Below are positions 1 through 64,000 of a stretch of DNA of 64,000 nt, in pieces. Below the pieces are notes generated by a model. The model did no database searches. It saw nothing but the letters and a program-made list of their open reading frames with translations, and was not told the origin of the DNA. Positions within the stretch are counted from its first letter, which is position 1, and each line of letters begins with the position of its first letter. Both the position numbers and the translations under genes were made by a program. The stretch is from Patescibacteria group bacterium (lineage in GTDB: Bacteria > Patescibacteriota > Patescibacteriia > 2-01-FULL-39-33): assembly GCA_041645075.1 (NCBI GenBank), contig JBAZQS010000002.1, positions 693-64,692 of the forward strand. The letters run 5' to 3'.

Positions 1-884
1 TAATTCCTTTGGCCATAGAAAATCATGATTTGATGGATTATGATATTGTGATTTCCAGCGCTTCCTCTTTTGCCAAGGGCGTGATTACCAAGCCCAGTAG
101 CCGGCACATTTGTTATTGCCACACGCCCACCCGTTATTTGTGGACCAGTACCCATTCCTATGTCCAGGAATTAAAAGTTAACCCGTTAATAAAAATATTT
201 TTGCCGTTAACTTTAAGGAAATTGCGGCTGTGGGACCGGTTGGCGGCTGACCGCGTTGATTTTTTTATTGCCAATTCCGAAACCGTCCGGGAAAGAATCA
301 GAAAATATTATAATCGCGACAGCCGAGTTATTTATCCGCCGGTGGCAGTTGAACAATATTATATTTCGCCCCATCCCAAAAAGTTTTATTTGGCGGGCGG
401 CCGTTTAGTGTCTTATAAAATGATTGATTTAGCGGTTAGGGCGTTCGCGCGCTTAGGCATACCCTTAAAAATTTTTGGCGTTGGCCCGGAAATGAAAATG
501 TTAAAGAAAATAGCGGCTCAAGGCGACCCATTAAAAAGCAATATTGAATTTTTGGGCCGGATTTCTGATAAGCAAAAAAGATGGCTTTTTGCCAATTGTC
601 TTGCTTATATTAATCCGCAAGAAGAGGATTTCGGCATTACGGCCGTGGAGGCCATGGCTTCCGGCCGTCCCGTAATTGCTTATCGGGCCGGTGGCGCCAC
701 GGAAACGGTTCGCGAGGGGGAAACGGGCGAATTTTTTGATGAGCAAGTCTGGGAAGAAATTGCCGACAAAGTGATTCGCTTTCAGCCGGAAAAATACCAG
801 CCGGAAAAAATTAAAGAACATGCTAACCAATTTAGCGTAGAGAGGTTTAAAAAAAGAATAATGGAGGTGGTGGATAATTTTTAG
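1..884 (+). CDS. Glycosyltransferase family 1 (GT4-like), C-terminal part; 5' end probably lies outside the window
   Basis: The ORF from 9 translates with the GT1 C-terminal motif EDFGITAVEAMASGRPVIAYRAGGATETVREGETGEFF. No convincing RBS or start inside the window. Confidence 0.7.
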   Translation, partial: IPLAIENHDLMDYDIVISSASSFAKGVITKPSSRHICYCHTPTRYLWTSTHSYVQELKVNPLIKIFLPLTLRKLRLWDRLAADRVDFFIANSETVRERIRKYYNRDSRVIYPPVAVEQYYISPHPKKFYLAGGRLVSYKMIDLAVRAFARLGIPLKIFGVGPEMKMLKKIAAQGDPLKSNIEFLGRISDKQKRWLFANCLAYINPQEEDFGITAVEAMASGRPVIAYRAGGATETVREGETGEFFDEQVWEEIADKVIRFQPEKYQPEKIKEHANQFSVERFKKRIMEVVDNF

Positions 885-966
885 TTGTCATTGCGAGGGA
901 GCGCGAGCGACCGTGGCAATCCTATAAGATTGCTTCGTCGGCGATTACGCCTCCTCGCAATGACAA
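885..966. repeat. Palindromic intergenic repeat (MITE-like), family A: TTGTCATTGCGAGG ... CCTCGCAATGACAA
   Basis: The 14-bp termini are perfect inverted repeats. An internal gattgcttcgtcggcg word is shared with a second copy at 50025-50134. Confidence 0.75.
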
Positions 967-970
967 TATT

Positions 971-2170
971 ATGAAAATCGGCATTGACATCCGTTGTCTG
1001 ATGAATAAAAATTATTCCGGCGTTTCTTATTACACTTTTAATTTATTAAAGGCGATTTTTGCGTTGGATAAAGAAAATCAATATTTGCTTTTTTATAATT
1101 CTTCCAAAAAAGTTGATTTGCCGGAATTTAATCAGCCAAACGTAAAATATGTCGGTTTTCACTGGCCGAATAAAATTTTCAATCTGGCCTTAAATTTTTT
1201 TAATGAGCCAAAAATTGACAAATTAATCGGCGGGGTGGATATTTTTTTTGCGCCCAACCTGCATTTTGTGGCTTGGTCGGAAAATTGTAAAAAAGTCATA
1301 GCGGTTCATGATTTGTCATTTTTGCGTTTTCCCGAGTTTTTTAATTTTAAAATGCGTTTATGGCATAAATTGATTTTGTGGAAAAATATTTTAGGCCAAG
1401 CCGATATGATTACGGCCGATTCAGAAAATACCAAGAATGATTTGATTGAATTGTTGAAAATACCGGAAGGTAAAATAAAAGTGGTTTATCTGGGTGTGAG
1501 CGAGGAGTTTAGGGTTTTGGCTAAAGACGATATTCGTTTAGAAAACGCGAGAAAAAAACATAATTTGCCGGAAAAGTTTATTTTATACTTGGGCACGCTG
1601 GAACCCAGAAAAAATATTGAGAGCATTGTTGAGGCATACAATTTATTTTCTCCCCCTTACGAAGGGGGGGATCAAAGAGGGGGTTATGATTTGGTGATTG
1701 CGGGCGGAGTTGGCTGGAAAGCAAAAAATATTTTTAAATTGGCAAAAAAAAATTCAAGAATAAAATTTATCGGCTACGTTGATGACCGCCCGGCTTTATA
1801 TAACTTAGCCAGCTTGTTTGTTTACCCGTCTTATTATGAGGGCTTTGGCTTGCCGTTACTAGAGGCCATGGCCTGTGGCTGTCCGGTTATCGCCGGCGCT
1901 AATTCTTCGCAGGGCGAGGTAGTGGGCGACGCGGGACTGCTGGTGGACCCGTATAATATTAATGAAATTAAAAAAGCCATGGAAATTTTATTGGCTAATA
2001 ATGAATTAAGAGATGATTTTATGAAAAGTGGATTGGAACGAGCAAAAGAATTCACCTGGCAAAAAACCGCGGAAAAAGTTTTGGAAAGTTTTATAAAATT
2101 TTTTCCCCCTTCCAAGGGGGTCGCCAGCGGGCGAGGGGACGGGCAAAAAAATTTATTTAAGTATTATTAA
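971..2170 (+). CDS. Glycosyltransferase family 1 (GT4)
   Basis: MKIGIDIR start typical of GT4; EGFGLPLLEAMACGCPVIA motif. Two short GC-rich palindromic in-frame segments at 1650-1688 and 2102-2143. Confidence 0.85.
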   Translation: MKIGIDIRCLMNKNYSGVSYYTFNLLKAIFALDKENQYLLFYNSSKKVDLPEFNQPNVKYVGFHWPNKIFNLALNFFNEPKIDKLIGGVDIFFAPNLHFVAWSENCKKVIAVHDLSFLRFPEFFNFKMRLWHKLILWKNILGQADMITADSENTKNDLIELLKIPEGKIKVVYLGVSEEFRVLAKDDIRLENARKKHNLPEKFILYLGTLEPRKNIESIVEAYNLFSPPYEGGDQRGGYDLVIAGGVGWKAKNIFKLAKKNSRIKFIGYVDDRPALYNLASLFVYPSYYEGFGLPLLEAMACGCPVIAGANSSQGEVVGDAGLLVDPYNINEIKKAMEILLANNELRDDFMKSGLERAKEFTWQKTAEKVLESFIKFFPPSKGVASGRGDGQKNLFKYY

Positions 2171-2206
2171 TCTATCGTGTTATAATTAAAAAACAAAATA
2201 GGTATT

Positions 2207-2965
2207 ATGAATAATGAAAAGTTAGAACAAAAAAATCAGGAATCGGAAATTTCTCTTTCAGAAGAATGGATTGCTTTATCGGAAGCAATGTATGATAGTG
2301 GGTTTATATCTGAATTATCCGATTTTTTTAAAGAAAATAATATCAAAACAATTCTTGAATGTGGTTGTGGTGGTGGACATATATTAAAAGGATTGGGTGA
2401 AAATGGTTTTGTTGGGACGGGTATTGATGCTGATGAGATAATGATTAAGCACGCACAAGATAAAAATAAAAATTTAGGTTTTAAATTTTTAAAATTAAAC
2501 TGGTTTGATATTGATAAATTAGAAGGAACTTTCGATGCCGTCATGTGCAGGGGGAACAGCCTGTCTAATTTTAATTGGGGAGGAAAAATAAATATTGATT
2601 ATCAAAAAGTAGAAGAACTAATTATAAATACTTTGCAAAAAATGTTTTCTAAGGTTAATCCAGGCGGGCTACTGTATGTAGATACGGAATCAAATGAAAA
2701 CATTTTAAAAGGGAATAGAAATATTGAAATAAAAAAAGAAAATCTACACCTAAGAGGAAGAGTTGAGTATGATTTTAAAAACAAAATTAGAAAAATTTTT
2801 GGAGAAGGATTGGTTAATGGTAAAAGATTTAAAGGAGGACAGAATTCTTATTTATTTCAACCCGTAGAAATTGAAAACTTTTTAAAGCAATTGAAACCTG
2901 AAAAAATCTGGACTCCAAAATTCAAGCATGAAATTAATTATCAAGTATTTTGCGCAAAAAAATAG
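2207..2965 (+). CDS. Class I SAM-dependent methyltransferase
   Basis: ILECGCGGGHILKGL glycine-rich motif I. Very AT-rich gene. Confidence 0.7.
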   Translation: MNNEKLEQKNQESEISLSEEWIALSEAMYDSGFISELSDFFKENNIKTILECGCGGGHILKGLGENGFVGTGIDADEIMIKHAQDKNKNLGFKFLKLNWFDIDKLEGTFDAVMCRGNSLSNFNWGGKINIDYQKVEELIINTLQKMFSKVNPGGLLYVDTESNENILKGNRNIEIKKENLHLRGRVEYDFKNKIRKIFGEGLVNGKRFKGGQNSYLFQPVEIENFLKQLKPEKIWTPKFKHEINYQVFCAKK

Positions 2966-2997
2966 GGTTTGCGTCAGCAAACCCTACACAGAGCATT

Positions 2998-3651
2998 TTA
3001 TATCTCCTTATACTGAATTACCACGAATTGACCACATGGCTCATCTTCTGGAAAGAAACCAGGAATGATCCAAAGAGTTTTGGCTCCGTTTTTTATATAG
3101 AAGCCGAGAACTGGGTCTTTGGATAACATTAATTCATCCGGCAATGGCGCTTTCCCCTCTAAGTGAGCTGTTATCGCATCATGTATTTCTTGATTTTTTA
3201 AAACCCTTTCCTGCTGAAATTCTGAGCTTCCGTTAAAAGATGGACATCTGCTGTCTCCTACAATGTAGGACATTCCATCTTCTTTTGCTTTTTTGATAGC
3301 TCCCTCAATTAGATATTTTGCCGCGTAACCGTTTCTATGTTCTGGCACAATGCCTAAACTGTGAACAAAAGCAGTGTTTGGATTTTCATCATGTGGGACT
3401 TCAGCATACATTTTTAATGTTTTAGGAAAGTTTTCATAATCATTTGGTGAAAAATTGGCGTATCTTAGGGCTATTGTGCCAATCAATTTTTCACCAATAA
3501 AAGCGCCAAGAAATATGTGATTCATTTCCAAGCATATTCTGATGTTTTTTTCAGTAATTTGGATTGTTGGTATAAATGCTCTTTTTTCAACATCCATTAT
3601 TTGAGTAATATTTTCTATACTCAATTGGATTACAGAAATTAAACTTTTCAT
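2998..3651 (-). CDS. GNAT-family N-acetyltransferase (probable)
   Basis: HRNGYAAKYL resembles the acetyl-CoA-binding R-x-x-G-x-A motif. Start placed at MKSLIS (3651) after an AGGAGG-like RBS; the longer track ORF (to 3822) lacks an RBS. Confidence 0.5.
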   Translation of the reverse strand: MKSLISVIQLSIENITQIMDVEKRAFIPTIQITEKNIRICLEMNHIFLGAFIGEKLIGTIALRYANFSPNDYENFPKTLKMYAEVPHDENPNTAFVHSLGIVPEHRNGYAAKYLIEGAIKKAKEDGMSYIVGDSRCPSFNGSSEFQQERVLKNQEIHDAITAHLEGKAPLPDELMLSKDPVLGFYIKNGAKTLWIIPGFFPEDEPCGQFVVIQYKEI

Positions 3652-3756
3652 TTTTCCTCCTTTTTTCAATAAAATGGTAAAATTCAATATAATTTGATAG
3701 ATTGTTAATGGACTATTTTGCTTAATATATAATATTAATTTAATTTTGTCAATAGT

Positions 3757-4974
3757 ATGAAAATCGGCATAGACGCGCGGCTTTATGGGACTAAACACGG
3801 CGGTATTGGGCGGTATGCGCAAAAATTAATTGAGCATTTGGAAAAAATTGATTCAGAAAATCAGTATGTGGTTTTTTTGCAAAAAAATAATTTTAGCGAG
3901 TACCAGCCGCAGAATAAAAATTTTACTAAGGTTTTGGCGGATTTTCGCGCTTATGGCTGGCAAGAGCAGATTTTATTTCCCAAACTTCTAAATAAATATA
4001 ATTTTGACTTTGTCCATTTTACGCATTTTAACGCGCCAATTTTTTTTGGCGGAAAATTTATGGTCACGATTCACGACTTGATAATTTCTCATTATCCGGA
4101 TAGCCGAGCCACGACCTTAAATCCGTTTTTATATAAAATAAAATTAATTTTTTATAATATCGTGATAAATCACGCCGCCAAGAAAGCGGAAAAAATTATC
4201 GCGGTTTCCGAGTATACAAAAAACGATATTATTAAATTTTTAAAAGTCGTCCCCGAAAAAATCGCGGTCACTTATGAGGGTTATGATCCGCCCAAGGATA
4301 TTGGCCATGATTGCCAAAATATAATTCAGCAATTTGGCATTAACGGCGAATATATTTTATATGTGGGTTCGGCCTATCCGCACAAGAATTTGGAAAGATT
4401 AATTTTGGCTTTTGAAAAGATAATTGAAGGATTACCCCACCCTAACCCTCCCCTTATAAAGGGGAGGGGGGAATCCTTATTTTCCTCCCCCTTCATAAGG
4501 GGGAGGTTAGGAGGGGGTAAATTGAATGACTTAAAATTAGTCCTTGTCGGCAGTAAAAATTATTTTTACGAGCGCTTAGAAAAAGAAATAAAAAAATTGA
4601 ATCTACAAAACGAAGTAATTCTCACCGGCTATTGCGATGACAATCAATTGGCCTGTCTGTATAAGAATGCCAAGGCCTATGTTTTCCCAAGTTTGATTGA
4701 GGGTTTTGGTTTGCCGCCACTGGAAGCGCAAAGTTATGGCGTGCCCGTGGCCAGCTCAAACGCCACTTGCTTGCCGGAAGTTTTGGGCGACAGCGCGTTT
4801 TATTTTGACCCCGAAAATATAAATGATATGGCGGAAAAAATATCGCGAATAATTAATGATGAAAATTTAAGAAACGATTTAATTAATAAGGGCCTTGAAA
4901 ACTTAAAAAAATATAGCTGGGAAAATTGCGCCCAGAAAACACTGGAGATTTATAATTTGACATTTATTAAATGA
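3757..4974 (+). CDS. Glycosyltransferase family 1 (GT4) carrying an in-frame palindromic insertion
   Basis: MKIGIDARLYG start; EGFGLPPLEAQSYGVPVASS motif. 4435-4519 is a nested GC-rich palindrome translated in frame. Confidence 0.85.
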   Translation: MKIGIDARLYGTKHGGIGRYAQKLIEHLEKIDSENQYVVFLQKNNFSEYQPQNKNFTKVLADFRAYGWQEQILFPKLLNKYNFDFVHFTHFNAPIFFGGKFMVTIHDLIISHYPDSRATTLNPFLYKIKLIFYNIVINHAAKKAEKIIAVSEYTKNDIIKFLKVVPEKIAVTYEGYDPPKDIGHDCQNIIQQFGINGEYILYVGSAYPHKNLERLILAFEKIIEGLPHPNPPLIKGRGESLFSSPFIRGRLGGGKLNDLKLVLVGSKNYFYERLEKEIKKLNLQNEVILTGYCDDNQLACLYKNAKAYVFPSLIEGFGLPPLEAQSYGVPVASSNATCLPEVLGDSAFYFDPENINDMAEKISRIINDENLRNDLINKGLENLKKYSWENCAQKTLEIYNLTFIK

Positions 4975-5066
4975 TGTAATAAAATACAAGTACCATAAGT
5001 CGCCGAAAGGGACTTATAAAAACCCGAAAGGGAAAACAAATTCCGAAAGGAAGAGGAGGATGTGTT

Positions 5067-5825
5067 ATGTTGAACATTGACAAGGGTGATTTGGGCCTGA
5101 TAAGAGATTTATTGGGCGCGAAGGGGAGCGCCGAAAGCGATTTTAGGGCTAGAGCGCTTTTATTGTTTAATGATGCAGAAGCATTAAATTCGCACCTTTC
5201 ATCGTGGGGTTGTTATTCCGTCCCCATCGCAATCAGAGCCAATATTATTATGGCGAAAACGGCGAATATATTGCCCAATAAATCGGATTATTACACCTGG
5301 TTAAATCTGCTTTCTAAAATTTTTGATTCGCCAATTCGTCAAAATTCGGCAAACCCAGAGATGATTAGCGGTCTGATTGTCGGGATATTCCAATCCCTTA
5401 AAGCTGGCCGTCGTTTTTTCCAGGGTGAACACGAGGATGAGTTTAGAAGATTTGGATTCTCAATTGTGGCCAAAATGGTTTTGGGGGAATATGGCAAGAG
5501 TTCTAGTTGGTCTCGTTTTGATAAATTGGAAGAAGTAGAAAATGCGGCCAAAGAATGGGTAAGGCAGACCGACTATCTATATAACGTGTCTGCCTTAAAA
5601 CGATTTTCTCCTTTGTTTGAGGAAATTTATCGTAAATTGCCGGGCACCTATTCTGAAATTACGAAGCGCATTTTAAATGGGCTGGTTTACGGATTGTTCG
5701 GCGCCCTGGGCACAGTTTATATGATAAAGCTCCTTTCTTTTATTCCGCTTCTGGAAAATCGTACTTTGTCCGTATCTCGAATATGCGGAATGCTCGACGC
5801 ATTGTCCGACCAAGACAAAGCGTAA
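5067..5825 (+). CDS. Hypothetical protein
   Basis: Long ORF with an AGGAGG RBS at 5055-5062. No recognisable motif. Confidence 0.55.
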   Translation: MLNIDKGDLGLIRDLLGAKGSAESDFRARALLLFNDAEALNSHLSSWGCYSVPIAIRANIIMAKTANILPNKSDYYTWLNLLSKIFDSPIRQNSANPEMISGLIVGIFQSLKAGRRFFQGEHEDEFRRFGFSIVAKMVLGEYGKSSSWSRFDKLEEVENAAKEWVRQTDYLYNVSALKRFSPLFEEIYRKLPGTYSEITKRILNGLVYGLFGALGTVYMIKLLSFIPLLENRTLSVSRICGMLDALSDQDKA

Positions 5826-6008
5826 AAAATAATCAACTCAAAATAATCTCCGTTTCGGCGGAGATTTTTAATTTTTAAAATTTTATCCCCAGTTAGTTGT
5901 TTTTAAATACGGTTTTATGTTATAATAAATTTATAAATTTTAGAAATTCCAGTCCAAAGCATATAATTTGGTCTGGCATGAATTGTATTTGTAATTGTCT
6001 AACCAAAG

Positions 6009-8834
6009 GTGACAAAAAACAGCAAAAAAACAGCCGGTTTGCCATCGCGACCTCCAAAAATCGTCAAGAAAAAGCCGGTTAAAAAGTCGGTCAGCAAAAG
6101 CAGCAAAAAAAGAGCCAGCCCATTTAAAAAACCCCGCGTGAGCCGGCCGCTTTTATCTATTGGCCGACTGGAAACCTCATCAAAAAAAATTGCCATTGCG
6201 AAAAAGGCGGATAAATCAGTCAATATTAATATTGTTGTTCATCCTCTTGATGTCTACCAATCACCCCATTTATTGGATTTATCCCAATCAAGGTTTATTG
6301 AAAAAGTCAGGCCGAGTTGGGACGGGGGCGATTTTTCTTATAATGATTTGCCGGGCGGCGCTCTTTTAGCCAAATTATATATTTTTGAATTATTATCTTT
6401 TGATAAAAGTGAAATTATCAATGGCTTTAAAAAATTGTTTAATGGTTTTGTTTCCGCGGTCAAAAAGCCGTTTCAAAGAGTTAATTTTTCCGCAAAATTG
6501 CCCTTGGTAAATAATGATAATCTTTTGGCGTCCAGGTTATCTTTTTGGCAGGAAATTACGTTTATAAATTTAATGGCCGCCGTTTTTTCCGGATTGTTAG
6601 GCCTCGGCCAAAATATTCGCAATTTGGCGGTTTATTTAAAACAAAATCAGCCGAAAACCGATGATGAAATTGATTTTGGCTTAAAGCCATCGGGTGCCGA
6701 TGATTTAGGTCGGGATTATTCCTTGGCCGGTGAGATTTTGGCGATGGTTCGCAAGCCGGTTTTAAATATTGAGAGCAAGCCGGTTTTAAATCAGAAAAAA
6801 TTTTTACCATCTTTATCTTTTAAAATATTTGCCTGGCCGGAATTGAAATCAGTGTCTTTTAGGGGCGTTATGGCTTTCGTCATAATCGCCCTATTGATTG
6901 TTTTGCCCATTAAGGCCATTAATTACTGGCAGGCGGTCAATGCCGCCAAGGGCCGGGTTTTGGGAGAAGCCGAACAGGCCATGCAAAATTTATCCTTGGC
7001 CCAAAATCAATTGGCTAATTTTAATTTTAATCAGTCGGAAAATTATTTTTCTTCGGCCGGCCGGTATTTTGTCTCGGCCCAGAGCCAATTAAATGAGATT
7101 AAGTCATTCCTCACGGTTTTGGCGGAGAGCGCGCCGGTAAGCAATTCATTCCGCAGCGGGAAAAATTTATTGTCTTTAGGCGAACACCTAGCCAACGCGG
7201 GCGAATATTTATTAGAGGGCATCAACGGCCTGGCGGGCGGAGAAGAACTAAAATTAACGGCTCAAATTAAAAACTTTAAAACCCAAAACAATCTTGCCTT
7301 GAACGAACTGAAATTAGCGCAGGACAATTTGAAAAAAGTGAATCTTAATCATTTGCCGGCCGAAAACCGGGATAAGTTTATTTCCTTGCGGAAACAGCTG
7401 CCTATTTTTATGGTTAGCTTGGAAAAGATTGGCGGCCTGACTGATTTCGCGGTTAAGTTTTTGGGGGACAATGACTTGAAAAGATATTTAATGGTTTTTC
7501 AGAATGACAATGAACTGCGGGCCACGGGCGGATTTATGGGCAGTTTTGCTTTGGTTGATTTAGAATCAGGCAAAATAAAAGACATAAAAATACCGGCGGG
7601 CGGCACTTATGACGTCAGGGCCGGTTTTAATGAATTAATCCGGCCGCCCCAGCCCATGCAGCTTTTAACGCCGCGTTGGGAATTTCAGGATGCCAATTGG
7701 TGGCCGGATTGGCCGACTTCGGCCAAAAGCATCACTTGGTTTTATCAGAAAAGCCAAGGGCCGACCATTGACGGCGTTATTGCCATTAATTCCGATTGGC
7801 TGGAGAGCTTATTGGGAATTGTGGGGCCGATAGATTTGCCCGAATATAAAAAGACGATTACGGCGGCTAATTTTGAAGACGAAGTGCAAAAAGAAGTGGA
7901 AATAACCCGTCAAAACGACAAACAGCCCAAGAAAATTTTGGCTGATTTGGCGCCAAAGCTATTGGATAAAATTTTTAATATTCAGCCGGAAAACATTTTA
8001 AATTTAATATCGGCCATTAATAGCGGTTTAAACCAAAAAGATATTTTAATTTATTTATCCGATCCGCAACTGGAAAATTTTGTCGCCCAAAATAGCTGGG
8101 ACGGCCGGTTGAAAAACACTGAATCCGATTATTTGAACGTCGTGGCCACGAACATTGGCGGCGGCAAAACCGACCGGGCCGTCAAGCAAAAAATTTATCA
8201 CCGGGCGGAAATTTTAGCCGACGGCTCGGTCATTGATCGCTTATTAATTTCCCGCTCTCATTTCGGCCCCATTGATGAAAATTTTACCACCATGGCCAAC
8301 CGCAGTTATTTGCGCCTTTATGTGCCCGAGGGCAGCCAGCTCATAAAAGCGGCTGGCTTTGTTCAGCCGCTTGCCGGCGAATTCAGAGCGCCGGAATATT
8401 ATTTAAAATTTGATGAGCGCTTGGCCGCCGAAAATAAAGCCAAGACAGATCCCGAATCAAAGACCAAAATATACAATGAAAACGGGAAGACCGTCTTTGC
8501 CAATTGGCTAAGCATTAATCCCGGCGAGTCAAAAGATGTGCTTTTAGTTTATAAATTGCCGTTTAAAATAAATCTGGCGCCGAAGGAAAATAATAACGGC
8601 TTGATCAATAAAATAAAAGCCGCTTTTTTGCCCAGCGAACTGTCTGCCTCCTACGGGCTTTTGATTCAGAAACAGCCGGGCAGCGATGAAGACGAAATTG
8701 TCAGTGAGGTGGCATACCCCGATGGCTTTAAGCCGTCATCAACCTATCCCCAGGCCTCGGCCAGTGATTTAAATAAGATTATTTTCCGGGGCAAGCTAAC
8801 AACCGACCAGTATTATTTTTCCGATTTTAAATAA
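6009..8834 (+). CDS. DUF4012-like membrane-anchored protein with a Lys-rich N-terminal tail
   Basis: Basic KKxxKK N-terminus, a TM segment, and the segment FQNDNELRATGGFMGSFALVDLESGKIKDI, which matches DUF4012 proteins as I recall them. Confidence 0.6.
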   Translation: MTKNSKKTAGLPSRPPKIVKKKPVKKSVSKSSKKRASPFKKPRVSRPLLSIGRLETSSKKIAIAKKADKSVNINIVVHPLDVYQSPHLLDLSQSRFIEKVRPSWDGGDFSYNDLPGGALLAKLYIFELLSFDKSEIINGFKKLFNGFVSAVKKPFQRVNFSAKLPLVNNDNLLASRLSFWQEITFINLMAAVFSGLLGLGQNIRNLAVYLKQNQPKTDDEIDFGLKPSGADDLGRDYSLAGEILAMVRKPVLNIESKPVLNQKKFLPSLSFKIFAWPELKSVSFRGVMAFVIIALLIVLPIKAINYWQAVNAAKGRVLGEAEQAMQNLSLAQNQLANFNFNQSENYFSSAGRYFVSAQSQLNEIKSFLTVLAESAPVSNSFRSGKNLLSLGEHLANAGEYLLEGINGLAGGEELKLTAQIKNFKTQNNLALNELKLAQDNLKKVNLNHLPAENRDKFISLRKQLPIFMVSLEKIGGLTDFAVKFLGDNDLKRYLMVFQNDNELRATGGFMGSFALVDLESGKIKDIKIPAGGTYDVRAGFNELIRPPQPMQLLTPRWEFQDANWWPDWPTSAKSITWFYQKSQGPTIDGVIAINSDWLESLLGIVGPIDLPEYKKTITAANFEDEVQKEVEITRQNDKQPKKILADLAPKLLDKIFNIQPENILNLISAINSGLNQKDILIYLSDPQLENFVAQNSWDGRLKNTESDYLNVVATNIGGGKTDRAVKQKIYHRAEILADGSVIDRLLISRSHFGPIDENFTTMANRSYLRLYVPEGSQLIKAAGFVQPLAGEFRAPEYYLKFDERLAAENKAKTDPESKTKIYNENGKTVFANWLSINPGESKDVLLVYKLPFKINLAPKENNNGLINKIKAAFLPSELSASYGLLIQKQPGSDEDEIVSEVAYPDGFKPSSTYPQASASDLNKIIFRGKLTTDQYYFSDFK

Positions 8835-8857
8835 ACTAAATGATTTAAATTATATTT

Positions 8858-9721
8858 ATGAATCCAGAAAAATTTGAGCAAGAACATCTTTCTTTAGAAG
8901 AACAATTTAAAAATCCAGAGATGATAGAACTTGGTGGCAAAACCGTTGAAGTAATTGATATACACCCAGAGATATCAAAGACGGAGGTGCCCGTGGTTGT
9001 TGCTCCGGGATGGGCAGCAACTCCCGAAGTGTTCAAAGATAATATTTTAACGCTAGCTGAATTAGGACGAAGGACAATCTCTGTAAATTCTCCTCACGGA
9101 ATAGAGACCAGCGAGATTGAAGGTTTGCCTGAGGCTGAATTAAGAAAAGTGGCCGCTTTGATGGAAGCACTAAAAGAAAAAGACATCGATCAGATTGATG
9201 CCATAGGCCATTCTGAAGCTGGTATCTATTTAACTATTGCCGCAACCTTGTATCCGGATAAGTTTAGAAATCTTGTCCTTGTTGACCCGGGGGGAATGAT
9301 TGGAAAAGATAAACCAGAATATTTGGCTGCCAGATTTTCCCTGGATATATTAAGACAAACCATTAGAAGTCTAAGAGAACATGAAATTATCAAACCGGCA
9401 ATGAAAGCCTCTTTGGTGGCGGGACGGGCAGTGGGGGGTGCCCCAGCGCAGTCTTTAAGAGAAGTTGTTGCTATTTCTAATACTCAAATTCACGATCTTT
9501 TGCGTGGCTTAAGGGAAAAGGGTATTGGCATATCAATTATTCATGCGGTTGATGATAAAGCCTTTCCCATGGAGAGAGTCCAAAAAATCGCTAAAAAAGA
9601 CCAGCTTAATGGTTTTTATTCAGTCAAAGGGACCCATAATGAATTTTATTTACATCCTGAAAAATATACTCGACTAGCCGAACACGCACTGGCTGCTTTA
9701 GAATCTAGGAAAACTAAATAA
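8858..9721 (+). CDS. Alpha/beta hydrolase fold protein
   Basis: G-H-S-E-A-G nucleophile elbow (GxSxG). Confidence 0.7.
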   Translation: MNPEKFEQEHLSLEEQFKNPEMIELGGKTVEVIDIHPEISKTEVPVVVAPGWAATPEVFKDNILTLAELGRRTISVNSPHGIETSEIEGLPEAELRKVAALMEALKEKDIDQIDAIGHSEAGIYLTIAATLYPDKFRNLVLVDPGGMIGKDKPEYLAARFSLDILRQTIRSLREHEIIKPAMKASLVAGRAVGGAPAQSLREVVAISNTQIHDLLRGLREKGIGISIIHAVDDKAFPMERVQKIAKKDQLNGFYSVKGTHNEFYLHPEKYTRLAEHALAALESRKTK

Positions 9722-9801
9722 AAAAAGAGACATTTTTAGATTCAAAATTATTTCAAAATTTAACATTTAAAATTGAAAATTAACAGCTTATTAATTTTTA
9801 T

Positions 9802-11910
9802 ATGCCCGATGGCTCGAATCCGTTAAATTCAAATCAAGAAAATCAAAATATGGATTTACCCTTAAACCCAAAACCAAGTAAAGATAATTTAAAAAAATTG
9901 AATTTTTTTTCTAATTATCCAGCCAATAAAGACAACGGCAGCCAAGGCAAAAAAGGGTCCGCCAGCCGGCGGATTAGATTTTTTAGAAAAGAAGTCAGCA
10001 CCATGCAAGACGACATCGCTAACTTAATCGCCAGCAAAAATCGTAAGGCCGGTAAAAAAAATGGCGTATCAAACCAGCGCCGGGATATTCAAAGGAATTT
10101 AACCGAGGTCTATACGGACGGCGACGGCAAAATTCCCGATTTAACCAAATTAGAAAGAATTCAGCGGCCGCTCTGGAAAACCGTTTTGTATGTTTTAATC
10201 GCGGTCTTAGCTGTTTTACTTGTGGCGGCGATTGCCGGTTTTTACTTTTTCAATAATTTAAATAATCAGGATGCCTTTACCAATGAGAAAGTGGCTTTAA
10301 AAATTGAAACGCCGATCGCCATTGTTTCCGGCCAGGAAATGGTTTATACCATCACCATCACCAATAAGGAAAAAGTCAATTTATATAATGCCGAATTGGA
10401 ACTTTTTTATCCTGATAATTTTGAATATGTCTCGGCCGAGCCGGTCGCCCTGGGCGATAAGAAAAATACTTGGGATTTTGCGGTTATTAAAACCGGGGAA
10501 ACCCAGAAAATCCAATTAACCGGAAAAATTTTAGCGCCCCTCAATTCCACCCAAACCATCAAGGGCACGTTAAATTTTAAGCCCTCTAATTTAAACGCGA
10601 CCTTCAAGCAGGAGGCCATTGTTGATGTCGTGGTCTCGGCTTCAAATATTAGTTTGGATGTTACGGGTCCGGAAAAGACCTTAGCCAACCAGAAAGTGGA
10701 ATATGTTATAAAATATAAAAATACCGGCCAAGACGATTTATCCGACTTACAGTTGGTGGCGGAGTATCCGGACGGATTTGTTTTTAATTCTTCCGACCCC
10801 GAGCCCCAAAACGATAATGGCAATAATAATGTGTGGGCGATAAAGGCCTTAAAACAAAATGCGGAAGGGCAATTGAAAATAAAAGGAGATTATTCCGCGG
10901 TCCAAACCGGCGGCAACCGCGATTTCAAAGTTCGCGTTCAATTAAAAAAAGATAATGATTATTATCCGCAAAGCGAAACGTCTTTCGTGACCACGATTAT
11001 TAAAGACCAATTATCTTTGCAGTTGATTATTAACGGTTCGGCCGAAGACCAGCCGATTAATTTTGATGACCTGCTTGTTTATTCTTTGAGTTTTAAAAAT
11101 ACCGGACAGGAAGAACTGAAAGACATAAAAATTTTCGCTAATATGAATTCGCAGATTTTGGATTGGAATACTTTAAAAGACGACCGTCGCGGTTCAAGAT
11201 CGCAGAATTCCATTGTTTGGACGGGCAAAGAAGCGCCCAAATTGTTGAAATTGGCGCCGGGCGAAGAGGGCCAGATTAACTGGAGCATTAGAGTCAAGGA
11301 TTCATCGGTCATTAATGATAAAAATGTAAATAAATTCAATGTAGAGAGTTATATTGAAGGCCGGGCCAGTCAAAGCGGCGAGGCCAGCGGCGAATCAATA
11401 GTAAAAAGCAAAACCGTGGTTAATGCCATAAATTCCGATTTGGGCTTAAATGCTTACGCGCGTTATTATGATGAAGATAATATGGCCTTGGGCGCGGGCC
11501 CGATTCAGCCAACCGTTGGGGAAAAATCCAGTTATAATATCAAATTGGAATTAGCCAATAATTTGCATGATGTTAAGGATTTGCTGGTGGTGGCAACTTT
11601 GCCGAAAGGCGCGGAGTGGGCCGGCCAAGAAACACACACGGCCGGGGATTTGAATTTTAATCAGCAAGCAAAAAAGATAACCTGGACGATTTCTCGTCTC
11701 GCTAAATCAGCCAATAAGGTGGCTGCGACATTTAATGTCGGCCTTAACCCTGGCGATGATGATTTCGGCAAGGTCTTAATTTTAATTTCGGAAATTCAAT
11801 TGACGGGCAAAGACGCGGAAACCGGAGCCGATATCAGCAAGTCATTAAAAGCCATCACCACTTCTTTTGATGACCCGATTTTAGGTCAGGTGAGCGGGAT
11901 AGTGAAATAA
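9802..11910 (+). CDS. Surface protein with DUF11-type repeats, N-terminal TM anchor
   Basis: Repeated segments such as YTITITNKEKVNLYNAELELFYPDNFEYVSAEP and YVIKYKNTGQDDLSDLQLVAEYPDGFVFNSSDP. Confidence 0.6.
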   Translation: MPDGSNPLNSNQENQNMDLPLNPKPSKDNLKKLNFFSNYPANKDNGSQGKKGSASRRIRFFRKEVSTMQDDIANLIASKNRKAGKKNGVSNQRRDIQRNLTEVYTDGDGKIPDLTKLERIQRPLWKTVLYVLIAVLAVLLVAAIAGFYFFNNLNNQDAFTNEKVALKIETPIAIVSGQEMVYTITITNKEKVNLYNAELELFYPDNFEYVSAEPVALGDKKNTWDFAVIKTGETQKIQLTGKILAPLNSTQTIKGTLNFKPSNLNATFKQEAIVDVVVSASNISLDVTGPEKTLANQKVEYVIKYKNTGQDDLSDLQLVAEYPDGFVFNSSDPEPQNDNGNNNVWAIKALKQNAEGQLKIKGDYSAVQTGGNRDFKVRVQLKKDNDYYPQSETSFVTTIIKDQLSLQLIINGSAEDQPINFDDLLVYSLSFKNTGQEELKDIKIFANMNSQILDWNTLKDDRRGSRSQNSIVWTGKEAPKLLKLAPGEEGQINWSIRVKDSSVINDKNVNKFNVESYIEGRASQSGEASGESIVKSKTVVNAINSDLGLNAYARYYDEDNMALGAGPIQPTVGEKSSYNIKLELANNLHDVKDLLVVATLPKGAEWAGQETHTAGDLNFNQQAKKITWTISRLAKSANKVAATFNVGLNPGDDDFGKVLILISEIQLTGKDAETGADISKSLKAITTSFDDPILGQVSGIVK

Positions 11911-11912
11911 TT

Positions 11913-13112
11913 TTGAATATGTTCCAACTCTTGAAACAGTCAAAAAAATCATCAGCGCGGCTGGGCAAGATTAAAACTATCCACGGCGAAATACAGACGC
12001 CGTTTTTTATGCCTGACGCGACCCGGGGTTTTGTCAAGTCAATTGACAATAAAGAGTTGGCGGCGGTAGGCACAGAAGCGATGGTAATAAATACGCTTCA
12101 TTTATATTTACAGCCGGGCACCAAAGTCATCAAAAAAGCCGGCCTGTCTGCCGGAACTTCAGCGCAGGCAGGCGGCGTTCATAAATTTATGAATTGGCCC
12201 GGCTTATTGCTTTCCGACAGCGGCGGTTTTCAGGTTTATTCTTTAATCCACCAAAGCCAGGAGCTCGGTAAGATTTACGATGATAAGGTTATTTTTAAAT
12301 CCTCATTAGACGGTTCAAAACATATTTTAACGCCGGAAAAATCAATTCAAATTCAATTTGATTTGGGCGCGGATATGATGGTTTGCCTTGATGATTGTCC
12401 GCCCAATGATTTTCACAGAAAGGACTTAGAAAAATCAGTCGCCAGAACAATTGTCTGGGCCAAGCGCTGCCGCCGGGAATTTGACAAGCAAATTAAAAAA
12501 AGAAAATTAACCGGTTTATCAAAACCGTTATTATTTAGCGTGATTCAGGGCGGCGCCGAACTGGACTTGAGAAAAAAATGCGCTGAAGCGCTGATTAAAA
12601 TCGGATTTGACGGCTATGGTTTTGGCGCCAGGCCGGTAGATAAAAAAGGCGGATTTTTAGGCGGGGTCTTAAAATTTACCGCTGATTTAATTCCCAAAAA
12701 TGCTTTGCGATTTGCCCTTGGCATCGGCCGGCCCGAAGATATTTTAAGATGCGTTCAAATGGGCTGGGATATGTTTGATTGCGTGATTCCGACCAGAGAA
12801 GCGAGGCATGGACGATTATATGTCTGGAAAAATTCAAAGCTTGTCCCCGACTCCGATCGGGGATTCCAAACTTGTCCTCGCCGAGGCGGGTATTCCAAAT
12901 TTTATTGTACTATAAATATTTCCAATTCAAAATATAAGTCGGATTTTACGCCCATAAACGGCATGAATCTAAAAAATTATTCTAAAGCGTATTTACACCA
13001 CCTCTTTAAAGTTGGCGACCCGTTGGCTATGCGATTGGCCACTTTAAATAACTTAAATTTCTATTCAACATTAATGTCTAATATTAGGCGGGAAATTAAT
13101 GAAGTTTGCTAA
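11913..13112 (+). CDS. tgt: Queuine tRNA-ribosyltransferase (tRNA-guanine transglycosylase), atypical
   Basis: TIHGEIQTPFFMPDATRGF and LLSDSGGFQVYSL core motifs; the C-terminal YSKAYLHHL block is present but the CxCxxC zinc motif is absent. Confidence 0.8.
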   Translation: MNMFQLLKQSKKSSARLGKIKTIHGEIQTPFFMPDATRGFVKSIDNKELAAVGTEAMVINTLHLYLQPGTKVIKKAGLSAGTSAQAGGVHKFMNWPGLLLSDSGGFQVYSLIHQSQELGKIYDDKVIFKSSLDGSKHILTPEKSIQIQFDLGADMMVCLDDCPPNDFHRKDLEKSVARTIVWAKRCRREFDKQIKKRKLTGLSKPLLFSVIQGGAELDLRKKCAEALIKIGFDGYGFGARPVDKKGGFLGGVLKFTADLIPKNALRFALGIGRPEDILRCVQMGWDMFDCVIPTREARHGRLYVWKNSKLVPDSDRGFQTCPRRGGYSKFYCTINISNSKYKSDFTPINGMNLKNYSKAYLHHLFKVGDPLAMRLATLNNLNFYSTLMSNIRREINEVC

Positions 13113-13172
13113 GCCACTTCCATTGACAGAAGAATTTTAATCGTTTACCATATAAACCAAGGAGGGGAAAAA

Positions 13173-13493
13173 ATGAGATGGTGGCAAAACCATCTCAACA
13201 GACAATTAAAAGAGGAGGGGACTCTAATGAAAGTTGATGGCAAAACAGAATATCGGCCCGGTGATGTTGACTGGGAAAAATACCGCCGTTTCTGGTTAAA
13301 CCAAAAAGTTAAATTGCTTAATTCGGGCTTTGATCCCGGTCAGCTCGCGACGATCATAAAAGTGGTAAAAAACCAAAAAGGACTCCCGCTTTTTTGGCTC
13401 GCCCTCGATCGTTTAGGCGGCGGCAACCAGACGGTGGTGATGAGGAAAAATTTTGAACCCATTGAAGAAGAAATGGGAGAGAAAAATGACTAA
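13173..13493 (+). CDS. Hypothetical protein
   Basis: ORF with AAGGAGGGG RBS. Confidence 0.5.
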   Translation: MRWWQNHLNRQLKEEGTLMKVDGKTEYRPGDVDWEKYRRFWLNQKVKLLNSGFDPGQLATIIKVVKNQKGLPLFWLALDRLGGGNQTVVMRKNFEPIEEEMGEKND

Positions 13494-13638
13494 TATCCAG
13501 GAGGGAAAAAAATGTCAACGTGGCCGATATCAGAGAAATGCCGCCTTTAGTGATTAAAAAAACTAAAATGGCGGCATTTTCACATTAAAATGGCTACAAA
13601 ACTATCTCGTTAGCGTTTTTCCTGATATAATAGAGACG

Positions 13639-14715
13639 ATGGAAACAATAAATCTAATATATTTATTGGCGATTATAAGTAGTTTTCTGCTGACTTTAAT
13701 TTTGACGCCATTTATTAAGGGACTGGCCTTGAAATACAATATCACGGATAAGCCGGGCGCGGACAGAAAAATACACCACAAGCCAATTCCGCTTTTAGGC
13801 GGCTTGGCCATATTTATTTCTACCTCAATGGTGATTTTTGTCTTTCGTTGGCTGGGGTTGGCGAATTTTTCTCAAATTCCGGATAAATTTTTAATCAGTG
13901 TTTTTTTAGCGGGTTTAATATTAATGGTTGGCGGCTTTTTGGATGATAAGTATAATTTAAGGCCCGGCCAACAAATTATTTTTCCCATGATCGCGGTGGC
14001 CCTGGTTTTGGTTTCCGGAATACAGATTACCTATATCACCAATCCGATCGGCAACGCCAGTAATGCGATTATATATTTATCGCCGGTCATCGGCCTCATC
14101 CTGTCTTTTTTGTGGTTGATGGGCATGATGTATACGACCAAATTTTTAGACGGCTTGGATGGCTTAGTGGCCGGTATGGCCATTATCGCCGGCCTGATTA
14201 TTTTTTTAATCGGCCTGGATTGGGATGTGGCCAGGTCGGCGACAGGCGTTTGGGCTTTGGCTCTGATCGGCGGTGCCGCCGCTTTTTTAATTTTCAATTG
14301 GCATCCGGCAAAAGTTTTTTTAGGCGAAGGCGGCAGCATCTGGCTGGGATTTATTCTGGGCGTTTTATCCATTATCACCGGTTCTAAAATCGCGACCACC
14401 CTTTTAGTGGTCGGCATTCCGGCGCTTGATGTTTTATGGGTAGTCATCAGGCGCGCCGTAAAGCATGAGTCGCCGTTTTCCCACGCGGATAAAAAGCATC
14501 TTCATTATCAATTGTTGAATCTTGGTTTTTCCCATCGGGGCGCGGTTTTATTCCTGTGCTTAATCGCCCTGACCTTTGGTTCGTTAGGAATTTTTACCAA
14601 TAGCCGAGGCAAATTAACTGGATTGATATTTTTATTTATTTTAATGATGCTCTCGGCCCTGGCCATTTATTTAAAATCAAAAAGAAATGAATCAACCAAC
14701 ATTGACCACCCATAA
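13639..14715 (+). CDS. Polyprenol-phosphate HexNAc-1-phosphate transferase (WecA/TagO/MraY family, GT4)
   Basis: RKIHHKPIPLLGGLAIF and TKFLDGLDGLVAG motifs; multi-TM. Confidence 0.8.
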   Translation: METINLIYLLAIISSFLLTLILTPFIKGLALKYNITDKPGADRKIHHKPIPLLGGLAIFISTSMVIFVFRWLGLANFSQIPDKFLISVFLAGLILMVGGFLDDKYNLRPGQQIIFPMIAVALVLVSGIQITYITNPIGNASNAIIYLSPVIGLILSFLWLMGMMYTTKFLDGLDGLVAGMAIIAGLIIFLIGLDWDVARSATGVWALALIGGAAAFLIFNWHPAKVFLGEGGSIWLGFILGVLSIITGSKIATTLLVVGIPALDVLWVVIRRAVKHESPFSHADKKHLHYQLLNLGFSHRGAVLFLCLIALTFGSLGIFTNSRGKLTGLIFLFILMMLSALAIYLKSKRNESTNIDHP

Positions 14716-15172
14716 AATCTCGGTCAAAATTTTTGTAAAAATTTTAATTGTCGCGCTCATCGCGAGCATTGCTTTTTTTGGCCTCGCTTATTTTATCAAT
14801 TCGGCTAACCGCCAAGCCGTCATCATTAATAATAAAAAAATTTTAGTTGATGTTGTTAAAACCGAGGCGGAGATGGCCAGGGGTTTGGGCGGGCGCCGGA
14901 ATTTGCCGGAAAACCGCGGCCTGCTTTTTGCTTATGATGGTTATTATGTCCCCAAATTCTGGATGAAAGATATGCGGTTTTCCATAGACATAATTTGGAT
15001 TAAGGACAAGATGGTTGTCGGCTTTGAAAAAAACACGCCGGTATCAAATCAAAACCCCTTGCCGACTTATCAGCCCAAAGATTTTGTAAATTACGTTTTA
15101 GAAGTAAATGCCGGCTTTGTGGATAAGAATCAGATAAAGATAGGGGATAGGGTGGAAATCAGACAGCATTAA
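14687..15172 (+). CDS. DUF192-family protein
   Basis: N-terminal TM; LLFAYDGYY...FWMKDMRFSIDIIWI pattern. Confidence 0.6.
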   Translation: MNQPTLTTHKISVKIFVKILIVALIASIAFFGLAYFINSANRQAVIINNKKILVDVVKTEAEMARGLGGRRNLPENRGLLFAYDGYYVPKFWMKDMRFSIDIIWIKDKMVVGFEKNTPVSNQNPLPTYQPKDFVNYVLEVNAGFVDKNQIKIGDRVEIRQH

Positions 15173-15264
15173 AACACGAAAACACGAAAACAATAAAACA
15201 AATATATTTGACTATTTTTAAAATTTAAGCTAAGATTATTTTTACGATCAATAACATTTAAATT

Positions 15265-15567
15265 ATGAAATTTGCAGTCATTAAGACCGGCGGTAAACAA
15301 TACGTGGTCAAAGAAAAAGATAAAATTAAAGTGGAAAAATTAAAAGCCGCGGCCGGGGAAGATGTTAATTTTGAGACATTGCTTATTGCCGATGGTGAAA
15401 AACTGGAAATCGGTTCACCAATTCTTTCTGAAAGGGTTACGGGCAAAATAATCAAAGAAGGCAGAAACAGAAAAGTGGTCGGCGTTAAATATAAGCCAAA
15501 AACCAGAGAGCATAAAAAATTCGGCCATCGTCAGTATTATACGGAAGTGGAAATAAATAAAATTTAA
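15265..15567 (+). CDS. rplU: 50S ribosomal protein L21
   Basis: MKFAVIKTGGKQYVV start and HRQYYTEVEI C-terminus. Confidence 0.9.
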   Translation: MKFAVIKTGGKQYVVKEKDKIKVEKLKAAAGEDVNFETLLIADGEKLEIGSPILSERVTGKIIKEGRNRKVVGVKYKPKTREHKKFGHRQYYTEVEINKI

Positions 15568-15583
15568 GATTTATTTTTAAAAA

Positions 15584-15607
15584 ACACCCCCAATGGTGTT
15601 TTTTTGA
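15584..15607. terminator. Bidirectional rho-independent terminator between rplU and recR
   Basis: acaccccc-aat-ggtgt hairpin followed by a T-run. Confidence 0.6.
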
Positions 15608-16207
15608 TTACAATTCTTGCCGGCTTTTAAGGGCGTTTTCCAATGTTATTTCATCGGCATATTCCAGGTCGGCGCCCATGGGCAGGCCGCGCGCCAAGCG
15701 GGTGATTTTTAAATTTTTAAATTGTTTTAAAAGTTTAGTCAGATAAAGCGAGGTGGTTTCGCCCGGCAAATCAGGATTCAGCGCCAAGATTATTTCATTG
15801 ATACTATTATTTTTTATCCTTTCTACTAAGTCATTGATTTTTATGTTTTCCGGCTTAATGTCTTCTAAGGGATTTATATTGCCCCCTAAAATATGGTAGA
15901 CTCCGTCATAGCGGTTGATTTTTTCAATCGCGGTTAAGTCCTGCGGCTTGGCGACCACGCAAATTATTTTTTGGTTTCGCCGGTGGTCGGCGCAGATATG
16001 GCAAGGATTAGTTTCGGAGAAATTAAAACAAACGGAGCAGATTTTAATATTTTCTTTCAGGTGTTCAAGCGCTTCGCCAAACTGGTTTAATTCTGATTGC
16101 GGCCGATATAATAAATAAAAAACCAATCGCTCGGCGGTTTTTGGGCCGATGCTTGGCAATTTGGCAAATTGATTGATTAAATTTTGGATTATTTTAGGAT
16201 AACTCAT
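15608..16207 (-). CDS. recR: Recombination protein RecR
   Basis: C4 zinc finger CSVCFNFSETNPCHIC and a Toprim region. Confidence 0.9.
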   Translation of the reverse strand: MSYPKIIQNLINQFAKLPSIGPKTAERLVFYLLYRPQSELNQFGEALEHLKENIKICSVCFNFSETNPCHICADHRRNQKIICVVAKPQDLTAIEKINRYDGVYHILGGNINPLEDIKPENIKINDLVERIKNNSINEIILALNPDLPGETTSLYLTKLLKQFKNLKITRLARGLPMGADLEYADEITLENALKSRQEL

Positions 16208-16299
16208 TGATTTGATTTATAACCGCGATTATAAATTTTAATTTTTAGTTATTTACCGCTCCAATTGACCGCCCATTGACAATAATATTTTTACCTGAT

Positions 16300-16760
16300 A
16301 ATATATTAATAACATTTATTGAACTTTAGAATTTGGGAAACGCAAGCGAGTCCGCCACATTAAGTCCAGTTGGCTGGGAATTTGATGACGAGCGCACACC
16401 ACTAATCATCGGAAATTCCCAATGAACGCGATAAATAGTGGTAATCCGTTCTTGCCACTTAACCTGGCCGTGGCCTATTCACATTCTGCGCTTGCCCAAA
16501 AGGGCTCCGGTCAATCTCTCTTTGGGGAGTTCGTCGGGATTGACTGGAGCCCACCAAAATCCCGTCCGGGTTTCAGTGAGGACATGTTTTGCCGGCGACT
16601 CGGCCCTGGGTGCTCTTGGGCACTCGTGGGCAAATGAGAGGGGGTTTTTCTCCACCCCCCAACCTCAAAGCTGCTCGCTCAAAACCCCTGTCTTCCATCA
16701 TTCCCGGGGGGGCGCCCTGCCAACAGTACTTGAAAAATCAAGATGTTGGCAGGGCTTTTA
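16300..16760. ncRNA. Unidentified GC-rich, hairpin-dense structured region (candidate structured RNA; strand unknown)
   Basis: GC far above the flanks. Perfect long stems: gggctccggtcaatc...gattgactggagccc, gggaatttgatga...tcatcggaaattccc. The overlapping + ORFs look like nonsense. Confidence 0.35.
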
Positions 16761-16817
16761 ATTTTGTAGGCCGGGAAATTCAATCCGCAATTGAAAATTT
16801 ATATTTAAGTTTTAAAA

Positions 16818-18200
16818 TTATGGCGCCATCTCAATATTTTTTCCCAAATTTTTAAAGCTCACTAAATCCTCATTAAAATATAATTTAATCACCCCGGTCG
16901 GTCCATTTCTGTGTTTGGCAATATGGATTTCCGCGATATGTTTTTCCTCCTCTGATAAAGAATTTAAGTCATAACCGCGGTCGGCGGATTTTCTGTAAAT
17001 AAACATGACCACATCCGCGTCCTGTTCAATAGAGCCGGATTCTCTCAAATGGGACAACTTCGGAATGGCCGGATGGCTGGCTTCCACGGCGCGGTTAAGC
17101 TGGGATATGGCCAAAACCGGGACATTTAATTCTCTGGCCACGCCCTTGAGCGAGCGGGATATTTCCGTGATTTCTTGCACCCGATTATCGCCGTGACTGC
17201 TTGACCCCTCCATTAATTGCAGATAATCAATAATAATCAGGTCTAAGCCGTGTTCCATTTGCAGTCGTCTGGCTTTGGTCCTGATTTCCATAATATTGCT
17301 GTTGGCAAAATCGTCAATAAATATCTGGCTTTCCGACAATTCGCTCATGGCGTGGCCGATTTTAGGAAAATCATCACCGCCCTCGGAAAGTTTGCCGGTG
17401 CGCATTTTCCACAGGCCCACGCCCGCCTCGGCGCAAATTAAGCGGTCCACTAATTGCTCTTTTGACATTTCCAAAGAAAATATGCCCACGGCCATTTTAT
17501 TTTTCGTGGCCACGTGTCTGGCGATATCAAGCGCCAAAGAGGTTTTTCCCACCGACGGCCTGGATGCCAAGATTAGCAAATCAGATTTTTGCATGCCGGC
17601 CAAAAGGTTGTCTAAATCCGTAAAGCCCGTCGGTATGCCTCTTAATTTTCCTTTTTCCCGGTGCAATTCGTCAATGCGGTCAAAAGCGTCTGATAAAATA
17701 TCCTGGATGGGCGTAAATTTTTCTTTCAAATAATTTTGCGAAACGGAAAAAATGGTTTGTTCGGCTTTATCAAGAACTTCGCTCACCTCCCGCTCTTCAT
17801 GATAACTGGTTTCCAGTATTTTGTTGGCCGCCGAAATCAACCTCCTTAAGGTGGATTTTTTTTGAATAATTTTTGCGTAAGAAATGACATGGGCGGCGGA
17901 GGGGACTTGGTTGGTCAGGGAAACCAAATAGCTCCGGCCGCCGATTTTTTCCAATAAATTTTTTTCCTGAAGCCGGCTGGATAAGCTCAAAAGGTCAATT
18001 TCCTCTTTCCGCTCAAATAAGTCCAAAATTGTTTCAAAAATAATATTATGATTTTCTGAATAAAAATCGCCCGCCTTGAGCAGGTCGGCGATTTTAATAA
18101 TCGCGTCCTTATCAATCAATAAGGCGCCCAATAAAGATTGCTCGGCTTCAATGTTTTGCGGGGGTAATTTTTCCACTAAATTTCGGGTATTGTCCGGCAT
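16818..18200 (-). CDS. dnaB: Replicative DNA helicase DnaB
   Basis: N-terminal QNIEAEQSLLGALLIDKDAI; Walker A/B region. Confidence 0.9.
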   Translation of the reverse strand: MPDNTRNLVEKLPPQNIEAEQSLLGALLIDKDAIIKIADLLKAGDFYSENHNIIFETILDLFERKEEIDLLSLSSRLQEKNLLEKIGGRSYLVSLTNQVPSAAHVISYAKIIQKKSTLRRLISAANKILETSYHEEREVSEVLDKAEQTIFSVSQNYLKEKFTPIQDILSDAFDRIDELHREKGKLRGIPTGFTDLDNLLAGMQKSDLLILASRPSVGKTSLALDIARHVATKNKMAVGIFSLEMSKEQLVDRLICAEAGVGLWKMRTGKLSEGGDDFPKIGHAMSELSESQIFIDDFANSNIMEIRTKARRLQMEHGLDLIIIDYLQLMEGSSSHGDNRVQEITEISRSLKGVARELNVPVLAISQLNRAVEASHPAIPKLSHLRESGSIEQDADVVMFIYRKSADRGYDLNSLSEEEKHIAEIHIAKHRNGPTGVIKLYFNEDLVSFKNLGKNIEMAP

Positions 18201-18361
18201 AGATATTTCATTCTGGCTAATTTTAATTCTAATGTATTTTAACTAATATATTTTATTTTCGCAAATGGAAGTTTTAAACAGATTATTCACGGATTGTTAG
18301 CCCCCTAAATGTTGCTAAAAATAAATTTATTTGTTATAATATTTTTTGATACTAATAATAA

Positions 18362-18521
18362 GCGCCTATAGCTCAGTCTGGGTCGAGACCGCAGGTCGAG
18401 ACGGGTTGGAAGCGAGGTTAGGAGCGAAGCGACGACGCCGAGAGTCGGACAATCTGCTGGTAGCAGATTGGACGCCAACCCAGGAAGAGCAACAGTATTG
18501 TTTTAAAAATTAATTAAGTCA
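18362..18521 (+). other. tRNA-Lys 5'-fragment duplication interrupted by a 102-nt GC-rich hairpin insert
   Basis: 18362-18381 is identical to the first 20 nt of tRNA-Lys. 18485-18494 (agagcaacag) again matches the tRNA. 18382-18483 is GC-rich with stems such as caatctgct-ggta-agcagattg. Confidence 0.45.
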
Positions 18522-18522
18522 C

Positions 18523-18599
18523 GCGCCTATAGCTCAGTCTGGTAGAGCAACAGCCTTTTAAGCTGATGGTCGCAGGTTCAAATCCTGCTGGGCGCACCA
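18523..18599 (+). tRNA. tRNA-Lys (anticodon TTT), CCA encoded
   Basis: Cloverleaf by hand: acceptor GCGCCTA/TGGGCGC, anticodon loop CTTTTAA, T-loop TTCAAAT. Confidence 0.85.
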
Positions 18600-18648
18600 A
18601 TAAGGAACTTTCTGCCGTTAAGGCGATACTTTTTGTTTTTAATTTTGA

Positions 18649-18684
18649 CATTTGACATTAAAAAATATTAGCGGTATATTTAAA
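18649..18684 (+). promoter_or_regulatory. Sigma70-like promoter candidate (TTGACA-17-TATATT) upstream of ORF 18843
   Basis: ttgacattaaaaaatattagcggtatatt. Confidence 0.4.
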
Positions 18685-18842
18685 GCAGAAACACTGATTT
18701 GAAAACAAAAAAACGAATATAATCAGGGAGTCAGTTCCTTGAAAATTTGTAAATTTAGCCAAAAAGTGGCTAAATTTTTGTTTAAATAAAGCAGAAATAG
18801 GGGTTTGTGAATAACTTTAAAAGAAAGGAGGATTGACAAAAA

Positions 18843-19472
18843 GTGGCGGCAGGCGGTAAAGATCGATTAGATCGCTTGGATCGAGCGGTCGGCAAATCAT
18901 TCAAGTTGATTTGGGGAAAACTCCAGCGCCTTGATCGCTGGGGCGAAAGACAATGGCGGGAATATAGAAATTTTTGGATTCGCAACATCTGGCACGGCGG
19001 CAGCAAACAGCTGACCAAGCCAAGAACGGGCAACCGATTTTGGGATTTCCTGCAAGGCCGATTTTATGATCTTTGCCGTTTTCTGGATTGGCTGGACACC
19101 ATTAGTTATTTCCGCGGCCGAATTTATCAGGCCAAGGCCTGCCGAGTAAGAAGCAAGGCGGAGAAAAAGATCGCCAATTATTTTACAGATCACGGCGTTA
19201 AATTCCAGTATGAAAAAAGGCTTTACCTCGGCCCAAGGTCATCCCGGCCATTTCGTCCAGATTTTTATCTTAGCGATTATGGTGTTTATGTGGAATACTG
19301 GGGCCTGGCAGACAGTGACCCGGATTACGACAGAAGACATCGTGTCAAGTTGGCTGCATACCATAAGCACAAGATTCCGGTTATTTCGATTTACCCGCGT
19401 CAACTCGGTAACCTGGAAAGAATTTTCCCCCAGCTTTTTCGAGAGATAACGGGCAGGGATTTTCCTGCCTAA
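18843..19472 (+). CDS. Hypothetical protein with a possible restriction-endonuclease-like (PD-(D/E)xK) C-terminal segment; GTG start
   Basis: AGGAGG RBS 8 nt upstream of the GTG. The pattern AEKKIANYF...RPDFYL...VYVEYWG resembles E...PD...E-x nuclease cores. GC-rich. Confidence 0.45.
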   Translation: MAAGGKDRLDRLDRAVGKSFKLIWGKLQRLDRWGERQWREYRNFWIRNIWHGGSKQLTKPRTGNRFWDFLQGRFYDLCRFLDWLDTISYFRGRIYQAKACRVRSKAEKKIANYFTDHGVKFQYEKRLYLGPRSSRPFRPDFYLSDYGVYVEYWGLADSDPDYDRRHRVKLAAYHKHKIPVISIYPRQLGNLERIFPQLFREITGRDFPA

Positions 19473-19605
19473 AAATCAGATTAACAATGAAAGGAGGATT
19501 TTGAGGGCGAAATAAACCCACCCGCCTGCCCGCTGGCAAGGCAAGTCCGGCTCTCAACTCGTTTGAGAGAAAACCATTCCAATTTTTGTAAACCGGAGGT
19601 ATGTC

Positions 19606-20547
19606 ATGATGAAGGTTCTCGTTACCATTGGCGCCATCATCCTGCTGGTGCTTATCACTCTGCCGTGGTCGCGCGACTACTTCAAACAGAGCCGCAACAA
19701 CGCCAATAACGCGTTTCGCGATCGGGTTAGTATCGAACAGAAAATCGCCGCTGCGAAGGAAGAGCTCGGGAAAGCCCAGGCTTATGTGACCGAGCAGTAT
19801 GCCAAGGCCATCGGGGGCAAACGCATGTTGGCCGAACAAGAAGCGGCTCTGGACGGCAAAAAGGGGGAATTGGGCGTGAAACAGCCCATTTTCCTACGTG
19901 CTTCGGAGTGGATAGAAAAGTACAAGCCAGGCGACACCTTGTCGCTCGGCCCTCAGACCTTTTCTTACGCCGAAGTGTGCACCGACGCTTCCAATCGAGC
20001 TAATGCGATTAAAGACCTGAAAGCCACCGTTAAGATCCTGAGCCAGGGCAGTGACAGGCTGCGCAACACCATCAACGACAGTGAAGCCAACGCCAAAGAA
20101 GCATTGCGTCAGATCGCTAAAAGGGAAGGCGAGCTTCAGGCTCAAGAAATCGCCTTGAGAACCTGGGAAATAATCCAGGCAAATGAGGCCGTGTGTAAAG
20201 GCATTGCCTTTAATGGCAAGATGCCATTTAATACGCGGCATCTCCAGGCGATTGATGAGGCGATGGACAAAATGAAGGCCTCCATAGAAACTTCAGCCTG
20301 GGTTAAGACCAATTCAGGCGGCATTCCTTATGAAGGACCTCAACCATCAAATCAGAATGAGCTGGAAAACATCAAGGCGACTCGCCAGATGATTACCGGC
20401 GTGGTCCCGACTCCGGAAGCGACTTCCGAACCGATGTCGCCGGCCGAAGCGGCCAGCGAAGCGCTTAGCCAGTTGCCCGAATCGGCCCTGAAGCAACCCG
20501 CCAGCAAACCGGCGATTGCCACCCCGGCCGCGACCCCTGTTCATTAA
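19606..20547 (+). CDS. Membrane-anchored coiled-coil protein (hypothetical)
   Basis: N-terminal TM, long helical region, Pro/Ala-rich C-terminus. GGAGG RBS. GC-rich with unusual codon use. Confidence 0.55.
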   Translation: MMKVLVTIGAIILLVLITLPWSRDYFKQSRNNANNAFRDRVSIEQKIAAAKEELGKAQAYVTEQYAKAIGGKRMLAEQEAALDGKKGELGVKQPIFLRASEWIEKYKPGDTLSLGPQTFSYAEVCTDASNRANAIKDLKATVKILSQGSDRLRNTINDSEANAKEALRQIAKREGELQAQEIALRTWEIIQANEAVCKGIAFNGKMPFNTRHLQAIDEAMDKMKASIETSAWVKTNSGGIPYEGPQPSNQNELENIKATRQMITGVVPTPEATSEPMSPAEAASEALSQLPESALKQPASKPAIATPAATPVH

Positions 20548-20754
20548 TTCAATCTCGCCAATAAGCCGTAGCTTACAGCCAAACAATGGTTACAACAGGC
20601 AGACATCTCTGCCTCAAGTAAATACCGCATGGGCAGCCCCATGTCTCGTTTGACCTAAGCTCCCTTAGAGCGAATGCTTTTAGGAGTTTTTTCCCACGGA
20701 CCAGATTACCTCATCTGTTCAATAAGAAAAAACTCCTTTTTTTATTTTGAGATT

Positions 20755-20802
20755 CCGCCGAATACCTCGTCCCGACGTAACGTCGGGGCGAGGATGAGGC
20801 GG
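20755..20802. repeat. Palindromic repeat family B (CCCGACGTAACGTCGGGG core)
   Basis: Nested inverted repeat. Related copies at 49913-49936 and 63054-63077. Confidence 0.6.
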
Positions 20803-21189
20803 AAGTTTATGATTTAATCTGTGAGCTTTTGCCGATTCGCCAACAGGCGAAAAAGGCAAAAGCGAACACTGATCAAAAGAGGATTCCAAAGGGGCGCCCC
20901 CTTTGGTCGGTGGGCGGGATCTAAATAACCCGCCCACCGAAACCTACTTTATTTTTAGTTTTAGTTAAAATATGAGATTGACAAAGGTTTATTTTAGTCC
21001 TACGATATTATCAGCGGCACCTTGACAATTAAATAAAATAAAGCATTAAATCAGTTAGATATAGCTAAAATTGGAGAAAGGAACGCGGTTTTGTTTGGGC
21101 GGTAAAAATCTCTAAATTAAAGTTTGATTTTTGGTTATCAACCAGATGACTCTTTAATGATACAAAGAACGAAAAAGGAGGAAAGGAAA

Positions 21190-23256
21190 ATGAAGGGTGT
21201 TAAGGGATTCGCGTTTAAAGCTCTGGGAGCTTTAGTTTTGGTTTTTGTCTTGTGCGGTTATTCCTGTAAAGGCAAGGTTAAGCCGGAGTCGCTGTTGACA
21301 CCAAGTTCGGTCGGTCCGGTGGCCATACCCCAAGAGGAAATGCCCAATATGGATAATCCGACCCAATGCCTAACCAATGAGAATGGCATTCGTCAGAAGG
21401 CGATTATTACTCGCCGCGGCGTTTCTTGCAGCCAAGAGCCGGGCGGCGTGGAAGATGGTTTTGATTTGGATTATTTCCATTCTTATTTCGTCTTTGAAAC
21501 CGTAGAGGTAAACGGCATCATTTATTATCGGGTTGGCATTACCCCCCGGCGGGCAAATATTAAGGGCTGGGTGTCCGGCGCCAAAGTCCAATTATGGGAT
21601 ACAGCGATCGGCGCCCGGTACGCGCGTCCGGAAAGTGACGATCCGGAAAAGAAAGTCAGCCAGATTCTGCCCCCGCTTTACGTGTATGGGGAAAAGGAAG
21701 ATTCAATCAAGGCAATTAAAAGCGAGTCGGTTGAACCGATTGCCCAGACCCTCTATGACTACAAGTACAAAACCCAAATGGCTTGGCCCATAACTAAGAA
21801 AGAAGAATTTCCTTTCCAGGGCAAGACCTATGAGGTTTTTCAGATCGCTTTCTTGAGTGAATACCCGCAGGGCGGCGATATTAACGCGCCCCCGCCGGTA
21901 ATTACGCCCACGGTTGTGAGAACGGAAAAGCAGAAACAAGTGAAAGAAGGCGTTAAGACGATTGATGTCGTTTTTGTGATTGACACCACGCTTTCCACGA
22001 CGCCGTATATTGAAGCCGTCAAAGAGACGATCCGGAAAATTATGAACAGCTTGAATGGTATTAGCGCCGGTTCATTTAAACCGGACATCGCTTTCGGGCT
22101 GGTTGAATACCGCGATTTCGTCGACGGGCTTTACTTTAATGATAATGGCGCACAGAAGGTTTATCGGCTGTTCCAATTAACTAAGGATGCCCAGGCGTTT
22201 CTTAACCGCATTAATATTGTTAAGTCCGCTGGCAAATCCAGTGAGGGCTGGCAGGAAGCGGTTCTTGATGGTTTAAAAGCGGGTTTGATGGAAATCAGTT
22301 GGAGCAATGATTATTCGGAAAGGATATTGATTCTGATCGGAGATAATTCCGGCCACTCATCGGATTCGCCGGAAATTAAGACGGGCAGTAAAAGTCCGAA
22401 TAATATTTCGGTTGGCGATATTACCGTTTTAGCCAGTCGTAACCGGGCCACTATTTTTTCTTTGTTGGTTAAAAACCAAGCCGAGGCGGCCGAAGTGGCT
22501 CGTCACCTTAATCAGTTTACCGAGTTTGCGGAAAAAACCGGCGGTAAATGTTTTCCTTTGGAAGTGGTCGGCGAGATGGTTGGTTTGGTTTCTAACCGTA
22601 TTATTGACCCTAAAATCCAGGAAGCGGAAATCGGTACGGAAGTGGTGACGGCTAAACTTCGTGGCAGCTCGGAATCAGCCATTAAGGAAAAAGTCGGCGA
22701 GAAGCAATATGTGGAAGTGATGAAATGGCTTAGCAAGCGCAACATCACTGACCGCGATTTAAAACCGGGGGAAATTTTCTTTTCTACCGGTTGGGTGGTT
22801 TCTGAAGCGGGCGGCGTTAAGATTCTGGCCAAAGAGGCCTATATGGCCCGTTCGGAATTGAATCTGCTTTTGACCAATCTTCAGTCACTCAAAGATTTCT
22901 TAGCCAATCCTAAGGCCTCGGTTTCACTGATTGCCGCTGCATATTTTCCTCGTGTTCGAGAGAATATGCCGAATGTTGTTCGAGAGAATATGCCGAATTT
23001 CCTCGGCGAGGAGATTTCCTTGCCCATGAATGTTTGGCTGCAAATTAAGGGCATTCCCTTGTCCGAATACAGCATCTTGAAATTCAATAAGTCAATATTG
23101 GAACAGATGCCGGAGGAGACCAGGCGGACGATCAAACAACGGATCACGACTCAATGCCTGCCGGCGTTGATGAATGATTATAATGATTTTATCCGCTTTT
23201 CCAATCAGGATGATATAAACAGCTTTGGCTGGGTGAGGGAAAAATACCTGCCCTAA
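21190..23256 (+). CDS. Secreted/lipoprotein-like VWA domain protein
   Basis: Signal peptide MKGVKGFAFKALGALVLVFVLCGYSC. DVVFVIDTTLST (MIDAS-like) and ILILIGDNSGHS segments typical of vWA. RBS AAAGGAGG. Confidence 0.65.
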   Translation: MKGVKGFAFKALGALVLVFVLCGYSCKGKVKPESLLTPSSVGPVAIPQEEMPNMDNPTQCLTNENGIRQKAIITRRGVSCSQEPGGVEDGFDLDYFHSYFVFETVEVNGIIYYRVGITPRRANIKGWVSGAKVQLWDTAIGARYARPESDDPEKKVSQILPPLYVYGEKEDSIKAIKSESVEPIAQTLYDYKYKTQMAWPITKKEEFPFQGKTYEVFQIAFLSEYPQGGDINAPPPVITPTVVRTEKQKQVKEGVKTIDVVFVIDTTLSTTPYIEAVKETIRKIMNSLNGISAGSFKPDIAFGLVEYRDFVDGLYFNDNGAQKVYRLFQLTKDAQAFLNRINIVKSAGKSSEGWQEAVLDGLKAGLMEISWSNDYSERILILIGDNSGHSSDSPEIKTGSKSPNNISVGDITVLASRNRATIFSLLVKNQAEAAEVARHLNQFTEFAEKTGGKCFPLEVVGEMVGLVSNRIIDPKIQEAEIGTEVVTAKLRGSSESAIKEKVGEKQYVEVMKWLSKRNITDRDLKPGEIFFSTGWVVSEAGGVKILAKEAYMARSELNLLLTNLQSLKDFLANPKASVSLIAAAYFPRVRENMPNVVRENMPNFLGEEISLPMNVWLQIKGIPLSEYSILKFNKSILEQMPEETRRTIKQRITTQCLPALMNDYNDFIRFSNQDDINSFGWVREKYLP
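22954..23001 (+). repeat. 24-nt in-frame tandem duplication inside the VWA gene (VRENMPNV/VRENMPNF)
   Basis: gttcgagagaatatgccgaatgtt occurs twice. Confidence 0.8.
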
Positions 23257-23328
23257 GCTGATTAATCCGGGGAAGGCCTCGCAAATAAGCAACCTTCCCC
23301 GGAAACGTAAACTCAAACCAAGAAAAGG

Positions 23329-24114
23329 ATGAAACTCATGGAACCAGTGGTAGAGAGAGAAACAATGAAAAAAAAACTAACATGGTATCCGACTTTTGTC
23401 TTGCAAAACGTTAGTAAATTTTTTACCGTCGGCGGAGAAACAATTAAAGCGGTTGGTAATGCCTCGGTTTCAATTCCTTCTGGATGTATTACTGGGATTA
23501 TAGGCGAAAACGGTTCCGGCAAAACCACTTTATTGCATTTAATGGGCGGGCTCTATAAACCCGACCGTGGCCGGATTTATTACTATCATCCTGAGTACAA
23601 ACGTTATTTCCTCATACCGTATAACAACAAAAAATATATGCAGTATTTTTTGCGCCATCAGGTCGCTTGGATTTTTCAGAAATTAAATCTGATTTCACAT
23701 TTGACGGTTTGGCAAAATATCGTATTGCCGCTTTTCTTGAAAGGACAGTCCTATAAAAAAGAGGAGATTATCAAGCTTTTAAAAATACTGCGCCTGATCG
23801 ATCCGGAAAGAAATATTAATTTAATGAATAAGCGGCCGGAACAGCTTTCCAGCGGCGAGCAGCAGCGCGTAGCCATTGCTCGAGCTTTGGTGGCCAGGCC
23901 GCAGGTGATTTTGGCCGATGAGCCGACCGGCAACCTTGACTTGCGAAACCGCGATGTTTTTATGGAGATTCTTAAAGCGGCAAACCGAGATTACGGTATT
24001 ACAGTCGTTTTAATTACGCAGGAAGTTAGCTTGGTGAAGAAGTACTGCCATGCCTGTATTCTGTGTGAAAAATCCAATCAAGGAAATATTTGCGGTCAGC
24101 TGCAATGGCTTTAA
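23329..24114 (+). CDS. ABC transporter ATP-binding protein (MacB/FtsE/LolD-like)
   Basis: Walker [10 protein letters not shown], signature [15 protein letters not shown], Walker [12 protein letters not shown]. Start may be 23338 or 23353. Confidence 0.85.
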
Positions 24115-24149
24115 AATCCCACGCAGATTACTAAAGGGAGGTAAGATAA

Positions 24150-27100
24150 ATGAGAGGGTCAGATGATGGTATTTATGTTAGACCAATTAAACCGAAAGAT
24201 CGCGATAAAGAGCCGGGAGCGATTAAAACATTGCGGTATACTATTTCCTATATCCGCTTTAACTTTTTTGCTTTCTTGCTTAATATTTTGACGATTGGCA
24301 TTGCGGGAATTTCGATTATGGCCTTTGGCTATCTGGCTTATGCCGGCTATCAGGAAGCGCGGAGTAAACTGGAAAATAGTCAGACCAAAAAAATTATCGT
24401 CAGCTGTGTGGCTGATGAACGGCTTGATGAGACCAAGCGGTTTAATGCCAAGAAAATTGAAGAAATGAAAAAATTGCCTTGGGTGGTTGTCGCTTTTGAA
24501 CGGGTCTGCCAGAATGTTTATTTAAATATCTCCGGCGGCGACCCAAAATTGTCTTACATTGAAGGCACGATTCCCCATGACCCAGAAATTGACCCATTGT
24601 CAATGGAATGGGGCGGCGGTGTCAGTTCGCAGGACTCGGAAGAAATCGTCGTTACCTCATCGCTTTTAGATGAGCTTATCCGGCCGGCAATGGGGCGCGC
24701 TGGCGAATCAAGGGCTTTGCGACCGGAGGTGATTCGTTTGACGGTCAGAAGAACGGCCGGCAACGAAGAAAAAGATTTCCGCCGCGAGTACCAATTGGTC
24801 GGTGTCTTGAACAGCAAAATCAAGAAGGCCTTTATTCCGTTACGGCAAGCCAAATATCTGGAAATGTGGTGCGGCAGCAAGATTGACGACATGCCCGTGG
24901 TAGGCGGCAAAATTTCTCAACCGGAGATTGAAGTCAAAACCGGCCGCCTGTATGTTTCCAGTAATATCAGCGGAGAGACCCTGGATCAGGCCAAGAAGCA
25001 TTTCCAAATTGACCTAAAAGAAATTTTTTCTTATCGGGAGCCGGTTATCGGCGACATCGGCGAGATGAGAATTTTCCGAAAAGATAATCAGGCATTTTAT
25101 AACGCGGATATCGCCAAATTACAGAGCTTATTGCCAAATGATGTTAATATTTTTTCGGGCAATCAGGTTAAGGCGACATTTCGACTGGAACAGCGTGAAG
25201 TAAAAGGAGCAATCCTGCAGGCATTTTCCCTAAACGATCCACGTTTACGGAATTTAAAAATGATGGACAACAAAGGCATTGATACGGCCATCACCTCTCT
25301 TTACAGCGTGGTTATTTCCAAAGATCTCGCCAGCCGGCATTTGCCTTATGGCCTTGAGTCCCAGCCGGATTTAGTAGTGGAAATCGGACCGTTTCCGGTT
25401 AGCCTGAAAATTGTCGGCGCTTCCGAGGGCTATATTAACGATACGCCTTTTGACGCCTTATGCAGCCTTGATACTTTCAATTGTTTAAATCTGAACGTGG
25501 AATTAAAGAAGTTTTGCTTGGTGGTCATGACCAATCGGGCGACCGCTAAGCGGCTGAAAAACGGCGACTATCCAGTGAAAAAGGGCCAAACAGCCAAGAC
25601 CTTTCCGATTATTGAAAAGAAAATCAAAACTTGGGATTCCGACCCAAGTTCTAAGACGGTTCATTCTGCTGCCGGCGCGGATCGGAGAGATTCGGCCACC
25701 GCCCAAATAAATTCTTCTAACTCGTCTTTTGATGCGGGAGATTATTGCGCGATTGCCGCTCTGGAAGGCGATCGCGGCTCAATCAGTAAATTCATTAAAG
25801 ATCATTTCAACGACCCAAAGGTTGAAGTCATTGAACTCTCGGTTGTTGGCAACTGCAAGGTCTTAAGCGGCGACAAGACCAGAGAAGCAGAAATCGCTTT
25901 TTGCAATCCGGAAGAAATCAGTCATAGTCAATTGCCTTGGGCCTACCGGAGTTATCCTCTGGAAAGTGGCTCTGGTCTGGCAAGCGAAGAGGATTTTCCG
26001 TCGGATTATTCAATTGGGATAGGCGATACCCGCCTTGATTTGGTAAAAATTGACCAGGTCTTTCCGCGCGGGTACATTCTAGTCGGTCAAAAAAAGATGT
26101 CGGTTTTACTTCCCGGTCTGCAGAAACTTGAGGCAAAAAAAAGTACTGACGGAGAATATTTACCCGGCTTCCTTGATGTAACCATTAATAATCCGGTTAG
26201 TTATGAAAACGTGAAAGCGGCGATTGAGGGGCAGGGGCTTATCGTTAAAGAAGTCCGGGTGCCAAAAAACATCCAGGTGACTTGTTACCAATTCAGTTCG
26301 CTTCAGCCAGATGGGAAAATCAGCCGCCAATTAATTTCTTCTTTAAAGGCCGATAGAACATTTCTTGATGTTTGCCCCGAGATTAAAATTGAAGCGGCAA
26401 TCGGCGGCCTGCCACTGGAAAATAAATTTTCTTTTATCGGCAGTTACGTTGATGACCGGATCAAAACAAACATACCGGTTAAACTTGGCGGTTGGCTTAC
26501 CGGCTCGTCGCCTAATGAAGTGATGTTGCCGGAAAAAATGCTGGCAAACACCTCTAAGGATCCGAAAAATTTGATTGGTGAAAGCGTGACTCTGATATTT
26601 GAACGCCAAGTCAAGAGGTCCTACGGCGAGCCAACACTAGACGTTAAATGCGCTGTGGCCGGAATCACCACTGACGATCATGGCTATCTGCCCTTGGATC
26701 TGGTGAAAAGGGCTTACCTCTGGCAAACCGGTCGTCTGCCCTACAACGAGCGCAGTGGCACCTTCGTCAGCTCGGAAAACCTTTACGATAAATCCGGCCA
26801 CGAGTCGTGCAAGATCTACGTCAGAAATATTGCCGACGTTCGGCCGGCCGTTAACTACTTGCGCCAAGACCTTGGCTATGATACGGAAGATTATCTAAAA
26901 GATCAAGAACGAATTCGCGAGCTGGGCCGGATTTTGACTTTCTTGGTGATGATGATTGTTGTTGGCAACGTGATTTCCGGCATTCTTAATGTCGTGATCA
27001 CCACCTTAATGAACACCAAAACCAGGATTTATGAAATCGGCATCTTGCGGGCTCATGGCGCCAGCAATCGGTTGATTAAACGGATTTTTTTCCAACTCGG

Positions 27101-27362
27101 CTTAATGATGGGATTCGCCTCCTTTGCGGTTGCTTTTGCGGCCGCACCGCTGGTAATCGAACTGATCGCTTTTTCAATCAAGAAGGCCTTCTCAGTTGAG
27201 CTGACCAGGATTATGTCGGTCCCGTTTATCAGTTTTGATTACTGGTGGCTGCATTTGCTTGGACTGTTAATTACGGTTTTGTTCTGTGTCTTCGGCGTAT
27301 TTTGGTCAGCGCTTTTGGCCTGCAAAACGCCAATTGTTAAGGCCTTAATTTCCGGAAAATAA
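24150..27362 (+). CDS. MacB/FtsX-type ABC permease with a giant (~800 aa) extracytoplasmic domain
   Basis: N-terminal TM, a long soluble domain, and a C-terminal FtsX-like 3-TM module containing IYEIGILRAHGAS. AAGGGAGG RBS. Confidence 0.7.
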   Translation: MRGSDDGIYVRPIKPKDRDKEPGAIKTLRYTISYIRFNFFAFLLNILTIGIAGISIMAFGYLAYAGYQEARSKLENSQTKKIIVSCVADERLDETKRFNAKKIEEMKKLPWVVVAFERVCQNVYLNISGGDPKLSYIEGTIPHDPEIDPLSMEWGGGVSSQDSEEIVVTSSLLDELIRPAMGRAGESRALRPEVIRLTVRRTAGNEEKDFRREYQLVGVLNSKIKKAFIPLRQAKYLEMWCGSKIDDMPVVGGKISQPEIEVKTGRLYVSSNISGETLDQAKKHFQIDLKEIFSYREPVIGDIGEMRIFRKDNQAFYNADIAKLQSLLPNDVNIFSGNQVKATFRLEQREVKGAILQAFSLNDPRLRNLKMMDNKGIDTAITSLYSVVISKDLASRHLPYGLESQPDLVVEIGPFPVSLKIVGASEGYINDTPFDALCSLDTFNCLNLNVELKKFCLVVMTNRATAKRLKNGDYPVKKGQTAKTFPIIEKKIKTWDSDPSSKTVHSAAGADRRDSATAQINSSNSSFDAGDYCAIAALEGDRGSISKFIKDHFNDPKVEVIELSVVGNCKVLSGDKTREAEIAFCNPEEISHSQLPWAYRSYPLESGSGLASEEDFPSDYSIGIGDTRLDLVKIDQVFPRGYILVGQKKMSVLLPGLQKLEAKKSTDGEYLPGFLDVTINNPVSYENVKAAIEGQGLIVKEVRVPKNIQVTCYQFSSLQPDGKISRQLISSLKADRTFLDVCPEIKIEAAIGGLPLENKFSFIGSYVDDRIKTNIPVKLGGWLTGSSPNEVMLPEKMLANTSKDPKNLIGESVTLIFERQVKRSYGEPTLDVKCAVAGITTDDHGYLPLDLVKRAYLWQTGRLPYNERSGTFVSSENLYDKSGHESCKIYVRNIADVRPAVNYLRQDLGYDTEDYLKDQERIRELGRILTFLVMMIVVGNVISGILNVVITTLMNTKTRIYEIGILRAHGASNRLIKRIFFQLGLMMGFASFAVAFAAAPLVIELIAFSIKKAFSVELTRIMSVPFISFDYWWLHLLGLLITVLFCVFGVFWSALLACKTPIVKALISGK

Positions 27363-27374
27363 GGAGGAAGTAAA

Positions 27375-28208
27375 ATGAATCAAGAAGAACATGACCAAAA
27401 CGAAGGATTACCTTCAATTCCAATTAAGACCCCTGAAGCAGAACCCGATCGCGAACCGATTTTGCTTAAACCCATGTTCTCGCCGTTTTTGAGGAAGAGG
27501 CAGAAAAGTTCGTGGTCCGCTTTTCAGATCATCGGTCAGTTGATTATCATCGCCGGTTTTTTCTCGGCGGGCTGGATCGCGCATGATTATCGGTCGCAGC
27601 TGAAACCACTGATTAATAAAATTAATCCGTCGCCCGCGCCAACACCTGAACCGTTTATTGAGTTAAACAAATCGCTGGTTGTGGCCATGCTCTCGGAAAT
27701 CAACGCCGAGCAGAAGCGAGTCAGTGATGATAAATACGGATTGCAAGATAGGATTGACCGGTGCGATTTAACCTGGAAGGTTTTGAGAAATTCCGGTTAC
27801 ACTAAGGATTCAAATGAATGTAAGGGAATCTTCAAAGAAGCCCGGGAGCTTAAGAGGGGTTTGATTCAGAATAATCAACAGCTGGCCAAACTCAATAAAG
27901 CGGCCGATGGCTTGCGCGATGTGCTTCAGGACATTCGTTTGAAGGGCTATGTTATCAATAATCCGAAAACCCAGAAGTTGGTTTCTAATGTTGAGATTGC
28001 TCTGGGCGTCCGCCAGGGTCTTAATGAAGATGGCGGCGGATTAATTTCAGACCGAGATTGGAATGGCGAGGACCCCGACGAATTTATGAAGGGCCTTAAA
28101 AATAGCGGTCTAGAAAAACCGGTTGTCACTCCGTCATCGGTTCCGGTTGCGACCCAGTCGCCGGCTTCAAAAATTCCCGTCGCGGTGCCGATAACCGGGA
28201 ATCAGTAA
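27375..28208 (+). CDS. Hypothetical membrane-anchored protein
   Basis: GGAGGAAG RBS, one TM, Pro-rich C-terminus. Confidence 0.5.
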   Translation: MNQEEHDQNEGLPSIPIKTPEAEPDREPILLKPMFSPFLRKRQKSSWSAFQIIGQLIIIAGFFSAGWIAHDYRSQLKPLINKINPSPAPTPEPFIELNKSLVVAMLSEINAEQKRVSDDKYGLQDRIDRCDLTWKVLRNSGYTKDSNECKGIFKEARELKRGLIQNNQQLAKLNKAADGLRDVLQDIRLKGYVINNPKTQKLVSNVEIALGVRQGLNEDGGGLISDRDWNGEDPDEFMKGLKNSGLEKPVVTPSSVPVATQSPASKIPVAVPITGNQ

Positions 28209-28368
28209 CGTTCTTTTTTGACCGTTCTTTATCAATATCAACAGTCCAGTACTAAAAGTGCTGGACTTTTTATTTATATTTAATGCCTTGACAACCAGGG
28301 TAATTAAGCGTAAATTGAAATGAAACGAATGGTTTTTTGACAATTAATTATTATCAGGAGGAAGATAA

Positions 28369-28824
28369 ATGAGCCGCAGAAAAAGGAAATCAAACTTATT
28401 TCGATTCCCGACCAGTAAGTGGTGGCGTCGCGGCCAAGCCTTAGCCGATTTTTTAGGCGGTATGATTTTTGGCCTGGCGGAACAATTGGCTGGCTGGCTG
28501 ATTAGGTTTTTTAAGTTTTTTGGGCGGGTAATCTATTGGTTAATAATCAAGATTCCGGGTCGTAAGAAGAAAGACACGAGACAAAACGAAATCCAGCCAG
28601 AAAAAAATTTACCGAAAGAAACTGCCAGTCCTTTGGCGGACTGGCCGCCTCAAGCCCAAGAGGCCATTGCCGCCTTAATTTCTTTGGGGGTGGCAAAAGC
28701 AAACGCCGGCCCGGCCATTGCCAAGGCCCGGGCTAACCTTGGGTCAGGCGCTTCAACCCAGGATTTAATTAGAGAAGGTCTGAAATACCGACGCGGAATA
28801 TCGGAGATGGGAGCGGAAAAATGA
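28369..28824 (+). CDS. Small membrane protein with a RuvA domain-III-like (UBA-like) C-terminus
   Basis: AQEAIAALISLGVAKANAGPAIAKA...TQDLIREGLKY resembles the RuvA C-terminal domain. Confidence 0.45.
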   Translation: MSRRKRKSNLFRFPTSKWWRRGQALADFLGGMIFGLAEQLAGWLIRFFKFFGRVIYWLIIKIPGRKKKDTRQNEIQPEKNLPKETASPLADWPPQAQEAIAALISLGVAKANAGPAIAKARANLGSGASTQDLIREGLKYRRGISEMGAEK

Positions 28825-29477
28825 TTGGCGATAAAAATTTTTGGCTTTCAGTTATGATTTTTATAGTTGCTTGGTATTTATGGAAAAGCTTGTTGATGTA
28901 TCCGTTGCGGCTGTTGGTCACTCTACTTCATGAAAGCGGCCACGCCTTAGCCGCGGTTTTGACCGGTGGCGCCACGGAATTTATCAGTGTTGATATTCGT
29001 GGCAATGGCCGCGCGGTAACCAAGGGCGGGATCCGGCTGGTCATTTTAAACGGTGGCTATTTGGGCAGCGTGATTCTTGGCGTTTTTGTCTACCTTCTGC
29101 CTTATGGCCGATTTGGCCGCTATGCCCTAATGATTTTAGCCGCCTTGCTTTTGCTGATTGCCATTTTGTGGATCAGGGACTTTTTTACTATGATTTTTTC
29201 GCTCGGCTTAGGTCTGGGACTGGTTTTAATCAATTTATCGGTCTCCAATTCTTCCGCCATGCTCGTCGCCAAGTTTATCGGTTCTTGCTGTATTCTTTAC
29301 TCGGTGTTAAATATTGATTTCCATTTTCGTTACGGCAGGATGTTCTTTAACCGCCAAACCGACGATCAGGAATTGGCAAAATTAACAAAAATACCTGCCC
29401 GCCTTTGGCAGTTGGTCTGGCTCATTATTTCTCTGGTTATTTTTCTGCTCCTTACCAAGTCCACCCTAATGGAATAG
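28821..29477 (+). CDS. M50B-like integral membrane zinc metallopeptidase
   Basis: HESGHALAAVLTGG HExxH motif in a TM helix. ATGA overlap with the upstream gene. Confidence 0.6.
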   Translation: MIGDKNFWLSVMIFIVAWYLWKSLLMYPLRLLVTLLHESGHALAAVLTGGATEFISVDIRGNGRAVTKGGIRLVILNGGYLGSVILGVFVYLLPYGRFGRYALMILAALLLLIAILWIRDFFTMIFSLGLGLGLVLINLSVSNSSAMLVAKFIGSCCILYSVLNIDFHFRYGRMFFNRQTDDQELAKLTKIPARLWQLVWLIISLVIFLLLTKSTLME

Positions 29478-29560
29478 GGCGATGCCCAAATTTTTGCTTT
29501 AGCAAAAATTTTATTCCACAGGGTGAACCCTTAACGGTGTTTATTAGTAGCATTTATTAA

Positions 29561-29600
29561 GTCCGGACCGAGAGTGGTGCCGGACTTTTTAATTTTTTTT
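29561..29600 (+). terminator. Rho-independent terminator after the 21.2-29.5 kb operon
   Basis: gtccggaccgagagtggtgccggac hairpin followed by a T-run. Confidence 0.6.
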
Positions 29601-29677
29601 ATCAATTTCCGCCATTTGGTTCAAATCTATCATTCGTGTTATAATTAATTTGGAAAATATTAATTTTTAATCTTTAA

Positions 29678-32350
29678 ATGCCAAGTCAAATTGAAAAAAA
29701 ATGGCACAGTTTAAGTATGGCCAAAGTTTTTGCGTTGCTAAAAAGCGCAAAAGCCGGCTTATCCGGCGCCGAGGCAAAAAATCGGCAAAAAATTTACGGC
29801 TTAAATCGTCTGCCCAAAGAAAAGCCCTTTTCGCGCTTAAAATTATTGATTAGCCAAATAAAGTCACCTTTGGTTTATATTTTGTTTTTTGCCGCGATAA
29901 TTTCACTACTGCTTGACCACCTTACTGATTTTAGCGTCATATTTTTTGTCGTGGTGGTAAATACCATCTTTGGCTTTTGGCAGGAAAGCAAGGCCAACAA
30001 GTCCTTGGAGAAGCTGAAAGAAATCATCAAATACAAAGCCAAGGTCTTGCGCGATGGTTATGAAGTGATGATTGAGGCGGACGAACTGGTTCCCGGCGAT
30101 GTTATATTGGTTTCGGCCGGCGATCGGATTCCGGCTGATGCCAGAATATTTATCGCCGATAATTTGCAGATTACCGAAGCCGCTTTAACCGGCGAATCAA
30201 ATCCCTCAAAAAAAGGCGTCCGGGTTTTATCTGATAATGTGCCCTTGGCTGACCGGGAAAATATGGTTTATCTGGGCACCTTGGCCTCTCGCGGCAGCGG
30301 TTGGGCCGTGGTTTGCGCCACGGGCGGCAGAACAGAAGTGGGTAAGATTGCCGGGCTAATAAGAGAAGTTAGGGAAGAAAAAACGCCTCTTCAGAGAAAG
30401 CTGGCCCAATTCAGCAATTGGCTTACTTTAGTTATCGTTTTTTTATGCCTGTTAATTTTTATTATCGGATTTTTGGCGGGTAAGGATCCGATAGAAATGC
30501 TTATGTTCACGGTCGCCTTGGCCGTGGCCGCCATTCCCGAAGGATTATTAGTCGCGGTGACCATTATTTTAACGGTTGGCATGCAGTTTATTCTAAAACG
30601 GCAGGCCTTGGTCAGAAAGCTTATTGCCACCGAAACCTTGGGCAGCGTTTCCATTATTTGCGCCGATAAAACCGGCACCATTACCACCGGAGAAATGCAA
30701 GTTTCAAAAATTATTACGGCCGACAAAGAATACGCCATTCCCCAGAGCGGTGAATATTTAAAAAAAGAAAAAGTGCAGGACTTAATTTTAAAAATTTCTG
30801 TTTTGTGCAGCAGCGCGCAAATTGAAAATCCCAACGCCGAATTGGAGGCCTTAAGGATTATCGGCGACCCCACGGAAAAGGCGCTTGTTTTAGCGGCCGT
30901 CCAATCCGGATTCAATAAAGAGAAATTAGACAATGATTATACCAAGCAATCAGCCATTCCCTTTGATTCGCAGAAAAAGTTTATGGCCACGATTCATAAT
31001 CATGCGAGTGAAAACCATCAGCATGTTTTTGTTAAGGGCGCGCCCGAGATTGTCTTTAAATTTTGTCATCAGGTGTTGGTTGAAGGCATGGCCAAGCCAT
31101 TAGACGTTAAAATGCAAGAGTATTTAAAAACCAAACATGAAAATTTAACCAAGAAGGGCTTGCGCTTATTGGGCTTTGCCTATAAAACCGGTCAATTTAA
31201 AAACATAGAGGCAGAATTAAATGGCTTGGTTTTTTTGGGTTTTGTCGCCCTCAAGGATCCATTGCGAGAGGGGATTAAAGAAACATTTCAGTTGTGCCAT
31301 CGGGCGGGCATCAGGCCGGTAATTATCACCGGCGACCATAAATTGACCGCTAAAGCGATTTTTGAAGAATTGAAATTGCCGGTTGACGGCAATATAATTG
31401 AAGGCAGCGAGCTTGATAAATGGGACGACGAAGAATTAAAAAAGCAAGTAAAGCATATAGATGTTTACGCGCGCGTTGAGCCGATTCATAAATTAAGGAT
31501 TGTCAAGGCCTGGCAAGCGTGCGATGAGGTTGTGGCCATGACCGGCGATGGCATCAATGACGCGCCGGCCATAAAATCGGCTGATATCGGCATTGCTTTG
31601 GGCAGCGGCTCGGATGTGACCAAGGAAACAGCTGATTTGGTCTTATTGGATAATAATTTTAAGGTTATAGTGGCGGCTATTGAGCAGGGCCGGATAATTT
31701 TTGACAATATTAGAAAAGTAATTTTGTATTTGCTTTCTAATAGTTTTGCCGAAATGATATTAATTGCCAGTAGCATTGTTTTGGGTTTGCCTATGCCGAT
31801 TTTAGTCACCCAAATTTTATGGATAAATTTAATTACCGACGGCTTGCCTAATTTAGCGATTGCCTTGGAGCCCGGCGAAAGAGGGGTAATGGCCGACCGT
31901 CCTCGTCGGCGAAATGAGCCGCTTTTAAGCCAGCAGATGAAAATTTTAATTTTTGTTATCGGCCTGATTGTAAATTTTATGTTGTTGGGCGTTTTTGTAT
32001 ATTTACTGCGAATTTCTAATAACCTTGATTATATTCGGACCATTATTTTCGCCGCGCTTGGAATGAATACCTTGTTTTATGTTTTCAGTATTCGCTCGGT
32101 TCGGCATTCAATCTTTGCGCAGAACCCTCTTAGCAATAAATATCTTAATTTTGCGGTTTTAACTTCGGTTGTTATATTGCTTGCCGCCATTTATGTTCCT
32201 TTTCTTCAAGAGGTCTTCCAGACCGTATATTTGGGGTGGACTGAATGGATGTTTGTGGTGGCGATTAGTATCATCCAGATAATGCTGATAGAATTAGTAA
32301 AATATTATTTTATAATTAAAAGAAATAAATCCTTAAGCCATGCCCAGTAG
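29678..32350 (+). CDS. P-type cation-transporting ATPase (type II, Ca2+/Mg2+-like)
   Basis: DKTGTIT phosphorylation motif, TGDGINDAPAIK hinge, about 10 TM. Confidence 0.9.
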   Translation: MPSQIEKKWHSLSMAKVFALLKSAKAGLSGAEAKNRQKIYGLNRLPKEKPFSRLKLLISQIKSPLVYILFFAAIISLLLDHLTDFSVIFFVVVVNTIFGFWQESKANKSLEKLKEIIKYKAKVLRDGYEVMIEADELVPGDVILVSAGDRIPADARIFIADNLQITEAALTGESNPSKKGVRVLSDNVPLADRENMVYLGTLASRGSGWAVVCATGGRTEVGKIAGLIREVREEKTPLQRKLAQFSNWLTLVIVFLCLLIFIIGFLAGKDPIEMLMFTVALAVAAIPEGLLVAVTIILTVGMQFILKRQALVRKLIATETLGSVSIICADKTGTITTGEMQVSKIITADKEYAIPQSGEYLKKEKVQDLILKISVLCSSAQIENPNAELEALRIIGDPTEKALVLAAVQSGFNKEKLDNDYTKQSAIPFDSQKKFMATIHNHASENHQHVFVKGAPEIVFKFCHQVLVEGMAKPLDVKMQEYLKTKHENLTKKGLRLLGFAYKTGQFKNIEAELNGLVFLGFVALKDPLREGIKETFQLCHRAGIRPVIITGDHKLTAKAIFEELKLPVDGNIIEGSELDKWDDEELKKQVKHIDVYARVEPIHKLRIVKAWQACDEVVAMTGDGINDAPAIKSADIGIALGSGSDVTKETADLVLLDNNFKVIVAAIEQGRIIFDNIRKVILYLLSNSFAEMILIASSIVLGLPMPILVTQILWINLITDGLPNLAIALEPGERGVMADRPRRRNEPLLSQQMKILIFVIGLIVNFMLLGVFVYLLRISNNLDYIRTIIFAALGMNTLFYVFSIRSVRHSIFAQNPLSNKYLNFAVLTSVVILLAAIYVPFLQEVFQTVYLGWTEWMFVVAISIIQIMLIELVKYYFIIKRNKSLSHAQ

Positions 32351-32460
32351 TGAAAATTTGAACATTTGGTTGGGCAGATATTGTAGGGTTTTTACAAGAT
32401 ATTTACCAAATAAAGGTAAAAGTTTATAAAAAAATATAATTCAAATTTCTACTACTGGGC

Positions 32461-33060
32461 ATGCTGAATAACGTATTATTAAAAAATATCAATCTGCGCG
32501 AAGGCGAAAGGATAAAGAGGATTGTCCGGCGCTCAACCTGGCATTATTTCTGGCCGATAATATTGGCGATTATTTTAATTATTCTGCCCTTCTTTTTAAT
32601 CTACCCGCTTTTCCAAAGGGGCTGGTGGGGGATGGCGATTTTTTTTCTCTTATTGATCTTCGGCGTTTGGCTTATTTTAAGAATTTATTTTTCTCATTTT
32701 TTCACGGTTTTCGTGATGACTAATATGAGAGTTATTGATTTTGACCAGAGGGGATTATTTAATCAGGTTGTGACCGAGGCGCTTTATGGCAAGATTGGCG
32801 ATGTTTCCTGCGAGTCCCGGGGCGCGGTCAATGCGATTCTACGTCTGGGCAATATTTATATCAATCTTTTAAATAAGGGACGGGTGAAATTAAAATTAAG
32901 CGCCATTAAAAATCCCCAGAGCGTGGTCGGCGATATTTTATATTGGCAGGAAAATTACCTAAAAGGCAATTCTGCCGGCGGCGCGCAAGCCGGATTTCTG
33001 CTTAATAAGATTAAAGAAAAGATGGGCGATGACGCTTTTAATAAATTGATTACCGATTAA
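32461..33060 (+). CDS. Bacterial PH-domain (bPH_2/YdbT-like) membrane protein
   Basis: Two TM then a PH-like region. Confidence 0.5.
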   Translation: MLNNVLLKNINLREGERIKRIVRRSTWHYFWPIILAIILIILPFFLIYPLFQRGWWGMAIFFLLLIFGVWLILRIYFSHFFTVFVMTNMRVIDFDQRGLFNQVVTEALYGKIGDVSCESRGAVNAILRLGNIYINLLNKGRVKLKLSAIKNPQSVVGDILYWQENYLKGNSAGGAQAGFLLNKIKEKMGDDAFNKLITD

Positions 33061-33105
33061 ATAAATCCAGCCCCGTCTTTCGCGAGGGGCGGGGGTATTT
33101 CAAAG

Positions 33106-33558
33106 GTGCTGGATAAATGCTATAATATGCTTAATCGCTCACGGCGCAAAAATAAATATCATTTTTCTCGCGTTCAGATAATCATCGCCATTGGCAGTAT
33201 TATTTTGATTTTTTTGATTGTCGGCATTATTAAAGAGAAGATTAACCGCCGCCAAATTGATAATGAAGTTGCCAATTTAGAGAAACAGGTTAAAACATCA
33301 GAAAAGGAAAATCTGGAACTTGGGTCTCTGATTGAAGAATGGCGCGGCGGGAGCCGAGTGGAAAAAGAAGCGCGTCTTAAATTGGGCCTAAAAAAGCCGG
33401 GAGAAAAGGTGGTGATGATTATGAAAGAAACACCCAGCGCCCCCGAGAATATTATTAATAAAAATACCGAGATTATCGGCAATATTATCAAACCAAAGGA
33501 ATTAGAGGGAGCGGCCAATCCCTTAAAATGGTGGCGTTATTTTTTTTCAAAAATATAA
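33106..33558 (+). CDS. Septum formation initiator (FtsB/DivIC-like)
   Basis: TM plus coiled coil, then EKEARLKLGLKKPGEKVV. Confidence 0.65.
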   Translation: MLDKCYNMLNRSRRKNKYHFSRVQIIIAIGSIILIFLIVGIIKEKINRRQIDNEVANLEKQVKTSEKENLELGSLIEEWRGGSRVEKEARLKLGLKKPGEKVVMIMKETPSAPENIINKNTEIIGNIIKPKELEGAANPLKWWRYFFSKI

Positions 33559-33571
33559 ATAATTAATTATT

Positions 33572-34732
33572 ATGGCTCAACTATCTCCGGAAAAAAAAGT
33601 GAAGCTCAAAGCCGACGTCCTCGCCGAATTAGAAGCTGATTCCCGCCGTCTTTCTGGTTTAAAAAATAATATTAGTGAAAAGCCACCGAGGGAAAAACGG
33701 ACGGTTAAAATTTCCTCGGAGCGGATCGGCGAGGCGGTTCTTGAAGTCAATAAGCCGCTCAAAGAAAATTTACCAAATAAAATTAAGGTAAGATTGCCAA
33801 AAATTAATTTGCCTAAAAATAATCTTTTTTTCGCCATGATTAAAGGCGCCATTATTCTAATATCGATTATTTTGCTTGTTCTCGTTGTTGATATCGTCTT
33901 TATTTATAAATTCAGCTGGCAAGATAATTTCAGCTATCAGGTCGCTAAAATTTTTAATTTGCCGGCCGGCGCGGTTAACGGCCAGAACATTAAACTCATT
34001 GATTATTTAGATAATATTAGAGTCCTAAAAGTAGCGATAAGCAATAATCGGGAAGGCGTGGCTCTAAATTTGGGCGGGGGAAATAATGTCAATGAAAAAA
34101 TATTTCAAATTTTAACGGCCAATAATTTAGTGAAAGAACAGTTGAGAAAGTATAATAAAGTCGTTAATGAACAGGACTTGGACAATCCCCTGAAGGCCAT
34201 AATTACCCAGCTGGGCGGCAAGCAAAAAGCCGAAGAAACCATCAGCCGTTTATATAATTTGAATTTGGGCGAATTTAAGGAAAAAATTTTAAGGCCGCTG
34301 ATGGAGCGGGAAAATTTGCAGGCCGCGATAATGAAAGATGAAAATTTAGAAATTAATAAGGAAGCGAAATTTAAAGCCGAAGAGGTTTTAAAAATCGCTC
34401 TTCAGCCAAAGGTGGATTTTAAGGTCTTAGCCAAGCAATATACGGAAGACGAGGCGGGCATAAATACAGGCGGCGACTTGGGGCTGATTTCCAAAGGTGA
34501 AACCGCGCCCGAGTTTGAATCAATTGTATTTTTTCTGCCGCCACGCACGGTTTATGATAAATTATTTGTTAATAAAATCGGCTACTATATTATTAAGGTG
34601 GATGAAAAATTAACCGACCCGGAGAGCGGACGGGAAAGCGTGAAAGTTAGCGATATTTTAATTCGCGTTGATGTGGATAAATACATCAAAGGACTAATGG
34701 ATAAAGCGGTGATTAAAAAGTATGTTCGGTAA
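33572..34732 (+). CDS. PpiC-type peptidyl-prolyl isomerase (PrsA/SurA-like)
   Basis: Parvulin segment GGDLGLISKGETAPEFESIVFFL...IGYYIIKV. Confidence 0.7.
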   Translation: MAQLSPEKKVKLKADVLAELEADSRRLSGLKNNISEKPPREKRTVKISSERIGEAVLEVNKPLKENLPNKIKVRLPKINLPKNNLFFAMIKGAIILISIILLVLVVDIVFIYKFSWQDNFSYQVAKIFNLPAGAVNGQNIKLIDYLDNIRVLKVAISNNREGVALNLGGGNNVNEKIFQILTANNLVKEQLRKYNKVVNEQDLDNPLKAIITQLGGKQKAEETISRLYNLNLGEFKEKILRPLMERENLQAAIMKDENLEINKEAKFKAEEVLKIALQPKVDFKVLAKQYTEDEAGINTGGDLGLISKGETAPEFESIVFFLPPRTVYDKLFVNKIGYYIIKVDEKLTDPESGRESVKVSDILIRVDVDKYIKGLMDKAVIKKYVR

Positions 34733-34739
34733 ATATTTG

Positions 34740-34812
34740 AGCCACCCATCGGATTCGAACCGATGACCTACGCGTTACGAGTGCGTTGCTCTACCAACTG
34801 AGCTAGGGTGGC
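34740..34812 (-). tRNA. tRNA-Thr (anticodon CGT)
   Basis: Reverse complement folds: GCCACCC acceptor, anticodon loop CTCGTAA, T-loop TTCGAAT. Confidence 0.85.
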
Positions 34813-34815
34813 CTA

Positions 34816-34886
34816 AGCGGGATACGGGAGTCGAACCCGTCTTTCTACCTTGGGAAGGTAGCATTAAACCGATTAATTAATCCCGC
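34816..34886 (-). tRNA. tRNA-Gly (anticodon CCC)
   Basis: Reverse complement folds: GCGGGAT acceptor, anticodon stem CTACC/GGTAG with loop TTCCCAA, T-loop TTCGACT. Confidence 0.8.
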
Positions 34887-34925
34887 AGACAGTATATATA
34901 GTATATAATTTTTTGCCAAAAATCA

Positions 34926-35795
34926 ATGATTTTAAATATTATCTCATCAAAAAACAGCCAAAAGCACGGTTGGAGGCAATTTAAAACAAGTTATTTTGTT
35001 TTTTTTGTGATATTTACGCCATTAATGGCTTTTTTCTTTCTCATAAATCCCGTCCGGGCGGAAAATTTTGTTTTTATCAGGCAGATTGAATATCCCTTGA
35101 ATAAAAATTATATTTTAACCTCGCCGGCCGAGGAAATAACGTTTTCGGTGGCGGCCAACTCCATCGATCAAAATGCGGTGATTAAATTAATGCATTTGGC
35201 CGATCAGAAAAATATCAGCGATTATTTTACCTATTCAGAAAATATTGAACCCGCCAGCGATTTGTACTATTTTGAATTTGTGAATAAGGACGGTTTTCAA
35301 AAAACCAGCTATTCAATCCGGCCGAAAATTACCATCAAATACAAACCGGATAATAAATATAAAGAAATATATTATTACAGCTGGCTGTATTTAAAATTTT
35401 TAAAATTAGATACGATTCGCGATACCATTAATAATACCCTAACTTTTGAAATTCCCGAGCAACAATCGCTTATTTTTGCTTTGTTTGATGAAAAGGAAAT
35501 TGCGGGCAAGGCCTCATGGTATGTCCATAATAAATATAAAAATCAATTAATCGCGGCCAGCGTGGATTTTGCCCAGGACGCGAAGGTAAGAGTCATAAAT
35601 TCCGACAACAACAAAGAAGTTATTGTCACCATAAAGGATTATGGCCCAAAGAAATGTCCCGATTGGACCGAGAAAGAACAAAAAACCATGGGCCCCTGCC
35701 AAGATCGGCTATTGGATTTATCAAAAACCGCTTTCAAAGTTTTGGCGCCGACCAGCTTGGGCATAATAAATGTGAAAGTAATGCCCGCGGAATAA
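34926..35795 (+). CDS. RlpA-like double-psi beta-barrel protein
   Basis: ASWYVHNKYKNQLIAASVDFAQDAKVRVINSDNNKEVIVTIKDYGP matches the RlpA DPBB pattern. Confidence 0.65.
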   Translation: MILNIISSKNSQKHGWRQFKTSYFVFFVIFTPLMAFFFLINPVRAENFVFIRQIEYPLNKNYILTSPAEEITFSVAANSIDQNAVIKLMHLADQKNISDYFTYSENIEPASDLYYFEFVNKDGFQKTSYSIRPKITIKYKPDNKYKEIYYYSWLYLKFLKLDTIRDTINNTLTFEIPEQQSLIFALFDEKEIAGKASWYVHNKYKNQLIAASVDFAQDAKVRVINSDNNKEVIVTIKDYGPKKCPDWTEKEQKTMGPCQDRLLDLSKTAFKVLAPTSLGIINVKVMPAE

Positions 35796-35804
35796 AATAC
35801 TAAT

Positions 35805-36485
35805 ATGATTCATTTAATCAAAGTAACAAAAAAATTTGAGGGCGAGACCGTGGCCCTAAAGGAGGTCGCGCTTCATATTGAGCCCGGCGAGTTTGTTTCT
35901 ATTGTCGGCCAGTCGGGCTCGGGCAAAACCACCATTATCCGCTTATTGATCGCGGAAATCAGGCCGACCGCCGGTAAAATTATTATCGGCGGCTGGGATA
36001 TTACCGATATCAAACGCCGTCAAATTCCCATATTGAGGCGGCAAATCGGCGTAGTATTTCAGGATTTTAAATTATTGCCCAAAAAAACGGTATTTGAAAA
36101 TGTGGCCTTTGCCTTGCAGGTTTCCGGCAGCGCCAAAAGCCGCATCAATAAAATTGTGCCGCAGGTTTTAAAAATCGTGGATTTGGAAGATAAGACGGGC
36201 CGGTATCCGCAAAATTTGTCGGGCGGCGAAAAGCAAAGGGTGGCGATTGCCCGAGCCCTGATTCATCGGCCGAAAATATTATTAGCCGATGAGCCGACCG
36301 GCAATTTAGACGCCTTAAATTCAAAAGATATTATTGATTTGCTTTTGAAAATCAATGATTTCGGCACGACCGTGGTTTTGGTTACCCACAATAAAGATAT
36401 TGTTAATTCGTTAAGAAAACGAGTCATCACTCTTGAGCGCGGCGTCGTTATCCAAGACCAGAAAGTGGGAAAGTATGTTTTATAA
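35805..36485 (+). CDS. ftsE: Cell division ATP-binding protein FtsE
   Basis: [35 protein letters not shown]. Confidence 0.85.
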   Translation: MIHLIKVTKKFEGETVALKEVALHIEPGEFVSIVGQSGSGKTTIIRLLIAEIRPTAGKIIIGGWDITDIKRRQIPILRRQIGVVFQDFKLLPKKTVFENVAFALQVSGSAKSRINKIVPQVLKIVDLEDKTGRYPQNLSGGEKQRVAIARALIHRPKILLADEPTGNLDALNSKDIIDLLLKINDFGTTVVLVTHNKDIVNSLRKRVITLERGVVIQDQKVGKYVL

Positions 36486-36495
36486 ATTATAAACC

Positions 36496-37419
36496 TTGAT
36501 TATGTTATTAGTCGCCATACACCGAAGCGTGCTTTTCGCCCTCCAATCATTTTGGCGAAATTTTTGGCTGTCTCTGGCCACGATTTTTATAATTTTTTTG
36601 GCGTTTGTCTCAATTAATTTTTTAATTTTTCTCAGCGCCGTCTCTGATTCGGCCATAAACGCGGTCAAGGAAAAAATTGACGTGTCAATATATTTCAAGC
36701 CCGATATCAGAGAAAGCAAAATCAACGAAGTCAAATCGCATTTAGAGACCTTGTCCCAGGTAAAAGAGATTACTTATCATTCTTCGGCGCAAAATTTGGA
36801 AAGTTTTACCCAGCGCCACGCCAGTGATGCGGTCATCAGCGATACCTTAAAAGAATTGGCGGGCAATCCGCTGGGCGCCACTTTAATTATTAAGGCGAAA
36901 GAATTATCCGATTATCCCGAGATATTAAAGGCCGTGGACAATCCCGCCTATAATGAATTAATTGAAGAGAAAAATTATGACGACCATCGCGTCGTCATAG
37001 ACCGCATTAACAGCATTACCAACAACATCAGGCGAGGCGGGCTGATTATCAGCTTGATATTTGTGATCATCGCCATTCTCATTGTTTTTAATACCGTAAG
37101 AATCGCGATTTTTACCCATCAAAATGAAATCAGCATTATGAAACTGGTGGGCGCGAGCAATTGGTTTATCCGAGCGCCATTTATATTGGAAAGCATATTT
37201 TCCGGCGTGATTGCCTGTTTATTGGCCGTGGCTTTGGTGTATCCCGTCTTATCGTTCATCCAGCCCCATCTTGCCAATTTTTTTGACGGCGCCGCTTTTG
37301 ATCTGGTCGGCTATTTTAATCAGCGCTTCTTGCTTATTTTCGGCGGCCAGCTCTTGGGAATTATTCTTTTAAATATTATTGCCAGCAGCTTGGCTATTGG
37401 AAAATATTTGAAGGTCTAA
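36496..37419 (+). CDS. ftsX: Cell division permease FtsX
   Basis: MKLVGASNWFIRAPF motif; 4 TM. Confidence 0.85.
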   Translation: MIMLLVAIHRSVLFALQSFWRNFWLSLATIFIIFLAFVSINFLIFLSAVSDSAINAVKEKIDVSIYFKPDIRESKINEVKSHLETLSQVKEITYHSSAQNLESFTQRHASDAVISDTLKELAGNPLGATLIIKAKELSDYPEILKAVDNPAYNELIEEKNYDDHRVVIDRINSITNNIRRGGLIISLIFVIIAILIVFNTVRIAIFTHQNEISIMKLVGASNWFIRAPFILESIFSGVIACLLAVALVYPVLSFIQPHLANFFDGAAFDLVGYFNQRFLLIFGGQLLGIILLNIIASSLAIGKYLKV

Positions 37420-37598
37420 GCGGCTTGAAAAAAATAAAATTATTTGATATAATAATTAAGCTTAAAATATAAATATTATTATGGCAAAAAGAAAAAGAGA
37501 CCCGAGAGTTAAAGTGCCGATTTTAAAGCATACTTTAAAAAGAAAGAAGAAGTAGATTTTCTCCCCCACAATGGGGGAGATTTAGGAAAAAGAAATAT

Positions 37599-37669
37599 TC
37601 GGGGATCGTCTAATGGTAGGACAGTGGCCTTTGAAGCCATTAATTCTGGTTCGAATCCAGGTCCCCGAG
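37599..37669 (+). tRNA. tRNA-Gln (anticodon TTG)
   Basis: U1-A72 pair and G73 discriminator typical of tRNA-Gln; anticodon loop CTTTGAA; T-loop TTCGAAT. Confidence 0.8.
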
Positions 37670-37715
37670 CAAATAACAAAATTAATTATATTTAATTAAC
37701 TCAAATTAACTTAAT

Positions 37716-38351
37716 ATGGGAAATTTTAATCGAGATAATAAAAAATCTAGTGGCGGTTTTAACCGTGGATTTGGCGGTGGTAAATCGTTTGGCAATGAAA
37801 AGAGATTCGGCGGAAGAGACGGCGGTAAGCCGGCGATGTATAAAGCGACTTGCAGTGAATGTGGCGCGAGTTGCGAACTGCCTTTTAAGCCGACCGGAGA
37901 CCGGCCCGTGTTTTGCCGTGATTGTTTTGGAAAACAGGGCGGCGGCGGCGGCCGGCCGAATAAATTCGGTGGTGAAAGACGCGAAAAACCTCGTTTTGAA
38001 GATAGACAAATGCATAATGCGGTTTGCGCTAAATGCGGCAAGGATTGCCAAGTGCCCTTTAGGCCGACGGCCGGCAAACCTATTTTTTGCAATGATTGTT
38101 TTGATAAGGGCGGAAGCGGCTCGCCTCGCGGCGAAGCGGGCAGCAAAGATTCCTCTGGCGGAATCATGGAACAGATCAAGATGTTAAATGCCAAAGTTGA
38201 TAAACTTATAAAAGTGTTAATTCCGAATGCTTCGGTAGAAAAAGTTGATAAATCGGAGTTTAGAAAAGAAGTAATGGTTAAAGAAGTCGTGAAAGGAAAA
38301 GCCAAAACAAAAATTGCGTCGAAAAAAATTTCAGCTAAAAAGAAAAAATAA
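37716..38351 (+). CDS. Gly/Arg-rich protein with two CxxC-x17-CxxC zinc ribbons and a Lys-rich tail (probable nucleic-acid-binding)
   Basis: CSECGASCELPFKPTGDRPVFCRDCF and CAKCGKDCQVPFRPTAGKPIFCNDCF; RGG/GGG tracts; KAKTK C-tail. Confidence 0.6.
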   Translation: MGNFNRDNKKSSGGFNRGFGGGKSFGNEKRFGGRDGGKPAMYKATCSECGASCELPFKPTGDRPVFCRDCFGKQGGGGGRPNKFGGERREKPRFEDRQMHNAVCAKCGKDCQVPFRPTAGKPIFCNDCFDKGGSGSPRGEAGSKDSSGGIMEQIKMLNAKVDKLIKVLIPNASVEKVDKSEFRKEVMVKEVVKGKAKTKIASKKISAKKKK

Positions 38352-38353
38352 GA

Positions 38354-38971
38354 ATGGATAAAATACCGGAAAAAGAATTGAGGATTTTAAAAAAATTGAA
38401 GACGCCGGTTAAGATTCAGGATTTTTTGGATAAAATGAAAATTAATTTTGAAAAAGACGGTGATACTTTTTTCTCGCCCCTGTCGGTATTGGAGAAAAGG
38501 ACTTGTCATTGTTGCGAGGGCGCGATTTTAGCGGCTTTGGCTTTGCGCGTCAATGGTTGGCCGCCCTTGGTCTTAGACCTTACGGCCAGTAAAAATGATT
38601 TTGACCATGTGGTGGCGGTTTTTCAAATAAACGGCAAGTGGGGAGCGATTTCTAAAACCAATCACGCGTGCCTAAGATATCGGGAGCCGGTTTATGCCTC
38701 AATCAGGGAATTGGTAATGAGTTATTTTCATGAGTATTTTGACGACCGGGGCCGAAAAAATTTAAGAAGCTATTCGCGGCCAGTTAATCTTAAACGGTTT
38801 GATTCCCGCAACTGGATGACCACCAAAAAACACATTGATTACATTCCTGAATATTTAGTGGAGGTAAAACATTATCCCATTCTTAACCGAAAACAGATTA
38901 GGAATTTGAGAAAAGCCGACCCGATTGAAATCAAGGCCGGTAAAATTACGGAATGGAAGGGAAATTTTTAA
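38354..38971 (+). CDS. Hypothetical protein (possible Cys-His papain/transglutaminase-like fold)
   Basis: CHCCEGAIL ... DHVVAVF spacing. Confidence 0.4.
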   Translation: MDKIPEKELRILKKLKTPVKIQDFLDKMKINFEKDGDTFFSPLSVLEKRTCHCCEGAILAALALRVNGWPPLVLDLTASKNDFDHVVAVFQINGKWGAISKTNHACLRYREPVYASIRELVMSYFHEYFDDRGRKNLRSYSRPVNLKRFDSRNWMTTKKHIDYIPEYLVEVKHYPILNRKQIRNLRKADPIEIKAGKITEWKGNF

Positions 38972-39032
38972 TTGGCCGATCTTATTGGCTGATCTTGATT
39001 TTTCCCAAAAATTTGTTTAGGATTAATTTGAT

Positions 39033-40118
39033 TTATGTCCTTTTTGATAGTTTTTTAACCCAATCTTTTACTCCTAAAATATCTTTTAAGCTGGGATTAA
39101 AAATTGGCTGGTGAGTTTTTAGAATTTTTTCAATAATTTTCGGAATATCTAAAAAGCTAATTTTATTTTCCAAAAACATTTCCACTGCCACTTCGTCAGC
39201 AAAATTCAGAGCCGCCGGCATTGTTCCCCCGATTTTCCCGGCCAAGTAAGCATAATTTAGACAGGGAAAGGTTTTGGTGTCCGGTTTTTGGAAAGATAAA
39301 TTTTTAATTTCGGCTAAATCTAAATTTTTCCAGGGATTTTGGAGGCGTTGTGGATAAAAAAGAGCATATTGGATAGGGAAGCGCATATCTGGCCGGGAAA
39401 GCAGGGCTTTTATGGTCCCGTCATTGAATTCTACCATTGAATGAATAATCCCTTCAGGATGAATCAAAACCTCGATTTTTTCAAGAGGCAGATCGAAGAA
39501 ATATTGAGCTTCGAGGACCTCAAAACCCTTGTTCATTAAGGTCGCCGAATCAACCGTAATTTTCGGCCCCATTTTCCAAACAGGGTGGGAAAAGACCTGT
39601 CCCTTTTTTATCGAATTTAAGTCCGCCTTTTTCCAATTCCTAAACGGTCCTCCGGAACAAGTTAGAATTATTCTTTTTAAGGTTTTTTTATCCTCTCCCC
39701 TGAGGCATTGGAGGATAGCCGAATGTTCTGAATCGAGGGGGAACAATTGAGCCCCGTATTTTTTTAAAGCCTTCTTTATTAGGGGACCGGCTGCCACTAA
39801 AATTTCCTTTGTTGCCAAAAAAATTATTTTTTTCTCTTTGATGGCCCTTAGGGTAGCTTCCAGGGCTACTGTTCCTGGAATGGCCACTACCACATTATTA
39901 ACCCAGGGGAAGCTCACCAATTTTTCAAGAGATTTTGGGCCATTTTCTTCGAGGACAACCATCCTTGGTTTAAATTCCTTTATTTGAGAAGTTAGTTCGG
40001 TTGTTTTATTTTTAGCAGCGATACCTACCACTTTGTAGGTTTGGGAATAAGCCCTGATTACCTCTAGAACCTGTCTGCCTATTGATCCGGTGGATCCTAA
40101 AATAATCAAATTTTTCAT
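39033..40118 (-). CDS. dxr: 1-deoxy-D-xylulose 5-phosphate reductoisomerase
   Basis: N-terminal ILGSTGSIGRQVLEVI NADPH-binding motif. Confidence 0.85.
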   Translation of the reverse strand: MKNLIILGSTGSIGRQVLEVIRAYSQTYKVVGIAAKNKTTELTSQIKEFKPRMVVLEENGPKSLEKLVSFPWVNNVVVAIPGTVALEATLRAIKEKKIIFLATKEILVAAGPLIKKALKKYGAQLFPLDSEHSAILQCLRGEDKKTLKRIILTCSGGPFRNWKKADLNSIKKGQVFSHPVWKMGPKITVDSATLMNKGFEVLEAQYFFDLPLEKIEVLIHPEGIIHSMVEFNDGTIKALLSRPDMRFPIQYALFYPQRLQNPWKNLDLAEIKNLSFQKPDTKTFPCLNYAYLAGKIGGTMPAALNFADEVAVEMFLENKISFLDIPKIIEKILKTHQPIFNPSLKDILGVKDWVKKLSKRT

Positions 40119-40897
40119 TTTAAAATATTTAACCCCTTATTTTGAGGATGACAGATAAAAATGTCGCCATTAAAATTTTTAAAATTTTCGGCAATTTTTT
40201 TAGCTAATTTATAATTATTCGTTCCACAAAAAATGGTTGGACCCGAACCAGAAAGTTTGGGTTTTAGATTAAATTTTAAAAAACATTTTTCTGCCTTTTT
40301 GATTTCCGGACAAATTTCTCGATTTATTTCCAAAAAACTTTTCCCTGTTTTATCATAAAGATTATAAATCGCCTTGGTTTCGACTCTTTTATGGGGGCGG
40401 GAAAGCACAAAAAATTTCGGCACTCTTAGTTTAATCGACGTAACTAATTCCCCAATTCCTTCAATCCGGCAAGTCCCGCCGTAAAAGAAAAAGGGAACAT
40501 CCGAACCCACCCTTATCCCAATTTCCCCCAACTCCTTTAGTGATAATCTCAAATTATAAAGCTTATTCAAGGCGATTAAGGTGGCGGCAGCATCCGTGCT
40601 GCCGCCACCGAGACCAGCGGCAATGGGAATGACTTTTTGAAGGTGAATCCGGCAGGGCAGTTTTCGTTTAAGCTCTTTTTCCAAAATTCTTTTCGCTCTT
40701 AAAATAATGTTTTCCGATTCAGGACAGATAATACTGCCTGAAAAACAATCTTTTTTTGATTTCTCAAATAGTAAAAAATCAGCCAAATCAATTGATTGAA
40801 AAGTGCTTTCAATATTATGATAGCTGTCTGGTCTTTTGCCTAAAATTTTAAGATTAAGGTTTATTTTCGCATTCGCCTGAATTAAAATCGATTTCAT
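40115..40897 (-). CDS. ispE: 4-diphosphocytidyl-2-C-methyl-D-erythritol kinase
   Basis: AKINLNLKILGKRPDSYHNIESTFQSIDL; GHMP kinase Gly-rich motif. Confidence 0.8.
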   Translation of the reverse strand: MKSILIQANAKINLNLKILGKRPDSYHNIESTFQSIDLADFLLFEKSKKDCFSGSIICPESENIILRAKRILEKELKRKLPCRIHLQKVIPIAAGLGGGSTDAAATLIALNKLYNLRLSLKELGEIGIRVGSDVPFFFYGGTCRIEGIGELVTSIKLRVPKFFVLSRPHKRVETKAIYNLYDKTGKSFLEINREICPEIKKAEKCFLKFNLKPKLSGSGPTIFCGTNNYKLAKKIAENFKNFNGDIFICHPQNKGLNILK

Positions 40898-41212
40898 TCT
40901 TTTATTGTATCAAATTTTACTGATTAGAGAAATAAACAATGTTTCGGCGGACTAGACTTTTTATTTTGGAAAATAAATTTTCGGCGGGCAGTTCGTCAGT
41001 TCAGATTTTGTTTTTTGGATTTATGGATTAAATTCGGCAAAGTAATCGTGAAAGTTTGTTGATATTCTTGTTGAGGAGCCAATCATAAAAGAAAGCGGTT
41101 CAAACCGCTTTTTTTATAGTTGGCAAAAAACCAGATTTATGTTAAGGTTGCGGCTAGAAACGGCTTTATAAGCTGATTGTACTTTTTTCAATCTAATAAG
41201 GAGAATAAGGTC

Positions 41213-42811
41213 ATGCTAGACACCTTTAAAAGAGCCACGGCAGAGGTTTTGGCCGCCATCCATCAGGAAATGAAGATTCGCCGGACAAATGAGGTTTTCC
41301 TTTTATTCACCATGGGAAGCCAGTTTGACCATTTGATTTTCCAGGCCCTAAGCAAGCTTGGAATTTATTGTCTTATTGCCGACCCGGCTTCGGTCACGGC
41401 CACTGATGTTTCCGCGCTCAAACCAGTGGGCATTATAATTTCAGGCGGACCCGCTTCGGTTCAGGCCGAGCCGCCGCCATTTGATGAAAAAATTTTTGAC
41501 CTCGGCATCCCGGTGCTTGGCATTTGCCTTGGGTTTCAGATGTGGGCAAAACATATTGGCGTTTGCGTGGCGTCGTCTCTTCATAAGGAATTTGGCACGC
41601 ATCAGGCAATAGTAATATCCGATAGCGGGCTTTTTAATGGTTGTGATTCAATAATTTCCGTGCTTCAGAGCCATGGCGATCAAGTAGAATTCAATGATCG
41701 CCTGAAAATTTTGGCTTTAACCTCCAAAATTCTGTCCGCGGCTTCATATCAGCATTTATATGGCGTGCAATTCCATCCCGAAGTCACGGAAACCATTTGC
41801 GGACCGCTTATTTTTCAAAATTTTTGTTTTAAAATTTGCGGCGCTAAGGATTGTTTTCCGGCGCATAACGTCGCTGAGCAAAAAATTATTCAGCTTCATG
41901 AAGAAGTCGGTGATAAAAGAGTTCTCCTCGCGCTCTCGGGCGGATCGGACTCATCAACCGTGGCTTATCTGCTGAAGGAGGCAATCAAAAATCAAGCTGG
42001 TCAAATCCGAGCGGTTTATATCAAGGGACTTGACCGTCCTGATGACGAATTATTCGTCCGAAAGCATTTTAGCCATCAATCATGGCTGGAGCTTGTCATT
42101 ATTGATGCCACTGTTCAATTTTTGGAAGCGCTTGCCGGAAAGAGCGGTATGCGAGATAAGCGTCTGGCCATGCGCTCGGTCTATAAGGATATTTTAGAAG
42201 TTCAAGCCAAAGAGTTTGGCGCTGATTTCATCGCTCAAGGCACCTTATACACCGACATTTCCGAAAGCGGCGGCGGTCTGGCCAGTGGCGCGCGAAAAGC
42301 GGTAATTAAAATTCACCATAATACCAACTTGGGATTTAGCCTTCCCGAGCTTACGCCCCTTGATGATTGCGTTAAAGACGGGGGACGCAATATTGGCCGA
42401 GACATTGGCGTGCCCGAAGAGCTTTTGGTCCGCCATCCATTTCCCGGTCCCGGCCTTGCGGTTCGGATTGAAGGAGAGGTTACGGCCGAAAAACTGGCTA
42501 TGGCCCGACAGCTCGACGGTATTTATATTGAGGAGCTTCGCCGAGCCGATCTTTATCGGCAAATATGGCAAGCGGGAGCCGTGGTTACTCTCTCAATCCA
42601 CACTTATACCAAAGGCGATGATGCCGGTAGCGGACCCGTTATTGCCCTGTGGGCGGTTTGGAGCGTGAATGGATTTACGGCCCGAGCCGCTTTCCTGCCC
42701 CCTGATTTTATTGAGCATTTAATTCGGCGAATCGGAAACGAGGTTTTAGGCATCGGCGCCATTGTTTATCGCTATTCCGACAAGCCACCCTCTACTATTG
42801 AGTGGGGATAG
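41213..42811 (+). CDS. guaA: GMP synthase (glutamine-hydrolysing)
   Basis: GATase GICLGFQ; PP-loop SGGSDSS; C-terminal IEWG. Start placed after the AAGGAG RBS. Confidence 0.85.
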   Translation: MLDTFKRATAEVLAAIHQEMKIRRTNEVFLLFTMGSQFDHLIFQALSKLGIYCLIADPASVTATDVSALKPVGIIISGGPASVQAEPPPFDEKIFDLGIPVLGICLGFQMWAKHIGVCVASSLHKEFGTHQAIVISDSGLFNGCDSIISVLQSHGDQVEFNDRLKILALTSKILSAASYQHLYGVQFHPEVTETICGPLIFQNFCFKICGAKDCFPAHNVAEQKIIQLHEEVGDKRVLLALSGGSDSSTVAYLLKEAIKNQAGQIRAVYIKGLDRPDDELFVRKHFSHQSWLELVIIDATVQFLEALAGKSGMRDKRLAMRSVYKDILEVQAKEFGADFIAQGTLYTDISESGGGLASGARKAVIKIHHNTNLGFSLPELTPLDDCVKDGGRNIGRDIGVPEELLVRHPFPGPGLAVRIEGEVTAEKLAMARQLDGIYIEELRRADLYRQIWQAGAVVTLSIHTYTKGDDAGSGPVIALWAVWSVNGFTARAAFLPPDFIEHLIRRIGNEVLGIGAIVYRYSDKPPSTIEWG

Positions 42812-42814
42812 TAT

Positions 42815-42845
42815 GAGATGGTTACAAAACTATATTTCTCTAAAT
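42815..42845. repeat. Solo terminal inverted repeat of MITE family C (GAGATGGTTACAAAACTATATTTCTCTAAAT)
   Basis: 31-nt identity with the left TIR of the MITE at 62973-63156. Confidence 0.7.
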
Positions 42846-42983
42846 CCGATTATCTTATAAAAGAGATGGTCGGTTTTTTTTGATTTTTAAATAACAAATT
42901 TTATCCTCTCTTGATTAAATAATCAAATTGTGATATAGTTACCAGAGGTCATCGCGCCTATTCTAATTAATTAAAAAATTACA

Positions 42984-43139
42984 ATGGACGACCAACAGAA
43001 CCCGGCAGTGGATCCTCAAAAAGAGGCCACGGCTGTGGAAGAATCAACAGAAGAGCAGACAGAAGAAGAAACTTCAACACCGGAAGTCACAACCGAAGAA
43101 GAAGTTACACCTGAAAAAACCGAAGATACACAAGAGTAA
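42984..43139 (+). CDS. Small acidic protein (51 aa)
   Basis: ORF MDDQQNPAVDPQKE...EDTQE directly followed by a strong terminator hairpin at 43147-43184. Confidence 0.4.
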   Translation: MDDQQNPAVDPQKEATAVEESTEEQTEEETSTPEVTTEEEVTPEKTEDTQE

Positions 43140-43251
43140 ATTTCAAATCCCACCCTTACCGGTGGGATTTGTTTTTTTATTTTAATTTTAGAAGCCAGAT
43201 TAAGAATTTAAATTTGACTATAAACCGCATTGGTAATAAAATTAATTAATT

Positions 43252-44250
43252 ATGAATATAGAAAAATTATTTACAATCTTAAAAGAACAACCCGTCTATC
43301 GCGTCAAGCAAGTCAAAACCGCGATTTTTAAAAATTTAATAGATGACTGGGCCGGGGCATTAAATTTGCCGCTTACTTTGCGCGAAGAATTAAATAAGGA
43401 CTGTCCACTACAAATTGACGGCCAAGTTTTTCAATCCACCGATAAATCATTTAAGTCGCTTATTACTTTGGCCGATGGTTTAAAAATTGAGTCGGTTTTG
43501 CTTGGCCATAAAGACGGCCATCACACCATTTGTGTTTCTTCGCAGATTGGCTGTCCGCTCAAGTGCGGATTTTGCGCGACCGGACAAATGGGTTTTAAAA
43601 GAAATCTAACCGTCTGGGAAATTGTGATGCAGGTTTTGTTTTTTTTGAGATATTTGAAAGCCAAAAAAATTGATTTGGAAAAATCAATTAATGTGGTTTT
43701 TATGGGCATGGGCGAGCCGTTTTTAAATTATGATAATGTGATGGCGGCGATAAAAATTTTAAACGATAAAGACGGGCTCAATATCGGCGCGCGGCATATT
43801 TCAATTTCCACCGTCGGCATTATTGAGGGGATAAATAAATTAGCCAAAGAAAATTTGCAAGTTAACCTGGCGATTTCTTTGCATGCGCCGGAAGATTCTC
43901 TTCGTTCAAAACTGGTGCCGGTCAATGAAAAATATTCTATTGGAAAAATACTATCTGCTGTTGATAGCTATATTGAAAAAACCTCTCGCCGGGTGATGTT
44001 TGAATATATTCTCGTTGATGGCGTCAACGACCGCGAAAAGGACGCGGAACAGTTAGCGGCCTTAATGGACCGTCCTTTATACTTTGTTAATTTAATCTCT
44101 TATAATCCCACGGGTAAATTCAAACCGTCGTCCGCGGAGAATATTAATCGCTTTCGCCAGACCTTACAGCGTTCGGGAATTTTTGTGACCCAGCGCTATC
44201 ATTTTGGCGGTAAAATCAAAGCCGCTTGCGGCCAACTGGCAGGTGATTGA
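43252..44250 (+). CDS. rlmN: 23S rRNA (A2503-C2) methyltransferase RlmN (radical SAM)
   Basis: CPLKCGFCATG radical-SAM motif; MGMGEPFLNYDNV. Confidence 0.85.
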   Translation: MNIEKLFTILKEQPVYRVKQVKTAIFKNLIDDWAGALNLPLTLREELNKDCPLQIDGQVFQSTDKSFKSLITLADGLKIESVLLGHKDGHHTICVSSQIGCPLKCGFCATGQMGFKRNLTVWEIVMQVLFFLRYLKAKKIDLEKSINVVFMGMGEPFLNYDNVMAAIKILNDKDGLNIGARHISISTVGIIEGINKLAKENLQVNLAISLHAPEDSLRSKLVPVNEKYSIGKILSAVDSYIEKTSRRVMFEYILVDGVNDREKDAEQLAALMDRPLYFVNLISYNPTGKFKPSSAENINRFRQTLQRSGIFVTQRYHFGGKIKAACGQLAGD

Positions 44251-44340
44251 CTTTTCTGAATTTTTTAGGTAAATTATAGGCACTATATTGGAGGGTATAC
44301 GCACCTTCTATTTTTATTTTAAAGCAAAGGAGAATGCTTA

Positions 44341-45072
44341 ATGTCGCATTCTACAGAATTGCCACCCGAGCGATTGCTTAAAGTATCAGCAAAAGAACTC
44401 GAGATGAAACGATTTGAGTCATCGGAAATTGAAGCAATTTTTAGGGCCTGCAATGCCTTTTGGTTGCATAATGGCAACCCAAAGAAACCGCACGTGGTTT
44501 TGACCTCGGGCCTTTGCAGTAATGGCTACATCAATTGCCGCGAAGTGCTTAAACGCAGTAATCTTTGCCAAATCATGGCCCAGCAACTTGTCTATTTACT
44601 TGAGCACTATCGGAGTTGGCTTGATAATTTTAATAACCCCATCGAATGGGTGGTTGGTTCGGCTTCGGCCTCAACCGGTCTTGCCAAAGACGTGGCCAAT
44701 ATCCTCGGCGCCAAATGGTACCCGCTTCAAAAGGGTCCGGACAAAACCCAGATTTGGGACGGGGTGATTATTGAAGAGGGAGAAACGGTTCTGCACGTTG
44801 AGGAATTAATGACCACGGCACTCACCGCCAAAATGGTGCGGCAAGGCATTAAAGCGGCGCATAAACACCCGATTAATTTCCTGCCGTTTTTGCCGGTCAT
44901 CATTCATCGCCCGGATCGTGGCGAAGGTGATGAGGTAGATGGCAGTAAAGTTATCCACCTTAATCATTATGACATTTGGGCTATGCCGCAAGAAAATTGT
45001 CCGCTTTGCGCTCAGGGTTCGGAGCGCATCGTGCCCAAGGGTGAAAATTGGAATCGGCTGATTAACGGCTGA
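44341..45072 (+). CDS. Type I phosphoribosyltransferase (orotate PRTase-like)
   Basis: PRPP-binding-like VLHVEELMTTALTA; adjacent to pyrF. Confidence 0.5.
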   Translation: MSHSTELPPERLLKVSAKELEMKRFESSEIEAIFRACNAFWLHNGNPKKPHVVLTSGLCSNGYINCREVLKRSNLCQIMAQQLVYLLEHYRSWLDNFNNPIEWVVGSASASTGLAKDVANILGAKWYPLQKGPDKTQIWDGVIIEEGETVLHVEELMTTALTAKMVRQGIKAAHKHPINFLPFLPVIIHRPDRGEGDEVDGSKVIHLNHYDIWAMPQENCPLCAQGSERIVPKGENWNRLING

Positions 45073-45107
45073 TTTAAAATCTCAAACGAAAAAGAGGACG
45101 CTTATCA

Positions 45108-45965
45108 ATGAATTTAGAACCCGATGCAAGCTTCAATGACATTCTGTTTGCGGTCCAGGCAAATCGCATGAGTCACTTATGTGTTGGTCTTGATCCCGAC
45201 CAAAAATTATGGCCGATTCATATTCCGTTTACGCCCAATGGCCTGCTTCGTTGGGCCAAGGCCATTGTGGATGCCACCGCAGAGTATGCCTGCATTTTCA
45301 AGCCCAATGCCGCCTTCTGGGAAGTCATGAGAGCGGAGCGGCAATTGGAAAAGTTGATCGCCTACATTCAGGAAAATTTGACCCAGGCAATTTTTGATGG
45401 CAAACGTGGCGACATCGGCGCAACCGCTGAAAAATATGCCCAAGCGGTTTTTGGCAATTATAATGCCGATGCGGCGACCGTTAATCCATATTTGGGCTTA
45501 GATACGCTTGACCCGTGGATTGAGGCGGGACAAGGCCGAGCGATTTTCGTGCTTTGCCATACCACCAATCCCGGCGCCAAGCAAACCCAGGAAAAAAAAC
45601 TTGCCTCTGGGGAGATGATCTTTGAGGATCTGGCGCATGAGCTTTCGTTAAAACACGTCAGCATTCAAGGAGACCGGGGCAAGAATTGTCAAATCGGCTT
45701 GGTCATGGCCGCGACCTTTCCCGATCAGATTAAGGCGCTTTATGGCAAAATCGCCATGAACATGCCTCTACTTCTGCCGGGCGTGGGCAAGCAAGAGGGG
45801 GATTTGAAGGCGACTGTGGCCAATGCCAAAATTTATCCTTTCTTTATTAATGTCTCCAGCAAAATCGGCCACGCGTCAACTGGTCGGAGTTTTGCCAGAG
45901 ACGCCGCCCTGGCCGCCAAGAAATACCGCGACGAAATCAATCAGGCCCTGGCCGAAGCCGGGTAA
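45108..45965 (+). CDS. pyrF: Orotidine 5'-phosphate decarboxylase (type 2)
   Basis: LCVGLDP and KPNAAFWE motifs. Confidence 0.75.
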   Translation: MNLEPDASFNDILFAVQANRMSHLCVGLDPDQKLWPIHIPFTPNGLLRWAKAIVDATAEYACIFKPNAAFWEVMRAERQLEKLIAYIQENLTQAIFDGKRGDIGATAEKYAQAVFGNYNADAATVNPYLGLDTLDPWIEAGQGRAIFVLCHTTNPGAKQTQEKKLASGEMIFEDLAHELSLKHVSIQGDRGKNCQIGLVMAATFPDQIKALYGKIAMNMPLLLPGVGKQEGDLKATVANAKIYPFFINVSSKIGHASTGRSFARDAALAAKKYRDEINQALAEAG

Positions 45966-46090
45966 AAAGTGACAACCACCTTTGCGGTTACTGCCAGCTT
46001 AGCCCAAAAGAAAAAATAGAACAATAATAAATCCGCATCCAAAAAAGATGCGGTTTTTTAATTTTTACAAATTATGATAAACTTTAATTT

Positions 46091-49000
46091 ATGAGCAACA
46101 ACTTGGAAAATTTAAATAGCGAACAGCAACAAGCGGTTATCCACGACGATGGACCGCTTTTAATCGTGGCTGGCGCCGGCACGGGCAAAACCACGGTGAT
46201 TACCCAACGCATTTCATATTTGATTAATGAAAAAAAATGCCGGCCCGAGGAAATTTTGGCTTTAACTTTCACGGATAAGGCCGCCGGAGAAATGGAGGAA
46301 AGGGTGGATCGCCTCTTGCCTTACGGCTATGTGGATTTATGGATTTCCACCTTTCATGCTTTTGCCGAACGCATTTTGAAAGACCATGGTTTGGAAATCG
46401 GCCTGCCCAATGATTTTAAACTACTCTCCGCGACCCAGCAATGGCTGATTGTCCGCCAGAATTTAGATAAATTCAATCTTGACTATTATCGTCCGCTTGG
46501 CAATCCCACTAAATTTATTCACGCTTTAATAAAACATTTTTCCCGCGCCAAAGATGAAAATATCAGCGCCCAAGATTATCTTAAATATGTGGAGGATTTA
46601 AAAATGAATTCTGACTCGGCCGAATACGTCAGAACCATTATTGACGAAGAAACCGCTAACCAACTTTCTAAAAAAGAATTAAAAGAGGTTTTGGCGCATG
46701 AAATTTTAAAACAGGAAGAAGTGGCTAATGCCTATCATATTTATCAGCAGTTGTTATTGGATAATAATGCTTTGGATTTCGGTGATTTGATAAATTATTG
46801 CCTCAAATTATTCAGCGAAAGAAAAAATCTGCTCGCCAAATACCGCAGTCAATTCAAATATATTTTGGTAGACGAATTTCAGGATGTTAATTATGCCCAA
46901 TATGAATTAGTAAAAATCATCGGAGCTCCTAAAAATAATATTACCGTTGTTGGAGATGATGATCAATCAATCTATCGGTTCCGCGGGGCATCCATTGCCA
47001 ATATTTTACAGTTCAAAGATGATTACCCGAATCTTAAAGAAATATTTTTGACCGCCAATTACCGCAGCCGGCAGAATATTCTGGACCTGTCTTATAAATT
47101 CATTCAGCAGAATAATCCTTATCGGCTGGAAGTGAAATTAGCCAAAGATAAAAAATTATGCAAAGTATTAAGAGCCGAACAAGAGGGAATAGCCGAGATA
47201 TCGCATCTGCACGGCCACGCTTTGGCCGACGAAGTTAAAATTACGGTGGAAAAAATAATTGAACTGTATAATAAAAGTAAAAACACAAATTGGTCTGATT
47301 TTGCGATTTTGGTGCGTGCCAATGCCAGCGCCAACAATTTTATTTACGCGCTTGAGCGGGCCGATATCCCGTATAATTTTGTGGCTTCCCGGGGGCTTTA
47401 CGCCAAAAACGTGGTCTTGGATATTTTGGCGTATTTAAAATTATTGGATAATTATCATGAGAGTTCGGCCATGTATCGGATATTATCTTTGCCGATTTGG
47501 GGCTTTGACGCCCGCGACATTATCAATCTTAATTATTGGTCCAAGCGCAAGGGCTGGTCTGTTTATGAATCTATGAAGCAAACCGCAATTTTAAATAATA
47601 TTTCTCATGAAGGCAAAAAACGTTTTGAGCAAATTTTAGGCCTGATTGACCGCCACGGCCAGATGATCCGAGAAAACAAAAATACCACGGAAATTATCCA
47701 GGCCTTTCTGATTGATACGGGCTATCTGAAAAATTTAACCGCCATAGACAATCAAATTCATAGAGAGCAATTAAATTATCTAAATCAATTTTATAAAAAA
47801 GTTCAGGAATTTGAATTGGAAACCGACGAAAAAGGCGTAAGAAATTTTTTGGCCTTAATCGGACTGGAGCTTGAATCGGGCGAAGAGGGAACATTGAAAC
47901 AAAACCTGGAAGAGGAGGGGCCGGATGCGGTCAAAATCATGACCGTGCACGCGGCCAAGGGACTGGAATTTAAATATGTTTTTATTGTTAACTTGGTAGA
48001 TAAAAAATTTCCTTCCGTGAGCCAGTCCGAGCCCATTGAGTTGCCGGAAAAATTAATTAAGGAGATTACGGCCGAGGGCGATATCCATTTGCAGGAGGAA
48101 AGGCGATTATTTTATGTGGGTATGACCAGAGCCAAGGAAGGCCTGTATTTTACTTCGGCCGATGATTACGGCGGGAACAGAAAGAAAAAACTATCCAGAT
48201 TTTTAATTGAGCTGTCAGAGGCGGGTTTGGAATTATCTTCCTCCGAATCCCCCCTCCCCTTTACAAGGGGAGGGTTGGGGAGGGGTCTTGTTGGTGAAGA
48301 TAAATTAGACACGCCAAATAAAAAGAAAGAGATAATTGAAAATTTACTCCCGGCTACTTTTTCTTTCAGCCAGATCAGGGCTTTTGAAAGTTGCCCCTAT
48401 CAATATCGTTTTGCTTATATTTTAAAAGTCCCGACCAAGGGCAACCCCCAATTTTCTTTCGGCAAGACCATCCACTCAACATTGCAGAAATATTTCCAAT
48501 TGGCTAATTTGCGAAAAATGAGCCGGCAGAAGAATTTATTCGGCGATGAAACGGCGTCAAAAATTCCCACCGGCGAAGAATTATTAAAAATTTATGAGAC
48601 GTCGTTTATTGACGATTGGTATCCGGACCGCAAAACCAAAGAGCAATATTTTGAAAAAGGGAAAAAAGCGCTTAAAGAGTTTTATGAAAAACACAAAGAT
48701 AATTTGCCCGAGGTTAAATTTTTGGAATACCCGTTTAATTTGAAAATTAAAAATGACGCGGTTTATGCTTTTTTTGGCGTGATTGACCGGGTAGATAAGA
48801 CAAATGAGGGGATAAGGATTGTTGATTACAAAACCGGCCGAGTAAAAAATAAATTAGAGCCGGAAGATAAGGAACAGCTTTTAATCTATCAATTAGCCGC
48901 CCAGGAAGTGATGAAAGAAAAGGTTAAAGAATTAATTTTTTATTATATTGAAGAAAATAAAGAAATGGCATTTTTGGGGACGGACAAAGAGTTGGATAAG

Positions 49001-49117
49001 TTAAAGAAAAAAATTATCGCTATCATAGAGGAAATTAAAAAGGGAAGTTTTCCGCCCAAACCGGGAAATATCTGCCAGTGGTGCGATTTTAATTCCATTT
49101 GCGAGTTTAAGGGATAG
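46091..49117 (+). CDS. UvrD/PcrA-family helicase fused to a C-terminal Cas4/RecB-like PD-(D/E)xK nuclease with an Fe-S Cys cluster
   Basis: AGAGTGKTT motif I, helicase motifs, C-terminal CPYQYRF ... CQWCDFNSIC. In-frame GC palindrome at 48248-48287. Confidence 0.85.
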   Translation: MSNNLENLNSEQQQAVIHDDGPLLIVAGAGTGKTTVITQRISYLINEKKCRPEEILALTFTDKAAGEMEERVDRLLPYGYVDLWISTFHAFAERILKDHGLEIGLPNDFKLLSATQQWLIVRQNLDKFNLDYYRPLGNPTKFIHALIKHFSRAKDENISAQDYLKYVEDLKMNSDSAEYVRTIIDEETANQLSKKELKEVLAHEILKQEEVANAYHIYQQLLLDNNALDFGDLINYCLKLFSERKNLLAKYRSQFKYILVDEFQDVNYAQYELVKIIGAPKNNITVVGDDDQSIYRFRGASIANILQFKDDYPNLKEIFLTANYRSRQNILDLSYKFIQQNNPYRLEVKLAKDKKLCKVLRAEQEGIAEISHLHGHALADEVKITVEKIIELYNKSKNTNWSDFAILVRANASANNFIYALERADIPYNFVASRGLYAKNVVLDILAYLKLLDNYHESSAMYRILSLPIWGFDARDIINLNYWSKRKGWSVYESMKQTAILNNISHEGKKRFEQILGLIDRHGQMIRENKNTTEIIQAFLIDTGYLKNLTAIDNQIHREQLNYLNQFYKKVQEFELETDEKGVRNFLALIGLELESGEEGTLKQNLEEEGPDAVKIMTVHAAKGLEFKYVFIVNLVDKKFPSVSQSEPIELPEKLIKEITAEGDIHLQEERRLFYVGMTRAKEGLYFTSADDYGGNRKKKLSRFLIELSEAGLELSSSESPLPFTRGGLGRGLVGEDKLDTPNKKKEIIENLLPATFSFSQIRAFESCPYQYRFAYILKVPTKGNPQFSFGKTIHSTLQKYFQLANLRKMSRQKNLFGDETASKIPTGEELLKIYETSFIDDWYPDRKTKEQYFEKGKKALKEFYEKHKDNLPEVKFLEYPFNLKIKNDAVYAFFGVIDRVDKTNEGIRIVDYKTGRVKNKLEPEDKEQLLIYQLAAQEVMKEKVKELIFYYIEENKEMAFLGTDKELDKLKKKIIAIIEEIKKGSFPPKPGNICQWCDFNSICEFKG

Positions 49118-49237
49118 CTTGTAGGAATTAGCTTGTAGCTGGTAGTTTTATAAATAAAAAAATATAAATAGCCGATTTTTGGCTATTTTATTTTGGCCAA
49201 ATTTAGAGTAAATAATCATTAAAACTTTTTGGTGGTC

Positions 49238-49266
49238 TTGACAATTTTAGCCACATGTGCTATAAT
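49238..49266 (+). promoter_or_regulatory. Perfect consensus sigma70-type promoter (TTGACA-17-TATAAT)
   Basis: ttgaca attttagccacatgtgc tataat. Confidence 0.65.
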
Positions 49267-49400
49267 GGACATATTAAGAATAAATCAGGACATTACAATA
49301 TTTGAAGTTCCTCACTAGGGCGGTAGTCCAGTATTCTGGGTTTATCGCCGTAGTGAGGACATTTAAAGCAAAATCCAAAGTATCTTGAAAGGAGATTCTA

Positions 49401-49547
49401 ATGAGAATGAAAATCCGAAAGCCAATGGGAACCGTTGTCCTGCTGGTGGCTCTCGCCATCTTCAACTTCTGTGCGGCAAGTTGGATGGGAGTCGCGAGCG
49501 GACTGCTCCTGCTGTCGCTCGTGCTCTACATCTACAGGACTCATTGA
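49401..49547 (+). CDS. 48-aa hydrophobic small membrane peptide (type-I-toxin-like)
   Basis: GAAAGGAG RBS 6 nt before the ATG. MRMKIRKPMGTVVLLVALAIFNFCAASWMGVASGLLLLSLVLYIYRTH. GC-rich codons. Confidence 0.5.
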   Translation: MRMKIRKPMGTVVLLVALAIFNFCAASWMGVASGLLLLSLVLYIYRTH

Positions 49548-50024
49548 GTAGGGGAGCGTCTGAGGTGAAAAACACCAAAAGACGCTCTCCCACAAAACCA
49601 TTTTGCGAATTTAGATTGGCAAAATAGTTTTGGAGAGGACATTACAATATTTGGAGCCATAATTTAGAGGAGGGGGAGAGTATTAGCGCCAATCTATCTA
49701 AAAGGATTCTTATTGGGTTTACTCAATATCAATCCTTTATAAAATAGCGGCGCCTGCCGCTCTCGGTAAATTTCAGGTCACAAACAATTTATTGTAAGGA
49801 CCGGAAGAAATTTAACCATCCTCTATATTATCGCTCTAAATGTTGTATGTTTTTTCCCTTCTTGATGATGGCCATTAACCTGCCTCGGCCACTTACTTCC
49901 ACCCTCCTAAATCCCCGCCCCGACGTCACGTCTGGGCACTTCCCACCGTCTCGCGAGAGCGAGACACAAAAGCGAGTAGAGAATTTTATAAAGAAATTTG
50001 AAGCTCGCTTTTTTCTTTGGTATT

Positions 50025-50134
50025 GTCATTGCGAGAAGGCGTACTCGCCGACGAAGCAATCTAAATTTAAAAACAAGATTGCTTCGTTGGATTACCTCCT
50101 CGCAATGACAATTCGACGGGGCGCAATGACAAAA
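50025..50134. repeat. Palindromic repeat family A, second copy
   Basis: TTGTCATTGCGAG...CTCGCAATGACAA plus a third GCAATGACAA arm; shares the gattgcttcg core with 885-966. Confidence 0.75.
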
Positions 50135-50387
50135 AAAATATTTTTCAACAGCCAAGCCCTTGACAAGCGATTATTTATTGTTTTTGGTTTTATTTGGTGC
50201 TATAATCTTGGGAAGGGAAGGACTTCACATTGGAATATTATAATTGCGCTTTCCTAAATGCTATTTAGGATAATTGCTTTAGCGCAATTTCTCAATATTC
50301 TAATTCGTCCCTCTCCAGATCCCGCCCACTGGGCGGGATCTTTTATTTATGATATAATAAAACATATAAAACATTAAAAAGTAAAAT

Positions 50388-50768
50388 ATGACCCTCAAAC
50401 AATTAATGATTATAATGTTCTTTGCCACGATGATTTGCTGGGCGATTTGGGTCGCGGTTCTGTTTCAAATAGATCCAAATGAGAGCGGCATCACTGGCTT
50501 TTTTATGTTTTATGCCAGTTTATTTTTTGCGCTTTTGGGAAGTTTTTTTCTGGCCAGTTTCGGCTGGAGAAAACTCTTCAGCAAATTCGTGATGGATTAC
50601 AAAATAGTCGCCACCTCATTCAGGCAATCCATATTCTTCGCCCTCTTGGTGGTTGGCATTTTATTATTGCAAAGCAAGGACTTATTGACCTGGTGGAATA
50701 TCATTTTAATAATCGCGGCCTTGACCATAATTGAAAGTTTATTTTTAAGCGCCAGAAGGCAGATCTGA
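50388..50768 (+). CDS. Hypothetical small membrane protein
   Basis: Hydrophobic ORF with 3-4 predicted TM. Confidence 0.5.
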   Translation: MTLKQLMIIMFFATMICWAIWVAVLFQIDPNESGITGFFMFYASLFFALLGSFFLASFGWRKLFSKFVMDYKIVATSFRQSIFFALLVVGILLLQSKDLLTWWNIILIIAALTIIESLFLSARRQI

Positions 50769-50769
50769 T

Positions 50770-51804
50770 ATGGAGAAAAAATTAAATAAATTAAAAGAAG
50801 GTTTTTCTAAGGCCATGGAGCAGATAAAAACATTAGCCGAACTGGAAGAATTGGAAAATAAATTTTTGAGCCGAAAAAACGGGGCTTTGACCTTGCTTTT
50901 AAAAGAGCTGAAGGACTTGTCCAAAGAAGAAGTGGCTGCTGTTGGCAAATTAGCCAATGAAGTTAAAAATTATATAAACGAACAAATCGCTTTGTTTAAT
51001 AATAAATTAAGCGGCCGGAAAAACGGCGGCGTGGCTTTTGATATTACCTTGCCGGGCCAGCCGCCGGCACTTGGCCATCTTCATTTGGTCACTCAAGCAA
51101 TCCGAGAAATTTCTTCCATATTTGAAAAAATCGGTTTTGAGCGCGTAAGGTATCCGGAAGTTGAATGGGATTATTATGCTTTTGAATCCTTAAATATGCC
51201 TCTAGACCATCCGGCCAGAGACGAATGGGAGACATTTTTTATTGACCGCCAACCTATAAACAAAAAATACGGCCAGCGGATTTTAACGCCCCATACCTCA
51301 TCCGGCCAAGTGCGAGAAATGGAAAAGGGCAAACTGCCGATCAGGATGATGAATATTTCCAAATGCTATCGCCGGCAAATGGATGTTTCTCATGTTCCGA
51401 TGTTTCATCAATTTGAGGGCTTGGTCATTGATAAGGATATTAATATTACGCATTTAAAAGGGACGATAGAATATTTTGTAAAACAGTTTTTCGGGCCGGA
51501 CCGGGAAATCCGCTTGCGCCCGCACCATTTTCAGTTTACCGAACCGAGTTTTGAAATTGATGTCAGTTGCGGTGTTTGCGGCGGCAAGGGCTGTAAAATG
51601 TGCAAAGAGGGCTGGCTTGAATTGGCCGGTTCGGGTATGGTGCATCCCAATGTTTTGAAAGCCGGCGGCGTTGACCCGACCAAATACAGCGGCTTTGCCT
51701 TCGGCTGGGGCGTGGAAAGATGCTATCTAATGAAATCCGGACTTAATATTGATGATATTCGGTTGATGTATAAAAATGATTTGCGATTTTTACAGCAATT
51801 TTGA
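50770..51804 (+). CDS. pheS: Phenylalanine--tRNA ligase alpha subunit
   Basis: MFHQFEGLVID class II motif. Confidence 0.9.
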   Translation: MEKKLNKLKEGFSKAMEQIKTLAELEELENKFLSRKNGALTLLLKELKDLSKEEVAAVGKLANEVKNYINEQIALFNNKLSGRKNGGVAFDITLPGQPPALGHLHLVTQAIREISSIFEKIGFERVRYPEVEWDYYAFESLNMPLDHPARDEWETFFIDRQPINKKYGQRILTPHTSSGQVREMEKGKLPIRMMNISKCYRRQMDVSHVPMFHQFEGLVIDKDINITHLKGTIEYFVKQFFGPDREIRLRPHHFQFTEPSFEIDVSCGVCGGKGCKMCKEGWLELAGSGMVHPNVLKAGGVDPTKYSGFAFGWGVERCYLMKSGLNIDDIRLMYKNDLRFLQQF

Positions 51805-51850
51805 TTTTTTCCTCCCCCGTAATTCGTAATTTGAAATTCGTAATTAAAAT

Positions 51851-54211
51851 ATGAACCTAAATATTTCCTACAACTGGCTCAAAGAATACCTCGCCACAAA
51901 AAAATCAGCTCACGAATTCGCCAAGGAAATTTCCTTATGCGGACCGTCCGTGGATTTTATTACCGAAAAAAAAGTAAACTTTGAAAAAGTGGTAGTTGGT
52001 CAAATTTTAGAATTAGAAAGACATCCGGACGCTAATAAATTAAATGTTTGTAAGGTAAATATCGGCAAAGAAATATTAACTATTATCTGCGGGGCGCCAA
52101 ATATAAAGATCGGTCAAAAAGTGCCGGTGGTTTTGGTTGGCGGCAAAGTGGGGGATATACAAGTTACCAAGGCAAAAATCAGGGGCAGGGAAAGCTTTGG
52201 CATGATGTGCTCGCAAAAAGAATTGGGTATAAGCGATGAACATGCCGGCATTTATATTTTGCCGGATTATGTGGAAATTGGTTTGCCCTTGGAAAAAATA
52301 ATTCCCCTGCAGGATTATATTTTTGATTTGGAAATTACTTCTAATCGCCCCGACGCCATGAGCATAATCGGCGTGGCTAGAGAGGCCTCGGCCATTATGG
52401 CGGAAAAATTTTTATACAAAGAGCCAACACCAAATTTAAAAATTTATAAAAACGTTAAGCTATCTGTCTCCATTAAAGAGCCAAGCCATTGTCCCAGATA
52501 TCAGGCCGTGGTCATGACTGATATTAAGGTTGACTCTTCGCCCCTTTGGGTCCAGCAAAGATTGCTTTCGGCCGGACTTCGGCCGATAAATAATCTGGTA
52601 GATATTACTAATTATATTTTACTTGAATTCGGCCAGCCAATACATGTTTTTGATTATGAAAAACTGCAAGGCCGGGAAATTATTGTCCGTTTAGCCAAAA
52701 AAGGTGAAAAAATATTGGCGCTTGACGGCAAAATATACGAGTTAAATCCGGAAAATTTAGTAATTGCTGATTCTAAAAATCCGGTAGCGGTGGCGGGGGT
52801 TATGGGTGGCGAGTCCTCGGCGGCTCATAGTGAAACAAAAATCATTGTTTTTGAAGCCGCCAATTTTGACCCGGTTTCTGTTCGCAAAACCGCCAGGGTC
52901 TTAAATTTACATTCGGATAGTTCAAATTTATTTGAAAAGGATTTAAGCCCGGAAGGAACGTATCCCGCCTTATTAAGAGCCATAGAATTGACCGGGGAAT
53001 TGGCGGGCGGAAAATTGGCTTCAAAAATTTTTGATGTAAAGAATTATAAAGAAAAAAAGAGGGAAATTAAATTAGCCGTGGAAAATGTAAATAAAATTCT
53101 TGGCATTGAGCTTAAAAAAGACAAAGTGAAAAGCATTTTAGAGGGTCTGGGGTTTAAGGTATCAGAAAGCGCCAAAATAATGGCGGTAAGCGTTCCTTGG
53201 TGGCGGGATAAAGACATTGAAGGCGAACACGATTTAATTGAAGAGGTGGCCAGAATTTACGGCTATCATAAACTGCCGTCTCATTTGCCAGCCGGGGAAA
53301 TTCCGATTAATTATTCCGCGGGAAAAGAATTTTTAATAGAAGACAAGACAAAAGATATTTTAGCGGGTTTGGGCTTTGCCGAAAATTATAATTATTCATT
53401 TATTTCCGAGAAGCTAATCAAAAATTGCTTATTAAATATTAACGACCATATAAAAATTTCCAATCCGTTGAATTTGGATTTTGAATATATGCGAACCACG
53501 CTTATTGCCGGCATATTGCAAGCCGTTGAGGAAAACGAAAGTAATTTTGAAAAAATAAAAATATTTGAATTGAGCGGAGTTTATATTAAAAAAGAAAATG
53601 ATTTGCCCGATGAAACAATGAATTTATGCTTGGTACTGGCTGGAAGCAATAAAGAGGAGGCTTATTTTGAATTGAAGGGCGCCTTAATTGGCTTGTTTAA
53701 GAGATTGAATATTGCGGATTATGATTTTAAGGCGGTTGAGGGTGGCGGATATTGGCAAAAAAATCAGGTCTTAGAGATAAAGGCGGGGGGCAACTCGGTG
53801 GGCAAGATTGGCTCAATCAACCAAGAAATTTTATATTTATTTGGCCTAAAAAAATCCGTGGCGGCCGCGGAAATTGATTTTGCCAAATTAATGGCGGCCA
53901 TTAAAACCAGTCCAACTTATACGCCGTTACCAAAATTTCCGGGCCTCGATTTGGATTTATCAATGGAAATAGACCAGAGCGTTCCTTATGCTGATATAGT
54001 AAGCTCGGTCAAGGAATTAGACCCGTTGATTAAGGATATTTTATTTTTATCACAATACCGGGGCGAGAAAGTGGCCGACGGGAAAAAGGCGGTGGCCATA
54101 AGAGTTGTTTATTTAGACGAAAATAAAACCTTAAAATTGGAAGAAGCGCAAAGTATTCACCATCGGGTTGTGGAAGAATTGAAAAAGAGGTATAATATAA
54201 AAGTAAGATAA
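51851..54211 (+). CDS. pheT: Phenylalanine--tRNA ligase beta subunit
   Basis: N-terminal MNLNISYNWLKEYL; tRNA-binding and B3/4 domain order. Confidence 0.9.
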   Translation: MNLNISYNWLKEYLATKKSAHEFAKEISLCGPSVDFITEKKVNFEKVVVGQILELERHPDANKLNVCKVNIGKEILTIICGAPNIKIGQKVPVVLVGGKVGDIQVTKAKIRGRESFGMMCSQKELGISDEHAGIYILPDYVEIGLPLEKIIPLQDYIFDLEITSNRPDAMSIIGVAREASAIMAEKFLYKEPTPNLKIYKNVKLSVSIKEPSHCPRYQAVVMTDIKVDSSPLWVQQRLLSAGLRPINNLVDITNYILLEFGQPIHVFDYEKLQGREIIVRLAKKGEKILALDGKIYELNPENLVIADSKNPVAVAGVMGGESSAAHSETKIIVFEAANFDPVSVRKTARVLNLHSDSSNLFEKDLSPEGTYPALLRAIELTGELAGGKLASKIFDVKNYKEKKREIKLAVENVNKILGIELKKDKVKSILEGLGFKVSESAKIMAVSVPWWRDKDIEGEHDLIEEVARIYGYHKLPSHLPAGEIPINYSAGKEFLIEDKTKDILAGLGFAENYNYSFISEKLIKNCLLNINDHIKISNPLNLDFEYMRTTLIAGILQAVEENESNFEKIKIFELSGVYIKKENDLPDETMNLCLVLAGSNKEEAYFELKGALIGLFKRLNIADYDFKAVEGGGYWQKNQVLEIKAGGNSVGKIGSINQEILYLFGLKKSVAAAEIDFAKLMAAIKTSPTYTPLPKFPGLDLDLSMEIDQSVPYADIVSSVKELDPLIKDILFLSQYRGEKVADGKKAVAIRVVYLDENKTLKLEEAQSIHHRVVEELKKRYNIKVR

Positions 54212-54306
54212 AGTTGGTAAGTTTATAAGTTTTAAGTTGCTAAGGTAAGTTTTTTAATTTAGCAAACTCTAAACTTATTAACTTAGTAACCTATTAACTT
54301 AATCCT

Positions 54307-54606
54307 ATGTTTGAATCATCAAAAGACATTTTATGGATCGTTTTGGCGTTTGTCATACTTTGGATCGGCGTGTTTGCGGGCTGGGGCGCTTATTATGTGG
54401 CCATGATTTTGCGCGATGTCTACCGGATTACCGGCAGTTTGCGCCGGAAAATTGAGTTAATTGACCAAATTTTAAAAACCATAAAGGAGAAAACCGAAAA
54501 AACCGCCAATTATGTGCCACCCTTAATTGAGGGCGTCAGCAAGATAGTAGAGCATTTTATGGAGAAAAAGAGGGTAAAGGAGAAAAAGAAAAAGGCCAAA
54601 GATTAG
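54307..54606 (+). CDS. Hypothetical small membrane protein
   Basis: ORF with a TM; terminator hairpin at 54615-54650. Confidence 0.45.
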   Translation: MFESSKDILWIVLAFVILWIGVFAGWGAYYVAMILRDVYRITGSLRRKIELIDQILKTIKEKTEKTANYVPPLIEGVSKIVEHFMEKKRVKEKKKKAKD

Positions 54607-54718
54607 AAAGAATCAATCCCCCCGCCTCTCGCGAGAGACGGGGGGATTTTTAAGTACTTGTAAAAAGTATTACAATTTAGTAAAATAAAACCATTACAAT
54701 GACCTTATTTTTATAATT

Positions 54719-56167
54719 ATGCCAGAAAAATTAAGCGAACAAGAAGTTCGACTAAAAAAGCTAAAGGCCATAAGGCAAGCCGGGATAAATCCTTATCCGG
54801 AAAAATTTGATAAACAAATAGATTTAGCCGAAGCCAAAAAATTACCGGAAGGTACGGCCGTCAAATCAGCCGGCCGAATAATGACCATCCGCCTGATGGG
54901 TAAAATCGCCTTTTGCCATTTGCAGGATTTTTCTGGCCAAATGCAGGCGGTTTTAAAAGAAGATGAAATTGGCGCCGATAGTTTTAAATTTTTTGTGGAT
55001 TATATTGATCTGGCCGATTTTATCGGGGTTGAGGGCGAGATATTTACCACTAAAAAGGGCGAGATTTCTGTTTTAGTTAAAAAATATCAATTATTGGCCA
55101 AGGCAATTTTACCATTACCGGAAAAATGGCATGGCCTTAAAGACAAGGAAATTAGGTATCGCCAAAGATATTTGGATTTGATTATGAATCCAGAAGTTAA
55201 GGAAGTATTTTTAAAGCGGGAAAGAGCCATCAATCTGATTAGAGAATTTTTATTAAAACAAAATTTTCATGAAGTGGAGACGCCACTACTCCAGCCGCTT
55301 TACGGCGGCGCCGAAGCCCAGCCATTTATTACCAAATTAAACGCCTTGGATATTAAGTTATATCTTTCTATCTCACCGGAAATTTACCTTAAAAAACTTT
55401 TGGTGGGCGGCATTGATAAAATATTTACTATCTGTAAAAATTTCCGCAATGAGGGCATAGACAAGTGGCATAATCCGGAATTTACCATGATGGAAGTCTA
55501 TGCTTCTTATTGGGACTATAACGACATTAGAAAATTAACCGAAAATTTATTAGAAAAACTGGCCAAAGAGATAACGGGCAATACAAAAATAAATTATCAG
55601 GGTCAAGAAATTGACTTTAAAGCGCCTTTCCAGTGTATAACGCTAAAGAAAGCCATAAAAAAATATGCCGGCATTAATCCCGATGATGAAAAAGTCATAA
55701 AAGAAGAGGCAAAAAAACTTGGAATAAAAGGCGCGCACGATGAAATGCTTGAAGCTATATTTAAAGAGAGGGTGGAATCAAAATTAATTCAGCCGACATT
55801 TATTACGGATTATCCAAAATCAATTTGTCCCTTGACCAAAGAGCATAGAAAAAATAAAGATGAGGTTGAAAGGTTTGAACTATTTGTTAATGGCGTAGAG
55901 CTGGCTAATGCTTATTCGGAATTAAACGATCCAATTGAGCAAGAAAAACGGCTCAAAGAACAAATGGGGCGTCGTGAACGATTGGAAAAATTTAAAACGC
56001 ACTTGGAAGCCAATGTTTTAGATGATGATTTTATTGAAGCCATGAAACACGGCATGCCGCCGGCCGGGGGATTGGGCCTGGGTATTGATCGTCTAGTTTT
56101 ATTATTGACCGATTCACCATCAATTAGAGATGTAATTTTATTCCCATTTATGAGGCCACAAGAATAA
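54719..56167 (+). CDS. lysS: Lysine--tRNA ligase (class II)
   Basis: N-terminal EQEVRLKKLKAIRQAGINPYP; FELFVNGVELANAYSELNDP. Confidence 0.9.
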   Translation: MPEKLSEQEVRLKKLKAIRQAGINPYPEKFDKQIDLAEAKKLPEGTAVKSAGRIMTIRLMGKIAFCHLQDFSGQMQAVLKEDEIGADSFKFFVDYIDLADFIGVEGEIFTTKKGEISVLVKKYQLLAKAILPLPEKWHGLKDKEIRYRQRYLDLIMNPEVKEVFLKRERAINLIREFLLKQNFHEVETPLLQPLYGGAEAQPFITKLNALDIKLYLSISPEIYLKKLLVGGIDKIFTICKNFRNEGIDKWHNPEFTMMEVYASYWDYNDIRKLTENLLEKLAKEITGNTKINYQGQEIDFKAPFQCITLKKAIKKYAGINPDDEKVIKEEAKKLGIKGAHDEMLEAIFKERVESKLIQPTFITDYPKSICPLTKEHRKNKDEVERFELFVNGVELANAYSELNDPIEQEKRLKEQMGRRERLEKFKTHLEANVLDDDFIEAMKHGMPPAGGLGLGIDRLVLLLTDSPSIRDVILFPFMRPQE

Positions 56168-56205
56168 AAACAATAAAGCAACCTAAAAAAATATAAAATA
56201 AAAAT

Positions 56206-57471
56206 ATGCTTGATATAAAATTCATTCGGGAAAATGCCGAATTAGTTAAAGAAAATTGCAAAAACCGCTTGGCCAAAGTGGATATTGATAAATTACTGGA
56301 AGTAGATACTAAAAGAAGAGAAATGGAATTAAAAATCAGCGAATGGCGCGCCAAAAGAAATGAGGTTTCTAAAATCAAACCATCTCCGGAACAAATCGCC
56401 GAAATGAAACAGGTGGGCGAAGAAATCAAAAAATTAGAAGCCGATATTGTACCTATTGAAGAAAAATTTAGAAATTTATGGCTCCAAGTGCCAAACATAA
56501 CCCATCCGGATGTGATAGTGAGCCAAAACGAAGAAGATAATCCGGTTTTAGACACTTATAAAGAACCGACTAAATTTGATTTTGAACCATTAGACCACGT
56601 TCAATTAGCGGAAAAATTGGACTTGATTGATTTTGACCGAGCCACTAAGGTTAGCGGGGCAAAATTTTATTATCTAAAAAATGAATTGGTATTATTGGAA
56701 TTTGCTTTAATTCAATATGCCTTAAATACTGTTACTAAGCACGGGTTTATTCCATTTTCCACTCCGGATTTGGCCAAGCAGGAAATTTTGGAAGGCCTGG
56801 GATTTAATCCGAGAGGGGAGTCAACCCAGATTTATAATATAGAAAATAGCGATTTAAGCTTGATTGGCACCGCGGAAATCACTATGGGCGGTTATCATAT
56901 GGATGAGATTTTAGACGCCGCTGAATTGCCAAAAAAATACGTGGCCATTTCTCATTGCTTTAGGACCGAAGCCGGCAGCTATTCAAAATTTACCAAAGGC
57001 ATTTTCCGCGTTCATCAATTCACAAAAGTAGAAATGTTCCAATATGTTTTGCCCGGTGAAAGCGAAAAAGCCCATCAAGAATTATTGGCGATTGAGAGAG
57101 AAATTTTTGAGGGCTTAGAAATACCATTTAGAGTTATTGACCATTGCACGGCTGATTTGGGCGGTCCAGCCATAAGAACTTTTGATTTAGAGGCCTGGCT
57201 GCCGGGGAAACCAGGCAAAAATAACAAGAAAGGGGATTGGGCCGAAATTACCTCAACCTCTAATTGCGCTGACTATCAAGCCAGGGGATTAAACATAAAA
57301 TATAAAACAGTTGACGGCAAAAAAGAATATGTTCATATGATTAATGGCACGGCCATTGCCGTTGGCCGGACGCTGATTGCCATTATGGAAAATAATCAGC
57401 AAGTAAATGGCAGTATTTTAGTGCCTAAAATATTACAAAAATATTGCGGCTTTAAAATAATAAAAAGATAA
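56206..57471 (+). CDS. serS: Serine--tRNA ligase
   Basis: MLDIKFIRENAELVKE start; class II motifs. Confidence 0.9.
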   Translation: MLDIKFIRENAELVKENCKNRLAKVDIDKLLEVDTKRREMELKISEWRAKRNEVSKIKPSPEQIAEMKQVGEEIKKLEADIVPIEEKFRNLWLQVPNITHPDVIVSQNEEDNPVLDTYKEPTKFDFEPLDHVQLAEKLDLIDFDRATKVSGAKFYYLKNELVLLEFALIQYALNTVTKHGFIPFSTPDLAKQEILEGLGFNPRGESTQIYNIENSDLSLIGTAEITMGGYHMDEILDAAELPKKYVAISHCFRTEAGSYSKFTKGIFRVHQFTKVEMFQYVLPGESEKAHQELLAIEREIFEGLEIPFRVIDHCTADLGGPAIRTFDLEAWLPGKPGKNNKKGDWAEITSTSNCADYQARGLNIKYKTVDGKKEYVHMINGTAIAVGRTLIAIMENNQQVNGSILVPKILQKYCGFKIIKR

Positions 57472-57532
57472 AAAAATCCGATACGCCCTTGGGGAGTATC
57501 GGATTAAGGTGCATAAATCGGATGATTTTCTG

Positions 57533-57844
57533 TTAATTGGGGCAGTTAAGAATGGCTTTCATAATATCATTAAAGCAATCCGGCGGCAGGGCCTTGATTT
57601 GAGCCGCCACATCCGGAAACCTGGAAGCGGTCATAAAAAGCTCATCAAGACCACTGCCCAATGCTCTAATAATTTGCTGCCTTGGCATCCCATCTCTTAG
57701 CGCCTGCAAACATGCTCGTTTGGTTTGCTTGACGGCGGTGGTTGTGCAGCAGGTTGATGCCAGCCCCTTTATGGTATATACATCCGATTTGAAATTCAAA
57801 AGAACGGGAATTGACGGCGCGGGCACTTCATAGACCGTTTTCAT
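57533..57844 (-). CDS. Hypothetical protein
   Basis: AAAGGAAGGA RBS upstream on the minus strand; GC-rich. Confidence 0.45.
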   Translation of the reverse strand: MKTVYEVPAPSIPVLLNFKSDVYTIKGLASTCCTTTAVKQTKRACLQALRDGMPRQQIIRALGSGLDELFMTASRFPDVAAQIKALPPDCFNDIMKAILNCPN

Positions 57845-58002
57845 AAAAATCCTTCCTTTCAGTTTCGGGTTACCAGGTTTATGTTTGTGCTATCGAGCAA
57901 ATTATTTATATCATTAGAATTATCAATTGTCAACCCCATTAGAGAAAAGCGCCACTTCGAAGAGGGCGGATCTCTAACGGGGTCAACCCCTCTTTAATTA
58001 TT

Positions 58003-58890
58003 ATGCTGACGGAAAATTTTTTCGCCAAAGGCGGAGAAAAAAATTCAGACCGGGATTTTAGCCAAAATAAGGCACTAATAAGCCGCAGTCAAGTTAAAAA
58101 GGACTATTTAAAAAAGGATTTTGCCAATCCTTATTTTGTTAAAAACAAAAAGCCGGCTGGTTTTAACACCAAGTTTTATTTGAAAATTTTTTTCATTATA
58201 TTGATTATTTATATTTTAATTTACAGCGATTTATTCAAGATAAAAAATCTCGCCATCCAAGGCACGGAAATGATTAGACCAGAAGAATTGACGGCGTTAA
58301 TCAATAACAAATTAAATACTCGGCGTTGGTTTTTAATACCGCGAAGAAATTTATTTTTCTACGATAAAAGCGATTTACAAAAAGCGATTAAGGCCAAATA
58401 TAATTTAAGCGCGTTAGAAATAAAGAGGGGTTGGCAATCATTGACCATTAAAATAAAAGAAAAAATTTCTTATCTGATAGTTTATAATTTGGGCGACCAA
58501 CGTTTTTATTTGGCTGATATGGCAGGAGCGGTGGATGAAGAAATACCCAAAGAGGGGATAGCGGAATTTTGGCAGCGTTTTCCTATTTTAAACATCAACA
58601 ATCAAGAGATTAAAATAGGCGAGAATATTATTACCGCAAAAATGGTCAATTACATTTTGGACCTGGATAAAAATTTAAAATCCCAGCCCTTTAATATTCA
58701 GGGCTATGAAAAAGAGGGAATTGATGAGGTCTCCGCCGTAATGAAAGAGGGCTGGCGAGCGCGTTTTGACGTTAATTCTAATATTAAGGACTCGGTGGAA
58801 AATTTATTATTGGTTTATAATAAAATAGACAAATCAAAAACAATTGAATACATTGATTTAAGATTCGGCAATAAAGTTTTTTATAAATAG
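58003..58890 (+). CDS. FtsQ/DivIB-like cell division protein (POTRA)
   Basis: Cytoplasmic tail, TM, then IKNLAIQGTEMIRPEEL...LEIKRGWQSLTIKIKE POTRA-like pattern. Confidence 0.55.
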   Translation: MLTENFFAKGGEKNSDRDFSQNKALISRSQVKKDYLKKDFANPYFVKNKKPAGFNTKFYLKIFFIILIIYILIYSDLFKIKNLAIQGTEMIRPEELTALINNKLNTRRWFLIPRRNLFFYDKSDLQKAIKAKYNLSALEIKRGWQSLTIKIKEKISYLIVYNLGDQRFYLADMAGAVDEEIPKEGIAEFWQRFPILNINNQEIKIGENIITAKMVNYILDLDKNLKSQPFNIQGYEKEGIDEVSAVMKEGWRARFDVNSNIKDSVENLLLVYNKIDKSKTIEYIDLRFGNKVFYK

Positions 58891-58981
58891 CCATGTCATC
58901 CAAGGTGGGGATAGGTGGATTTGACTGCTTATCAAAGATAATTATATAATAAATATAACTTCGCATAACACGGGATAACCG

Positions 58982-59962
58982 TTGATACGGCCATTAAATT
59001 ATATGAAAAAATCCGAAACTTCCATAATTAAACACATTCCTACTTTTCTTGAGTATTGTGAGGTGGAAAAGGGTTTAAGCCCCGTTTCAACCCATAATTA
59101 CCATAATTTCCTTAAGCCGTTTGTGGAATGGCTCAAAATACATAAATTAGACCAAATTAAGCCCCATAATCTTAGTCCGGATCATATTTGGGATTACCGT
59201 CTTTATCTATCTCATAAAAAGGATTATAAAGGTCAGTATATTAAAAAAACGAGCCAAAGTTATTATTTACGAGCATTGCGCAATTTACTTAATTACTTTG
59301 CTAATAGAGATATTATATCTTTATCCGCGGAAAAAATTAAATTACCAAAGTTAACCGACAAAGATAAAAAAATTAAATTTTTAAAATTTGAACAAGTGGA
59401 AAAATTAATGGCCATGCCAGATTCAAATATCATTTCTGGCTTAAGGGATAGAGCCATTTTAGAAATACTATTCTCTACTGGTTTGCGAGTATCCGAATTA
59501 ACTTCGCTTAACGCTAAATTTTTTAATTTACAAGAATTAAAAAAACATCAAAAAGATGGGTTGGAATTTACAATTTATGGAAAGGGTGGAGTGGCTAGGC
59601 CGGTATTTATTTCAGAATGCGCCCTATCTTGGCTTATAAGATATATGGAAAAGAGAAAAGATATGTTCGCTCCCCTATTTATTAATTATCAAAAAAATAA
59701 TAGTGCCGATTGTGACCATCGACTATCTTCTAGGTCGGTCGAATCCATTGTTAAAAAATATGCAGTAATGGCCGGCTTACCCGTGGATGCGACACCACAC
59801 ACCCTGCGGCACAGCTATGCCACCGACTTATTAAATCAAGGAGCGGATTTAAGATCGGTTCAAGAGCTTTTGGGTCATAAAGATATTGGCACGACTCAAA
59901 TTTATACACACGTAACTAATAAAAGACTAAAAGATGTTTATAAAAAATACCATAGCGTATAA
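58982..59962 (+). CDS. Tyrosine recombinase (XerC/XerD-like integrase)
   Basis: HTLRHSYATDLLNQGADLRSVQELLGHKDIGTTQIYTHV with the catalytic Y. Confidence 0.85.
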   Translation: MIRPLNYMKKSETSIIKHIPTFLEYCEVEKGLSPVSTHNYHNFLKPFVEWLKIHKLDQIKPHNLSPDHIWDYRLYLSHKKDYKGQYIKKTSQSYYLRALRNLLNYFANRDIISLSAEKIKLPKLTDKDKKIKFLKFEQVEKLMAMPDSNIISGLRDRAILEILFSTGLRVSELTSLNAKFFNLQELKKHQKDGLEFTIYGKGGVARPVFISECALSWLIRYMEKRKDMFAPLFINYQKNNSADCDHRLSSRSVESIVKKYAVMAGLPVDATPHTLRHSYATDLLNQGADLRSVQELLGHKDIGTTQIYTHVTNKRLKDVYKKYHSV

Positions 59963-60464
59963 AGAAATAAATAAAATAGATATGGGTTTAACTTGGTTAA
60001 CTATAGAAAAATCAATTAAAAAAGAAACTGATTGGCTAAAAAGTAATATTTTCCCTTTTCATTCTGATAAAAATCCACTTAATTTGCCCGATGATACATT
60101 TTACAGATTAATTGCTATTCTAATTGTTTCTGGGCAAGTTAAAACAACTGAATATTTTTATGACAGTAGCAAAATTATTGGATTTAACTCAGTTCATTCT
60201 CCAAATAAAGAACATGGCACCGAATGGCATAATAATTTAATAAATTATTTGCATGATTATTTTGAAAAACAAGGATTTGAAGTATATACCTCGGAGCCAA
60301 TGCTATATTATGGACAAGCTGATTTAAAGGTTATTTCTGAAAAAGTTATATATTTTGAAATTGATACGGTGGGTATATTTAAGTTGTGGGTAAATTTGAA
60401 AAATATGAAAAATATTAATATAATCATTTTAACATCTAATAAAATTATTAAATTTGAATTATGA
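59934..60464 (+). CDS. Hypothetical protein (very AT-rich; start uncertain, perhaps 59982)
   Basis: ORF overlapping the recombinase 3' end. Confidence 0.35.
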   Translation: MFIKNTIAYKEINKIDMGLTWLTIEKSIKKETDWLKSNIFPFHSDKNPLNLPDDTFYRLIAILIVSGQVKTTEYFYDSSKIIGFNSVHSPNKEHGTEWHNNLINYLHDYFEKQGFEVYTSEPMLYYGQADLKVISEKVIYFEIDTVGIFKLWVNLKNMKNINIIILTSNKIIKFEL

Positions 60465-61291
60465 AAGATTTGCCAAACATAAATGAATATGTTAAACACT
60501 TAAATTCAAATAATTACGGTAATTCAACGCTGGTTGCATATTTGACTGGCTTGAACCATTTTAAAAAATATCTTACCATTAAGAATATTAAAAATTTTAA
60601 TGAGATTAATATAGAAGTTATTAATCAATTTATTCAAGAATTAAGTATTTCAAATAATACCGCAAATGTATATATAAACGGCGTCAAAAATTATTTCAAT
60701 TTTTTAGAAAAATATAAAAGTTTAAATTTTAATTTTAAAATTGAAGACATCAAGGAAATTAAGCGTTCAAAAGTGGTTAATAAGGAGATTGATTACGAAC
60801 TCATGACCCGTAGGTTAAATGTAATTAAAAAAAATGATTCCTTATCTTCGAAAAGAGACTATATTATAATACAGCTTGTTATAAAAACAGGGATTAGGAT
60901 CTCTGATTTAATTAAGATAAGGGTTGATCAATTTTCGGATGATAGTATTAAAATAAATGACTATTTTTACTACATTGATCGTGAATTATCAAAAGATATT
61001 AATGATTATTTAAGCCGTTTAGATCATAAGTTCGCGTATCTATTTGTTTCATTCTCGAGAAATATTAAACTTAATGGCGATCAATGCCTAACATCGAGCA
61101 GTGTTGCGAGAATGATCAAAAAAAACTTTGGCAATATTAGTTATAATGGCTTGAAGTCGATTTATTTTAAAAATATAATAGATGATCTTCCAGAGATAGA
61201 AACAACTCATTGTCATAATATTGGTGGCAAAACTATGATTGATGATTTGTACAAAATAATTAACAATGAAGATGAAAAATATTCAAATTAA
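60461..61291 (+). CDS. Divergent tyrosine-recombinase-like protein (possibly inactive paralog)
   Basis: Integrase N-terminal SAM-like region; box-I-like TGIRISDL. No clear HxxR...Y catalytic tail. Confidence 0.45.
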   Translation: MKDLPNINEYVKHLNSNNYGNSTLVAYLTGLNHFKKYLTIKNIKNFNEINIEVINQFIQELSISNNTANVYINGVKNYFNFLEKYKSLNFNFKIEDIKEIKRSKVVNKEIDYELMTRRLNVIKKNDSLSSKRDYIIIQLVIKTGIRISDLIKIRVDQFSDDSIKINDYFYYIDRELSKDINDYLSRLDHKFAYLFVSFSRNIKLNGDQCLTSSSVARMIKKNFGNISYNGLKSIYFKNIIDDLPEIETTHCHNIGGKTMIDDLYKIINNEDEKYSN

Positions 61292-61751
61292 AAAAATTAA
61301 TCTTAACCAACTGCCAGAGGTGATAAAAATGACTTGGCAAGCTTTTAATGTTCCCTTTTTGAAAGGCGGGATTATTTCTGATTATAAAGAATCGGAAAAT
61401 CTAAAAGAAATGGTGGAAAATAAAAAAATTTTTATCTTAGCCGCATTATCTAATAATAAAATTGTGGGCGCTGTCAGATACAAATCCACCGCCAATGGCC
61501 AGAATATTTATTTATTCAGATTGGCGGTTTTAAAATTTTATCGGTATATGGGCATCGGGTCTAAATTAGTAAAACGAGTGGAAAAAATAACAAAAAAATT
61601 GGGCTATAAAAAGATTAAATTGGATTGCGTGCTGGAAAAGGGCTTATTCCCCTATTATAAAAAATTGGGTTATCGCGTTTATAATATAAAAAAACACGAT
61701 GACCATTATGATGTCTTTATGTATAAGAGGGTCAACTCATTTAAAAAATAA
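61266..61751 (+). CDS. GNAT-family N-acetyltransferase
   Basis: Motif A RYMGIGSKLV. Confidence 0.6.
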   Translation: MKMKNIQIKKINLNQLPEVIKMTWQAFNVPFLKGGIISDYKESENLKEMVENKKIFILAALSNNKIVGAVRYKSTANGQNIYLFRLAVLKFYRYMGIGSKLVKRVEKITKKLGYKKIKLDCVLEKGLFPYYKKLGYRVYNIKKHDDHYDVFMYKRVNSFKK

Positions 61752-61756
61752 ATTTA

Positions 61757-61782
61757 AAAGCGTCCTAAGGGGACGCTTTTAT
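61757..61782. terminator. Bidirectional terminator between convergent genes
   Basis: aaaagcgtcc-taag-gggacgctttt. Confidence 0.6.
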
Positions 61783-61788
61783 TTCAAC

Positions 61789-62205
61789 TTACTTAATTTT
61801 TTTAACCTTTTCCTCAAAAGGGCGAAGAATCGCTTCCAGCTTGTCATCAAGCAGGTAGTCAAGTTCGGATAAAAATTTGATTATCGCATCTTCAATGTCC
61901 AATAAATACAATAATCTTAAATTTTCAACTGTTTGTTTTTCTTTTTGTAATACTTGGCGCGCCACATTGCCCAATTGGTAAAATTTGGCCTTACACTTAT
62001 CACTCATGAAACTAAGTGCTGTCCAACTGTAAAGATCATCCTTTGTGATTTTGGTATCGTCCTTGGTTAAATGCCGAAAGGTTTGAATTCGAGCATTAAT
62101 TAAATCCGGCCAATAATCATCATCAAACGAATGATGACCAATTAACATCTTAATAACCAAGGTAATTACCAAAGAATCGGCTACTGGATTTGAACTGTGC
62201 TTCAT
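61789..62205 (-). CDS. Hypothetical protein
   Basis: ORF only. Confidence 0.4.
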   Translation of the reverse strand: MKHSSNPVADSLVITLVIKMLIGHHSFDDDYWPDLINARIQTFRHLTKDDTKITKDDLYSWTALSFMSDKCKAKFYQLGNVARQVLQKEKQTVENLRLLYLLDIEDAIIKFLSELDYLLDDKLEAILRPFEEKVKKIK

Positions 62206-62243
62206 TTTCTTTCCTCCTTGGGCTTAAAATAGCATCAATCTGG

Positions 62244-62666
62244 CTATCTGTCAATTTTTTTATAGCCAGCATTTTTAAGCAATTCAGAACTTGACCTTAT
62301 TTTACCGCCACCCACATTATCAATTATCTCAATACCCAACTCTTCGCAGACCGCCGCTTCGGGTATATTACCCGCATTTCTATCGCCGCCGTTGGCAAAT
62401 ATGTCGGGCTTGACCGCCCTTAATGACTCGCAAACCGACCGGTCTTTGTCTATGGCGATAAATACCTCATCCACGTCTTTTAAGGCGCGGACAATTTCGG
62501 CCCGGTCTTGCTCGGTCATAAAGGGGATGCTGCCTTTTAATTTTACTTGTTCATTATTATTTACAATCACCACTAAATAATCCCCTAATTTTTTGGCCTC
62601 TCTTATCATTTGCAAATGACCGACATGGAGAGGATTAAAATAACCGCTCACCGCCACCTTTTTCAT
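62244..62666 (-). CDS. Cytidylyltransferase-family nucleotidyltransferase (RfaE domain II / TagD-like)
   Basis: GYFNPLHVGHLQMI (HxGH) motif. Confidence 0.7.
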   Translation of the reverse strand: MKKVAVSGYFNPLHVGHLQMIREAKKLGDYLVVIVNNNEQVKLKGSIPFMTEQDRAEIVRALKDVDEVFIAIDKDRSVCESLRAVKPDIFANGGDRNAGNIPEAAVCEELGIEIIDNVGGGKIRSSSELLKNAGYKKIDR

Positions 62667-62720
62667 CGGTATAAATATTATTAATTAATTTTAAAAACGC
62701 CGCTCGCAGCGTTTTTAAAA

Positions 62721-62951
62721 TCACTTTTTTCGGCCACGCCTTTTTTTAATTGCACCCATACCGACCACTAGGGCGGCGGCGCCGGCAAGGCCAACCGCGA
62801 TTTTCTTTTTTGTCTTGTCGTCTAATTTATCATATTTGCCCTTCAATTCTCTGGCCTTATCCATAAGACCGTCTCCCACCCTTTTAATTTCCTCAATCCC
62901 CCGCTCTAAATTTACCTTTGATTTTTTGTTGTTTTTCTTTTTGGTTGCCAT
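62721..62951 (-). CDS. Small Lys-rich protein with C-terminal TM
   Basis: ORF; downstream terminator at 62695-62716. Confidence 0.4.
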   Translation of the reverse strand: MATKKKNNKKSKVNLERGIEEIKRVGDGLMDKARELKGKYDKLDDKTKKKIAVGLAGAAALVVGMGAIKKRRGRKK

Positions 62952-62972
62952 AAATTTATGATTAATTATATT

Positions 62973-63156
62973 GAGATGGTTACAAAACTATATTTCTCTA
63001 AATTTGTCCTTTTTGGCTGCGACTTCGTCGGGCGGGCGTAAAAAGATTCTCACCGCCCCGATGTTACGTCGGGGCGGCTCAAATCTTTTTCCTGGCCCTC
63101 CTTGTCTCGCTCAAAAAGTCCTAAATTTATAGATAAAATAGTTTTGTAACCATCTC
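62973..63156. mobile_element. MITE family C: 184-bp element with ~31-bp terminal inverted repeats
   Basis: Left TIR gagatggttacaaaactatatttctctaaat; right TIR (reverse complement) gagatggttacaaaacta... A family B palindrome at 63054-63077 lies inside. Confidence 0.75.
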
Positions 63157-63237
63157 ATTGATTTATATTAACAGAAAAAAATAAAAAATTCCAATTTAAA
63201 AGGGGTGTCTTAATAGGCCCCTTTTAAATTATGCCAA

Positions 63238-63366
63238 TCACTCTTTTTCTGAACAGCCGCAGCCACAGCCCGCTTCGCAGGAACAGCAATGATAGCAAAC
63301 CGCGGGCTCGCAAGAACACTTGGTCTCGCCGTCAATGGGCAGGCCGCATTTTACGCATGTGTCCAT
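63238..63366 (-). CDS. Cys-rich 42-aa small protein (12 Cys)
   Basis: MDTCVKCGLPIDGETKCSCEPAVCYHCCSCEAGCGCGCSEKE. No clear SD. Confidence 0.35.
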   Translation of the reverse strand: MDTCVKCGLPIDGETKCSCEPAVCYHCCSCEAGCGCGCSEKE

Positions 63367-63406
63367 GTTTTTGAATATTAATAATTAAATATCTCTAATC
63401 ATCTCA

Positions 63407-64000
63407 TTAAGGCAGATAACTTAAGGGATTGACCGGTATGCCGTTATAGCGGACTTCAAAATGTAAATGCGGTCCGGAAGAAAAGCCGGTATTGCCGCTT
63501 AAGCCGATAATTTGGCCCTGGCTTACATATTGGTCGCTCTTAACGTTGGCGCTGCTTAAATGGGCGTAAAGCGTGGCCAAGTTATTATTATGAATAATTA
63601 AAATATAGTTTCCATACCAGCGAGTGCCCAGCGCCACCTTGGCGACATAACCCGCTTCGGCCGAAGCGACTGGCGTACCCGATGGCATGCCCAGATCAAG
63701 GCCCGAATGTTCAAATAGGTTGCGATAGGGATAATCCGGGTCGCGAAAATAAACCGTAATTCTTCTAATGTTTGTCGGCCAAGCCAAAACCGCGTCGCCA
63801 AACAAATTAAATTTTTCTTTGGCTCCCCTCTTTTCCAGCTCATCCCTTAAACGCCTTTCCAAATTAGTGATTAAAGAATTAACCGCCATTTGTTCTTTTT
63901 TCAAATTTTCTACCAAACCTTGAAATTTTCTTTCGGAATTTTTCGTCTCACTGATCAATTGCTGTTTAGTGTCCTTCTGTTCATCTAAAATATCCTTCTC
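63407..64000 (-). CDS. M23 family peptidase (LytM domain), N-terminal part beyond the window
   Basis: GLDLGMPSGTPV ... HLHFEVRYNG. The frame stays open to the window edge. Confidence 0.8.
   Translation of the reverse strand, partial: EKDILDEQKDTKQQLISETKNSERKFQGLVENLKKEQMAVNSLITNLERRLRDELEKRGAKEKFNLFGDAVLAWPTNIRRITVYFRDPDYPYRNLFEHSGLDLGMPSGTPVASAEAGYVAKVALGTRWYGNYILIIHNNNLATLYAHLSSANVKSDQYVSQGQIIGLSGNTGFSSGPHLHFEVRYNGIPVNPLSYLP

What the first reader, a model, noticed from the sequence alone, without database searches (positions are those of the whole stretch)
4435..4519. In-frame 85-bp nested GC-rich palindrome inside a glycosyltransferase gene (RPE-like behaviour)
CCCCACCCTAACC-CTCCCCTTATAAAGGGGAGGGG-...-CCTCCCCCTTCATAAGGGGGAGG-TTAGGAGGGGG forms two hairpins inside a longer inverted repeat, yet it is translated in frame (GLPHPNPPLIKGRGESLFSSPFIRGRLGGG) without breaking the GT fold motifs that follow. 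Related C/G-tract palindromes occur in frame at 1650-1688 and 2102-2143 (another GT), 12845-12895 (tgt) and 48248-48287 (the helicase-nuclease). In-frame insertion of palindromic repeats into protein genes is best known from Rickettsia palindromic elements. Here it looks like an analogous family.
Basis: partly seen in the sequence, partly recalled or inferred. Interest (0 to 1): 0.65.

Follow-up and report, generated by a model that had tools for sequence, protein, structure and literature searches.

The report
Mobile double-hairpin repeat inside glycosyltransferase gene
An 89-base GC-rich double-hairpin repeat, belonging to a family found in many bacterial phyla, sits in frame in a glycosyltransferase gene of a Patescibacteria (CPR) bacterium and adds a floppy 30-residue surface loop; this is a new example of "selfish" palindromic DNA living inside working genes, as first described in Rickettsia.

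Summary
Window 4432-4520 is an 89-nt nested palindrome: two perfect 10-bp C-tract/G-tract hairpins inside 33-nt outer arms. It is read in frame in a GT4 glycosyltransferase gene of a Patescibacteria genome. It is an insertion. None of 119 other homologues has this peptide, including the 79% and 75% identical ones, and DNA of two close relatives shows a clean 90-nt gap. The gene stays under purifying selection (dN/dS 0.15-0.18). AlphaFold puts the insert in a disordered loop of the C-terminal Rossmann domain.

It belongs to a repeat family. A profile built only from non-CPR copies finds it full length (E=6e-20). The same profile finds single units in the helicase-nuclease gene (48248-48287) and in a second GT (1650-1682). 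The tgt site is a different hairpin family.

Unexpectedly, the same ~90-nt double hairpin occurs in Cyanobacteria, Proteobacteria, Nitrospirota and other phyla. There it is mostly intergenic and occasionally in frame (PKS, RNR, PheT, QueA).

No target-site duplication, transposase or RAYT was found, so how it moves is unresolved. It behaves like Rickettsia palindromic elements and intragenic REPs but belongs to neither: a new member of a known kind.

The parts
3757..4974 (+). Host gene: GT4 (GT-B fold) glycosyltransferase, 405 aa
   Evidence: Pfam Glycos_transf_1 and Glyco_transf_4 match; the Glycos_transf_1 match restarts only at residue 256, after the insert. The AF2 model has mean pLDDT 91.8. 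Foldseek finds MshA, BshA and GlgM. dN/dS against insert-free orthologues is 0.15-0.17.
4432..4520 (.). Whole double-hairpin element (doublet of two inverted units), read in frame as codons about 226-255
   Evidence: Inverted repeat I1 and fold. Relatives L002 and L003 have a 90-nt gap here. nhmmer with a profile of 17 non-CPR doublets gives E=6.4e-20 over the full length. It aligns without gaps to cyanobacterial doublets.
4435..4447 (+). C-rich 'head' of the left unit (CCCCACCCTAACC); its complement together with the stem reads GGGGAGGGTTAGGGTGGGG
   Evidence: Read from the sequence. The same head precedes the hairpin, or its complement follows it, in 100 of 128 copies from other genomes.
4446..4468 (.). 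Hairpin 1: CCCTCCCCTT-ATA-AAGGGGAGGG
   Evidence: Perfect 10-bp stem. The first 37 nt of the element (4432-4468) are identical to a cyanobacterial copy, L027.
4469..4483 (+). Spacer between the two hairpins (14-15 nt, T-rich)
   Evidence: The 14-15 nt spacing is the commonest one in doublets from other phyla.
4484..4506 (.). Hairpin 2: CCTCCCCCTT-CAT-AAGGGGGAGG
   Evidence: Perfect 10-bp stem. Its loop is the reverse complement of loop 1 with one mismatch, as is the rule in the family.
4507..4517 (+). G-rich 'tail' of the right unit (TTAGGAGGGGG)
   Evidence: The same left/right asymmetry is seen in the L119 MAG, Cellvibrio L080, Aeromonas L131 and Photobacterium L130.
48248..48287 (-). Single left-type unit, in frame (SPLPFTRGGLGRGL), in the hypervariable linker of the UvrD-helicase/PD-(D/E)XK nuclease gene 46091-49117
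   Evidence: E=3e-9. It lies between Pfam UvrD_C (ends at residue 690) and PDDEXK_1 (starts at 756). The peptide is absent from orthologues; the 91% identical P0124 has other hairpin peptides there.
1650..1682 (+). Single right-type unit, in frame (SPPYEGGDQRGG), in a second GT4 gene (971-2170), in the same alpha1-to-beta2 loop as in the first GT
   Evidence: E=2.5e-5. The site is empty in L003 (92% aa identity) and expanded by a further 141 nt of nested hairpins in L002 (94%).
2102..2143 (+). Degenerate hairpin pair at the 3' end of the second GT gene; it removes the ancestral stop and adds a 23-aa tail
   Evidence: The family match is weak (E=0.023).
12833..12897 (+). In-frame insert of a different hairpin family (two tandem TTGTCC-hairpin-ATTCCAAA units) in tgt (11913-13112)
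   Evidence: Query residues 306-333 have no counterpart in any solved TGT. The related assembly L001 carries an unrelated hairpin repeat at the same spot.

Best explanation
Window 4432-4520 is a copy of a small, non-autonomous, dispersed palindromic repeat. It is a 'double hairpin' made of two inverted ~40-nt units. Each unit is a C-tract/G-tract hairpin (CCYTCCCCTT-NNN-AAGGGGRAGG) with a C-rich head or G-rich tail. Shown: the copy was added to the glycosyltransferase gene after the lineage split from its nearest sequenced relatives. It landed in the codons for the loop between the first helix and second strand of the C-terminal Rossmann domain. It persists because the added length is a multiple of three, its only stop-free frame is in phase, and the encoded Pro/Gly/Arg-rich 30 residues form a disordered surface loop that the GT-B fold tolerates. 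The gene remains under purifying selection. Shown: the same kind of insert recurs in that same loop in a paralogous GT of this window and, as an independent event, in an orthologue. It also occurs in the linker of a helicase-nuclease. Inferred: this pattern reflects a survivorship filter. In a gene-dense genome the element lands anywhere, and only in-frame copies in tolerant loops are kept. Inferred, with low confidence (about 0.3): copies are made in trans through the hairpins as single-stranded DNA. That is the mechanism of REP/REPIN elements with RAYT and of IS200/IS605. It would fit the absence of a target-site duplication and the TTAC...GTAA ends. No enzyme was identified. For the protein the insert is most likely neutral baggage.
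For: Insertion: none of 119 other homologues has the peptide. L002 and L003 show a 90-nt gap. Family membership: a profile built from 17 non-CPR doublets finds the element full length at E=6.4e-20, the helicase unit at 3e-9 and the GT2 unit at 2.5e-5. The alignment to those doublets has no gaps, identity is 66-76%, and a 37-nt stretch is identical to L027. Doublet nature: the helicase copy equals the reverse-complemented left half. Hairpin spacing of 14-15 nt and reverse-complementary loops are family rules (16 of 32 exact and 25 of 32 within one mismatch, against 3.2 for shuffled partners). Dispersal: copies sit next to unrelated housekeeping genes (215 Pfam families among 144 neighbours, none with more than 3 members). 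They occur in many phyla, including cultured isolates such as Nostoc, Aeromonas caviae and Photobacterium. Recent turnover: the GT2 site is empty, single or expanded among genomes 92-94% identical in protein. Tolerance: AF2 mean pLDDT is 91.8, but 44-67 with no secondary structure over residues 225-255. dN/dS is 0.15-0.18 with or without the insert. One open frame in three per strand, and it is the one used. In-frame copies also exist in QueA, PheT, class II RNR, an HMGL-like protein and a PKS of other organisms.
Against: No target-site duplication can be reconciled with the reading frame. A TA duplication would add 85 nt and the flanking 10-nt direct repeat would add 98 nt, while the observed gain is 90 nt. 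No transposase or RAYT was found in the window or beside copies. The near-identity of sequence and of left/right asymmetry across phyla is unusual for selfish REP-type repeats, which are normally species-specific. It could mean the sequence is kept for a function. Only 64 kb of this genome was available, so copy number and the coding versus intergenic ratio for the whole genome are unknown. Three hits in the same GT loop could also mean target preference rather than a survivorship filter.
Confidence: 0.8

Rival explanations
1. The double hairpin is kept for a function of the nucleic acid itself. It could be a protein-binding site, an mRNA-stabilising, pausing or terminator-like hairpin, or a hairpin/G-quadruplex switch (the G strand reads GGGGAGGGTTAGGGTGGGG). 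Under this view the copies in genes are used, not merely tolerated.
For: Sequence, spacing and left/right asymmetry are conserved from CPR to Cyanobacteria and Gammaproteobacteria, in genomes of 37-69% GC. Loops vary while stems stay fixed, and partner loops co-vary. The hairpin is very stable. The Aeromonas copy lies about 10 nt after a TAA triplet, a possible gene end.
Against: Presence/absence differs between genomes 92-94% identical in protein, with no compensating change. Copies sit in unrelated genes and next to unrelated genes. No Rfam family matches. Stems do not show compensatory changes; they are simply invariant, which neither supports nor tests a structure. G-quadruplex formation was not tested.
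Confidence: 0.12
2. It is a classical DDE-transposase MITE, for example IS630/Tc1-like with a TA duplication. The ends would be TA-CCCC...GGGG-TA, and a full-length IS elsewhere in the genome or community would mobilise it.
For: It has 33-nt terminal inverted repeats and a size in the MITE range. Nearly all cyanobacterial copies and the window copy are flanked T-TA...TA-A. In cyanobacteria the doublet often lies inside a ~150-nt element with its own inverted ends GGTGTACACACAAGT.
Against: A TA-duplicating insertion of the 83-nt core adds 85 nt and would break the frame, while the gain is 90 nt. Alphaproteobacterial copies end GATCCCC rather than TACCCC. Single units, direct tandems (L004, L009, Photobacterium) and nested copies are common. 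No DDE transposase is enriched near copies.
Confidence: 0.15
3. The segment is native. It would be a lineage-specific loop extension that arose locally, by slippage or by templated hairpin formation through strand switching. Its resemblance to other sequences would be convergence of simple C/G tracts.
For: The loop is variable in length among orthologues. C/G-tract hairpins are simple sequences. Several unrelated GC-rich hairpin indels occur in this clade.
Against: A full-length 86-position match at E=6e-20 to a profile built from other phyla, with the same head, spacing, tail and asymmetry, is not simple-sequence convergence. A second copy in the same window differs at 3 of 39 positions.
Confidence: 0.04
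4. It is an assembly or binning artefact: foreign (for example cyanobacterial) repeat DNA joined into a CPR contig.
For: A 37-nt stretch is identical to a cyanobacterial copy. A related contig (L001) changes identity exactly at another hairpin site.
Against: The element is flanked within the same ORF by GT sequence on both sides and keeps the frame. An independent record (ENA k141_3137, L001) is 99.93% identical over window 1-12832, with no difference printed anywhere near the element. Sister copies in this window have diverged, which is not what contaminating reads would give.
Confidence: 0.02

Closest known systems
Rickettsia palindromic elements (RPE; Ogata et al. 2000, 2002, as summarised in PMC10969869 and PMC3733652)
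   Same: Both are palindromic repeats inserted in frame into unrelated, still functional protein genes. Both are absent from orthologues, encode a peptide compatible with the host fold, and occur in small, gene-dense genomes.
   Different: RPEs are about 100-150 bp, are confined to Rickettsia and fall into ten families of their own. This element is 89 nt, is built of two ~40-nt C/G-tract hairpin units, sits in a Patescibacteria genome, and has relatives in many phyla that are mostly intergenic. No sequence comparison with RPEs could be made here.
REP elements, their inverted doublets (REPINs/BIMEs) mobilised by RAYT tyrosine transposases, and REPs found inside ORFs (PMC3116915; Di Nocera et al. 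2013, PMC3733652)
   Same: Both have 20-40-nt GC-rich imperfect palindromes, commonly paired in inverted orientation 10-100 nt apart to form a larger hairpin. Both occur in many dispersed copies without a target-site duplication, and copies are occasionally found entirely within ORFs, including DNA repair and helicase genes.
   Different: The GTAG or CGTC tag is absent (TTAC/GTAA here). No RAYT was found. The REP reported next to the Nostoc punctiforme RAYT is a different sequence. REP families are usually species- or genus-specific, whereas this one keeps its sequence across phyla.
Bacterial MITEs (Correia/NEMIS, ERIC, Nezha of Anabaena/Nostoc; PMC3184786, PMC10969869)
   Same: Both are small, non-coding, have terminal inverted repeats and stable folds, and can fuse in frame with host ORFs.
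   Different: No target-site duplication and no parent IS were found. The size is below the 130-170 bp given for Nezha. In cyanobacteria the doublet looks like a module inside a longer element rather than the whole MITE.
Small dispersed repeats (SDR) of Nostoc (Elhai et al. 2008, Genome Res 18:1484; known to me from memory and from citations in PMC5861425, text not readable here)
   Same: Both are very small (21-27 nt) palindromic repeats abundant in Nostocaceae, nested in other repeats, and apparently mobile by an unknown mechanism. The 23-nt hairpin core of this family and its abundance in Nostoc fit that description.
   Different: Identity could not be checked because the paper is not held. 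[quoted passage not shown]
GC clusters of yeast mitochondrial genomes (from my own knowledge)
   Same: Both are short GC-rich palindromic insertions in an AT-rich genome, including in-frame copies in a protein gene (var1), spread by an unknown mechanism.
   Different: They occur in an organelle of eukaryotes, have unrelated sequences, and there is no evidence of common origin. This is an analogy only.

Membership tests
Rickettsia palindromic elements (RPE) | Palindromic repeat able to form a stable hairpin | tested here: met
   33-nt arms and two 10-bp hairpins; -61.4 kcal/mol, z=-4.9.
Rickettsia palindromic elements (RPE) | Inserted in frame in functional genes and absent from orthologues | tested here: met
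   dN/dS 0.15-0.18.
Rickettsia palindromic elements (RPE) | Insert lies where the protein fold tolerates it (surface segment) | tested here: met
   In the AF2 model, residues 225-255 have pLDDT 44-67 and no secondary structure, between H212-224 and E260-264.
Rickettsia palindromic elements (RPE) | About 100-150 bp, in Rickettsia | tested here: not met
   The element is 89 nt. The host is a Patescibacteria group MAG.
Rickettsia palindromic elements (RPE) | Sequence belongs to one of the RPE-1 to RPE-10 families | not tested
   No RPE consensus was available in the tools and the papers are not held.
REP / REPIN (RAYT-associated) | 20-40-nt imperfect palindromic unit, often paired in inverted orientation into a larger hairpin | tested here: met
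   About 40-nt units. The window doublet equals a unit plus an inverted unit. Partner loops are complementary across the family.
REP / REPIN (RAYT-associated) | Unpaired GTAG (or CGTC) tag at one end of the unit | tested here: not met
   The window ends are TTAC...GTAA. Only Nitrospirales variants read CTAC.../...GTAG, and there the tag is at the opposite end relative to E. coli REP.
REP / REPIN (RAYT-associated) | A RAYT (Y1/HUH) gene in the genome, flanked by the repeat | tested here: inconclusive
   phmmer with remembered IS608 TnpA and E. coli RAYT sequences found nothing in the window. The one Y1-like gene beside a copy (L110) is flanked by a different GTAG repeat. No Y1 family appears among 144 neighbouring ORFs. 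The rest of the genome could not be searched.
REP / REPIN (RAYT-associated) | Predominantly extragenic | tested here: inconclusive
   Outside this window, at most 16 of 128 copies lie in long ORFs. In the window, four hairpins (three sites) are inside ORFs, one is at an ORF end and one doubtful one is intergenic.
MITE | Small (about 70-300 bp), no coding capacity, terminal inverted repeats | tested here: met
   89 nt with 33-nt arms 85% complementary.
MITE | Target-site duplication | tested here: not met
   No duplication model is compatible with the 90-nt in-frame gain or with the empty sites of L002 and L003. The GT2 site shows a 9-nt stretch replaced by 33 nt.
MITE | Parent IS with the same ends | not testable with these tools
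   This needs whole genomes.
Nostoc small dispersed repeats (SDR) | Sequence identity with SDR1-8 | not testable with these tools
   Elhai et al. 2008 is not held and no held paper contains the literal sequence.
GT4 glycosyltransferase (host gene) | GT-B fold with Glyco_transf_4 N-domain and Glycos_transf_1 C-domain | tested here: met
   Pfam, AF2, Foldseek to MshA, BshA, GlgM, WaaG and PimA.

The most novel reading that the evidence does not exclude
One ~90-nt double-hairpin element keeps its sequence, its 14-15-nt spacing and its left/right asymmetry (CCCCACCC-TAA-CCCTCCCC versus GGGGGAGG-TTA-GGAGGGGG) across CPR/Patescibacteria, Cyanobacteria, Gamma- and Alphaproteobacteria, Nitrospirota, Bacteroidota and others. 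That would imply an unrecognised pan-bacterial agent: either a very broad-host mobilising enzyme or a conserved host factor or function that reads this hairpin/G-rich motif. In gene-dense CPR genomes, this and similar GC-rich hairpins would be a main source of in-frame length variation in proteins.
Probability: 0.3. Interest if true: 0.8.

Novelty: new member of a known kind. Interest (0 to 1): 0.55.

Why it matters
In-frame palindromic "selfish DNA" is best documented in Rickettsia and a few REP-rich species. This case shows the same behaviour in Candidate Phyla Radiation bacteria. There, comparison with close relatives suggests that GC-rich hairpin inserts in multiples of three are a common way for proteins to change length.

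There are practical consequences. Such inserts split Pfam domain hits and inflate protein lengths. They coincide with points where related contigs diverge. Over intergenic copies they spawn many spurious small ORFs in databases.

The cross-phylum conservation of one element is the unexpected part. If it is real mobility, it points to an unknown mobilisation route for very small hairpin elements. It also offers many natural filled and empty sites in culturable hosts (Nostoc, Aeromonas, Photobacterium) where the mechanism could be tested.

Tried and rejected
1. Target-site duplication. The flanking direct repeat AATTGAAGGA/AATTGAATGA and a TA duplication were both tested against the empty sites of L002 and L003 and against frame arithmetic. 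They would add 98 and 85 nt, while the observed gain is 90 nt. Both were rejected.

2. RAYT or IS200 association. phmmer with remembered IS608 TnpA and E. coli RAYT sequences was run against all six-frame ORFs. Only two hits appeared, neither linked to the element. The queries came from memory, so a negative result is weak.

3. Pfam census of 144 ORFs next to copies. No transposase or any other family was enriched.

4. Rfam. Only sub-threshold generic miRNA-hairpin matches were found. A whole-window gathering search gave four tRNAs.

5. Phage collection: no match.

7. A search with the inserted peptide failed. The query was too short, and an artificial 58-aa query shared no words, which cost the last word-index search. 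The profile search of representatives found mostly orphan mini-ORFs.

8. A search for an empty-site homologue of the Nostoc PKS copy in plasmids found none close enough.

9. Literature. No held paper contains the literal sequence. Elhai 2008, Wolk 2010 and Ogata 2002 are not held. One search for SDR4-6 returned only unrelated 'SDR' papers.

10. The idea that the N. punctiforme RAYT-associated REP is this family was rejected. That REP is GTTGGGTTTCGTTCCTCAACCCAAC.
Full report
**What is there.**
- The palindrome runs from 4432 to 4520 (TTACCCC...GGGGGTAA, 89 nt).
- Its outer arms are 33 nt long and 85% complementary.
- Inside are two hairpins, 4446-4468 (CCCTCCCCTT-ATA-AAGGGGAGGG) and 4484-4506 (CCTCCCCCTT-CAT-AAGGGGGAGG). 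Each has a perfect 10-bp stem.
- As a single strand it folds at -61.4 kcal/mol, 4.9 standard deviations better than dinucleotide shuffles.
- The 90-nt indel spanning it is about 55% G+C in a region of 38%.
- It lies in ORF 3757-4974 and is read through in frame.
- Only one of the three frames on each strand is free of stop codons, and that is the frame used.

**The host gene and organism.**
- The ORF is a GT4 (GT-B) glycosyltransferase. The Pfam Glycos_transf_1 match resumes only after the insert, at residue 256.
- The exact protein is on record as coming from a 'Patescibacteria group bacterium' MAG. The nearest homologues are Falkowbacteria and Buchananbacteria proteins.
- An independent record (ENA k141_3137, L001) is 99.93% identical over window 1-12832. 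None of the mismatches listed for that stretch lies near the element.

**It is an insertion.**
- Of the 120 best homologues, most are 365-380 aa while this protein is 405 aa.
- In the alignment, 118 have nothing at this position, including the 79% (P0002) and 75% (P0003) identical proteins.
- One, P0004 (67%), has a different C/G-tract insert (ANHPLPLLGKEREE...PPLTPPWKGGDGS) placed four residues further on.
- At the DNA level, relatives L002 and L003 are 86-88% identical and show one clean 90-nt gap.
- dN/dS is 0.15-0.18 for all three pairs, with or without the insert, so the gene is still under purifying selection.
- An AlphaFold2 model built with 60 homologues has mean pLDDT 91.8. Residues 225-255 score 44-67 and have no secondary structure. 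They lie between helix 212-224 and strand 260-264, which is the alpha1-to-beta2 loop of the C-terminal Rossmann domain.
- The model matches solved GT4 enzymes (MshA, BshA, GlgM, WaaG, PimA).

**It belongs to a repeat family in this window.**
- The helicase-nuclease site 48248-48287 is the reverse complement of the left half of the GT element, with 3 mismatches in 39 nt.
- The basic unit is therefore about 40 nt: a C-rich head, a hairpin and a short G run. The GT element is two such units in inverted orientation.
- A profile HMM built only from 17 doublets of other phyla finds four sites in the window:

| Window site | Part of profile matched | E-value |
|---|---|---|
| 4432-4517 (first GT) | full length | 6.4e-20 |
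| 48250-48286 (helicase-nuclease) | left unit | 3e-9 |
| 1640-1682 (second GT) | right unit | 2.5e-5 |
| 2097-2129 (second GT, 3' end) | weak match | 0.023 |

- The second GT (971-2170) carries its unit in the same structural loop as the first GT.
- Among genomes 92-94% identical in this protein the site has three states. It is empty in L003, holds one unit in the window, and holds that unit plus 141 nt of further nested hairpins in L002.
- The hairpin at 2102-2143 replaces the ancestral stop codon and adds a 23-aa tail.
- The helicase unit sits in the hypervariable linker between the UvrD_C and PD-(D/E)XK domains.
- The tgt site (12833-12897) is a real in-frame insert relative to every solved TGT. 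It belongs to a different hairpin family, and a related assembly carries yet another repeat there.

**The unexpected part: the family is not CPR-specific.**
- The hits came from Cyanobacteria (most of them), Nitrospirota, Alpha-, Gamma- and Deltaproteobacteria, Bacteroidota, Planctomycetota, Omnitrophota, Spirochaetota, Bacillota and three Patescibacteria.
- In 100 of 128 copies the hairpin carries the same head (ACCCCACCC-YNR-C) or its complementary tail.
- Full doublets from Nostoc, Pseudanabaena, Dolichospermum and a MAG labelled Gammaproteobacteria align with the window element without gaps at 66-76% identity. The first 37 nt are identical to L027.
- The asymmetry of the two halves recurs in Cellvibrio, in Aeromonas caviae, and in a tandem array in Photobacterium sp. 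GJ3. The left half reads CCCCACCC..CCCTCCCC and the right half GGGGGAGG..GGAGGGGG.
- Host G+C ranges from 37% to 69%.
- Within a doublet, the loop of one hairpin is the reverse complement of the other. This holds exactly in 16 of 32 and within one mismatch in 25 of 32, against a mean of 3.2 when partners are shuffled. Loops differ between genomes but tend to agree within a genome. This is what copying within a genome would give.
- Most copies outside CPR are intergenic: at most 16 of 128 lie in long ORFs.
- Their translations populate databases as orphan ORFs of 31-150 aa.
- Pfam-confirmed in-frame copies do exist, in QueA (Patescibacteria), the B5 domain of PheT, a class II ribonucleotide reductase and an HMGL-like enzyme. 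Another copy lies in frame in a CDS annotated as type I polyketide synthase on a Nostoc plasmid.

**How it most likely works.**
- Shown: this is an inserted member of a dispersed, non-coding palindromic repeat family. It is polymorphic among close relatives and sits where the protein tolerates it.
- Inferred: it is selfish or neutral for the protein. The recurrence in the same GT loop would then reflect what survives selection in a gene-dense genome. That recurrence covers this gene, its paralogue, and an independent event in orthologue P0004.
- The copying mechanism is not established. No target-site duplication fits. The TA model adds 85 nt and the 10-nt direct-repeat model adds 98 nt, while the gain is 90 nt. 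At the GT2 site, 9 nt are replaced by 33 nt.
- No transposase was found in the window or enriched among 144 ORFs next to copies.
- Four features fit hairpin-guided single-strand transposition of the REP/RAYT or IS200/IS605 type better than a DDE MITE. These are the lack of a duplication, the inverted-doublet architecture, the hairpins and the TTAC/GTAA ends. I give this only about 0.3.
- The strong cross-phylum conservation keeps a functional reading alive (a protein-binding hairpin, or a hairpin/G-quadruplex switch on the strand GGGGAGGGTTAGGGTGGGG). It was not tested.

**Comparison with what is known.**
- In-frame palindromic repeats are known from Rickettsia (RPE; summarised in PMC10969869).
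- REPs located entirely within ORFs, including repair and helicase genes, were reported by Di Nocera et al. (PMC3733652). Inverted REP doublets (REPINs) are described in PMC3116915.
- This element behaves like these but fails defining features of each. It has no GTAG/CGTC tag and no RAYT, so it is not a REP. It has no duplication and no parent IS, so it is not a MITE. Its length and host do not fit RPE.
- The REP next to the Nostoc punctiforme RAYT is a different sequence.
- The element may overlap the 'small dispersed repeats' of Nostoc (Elhai 2008), or be a module of cyanobacterial MITEs. In cyanobacteria it often sits inside a ~150-nt element ending GGTGTACACACAAGT. Those papers could not be read.
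- No held paper contains the literal sequence and no Rfam family matches.

**Wider pattern in this clade.** I aligned about 25 kb of the window with relatives L003 and L132 (same assembly) and L002. Most coding indels of 12 nt or more are GC-rich (54-73%) hairpin-forming blocks in multiples of three (24, 24, 24, 30, 90 and 141 nt), and they come from several sequence families. The finding is therefore one instance of a general habit of these genomes.

**Verdict.** I classify it as a new member of a known kind (palindromic repeats tolerated in frame in protein genes). It carries an unexplained and potentially important extra: the same double hairpin conserved across many bacterial phyla.

Noticed in passing
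window 12833-12897; L001 13062-13139: The independent contig L001 is 99.93% identical to the window up to 12832. From the tgt hairpin insert onward it is only 88% identical, and at that spot it carries a different repeat (CATTGCGAGGGGTCGCCAAACCCCGAAGCAATCCC...GATCGCCACGGTCGC...). Either a recombination breakpoint or an assembly chimera sits exactly on a hairpin repeat.
   Followed up: partly
window 12836-12897: The tgt insert consists of two tandem units of the form TTGTCC-hairpin-ATTCCAAA. This is a hairpin family distinct from the C/G-tract one. Its fold is not significantly better than shuffles (z=-1.5).
   Followed up: partly
L002 885-1025; L002 2430-2459; L003 7223-7340; L003 10135-10158; L132 8151-8174; L132 4740-4771: Close relatives carry other GC-rich hairpin inserts in GT, DUF4012, PheS and helicase genes. 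Most are multiples of three nucleotides (for example TGCCTGCCGAAGCTTTGGCGCAGGCGGGTA = LPAEALAQAG), but two of the listed blocks, in L003 and L132, are not. In-frame hairpin indels seem to be a general feature of this clade.
   Followed up: partly
L130 (Photobacterium sp. GJ3, NZ_CP073579.1) about 18340-20660: A tandem array of at least 16 doublets with a period of about 140 nt and conserved linker sequence, so the element is amplified here as a satellite. An IS200-like Y1 gene lies 15 kb away with no evident link.
   Followed up: partly
L032, L058, L065, L098, L102, L105, L113 (cyanobacteria): In cyanobacteria the doublet often lies inside a longer (~150 nt) element bounded by inverted ends GGTGTACACACAAGT...ACTTGTGTGTACACC. 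In Microcoleus, single units sit inside TATAGCAATCCTAAAT...ATTTAGGATTGCTATA palindromes. So repeats are nested in repeats.
   Followed up: partly
window 4435-4453 (minus strand), 48267-48285 (plus strand): The G-rich strand reads GGGGAGGGTTAGGGTGGGG or GGGGAGGGTTGGGGAGGGG: four G runs of at least 3 with loops of 1-3 nt, a canonical G-quadruplex motif overlapping one arm of the hairpin. In the helicase gene this is on the mRNA strand. Not tested.
   Followed up: no
window 37560-37580: The hairpin TCTCCCCCACAATGGGGGAGA is intergenic, 19 nt upstream of tRNA-Gln (37599-37670). It is not detected by the family profile, so it may be a terminator or a decayed unit.
   Followed up: partly
window 40580-40609: The strongest other GC-rich palindrome in the window (GGTGGCGGCAGCATCCGTGCTGCCGCCACC, 13-bp stem) lies inside the minus-strand ORF 40115-40897. 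It may be another in-frame palindrome.
   Followed up: no
L126 1770-3565: A distant GT orthologue (47% identity) spans 1796 nt for about 400 matched residues, suggesting an extra segment of about 600 nt (an intein or other large insert?).
   Followed up: no
L110 6800-7650 (Bacteroidetes MAG): A Y1/IS200-like gene is flanked on both sides by GTAG-type REPs (GTAGCCGCCGGTTTCAACCGGCGG and GCGCTCCTACGGAGC). This looks like a classical RAYT-REP arrangement, 240 nt from a copy of the C/G-tract hairpin but unrelated to it.
   Followed up: partly

Follow-up and report, generated by a model that had tools for sequence, protein, structure and literature searches.

A candidate orphan structured RNA gene in the recR-dnaB spacer of a Patescibacteria genome, at a site where relatives carry mini-ORF RNAs

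The G+C-rich block between recR and dnaB in the 64-kb stretch of patescibacterial DNA analyzed here (the window, taken at its full length) most likely constitutes a gene of its own, strongly transcribed and encoding a compact, highly base-paired non-coding RNA of ~450 nt outside the described families, as its predicted promoter, terminator, and fold suggest. We put the probability that the block is a real, expressed, and functional structured RNA gene at about 0.55; any particular mode of action for its RNA is doubtful. Set against the same locus in related genomes, the block is probably a lineage-specific orphan structured RNA, seated in a spacer that hosts a fast-evolving RNA family in relatives. 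The function of the window copy is unproven, and its sequence appears to be common to near-identical strains only. Judging by the organisms from which the top RecR homologs come, we place the host close to 'Candidatus Buchananbacteria' (Patescibacteria).

The gap between recR (15608-16207, minus strand) and dnaB (16818-18200, minus strand) spans 610 nt and is gene-free; Pfam RecR and DnaB domains were identified on a strain-level twin contig, L001. Within this gap, positions 16311-16762 have a G+C content of 52.0%, against 40.8% for the whole 64-kb window, with hairpin II and domain III of the predicted fold each reaching 61%, while the untranscribed ends of the gap have only 25.2% (16208-16310, 103 nt) and 27.3% (16763-16817, 55 nt). 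The compositional boundaries are sharp, and the G+C-rich body is framed exactly by promoter and terminator elements on the plus strand. In a genome of 41% G+C, a body of 52% between flanks of 25-27% argues for either selection for structure or recent acquisition. No second copy of the block was found within the 64-kb window. The preliminary description of a GC-rich, stem-rich block of roughly 450 nt at this position is thus borne out, both by this compositional contrast (52% versus 25-27% G+C) and by folding z-scores of -5 to -6.5.

The transcriptional signals that bound the block were recovered by a promoter scan and by inspection of its distal hairpin (Table 1). From the extended -10 promoter, transcription is predicted to start near 16311. 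Because a plus-strand promoter and a U-tract hairpin bound it, the block has the appearance of a separate gene that runs antisense to both recR and dnaB. Read on the minus strand, the terminator hairpin is followed by CGCCCCCCC, so that no termination would be possible in that direction; the terminator scanner skipped this hairpin, as its loop is longer than 8 nt. The same TGnTAnnnT promoter type also heads the units found at this locus in the relatives L002, L003, L005, L091, L092, and L093. A weaker promoter-like site, identified by its consensus match only, points toward recR and overlaps the RNA promoter, and the two may constitute a divergent, mutually exclusive pair. The palindrome, which lies past the start codon of recR and before the promoter of the RNA, is a possible operator, and another palindrome, ATCTAAATTTAGAT, occupies the same site in relatives.

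Taken together, these elements suggest how the unit could operate. Its promoter and terminator point to plus-strand transcription, and the folded structure itself would be the functional product, a stable RNA that regulates or binds protein. Overlap of its promoter with the putative recR promoter could place the two in competition for polymerase, while transcription converging on dnaB could have uncoupled recR from an ancestral dnaB transcript, as a side effect of placement.

Table 1. Coordinates of the predicted elements in and around the recR-dnaB gap (positions are those of the window)
Feature	Position	Strand	Details
Palindrome ATTTATAACCG/CGATTATAAAT	16215..16236	none	inverted repeat I7, 91% complementary; recR start codon-to-RNA promoter interval
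Sigma-70-type promoter, TTGACA-17-TAATAT with TG extended -10	16276..16304	+	promoter scan, 10/12 matches
Weaker promoter-like site toward recR, TTAATA-16-TATTAT	16282..16309	-	promoter scan, 9/12; consensus match only
Predicted primary transcript	16311..16762	+	~450 nt, 52% G+C; promoter/terminator bounds, fold z -6.5
Domain I, multi-branch	16332..16500	+	closed by UUUGGGAAACGCA/UGCGCUUGCCCAAA and GCGAGUCCGCCAC/GUGGCCUAUUCAC
Hairpin Ia with GAGCGCACACC loop	16369-16427	+	inside domain I
Hairpin Ib	16437-16459	+	inside domain I
Hairpin II, 17-bp stem, then ACCA directly	16502..16556	+	pair probability 0.98; z -5.8
Start-less frame LEPTKIPSGFQ-stop	16544..16579	+	CTG GAG CCC ACC AAA ATC CCG TCC GGG TTT CAG TGA
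Domain III, nested long-range helices	16561..16712	+	CCCGUCCGGG/CCCGGGGGGG, GAGGACA/UGUCUUC, GUUUUGCCGGCGA/UCGCUCAAAAC
Hairpin IIIa	16603-16631	+	enclosed by domain III helices
Hairpin IIIb, G5/C5 stem, UUUUCUCC loop	16635-16667	+	enclosed by domain III helices
Intrinsic terminator, 12+5 bp hairpin, then UUUUAAUUUU	16714..16765	+	-28.8 kcal/mol; I5, 100% complementary; pair probability 0.99

Folding of the plus strand yielded an MFE of -181.6 kcal/mol, compared with -144.5 +/- 5.7 kcal/mol for 100 dinucleotide shuffles (z -6.5). The minus strand gave -184.0 kcal/mol (z -6.6), with 13 G-U pairs on each strand, and energy and G-U counts favor neither strand. When 213 windows of 450 nt were scanned over the 64 kb, the block ranked 9th with a z of -5.1 (median -1.1), which places it within the top 4-5% and makes it unusual, not unique. 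As other stretches of the window fold better, a high z cannot by itself be taken as diagnostic here. The regions at 20.1-21.2 kb and 49.2-50.3 kb have folding z-scores even better than that of the block.

The partition function resolves the predicted transcript into three modules, domain I, hairpin II, and domain III, with nine helices reaching a pair probability of at least 0.9. The pair probabilities of domain I are 0.82, 0.93, 0.78, and 0.64 (MFE and partition function), and when folded alone it is only weakly better than shuffles (z -1.9). Hairpin II is built on the core GGGCTCCGGTCAATC/GATTGACTGGAGCCC (16502-16516/16538-16552), comprising 14 Watson-Crick pairs and one G-U, the latter being possible on the plus strand only, as the minus strand gives a C-A mismatch instead; the word CCACCA lies at 16551-16556. 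Domain III, with pair probabilities of 0.97, 0.98, 0.92, 0.95, and 0.82, folds with a z of -3.5. Two stems had earlier been reported as perfect, and both exist with qualifications: GGGCTCCGGTCAATC/GATTGACTGGAGCCC extends to 17 bp and is imperfect by its one G-U, and GGGAATTTGATGA/TCATCGGAAATTCCC can form only if a 2-nt bulge is allowed.

For a comparative view of the locus, we fetched contigs via RecR homologs in twelve look-ups; a RecR-alignment scan of the genome collection gave mostly Bacillota among the matches listed. Across nhmmer searches, local alignments, and the fetched contigs, the only homolog of the window sequence was the strain-level twin L001, with a RecR 97% identical and an identical gap. 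Over 7.86 kb the two show 57 substitutions, all of them grouped outside the gap; with such clustering, and with many genes equally free of differences, the unchanged gap says nothing on selection. As this twin is the only homolog, no helix of the window RNA shows covariation; no intermediate relative turned up in the contig look-ups, in the metagenome scan, or among the matches listed by the genome scan. In L008, L009, L010, L037, L065, L071, and L072, dnaB abuts recR, and this adjacency is the common state in Patescibacteria and probably the ancestral one. Relatives with 65-80% RecR identity have either dnaB abutting recR or, in the same place and orientation, different GC-rich promoter-to-terminator units. 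Such units, one or two per locus, occupy the recR-ybaB/dnaB spacer in L002, L003/4, L005/6, L091, L092, and L093 (RecR 67-77%). They are 350-920 nt long with 45-53% G+C, have their extended -10 promoter on the recR side, are transcribed away from recR, and end in a strong terminator.

When the window RNA was aligned locally to each of the relatives' units, z was at most 2.9, which is chance level, and nhmmer was likewise negative; a profile built from four relatives (L005, L091, L092, L093) detected nothing in the window gap at E<=100. Short words shared by eye (TTTGATGACGA, GGAAACGCAA, CTTCCATCAT, CACATTAAG, and GCGCACA) were rejected as homology, since the alignments stand at chance. What is conserved at the locus is the kind of element, not its sequence. 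The preliminary description had named the lack of an Rfam match and of conservation or covariation in homologous spacers as grounds for abandoning an RNA; formally, that is what we found for the sequence, while the kind of element is kept at the locus. It had also named a decayed gene as an alternative, and as far as tested the block is not one: in some relatives ybaB lies between dnaB and recR, and the gap retains no trace of a YbaB remnant.

The units of the relatives have shared features of their own, which we describe as an undescribed RNA family; covariation across three lineages (n=3) is suggestive of real structured RNAs. Upstream of the -35 element, they share the palindromic motif TTTTAGCTAAATTTAGAT. 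Each is associated with mini-ORFs of 7-20 codons that have a strong SD and an AUG start, the encoded peptides being, up to their stop codons, MEYPSGFP, MEYASGFP, MEEYPSGFE, MEYPSGFV, and MNFSSGFT, together with MRHISRGRGAFR/MRRCRGRGTFR, MRIVSFERMLGNDPFL, and MKKNVRRKYGGQAVLGVVFT. Across the six relatives with an occupied gap, 12 strong-SD mini-ORFs lie on the RNA strand and 0 on the opposite strand. Phe stands two residues before the stop in 10 of these 12; among 20 SD-led mini-ORFs from other parts of the window, none has it there. In the Ser and Gly codons, changes are limited to third positions, a pattern that suggests selection on the peptide. The AUG is part of a hairpin that persists despite sequence changes (CAGAUGGA/UCCGUCUG, CAGAUG/CAUCUG, AGAUGA/UCAUCU), and a 12-bp long-range helix, GGGGUG.../...CACCCC, is 100% paired in three lineages, five of its pairs being compensatory; pairing is 42-66% in slid controls, and only 5 of 500 shuffles do as well. 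Rfam returned no match to these units at E<=1, large ornate RNAs included, and a literature search on the peptide motif and on Patescibacteria non-coding RNAs found nothing relevant. By analogy with arrest and leader peptides, the conserved Phe-x-stop mini-ORFs could use the ribosome as a sensor, here with no downstream gene.

The window RNA resembles this family in its setting: it lies between recR and dnaB, divergent from recR and convergent on dnaB (ybaB/dnaB in the relatives), under an extended -10 promoter and with a strong intrinsic terminator. Both also combine a G+C-rich body in an AT-rich genome with nested long-range helices. In contrast, sequence and profile similarity is absent, and three features are confined to the relatives: the window RNA has no SD-led AUG mini-ORF ending in ..S-G-F-x-stop or F-x-stop, its promoter lacks the upstream TTTTAGCTAAATTTAGAT motif, and the UUUUGGGGUG...CACCCC long-range helix has no recognizable form in it. 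Because two of the family's three defining features fail, we do not file the window RNA as a member. A suggestive link to the family is an in-frame ..IPSGFQ-stop at 16559-16579, which has no SD and no ATG, GTG, or TTG after the preceding stop; a [PAST]SGFx-stop pattern arose by chance in 293 of 300000 shuffles of the window RNA (~1e-3), a frequency to be read with the fact that the match was found after the motif had been defined in two relatives. This start-less frame may be a relic of the relatives' SD-led '..Y-P-S-G-F-x-stop' mini-ORF, and the window RNA could accordingly be pictured as a fast-diverged, translation-less descendant of the relatives' family or as its replacement.

We compared the block with known RNA families using Rfam 15 (4227 models, including RNaseP_bact_a/b, 6S, tmRNA, SRP, group I/II introns, OLE, GOLLD, ROOL, and raiA). 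At gathering scores, the whole window yielded four tRNAs only and nothing in the block; at E<=10 with lax filters, a search of 751 nt (16150-16900) gave no match in the block and three meaningless snoRNA-type matches outside its body. The covariance-model check proposed earlier (RNase P, tmRNA, 6S, SRP, introns) therefore came back empty for the block, and the suggestions of an RNase P RNA variant and of a 6S RNA fell with it. RNase P RNA shares with the block a length of ~400 nt, a multi-domain fold, and a GAGCGCAC-like word (gagcgcacacc lies at 16391-16401), but RNaseP_bact_a/b gave no match at the gathering score or at E<=10, and the P4 strands in CR-I (GAGGAAAGUCC..) and CR-V (ACAGAA..CGGCUUA) are absent within three mismatches on both strands; the sole word recovered, GGAAATTCC, differs from the 9-nt core at one position and has no partner. 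For 6S RNA, a rod of ~180-200 nt that opens into a large bubble at its center, there is no Rfam match, and the predicted fold of 450 nt is multi-domain rather than a single interrupted rod. Neither Rfam nor ARAGORN identified a tmRNA; a T-loop word (GGUUCGAnUCC) is missing within two mismatches, and the CCACCA is internal, not 3'-terminal. The domain IV helix 8 of SRP RNA has conserved loops and a GNRA tetraloop; the block has no Rfam match to it and no GGAAGCAGCC or GUCCGGAAGG domain IV word within two mismatches. Group I/II introns and known ribozymes and riboswitches were rejected on the same Rfam result and, for group II, on the absence of domain V words within 1-3 mismatches; OLE, GOLLD, ROOL, raiA, and HEARO found no Rfam match at E<=10. 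That the block is nevertheless a divergent RNase P, 6S, tmRNA, or SRP RNA missed by Rfam models in candidate phyla is barely credible: its ~450 nt, strong promoter, multi-domain fold, GAGCGCACACC word, and long helix followed by CCACCA would all fit, but the signature words listed above are missing, and the sequence is not conserved even where RecR is 72-80% identical. To our knowledge, universal RNAs retain their conserved cores across phyla. The earlier option of a large non-coding RNA of unknown class survives these comparisons as a plausible but unproven reading.

A protein-coding role is scarcely better placed, and we regard a small-protein gene in the block as very improbable. Open frames of 71, 88, and 107 aa can be read, but no SD-led start was found for any of them, the longest passes through the terminator hairpin, and in L001 gene callers placed nothing in the gap. 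None has a Pfam match, and the 107-aa frame has no homolog among 5.8 billion or 1.84 billion proteins, in agreement with the initial judgment that no plausible protein is encoded; the absence of protein and Pfam matches likewise rules against a foreign gene fragment.

Three further accounts accept the element and dispute what it is. The block could be a decaying relic, that is, a non-functional copy of the relatives' mini-ORF RNA that lost its SD and AUG and awaits erasure. This we consider unlikely, though it draws on several observations: the start-less ..IPSGFQ-stop remnant, the count of strong-SD mini-ORFs (0 in the window versus 12 in relatives), the lack of a sequence homolog beyond the strain level, and a locus that is empty in several close relatives, so that the element is dispensable. 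Against it, the near-consensus promoter and the terminator are intact, the helices are very stable where a neutral relic should lose its stems, and the body has kept 52% G+C beside a spacer of 25-27% in an AT-biased genome, where a neutral relic should drift to AT. Quite unlikely in our assessment is an element of the minus strand that works within a dnaB-recR mRNA, either between the two cistrons or in a long leader of recR (processing, stability, attenuation). The co-directional, abutting dnaB and recR of most Patescibacteria do suggest an ancestral operon, and the minus strand folds equally well, but the best promoter and the sole U-tract terminator are on the plus strand, the G-U of hairpin II turns into a C-A mismatch, and in the six relatives with occupied gaps the SD-led ORFs (12 versus 0), promoters, and terminators are all antisense to recR.

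We assign a similarly low probability to recently acquired foreign or selfish DNA, whether a piece of some GC-richer genome or a small mobile element of the non-autonomous kind, in a dnaB-recR hotspot. The sharp G+C step would be expected from such an origin, as would spacer content that turns over between related genomes, with some sites empty, and the AT-rich 30-nt imperfect inverted repeats (I1, 70%) at the two gap ends. These repeats are, however, at chance level, and the promoter type is that of the host; blastn found no similar DNA in phage and plasmid collections, the long ORF has no protein homolog, the 64 kb hold no second copy, and comparison with L008, L009, and L010 revealed neither a target-site duplication nor recognizable empty-site halves. 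The reading of the block as a functional, structured RNA gene on the plus strand is the one we prefer.

Beyond that reading, a broader and rather more tentative proposal would unite the window RNA with the relatives' units in a new class of fast-evolving, highly expressed structured RNAs, whose ancestral mini-ORFs would engage ribosomes through a conserved nascent-peptide end (..S-G-F-x-stop), so that the RNA senses the state of translation or termination and couples it to the replication and repair genes dnaB and recR. Such coupling could proceed by refolding or by convergent or overlapping transcription, and the window copy would then be a translation-independent variant; we hold this to be improbable as it stands.

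Among characterized systems, parallels are offered by regulatory RNAs with a dual function, for instance RNAIII of Staphylococcus aureus, which is ~514 nt long and encodes delta-haemolysin, and SR1 of Bacillus subtilis. Like the window unit, these are stand-alone genes of several hundred nucleotides with their own promoter and terminator and many hairpins, and like the relatives' units they embed a short ORF in a structured RNA; unlike them, the window copy contains no translatable ORF, and there is no sequence relation. Crude duplex folding against gene starts gave no information on targets in trans. The large orphan RNAs OLE, GOLLD, ROOL, raiA, and HEARO are comparable in being of large size, multi-domain, and GC-rich for their genomes, but all of them are in Rfam, with deep covariation across many genomes, and none matches. 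The regulatory and arrest peptides, including TnaC, SecM, the Erm/Cat leaders, and the eukaryotic MAGDIS uORF, resemble the relatives' mini-ORFs in length (7-20 codons), in amino-acid-level conservation, and in an AUG sequestered in a hairpin; they differ in that the relatives' units have no downstream protein gene to regulate, and the window copy is also without a start codon.

The genomes of candidate-phyla bacteria are tiny and leave little DNA to spare, and because of this a 450-nt G+C-rich unit with a top-grade promoter is unlikely to be idle. We are aware of almost nothing that is known about regulatory RNAs in these bacteria. If real, the window RNA would represent an RNA class absent from current databases, and the dnaB-recR spacer would be a hotspot of quick RNA turnover; if not, it would serve as a warning that promoter, terminator, G+C content, and folding z can mislead for a strain-specific orphan. 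The relatives provide the more general lead, namely Phe-x-stop ORFs in covarying RNAs as a candidate nascent-peptide or termination-sensing device, apparently new. A metagenome scan with the mini-ORF pattern added one member to their family, L093; apart from a rumen contig, its remaining matches were out of frame or eukaryotic and hence attributable to chance, and a viral scan gave chance matches only. The rumen contig, L110, carries a tandem pair, MLTSGFM and MLTSGFV, each followed by a stop codon, with synonymous differences between the copies and a possible phage context.

The transcription units lying beside recR in six related Patescibacteria loci (L002, L003, L005, L091, L092 and L093) are undescribed structured RNAs, none of which matched Rfam. 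They carry Shine–Dalgarno (SD)-led mini-ORFs ending in ..SGF-x-stop or F-x-stop, with Phe at position -2 in 10 of the 12 mini-ORFs, together with an AUG-sequestering hairpin and a long-range helix in which five compensatory pairs were recovered (n=3 lineages). The coordinates of these RNAs are collected below with those of further features of the window.

Coordinates of recR-adjacent RNAs in related loci and of selected features in the window
Feature	Location	Remark
recR-adjacent RNA	L091 2164-2691	- strand of locus
recR-adjacent RNA	L092 2120-2835	- strand of locus
recR-adjacent RNA	L093 193-799	- strand of locus
recR-adjacent RNA	L005 294-918	- strand of locus
recR-adjacent RNA	L002 53-971	- strand of locus
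recR-adjacent RNA	L003 3283-3629	- strand of locus
Intact tRNA-Lys	window 18523-18599	~30 nt downstream of partial copy 18362-18490
Consensus extended -10 promoter	window 49238-49266	inside gap 49118-50387
SD-led 48-aa hydrophobic ORF	window 49402-49548	type I toxin-like; inside gap 49118-50387
Direct repeat GGACATTACAATATTTGRAG	window ~49289 and ~49637	inside gap 49118-50387
Long palindrome GTCATTGCGAG...CTCGCAATGAC	window ~50026-50110	inside gap 49118-50387
Second small promoter-to-terminator unit	window ~50160-50345	inside gap 49118-50387

The palindrome ATCTAAATTTAGAT (inside TTTTAGCTAAATTTAGAT) is kept in all six of these loci and in L007, where it sits a short way upstream of the RNA promoter and the recR start, in the control region shared by these divergent genes, and it is operator-like; at 16215-16236 the window carries ATTTATAACCGCGATTATAAAT in its place. 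Mini-ORFs of the SGF-x-stop pattern were also observed in L096 and in a contig from a rumen metagenome that also bears phage-like genes (L110, ~866-1010, + strand), where two SD-led copies, MLTSGFM* and MLTSGFV*, stand in tandem and are followed by a terminator. The two copies differ by synonymous changes in their Thr, Ser and Gly codons. This contig suggests that the mini-ORF may be present outside Patescibacteria too.

Within the window RNA, which is predicted between recR and dnaB, an ACCA (part of CCACCA, 16551-16556) directly follows the 17-bp hairpin II (GGAGCCC-ACCA), resembling the acceptor end of a tRNA or a minihelix substrate of RNase P; the junction could be a processing site separating domain I from domain III.

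Comparison of the window with its strain-level twin locus, L001, showed that the differences are gathered in two patches, 12348-12760 (3' half of tgt, 34 differences) and 15734-15909 (3' part of recR, 13 differences), most other genes being identical. Recombination tracts typically give such clustering, in contrast to clock-like divergence.

Two gene-free stretches of the window fold strongly, and the Rfam scan returned no match in either. The 640 nt at 20548-21190 (fold z = -12.6), which follow a 313-aa ORF without a Pfam match, contain several long near-perfect hairpins, such as CCGCCGAATACCTCGTCCCGACGTAACGTCGGGGCGAGGATGAGGCGG and CGGTGGGCGGGATCTAAATAACCCGCCCACCG. The 1.27-kb gap at 49118-50387 gives the strongest folding signal of the window (z -13 for 49501-49950).

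At 18362-18490, the first 20 nt of the adjoining tRNA-Lys are duplicated (GCGCCTATAGCTCAGTCTGG) downstream of a TATAAT-like box, followed by a G+C-rich insert of ~108 nt and then by GAAGAGCAACAG, which matches tRNA-Lys positions 21-32. This arrangement could be the scar of an integration event, a tRNA copy that has been disrupted, or a leader with tRNA-like character.

Follow-up and report, generated by a model that had tools for sequence, protein, structure and literature searches.

A conserved three-way-junction insert in the D-loop of a truncated tRNA-Lys copy upstream of the working gene in a Patescibacteria genome

Results

A truncated copy lies upstream of the intact tRNA-Lys gene

The window (the whole 64-kb stretch of DNA analysed here) belongs to a member of the Patescibacteria (CPR) that we identify as lying near the Falkowbacteria, Magasanikbacteria and Buchananbacteria. 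Its tRNA-Lys(UUU) gene is intact and has as neighbours a divergent dnaB (16818-18200, minus strand), recR and others; on its 5' side there is a partial copy of the same tRNA, interrupted by a GC-rich insert (Table 1). The sequence GCGCCTATAGCTCAGTCTGG, which forms the first block of this copy, is present exactly twice in the window (18362-18381 and 18523-18542, 161 nt apart), as had been stated in an earlier note on this DNA; no further match with three or fewer mismatches exists in the window, and shuffles expect none. Block 1 spans the 5' strand of the acceptor stem, the 5' strand of the D-stem and most of the D-loop, and it follows a D-loop variant (AGTCTGG) that is specific to this genome's tRNA.

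Table 1. Coordinates of the features around tRNA-Lys in the window
Feature	Position	Strand	Description
Sigma-70-type promoter	18312-18340	+	TTGCTA, 17-nt spacer, extended TG, TATAAT (TTGCTA-17-TGtTATAAT)
Truncated tRNA-Lys copy, block 1	18362-18381	+	nt 1-20 of tRNA-Lys, identical to the real gene
Insert, 5' module H1	18382-18402	+	GTCGAG, hairpin GACC-gca-GGTC (18387-18397), CGAGAC
Insert, core three-way junction	18403-18481	+	P2, H3, H4 and junction strands
Stem P2	18403-18409 with 18475-18481	+	GGGTTGG with CCAACCC
Junction strands of the core			AAGCGAGG after the P2 5' strand; GAGAGTCGGA after H3
Variable hairpin region H3	about 18418-18439	+	
Hairpin H4	18446-47 with 18473-74; 18450-18458 with 18462-18470		C-G and G-C pairs, G.A/A.G loop, 9-bp stem
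Truncated tRNA-Lys copy, block 2	18485-18495	+	AAGAGCAACAG; tRNA nt 21-31 with T21->A
AT-rich spacer, truncated copy to intact gene	18496-18522	+	27 nt; no promoter or terminator called
Intact tRNA-Lys(UUU)	18523-18599	+	77 nt with encoded CCA; ARAGORN, Rfam 73.9 bits

The tRNA match resumes after the insert, again in line with the earlier note, in a second block that covers the 3' strand of the D-stem and the 5' strand of the anticodon stem; taken from two nucleotides further upstream, GGAAGAGCAACAG (18483-18495) agrees with GGTAGAGCAACAG of tRNA-Lys at 12 of 13 positions. Beneath the insert the D-stem of the copy is closed, GAGC of block 2 pairing with GCTC at 18371-18374. All likeness to the tRNA ends after nt ~30-31, and neither the 3' half nor a 3' fragment of tRNA-Lys is found anywhere in the 64-kb window, whose other three tRNAs lack a comparable duplication. 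Positions 18201-18860 are 100% identical in an independent assembly from another sample (L196; ENA ERZ27249422 k141_541705), and so the truncated copy and its insert are not an assembly artefact. What stands upstream of the real gene is a dead tRNA-Lys copy, cut down to its 5' part (nt 1-20 plus 21-31); the earlier reading of a tRNA pseudogene that is broken in its D-loop by a small structured element is borne out.

The sole strong promoter sits 5' of the truncated copy, and its box tttatttgttataat is conserved in two related loci, L202 and L205. A sequence scan detected nothing promoter-like or terminator-like between the copy and the tRNA. Given a sole promoter on the 5' side of the copy, we infer that the copy and the insert are part of a 5' leader of ~175 nt in pre-tRNA-Lys and are transcribed within it. 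When the whole precursor is folded, the minimum free energy structure has GCGCCUA of the leader copy paired to the 3' strand of the tRNA; that the second acceptor strand could compete for this 3' strand is physically plausible from such a model. We found no expression platform for the insert, nor a terminator after it in the window.

The insert has a defined fold and matches no catalogued RNA

The insert is GC-rich (61.8%, against ~40% for the genome), as previously noted, but its length is 103 nt (18382-18484) rather than 102 nt when tRNA nt 21 is set at 18485, a boundary that is uncertain by 1-2 nt owing to a shared GG. It consists of the H1 module and a three-way junction. Two of the three stems that had been named beforehand stand: caatctgct/agcagattg, which forms the perfect 9 bp of H4, and gggttgg/ccaaccc, which is P2. 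The third, ctggg/cccag, does not, as it competes with P2 for one 3' strand and has no comparative support. In isolation the insert is more stable than its shuffles (z = -2.98), and the covariance model scores for the window core are 147 bits (R1) and 86 bits (R2). The 141 nt between the two 20-nt repeats contain no ORF, and no integrase is present. Neither a target-site duplication nor a conserved terminal sequence from which a transposition chemistry could be read was found, and no target-site duplication is evident at the D-loop junction. BLAST gave no second copy of the insert, either in the 64-kb window or in 160+ loci; of the genome, in which the earlier note had envisaged a search for the element, these 64 kb were covered. 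One of its motifs, GGAGCGAAGCGACG, also occurs in a widespread CPR repeat.

The earlier note would have given up its proposal had the insert matched a known RNA family. Rfam 15, in which the hammerhead, twister, pistol, hatchet, HDV-like and riboswitch families are covered, contains no significant match overlapping the insert (best E = 4.5, on the opposite strand). We considered several specific identities. Group I introns gave no Intron_gpI match at E <= 10 in 18250-18700, while the positive control, L192, scored 86 bits. The string GAG-hairpin-CGAAAC is reminiscent of a hammerhead, but by eye and by the Rfam models the junction strands lack its CUGANGA/GAAA core. No intrinsic terminator or attenuator was called in 18340-18600, where the nearest U-run follows the closing stem by 9 nt or more. 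A tRNA intron or split tRNA is contradicted by the loss of tRNA likeness at nt ~31, after which come an AT-rich spacer and a separate, complete gene; the intron-like insert entertained by the earlier note fails likewise for want of a 3' exon and of a group I core, the intact tRNA being separate. Its other suggestion, an integration scar, does not fit the classical form: what is repeated is the tRNA's 5' part, and the repeats are separated by only ~140 nt, which encode no integrase.

Relatives share the insertion, and its stems covary

Relatives were reached via their DnaB homologues. In L205-L211, whose DnaB is 78% identical, the region upstream of tRNA-Lys reads GCGCCCA-AGCTCAGTTGG, then GTTGAG...CTAACCCCGG, then AAGAGCAGC: a homologous insert that aligns with that of the window over its whole length, at the same D-loop junction and with the same T21->A change. 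The common substitution and the common junction indicate a single ancestral insertion. Blocks conserved between the two versions are ACGGGTTRGAAGCGARG, GAGAGTCGKA and ACGCYAACCC.GGAAGAGCA. The stems, on the other hand, change in a compensating manner: CAATCTGCT/AGCAGATTG of one version corresponds to AAATTAGCT/AGCTAATTT of the other, P2 is GGGTTGG/CCAACCC in the window and GGGTTAG/CTAACCC in L205-L211, and H1, which in L205 consists of GTTGAG, TCCGCC-cca-GGCGGA and CGAAAC, replaces GACC/GGTC with TCCGCC/GGCGGA. Altogether, compensatory changes affect 7 of 34 consensus pairs of this two-sequence alignment, in stems P2, H1 and H4. The L205 copy is itself more stable than expected (z = -4.68).

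Other relatives document the history of the site. L202-L204, sister to L205 with 90% DnaB identity between them, have an internally deleted element of which only the 3' end is left. The order of promoter, copy and tRNA is common to the window, L202 and L205, and is therefore ancestral to these lineages. Uninterrupted sites, which the earlier note had hoped to see in related genomes, exist in L081 (DnaB 76%) and L201 (78%), where the promoter is directly followed by tRNA-Lys; L081 is the nearest sampled relative with tRNA-Lys beside dnaB and is without the element, and in L201 there is none 5' of the tRNA. Many of the clade's tRNA-Lys genes lack the element. In a 97% relative, L199, homology to the window stops exactly at 18311/18312; its contig ends within the region, and its sequence from 18312 onward has no match among the sequences compared.

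The insert belongs to a small family beside tRNA genes

A first covariance model, built from two sequences (the inserts of the window and of L205-L211), retrieved divergent members at L040:141-274, L153:58-202, L201:750-880, L201:917-1069 and L003:2099-2175. Those in L040 and L153 sit just downstream of tRNA-Glu, with GGGGAATCGAAC, an inverted T-arm-like sequence, on one side and ATTCCCCTAGGGACTAC, a 3' fragment of tRNA-Glu, on the other. The L003 member is flanked by tRNA-Lys and a tRNA-Lys 3' fragment. The two in L201 stand in tandem just downstream of tRNA-Lys, and one of them has a 20-nt palindrome, CCTGCCTGCCGGTAGGCAGG (hpA), nested within its H4.

Each of the seven members folds independently into one three-way-junction architecture: an outer P2 of 6-7 bp, a purine-rich AA(R)CGA(R)G, a variable H3, the strand (C)UGAG(N)GUCGG, H4, and GACGC leading into the 3' strand of P2. 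H4 opens with C-G and G-C pairs, and G.A mismatches come next. Primary sequence is conserved in the junction strands, whereas the hairpins covary. We counted covariation on a structure-blind MAFFT alignment of the seven members (A7), for P2 and H4 only. Pairing cells make up 91.2%; shuffles give 70.6%, with 0 of 500 attaining the figure for the real alignment, and slid controls give 25-42%. Double changes are seen at 11 of 18 pairs. There are five G.U cells to one A.C cell, which favours the tRNA-sense strand.

All members lie within ~300 nt of a tRNA and are co-oriented with it, in at least four (about five) independent contexts, although this association could partly be one of ascertainment because all seven sequences come from dnaB-anchored loci. 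A second covariance model, made from the seven, was run over about 1.4 Mb of sequence and added no copy. Scans of IMG/VR for motifs of the insert or its junction either came back empty or gave false positives in coding regions only. Rfam gave no match to the L201 members and none at gathering score in 18 related loci. The family has no linked recombinase, transposase or reverse transcriptase, nor do its members have a nearby candidate gene in common. The insert belongs to a small, previously uncatalogued structured family that is found only beside tRNA genes or their fragments in Patescibacteria.

Partial copies recur at tRNA-Lys loci

Adjacent partial self-copies, counted over 160 dnaB-anchored loci, accompany ~18 of 58 tRNA-Lys(UUU) genes and none of 34 tRNA-Thr(UGU) genes (p = 9e-5). 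They are either 5' copies that lie 90-161 nt upstream or 3' copies downstream, and each matches its own genome's tRNA. A GC-rich structured insert is present in all of the partial copies that were inspected (17/17), at or beside a stem-loop boundary; across loci its positions are the D-loop (8-22), the anticodon stem (24-32), the anticodon loop and the T-loop (58/59). GC-rich perfect hairpins number 163 in 1.06 Mb and are only ~2-fold enriched near tRNAs, which argues that the hairpin association is specific to tRNA fragments and not to tRNA flanks generally.

Two of the inserted palindromes are recurrent. The first, hpA (CCTGCCTGCCGGCAGGCAGG), is found at nt 21/22 in L043, L192 and L205 and at other tRNA positions too; it is also present in 35 unrelated IMG/VR stretches, one of which is a complete tRNA-Met with hpA in its variable loop. 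The second, hpB (TCCGCCAGCTGGCGGA), takes the place of nt 25-32 in L053, L130, L155 and L335/336. Near-identical strains differ by exactly one unit: an 87-nt unit (tRNA 1-21, hpA, tRNA 22-39, spacer) is present in L205-208 and absent from L209-211, and a 167-nt unit, a complete set of promoter, hpB-bearing tRNA-Lys and terminator, has two copies in L336 and one in L335. In the DnaB tree, 5' pseudo copies occur in 4/4 members of the clade L053/L126/L130/L155, and elsewhere the trait is scattered. At L148 the leader is duplicated along with tRNA nt 1-20. The arrangement in the window exemplifies a kind of rearrangement that recurs at tRNA-Lys and is still active.

Some of these loci contain coding sequences. 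A GIY-YIG gene lies between the pseudo copy and the working tRNA-Lys in L130, L155, L192 and L335/336; such ORFs were present in three of the first 160 loci, with L192 and L335/336 in addition, and they accompany only some of the simpler hairpin units. At L130 the two flanking fragments share acceptor/D-loop variants (GGGGAGT / ACTCCCC) that are unlike the intact tRNA, and being mutually complementary and different from that tRNA they show that an older gene was split by an incoming cassette. L192 contains, in a tRNA-like gene, a group I intron with an HNH ORF.

The earlier note missed that the insert is conserved, covarying and a member of a family, and that the arrangement recurs at the tRNA-Lys genes of this group. 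In the literature we found the hpA and hpB strings in no paper, and no description of this arrangement in Patescibacteria.

An island follows the tRNA

The ~11 kb after tRNA-Lys (18.6-29.6 kb) have 46% GC, compared with 40% in the flanks, in keeping with the earlier observation that the downstream 10 kb are compositionally distinct. In L205-L211 an orthologous P-type ATPase gene (57% identity over 200 N-terminal residues) directly follows tRNA-Lys, from which we conclude that ~11 kb are extra in the window. The first ORF of the island is T7 endonuclease I-like. There are no tRNA repeats at the island's ends, and the window holds no tRNA-Lys 3' fragment that would make the locus a classical att scar of this island.

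Discussion

Our hypothesis, held tentatively and with some doubt, is that we are dealing with a non-autonomous insertion module associated with tRNAs, which would share the transcript of the tRNA until RNase P cuts it away. A selfish module of this kind, specialised on tRNA genes, would enter a loop beside a tRNA stem (the D-loop in the window, the T-loop in other members), and its insertion would bring with it a duplication of the adjoining tRNA segment, so that one intact tRNA survives. Once the unit bounded by the 20-nt repeats (18382-18542, 161 nt) is established, recombination between them could add or remove it. The module would be transcribed passively from the tRNA promoter inside the ~175-nt leader, which RNase P would discard when cutting at the mature 5' end, and its conserved fold, as RNA or as single-stranded DNA, may be recognised by mobility or maintenance machinery that is supplied in trans. 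We count as hallmarks of a mobile, selfish element the tandem copies, the nesting, the relic of an internal deletion, the patchy absence and the occurrence in at least four contexts. Counting against an insertion module are that no mobility enzyme is linked to it, that no target-site duplication was found, that one copy was seen in the 64 kb covered, and that the sample of the family, seven sequences, is small. Furthermore, the element has been kept in one place, with compensatory changes, in lineages whose DnaB is 78% identical, and this suits an RNA that benefits its host no less than it suits a parasite.

Such a host-beneficial RNA is the alternative that survives best, although we consider it unlikely. 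It would be a functional non-coding RNA, or a cis-acting domain of the leader, built on a tRNA-derived scaffold and expressed from a strong tRNA promoter; it might be released by tRNA-processing enzymes, or it might modulate the maturation of tRNA-Lys, because the second, identical acceptor 5' strand in the leader can compete for the 3' strand. Its structure is conserved with covariation and has the G.U and G.A features that are typical of RNA, its position is identical across lineages, it lies downstream of the sole promoter in the window, every member is co-oriented with its tRNA, the precursor fold pairs the leader GCGCCUA as a competitor should, and the 20-nt copy tracks the genome-specific AGTCTGG. 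A beneficial RNA is harder to reconcile with its absence from L081 and from the 5' side of L201, and with its deletion in L202-L204 though the sister lineage L205-L211 keeps it. Nor does it account well for members in different tRNAs and loops, tandem arrays and one nested palindrome; an expression platform and a terminator after the element are missing in the window, and, apart from the duplicated strand, we noticed nothing complementary to the tRNA.

We regard as decidedly improbable a neutral relic, that is, a tandem duplication of a promoter-proximal tRNA-Lys that was later invaded by unrelated GC-rich palindromes, in which gene conversion keeps the repeats identical and the covariation reflects DNA-level maintenance of palindromes, a structure with no role. 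L148 does resemble such a plain tandem duplication, GC-rich perfect hairpins are common in these genomes, the insert shares GGAGCGAAGCGACG with the widespread CPR repeat, and hpA turns up in unrelated IMG/VR stretches. Yet background hairpin density predicts ~0.01 inserts per partial copy where 17 of 17 hold one, conserved junction strands with covarying hairpins are unlike a simple palindrome, the G.U pairs and tandem G.A mismatches are strand-specific, and a streamlined genome would be expected to drop 160 nt of junk over the divergence between the window and L205. Weakest of all, and very improbable, is the idea that something larger, an integrative element or a homing-endonuclease cassette, once lay between the tRNA copies and is here shrunk to the 27-nt spacer, its complete versions being the GIY-YIG arrangements of L130, L155, L192 and L335: the nuclease ORFs at those loci and at L336, the split gene of L130 and the 11-kb island with its T7 endonuclease I-like ORF speak for it, but tblastn detected no GIY-YIG remnant in the window, L205-L211 share the insert and are likewise without a nuclease gene between the copies, the cassette-bearing loci hold palindromes of 16-20 nt and not the three-way-junction element, and the window has no tRNA 3' fragment.

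Bearing in mind the insertion module that we prefer, two extensions deserve mention. One, which we rate as rather doubtful, is that the element represents a new class of mobile elements, structured and perhaps catalytic, made of RNA or single-stranded DNA, which would insert into loops that are exposed in tRNA genes or their transcripts and create the partial tRNA duplications around tRNA-Lys in Patescibacteria. The other is the possibility that the element, placed in the leader with a second acceptor strand, gates the maturation of tRNA-Lys. If the family is confirmed, an uncatalogued structured element would join the very small set of non-coding features of the CPR, and the single-copy tRNA genes of minimal genomes would emerge as hot spots for inserts, palindromes, homing-endonuclease genes and group I introns, with the cell retaining one working tRNA through partial duplication. 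It would also offer a testable system, in the 161-nt unit between 20-nt repeats and in natural presence/absence variants of analogous units, for the movement of tiny ORF-less elements and for the effects of a leader acceptor strand on maturation. For annotation, it should be recognised that such loci give rise to pseudo-tRNA calls, 'tRNA-???' calls and contig breaks.

How does this element compare with known systems? Integrative elements leave partial tRNA gene copies behind as att repeats, and their sublocation classes at tRNA genes were reportedly set out by Williams in 2002. As in those duplications, a direct repeat of part of a tRNA brackets inserted DNA and one intact tRNA is kept, insertion occurs at tRNA loops flanked by stems, and there are tandem arrays and presence/absence differences between strains. 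Unlike them, the repeat here is 5' (nt 1-20) and not 3', the unit measures 161 nt, no integrase is present, the inserted DNA is a conserved RNA-like fold, and the displaced copy is itself interrupted.

The Rickettsia palindromic elements (RPE) and REP/BIME are small palindromic elements with which the insert can be compared. Fragments of tRNA genes in prokaryotes have been described (PMC9897764), as have the GC clusters of yeast mitochondria (GC42), which are GC-rich palindromic mobile elements (PMC4478555); the PstI palindromes of Neurospora flank tRNA genes according to Yin et al. 1981, as cited in PMC4478555. The insert resembles the palindromic elements in being small, GC-rich, hairpin-forming and ORF-less in an AT-rich genome, sporadic, constrained in structure and associated with tRNAs, and in the nesting of hpA inside H4 of L201. 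It departs from them in having a three-way junction with conserved junction strands in place of a simple palindrome, in that no target-site duplication was seen, and in being embedded in duplicated tRNA fragments; one copy is present in the 64 kb covered, and L201 has two in tandem.

Bacterial group I introns interrupt tRNA anticodon loops, and archaeal BHB introns occur at non-canonical positions that include the D-loop. Here, too, a structured insert breaks tRNA sequence at a loop, and a group I intron occurs in a related tRNA-like gene (L192); what differs is that there is no 3' exon, that size and sequence are unlike a group I core, that the host is bacterial, and that the functional tRNA is separate. 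The 3'ETS-leuZ of E. coli is a small RNA processed from a tRNA operon transcript, and the present element would share with it co-transcription from a tRNA promoter and a predicted separation by RNase P, while being patchy, lying inside a tRNA fragment and being known so far as sequence. As regards a riboswitch-like leader, the fold is conserved, no platform was found, and many tRNA-Lys genes of the clade do without the element. The element is closest to the att-type partial tRNA duplications and to the GC-rich mini-elements, and it fails the defining features of each.

A GC-rich segment downstream of tRNA-Lys

The segment of about 11 kb that follows tRNA-Lys has a GC content of 46%, against 40% in its flanks, and the relatives L205-L211 (DnaB 78% identical) lack it in the interval from tRNA-Lys to the P-type ATPase orthologue. 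Genes that it encodes are given in the table; its ends carry no tRNA repeats. In the interval between tRNA-Lys and the next ORF lie both a strong sigma-70-like promoter and, downstream of it, a terminator-like hairpin; this arrangement suggests that a small RNA of about 90 nt may be encoded within region 18652-18785.

Features of the window
Feature	Position	Remark
GC-rich segment	~18600-29620	~11 kb
Sigma-70-like promoter	18652-18680	TTGACA-17-TATATT, 11/12
Terminator-like hairpin	18751-18777
T7 endonuclease I-like protein	18843-19472	in segment
Coiled-coil-like ORF, unknown		in segment
VWA protein		in segment
MacB-type ABC transporter		in segment
GC-rich palindromic repeats	900-985; 50020-50100; 4434-4475 / 48245-48286; 54615-54648; 9958-9973	several families
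Direct repeat, 32 nt, exact	42814-42845; 62972-63003	20 kb apart
Inverted copy of this repeat	63135-63158	140 nt from second direct copy

Altered tRNA copies in related loci

An IMG/VR contig (L192, IMGVR_UViG_3300035537_000177; region 480-1470) carries, in order, a tRNA-Lys-like 5' pseudo copy with the 20-nt palindrome hpA, a GIY-YIG ORF and an interrupted gene, whose 5' half is the same as the pseudo copy; in its anticodon loop, this gene is split by a group I intron, which scores 86 bits in Rfam and contains an HNH ORF. Full-length tRNA-Lys paralogues with TCCGCCAGCTGGCGGA in place of the 5' strand of the anticodon stem occur at L335:1750-2400 and L336:1580-2400, each with its own promoter-like box and terminator. 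ARAGORN calls them 'tRNA-???', and these two near-identical strains hold one versus two tandem 167-nt paralogue units.

Contigs end about 40-330 nt upstream of dnaB, in or beside the tRNA-Lys repeat region, in L202-L204, L197 and L199. Such breaks recur in several independent assemblies, and duplicated tRNA segments have probably fragmented these short-read assemblies. In L148, L147 and L201, the terminator 3' of tRNA-Lys is lengthened into a long palindrome containing the tRNA 3' end, inverted (in L201, GCGCACAAATAAAAAAATCCG...CGGATTTTTTTATTTGTGCGC).

Repeats and palindromes elsewhere

The 32-nt direct repeat and its inverted copy could be mobile-element ends or an inversion site. Among the palindromic families of the window are the GGGGAGGG hairpins, a terminator, TCCGCCAGCCGGCGGA, that resembles hpB (the other small palindrome of the partial tRNA-Lys copies), and widespread long hairpins, 'tgtcattgcgag...cgaagcaatc'. 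Only these long hairpins are described as having the motif GGAGCGAAGCGACG in common with the GC-rich tRNA-leader insert. In two IMG/VR contigs of 64-68% GC (L185:2239-2330 and L162), the variable loop of a tRNA-Met that is complete in all other respects contains hpA, CCTGCCTGCCGGCAGGCAGG. This 20-nt palindrome was also found in 35 unrelated viral-contig stretches (IMG/VR), where it often lies within short tandem repeats and, on some contigs, is present in several copies.
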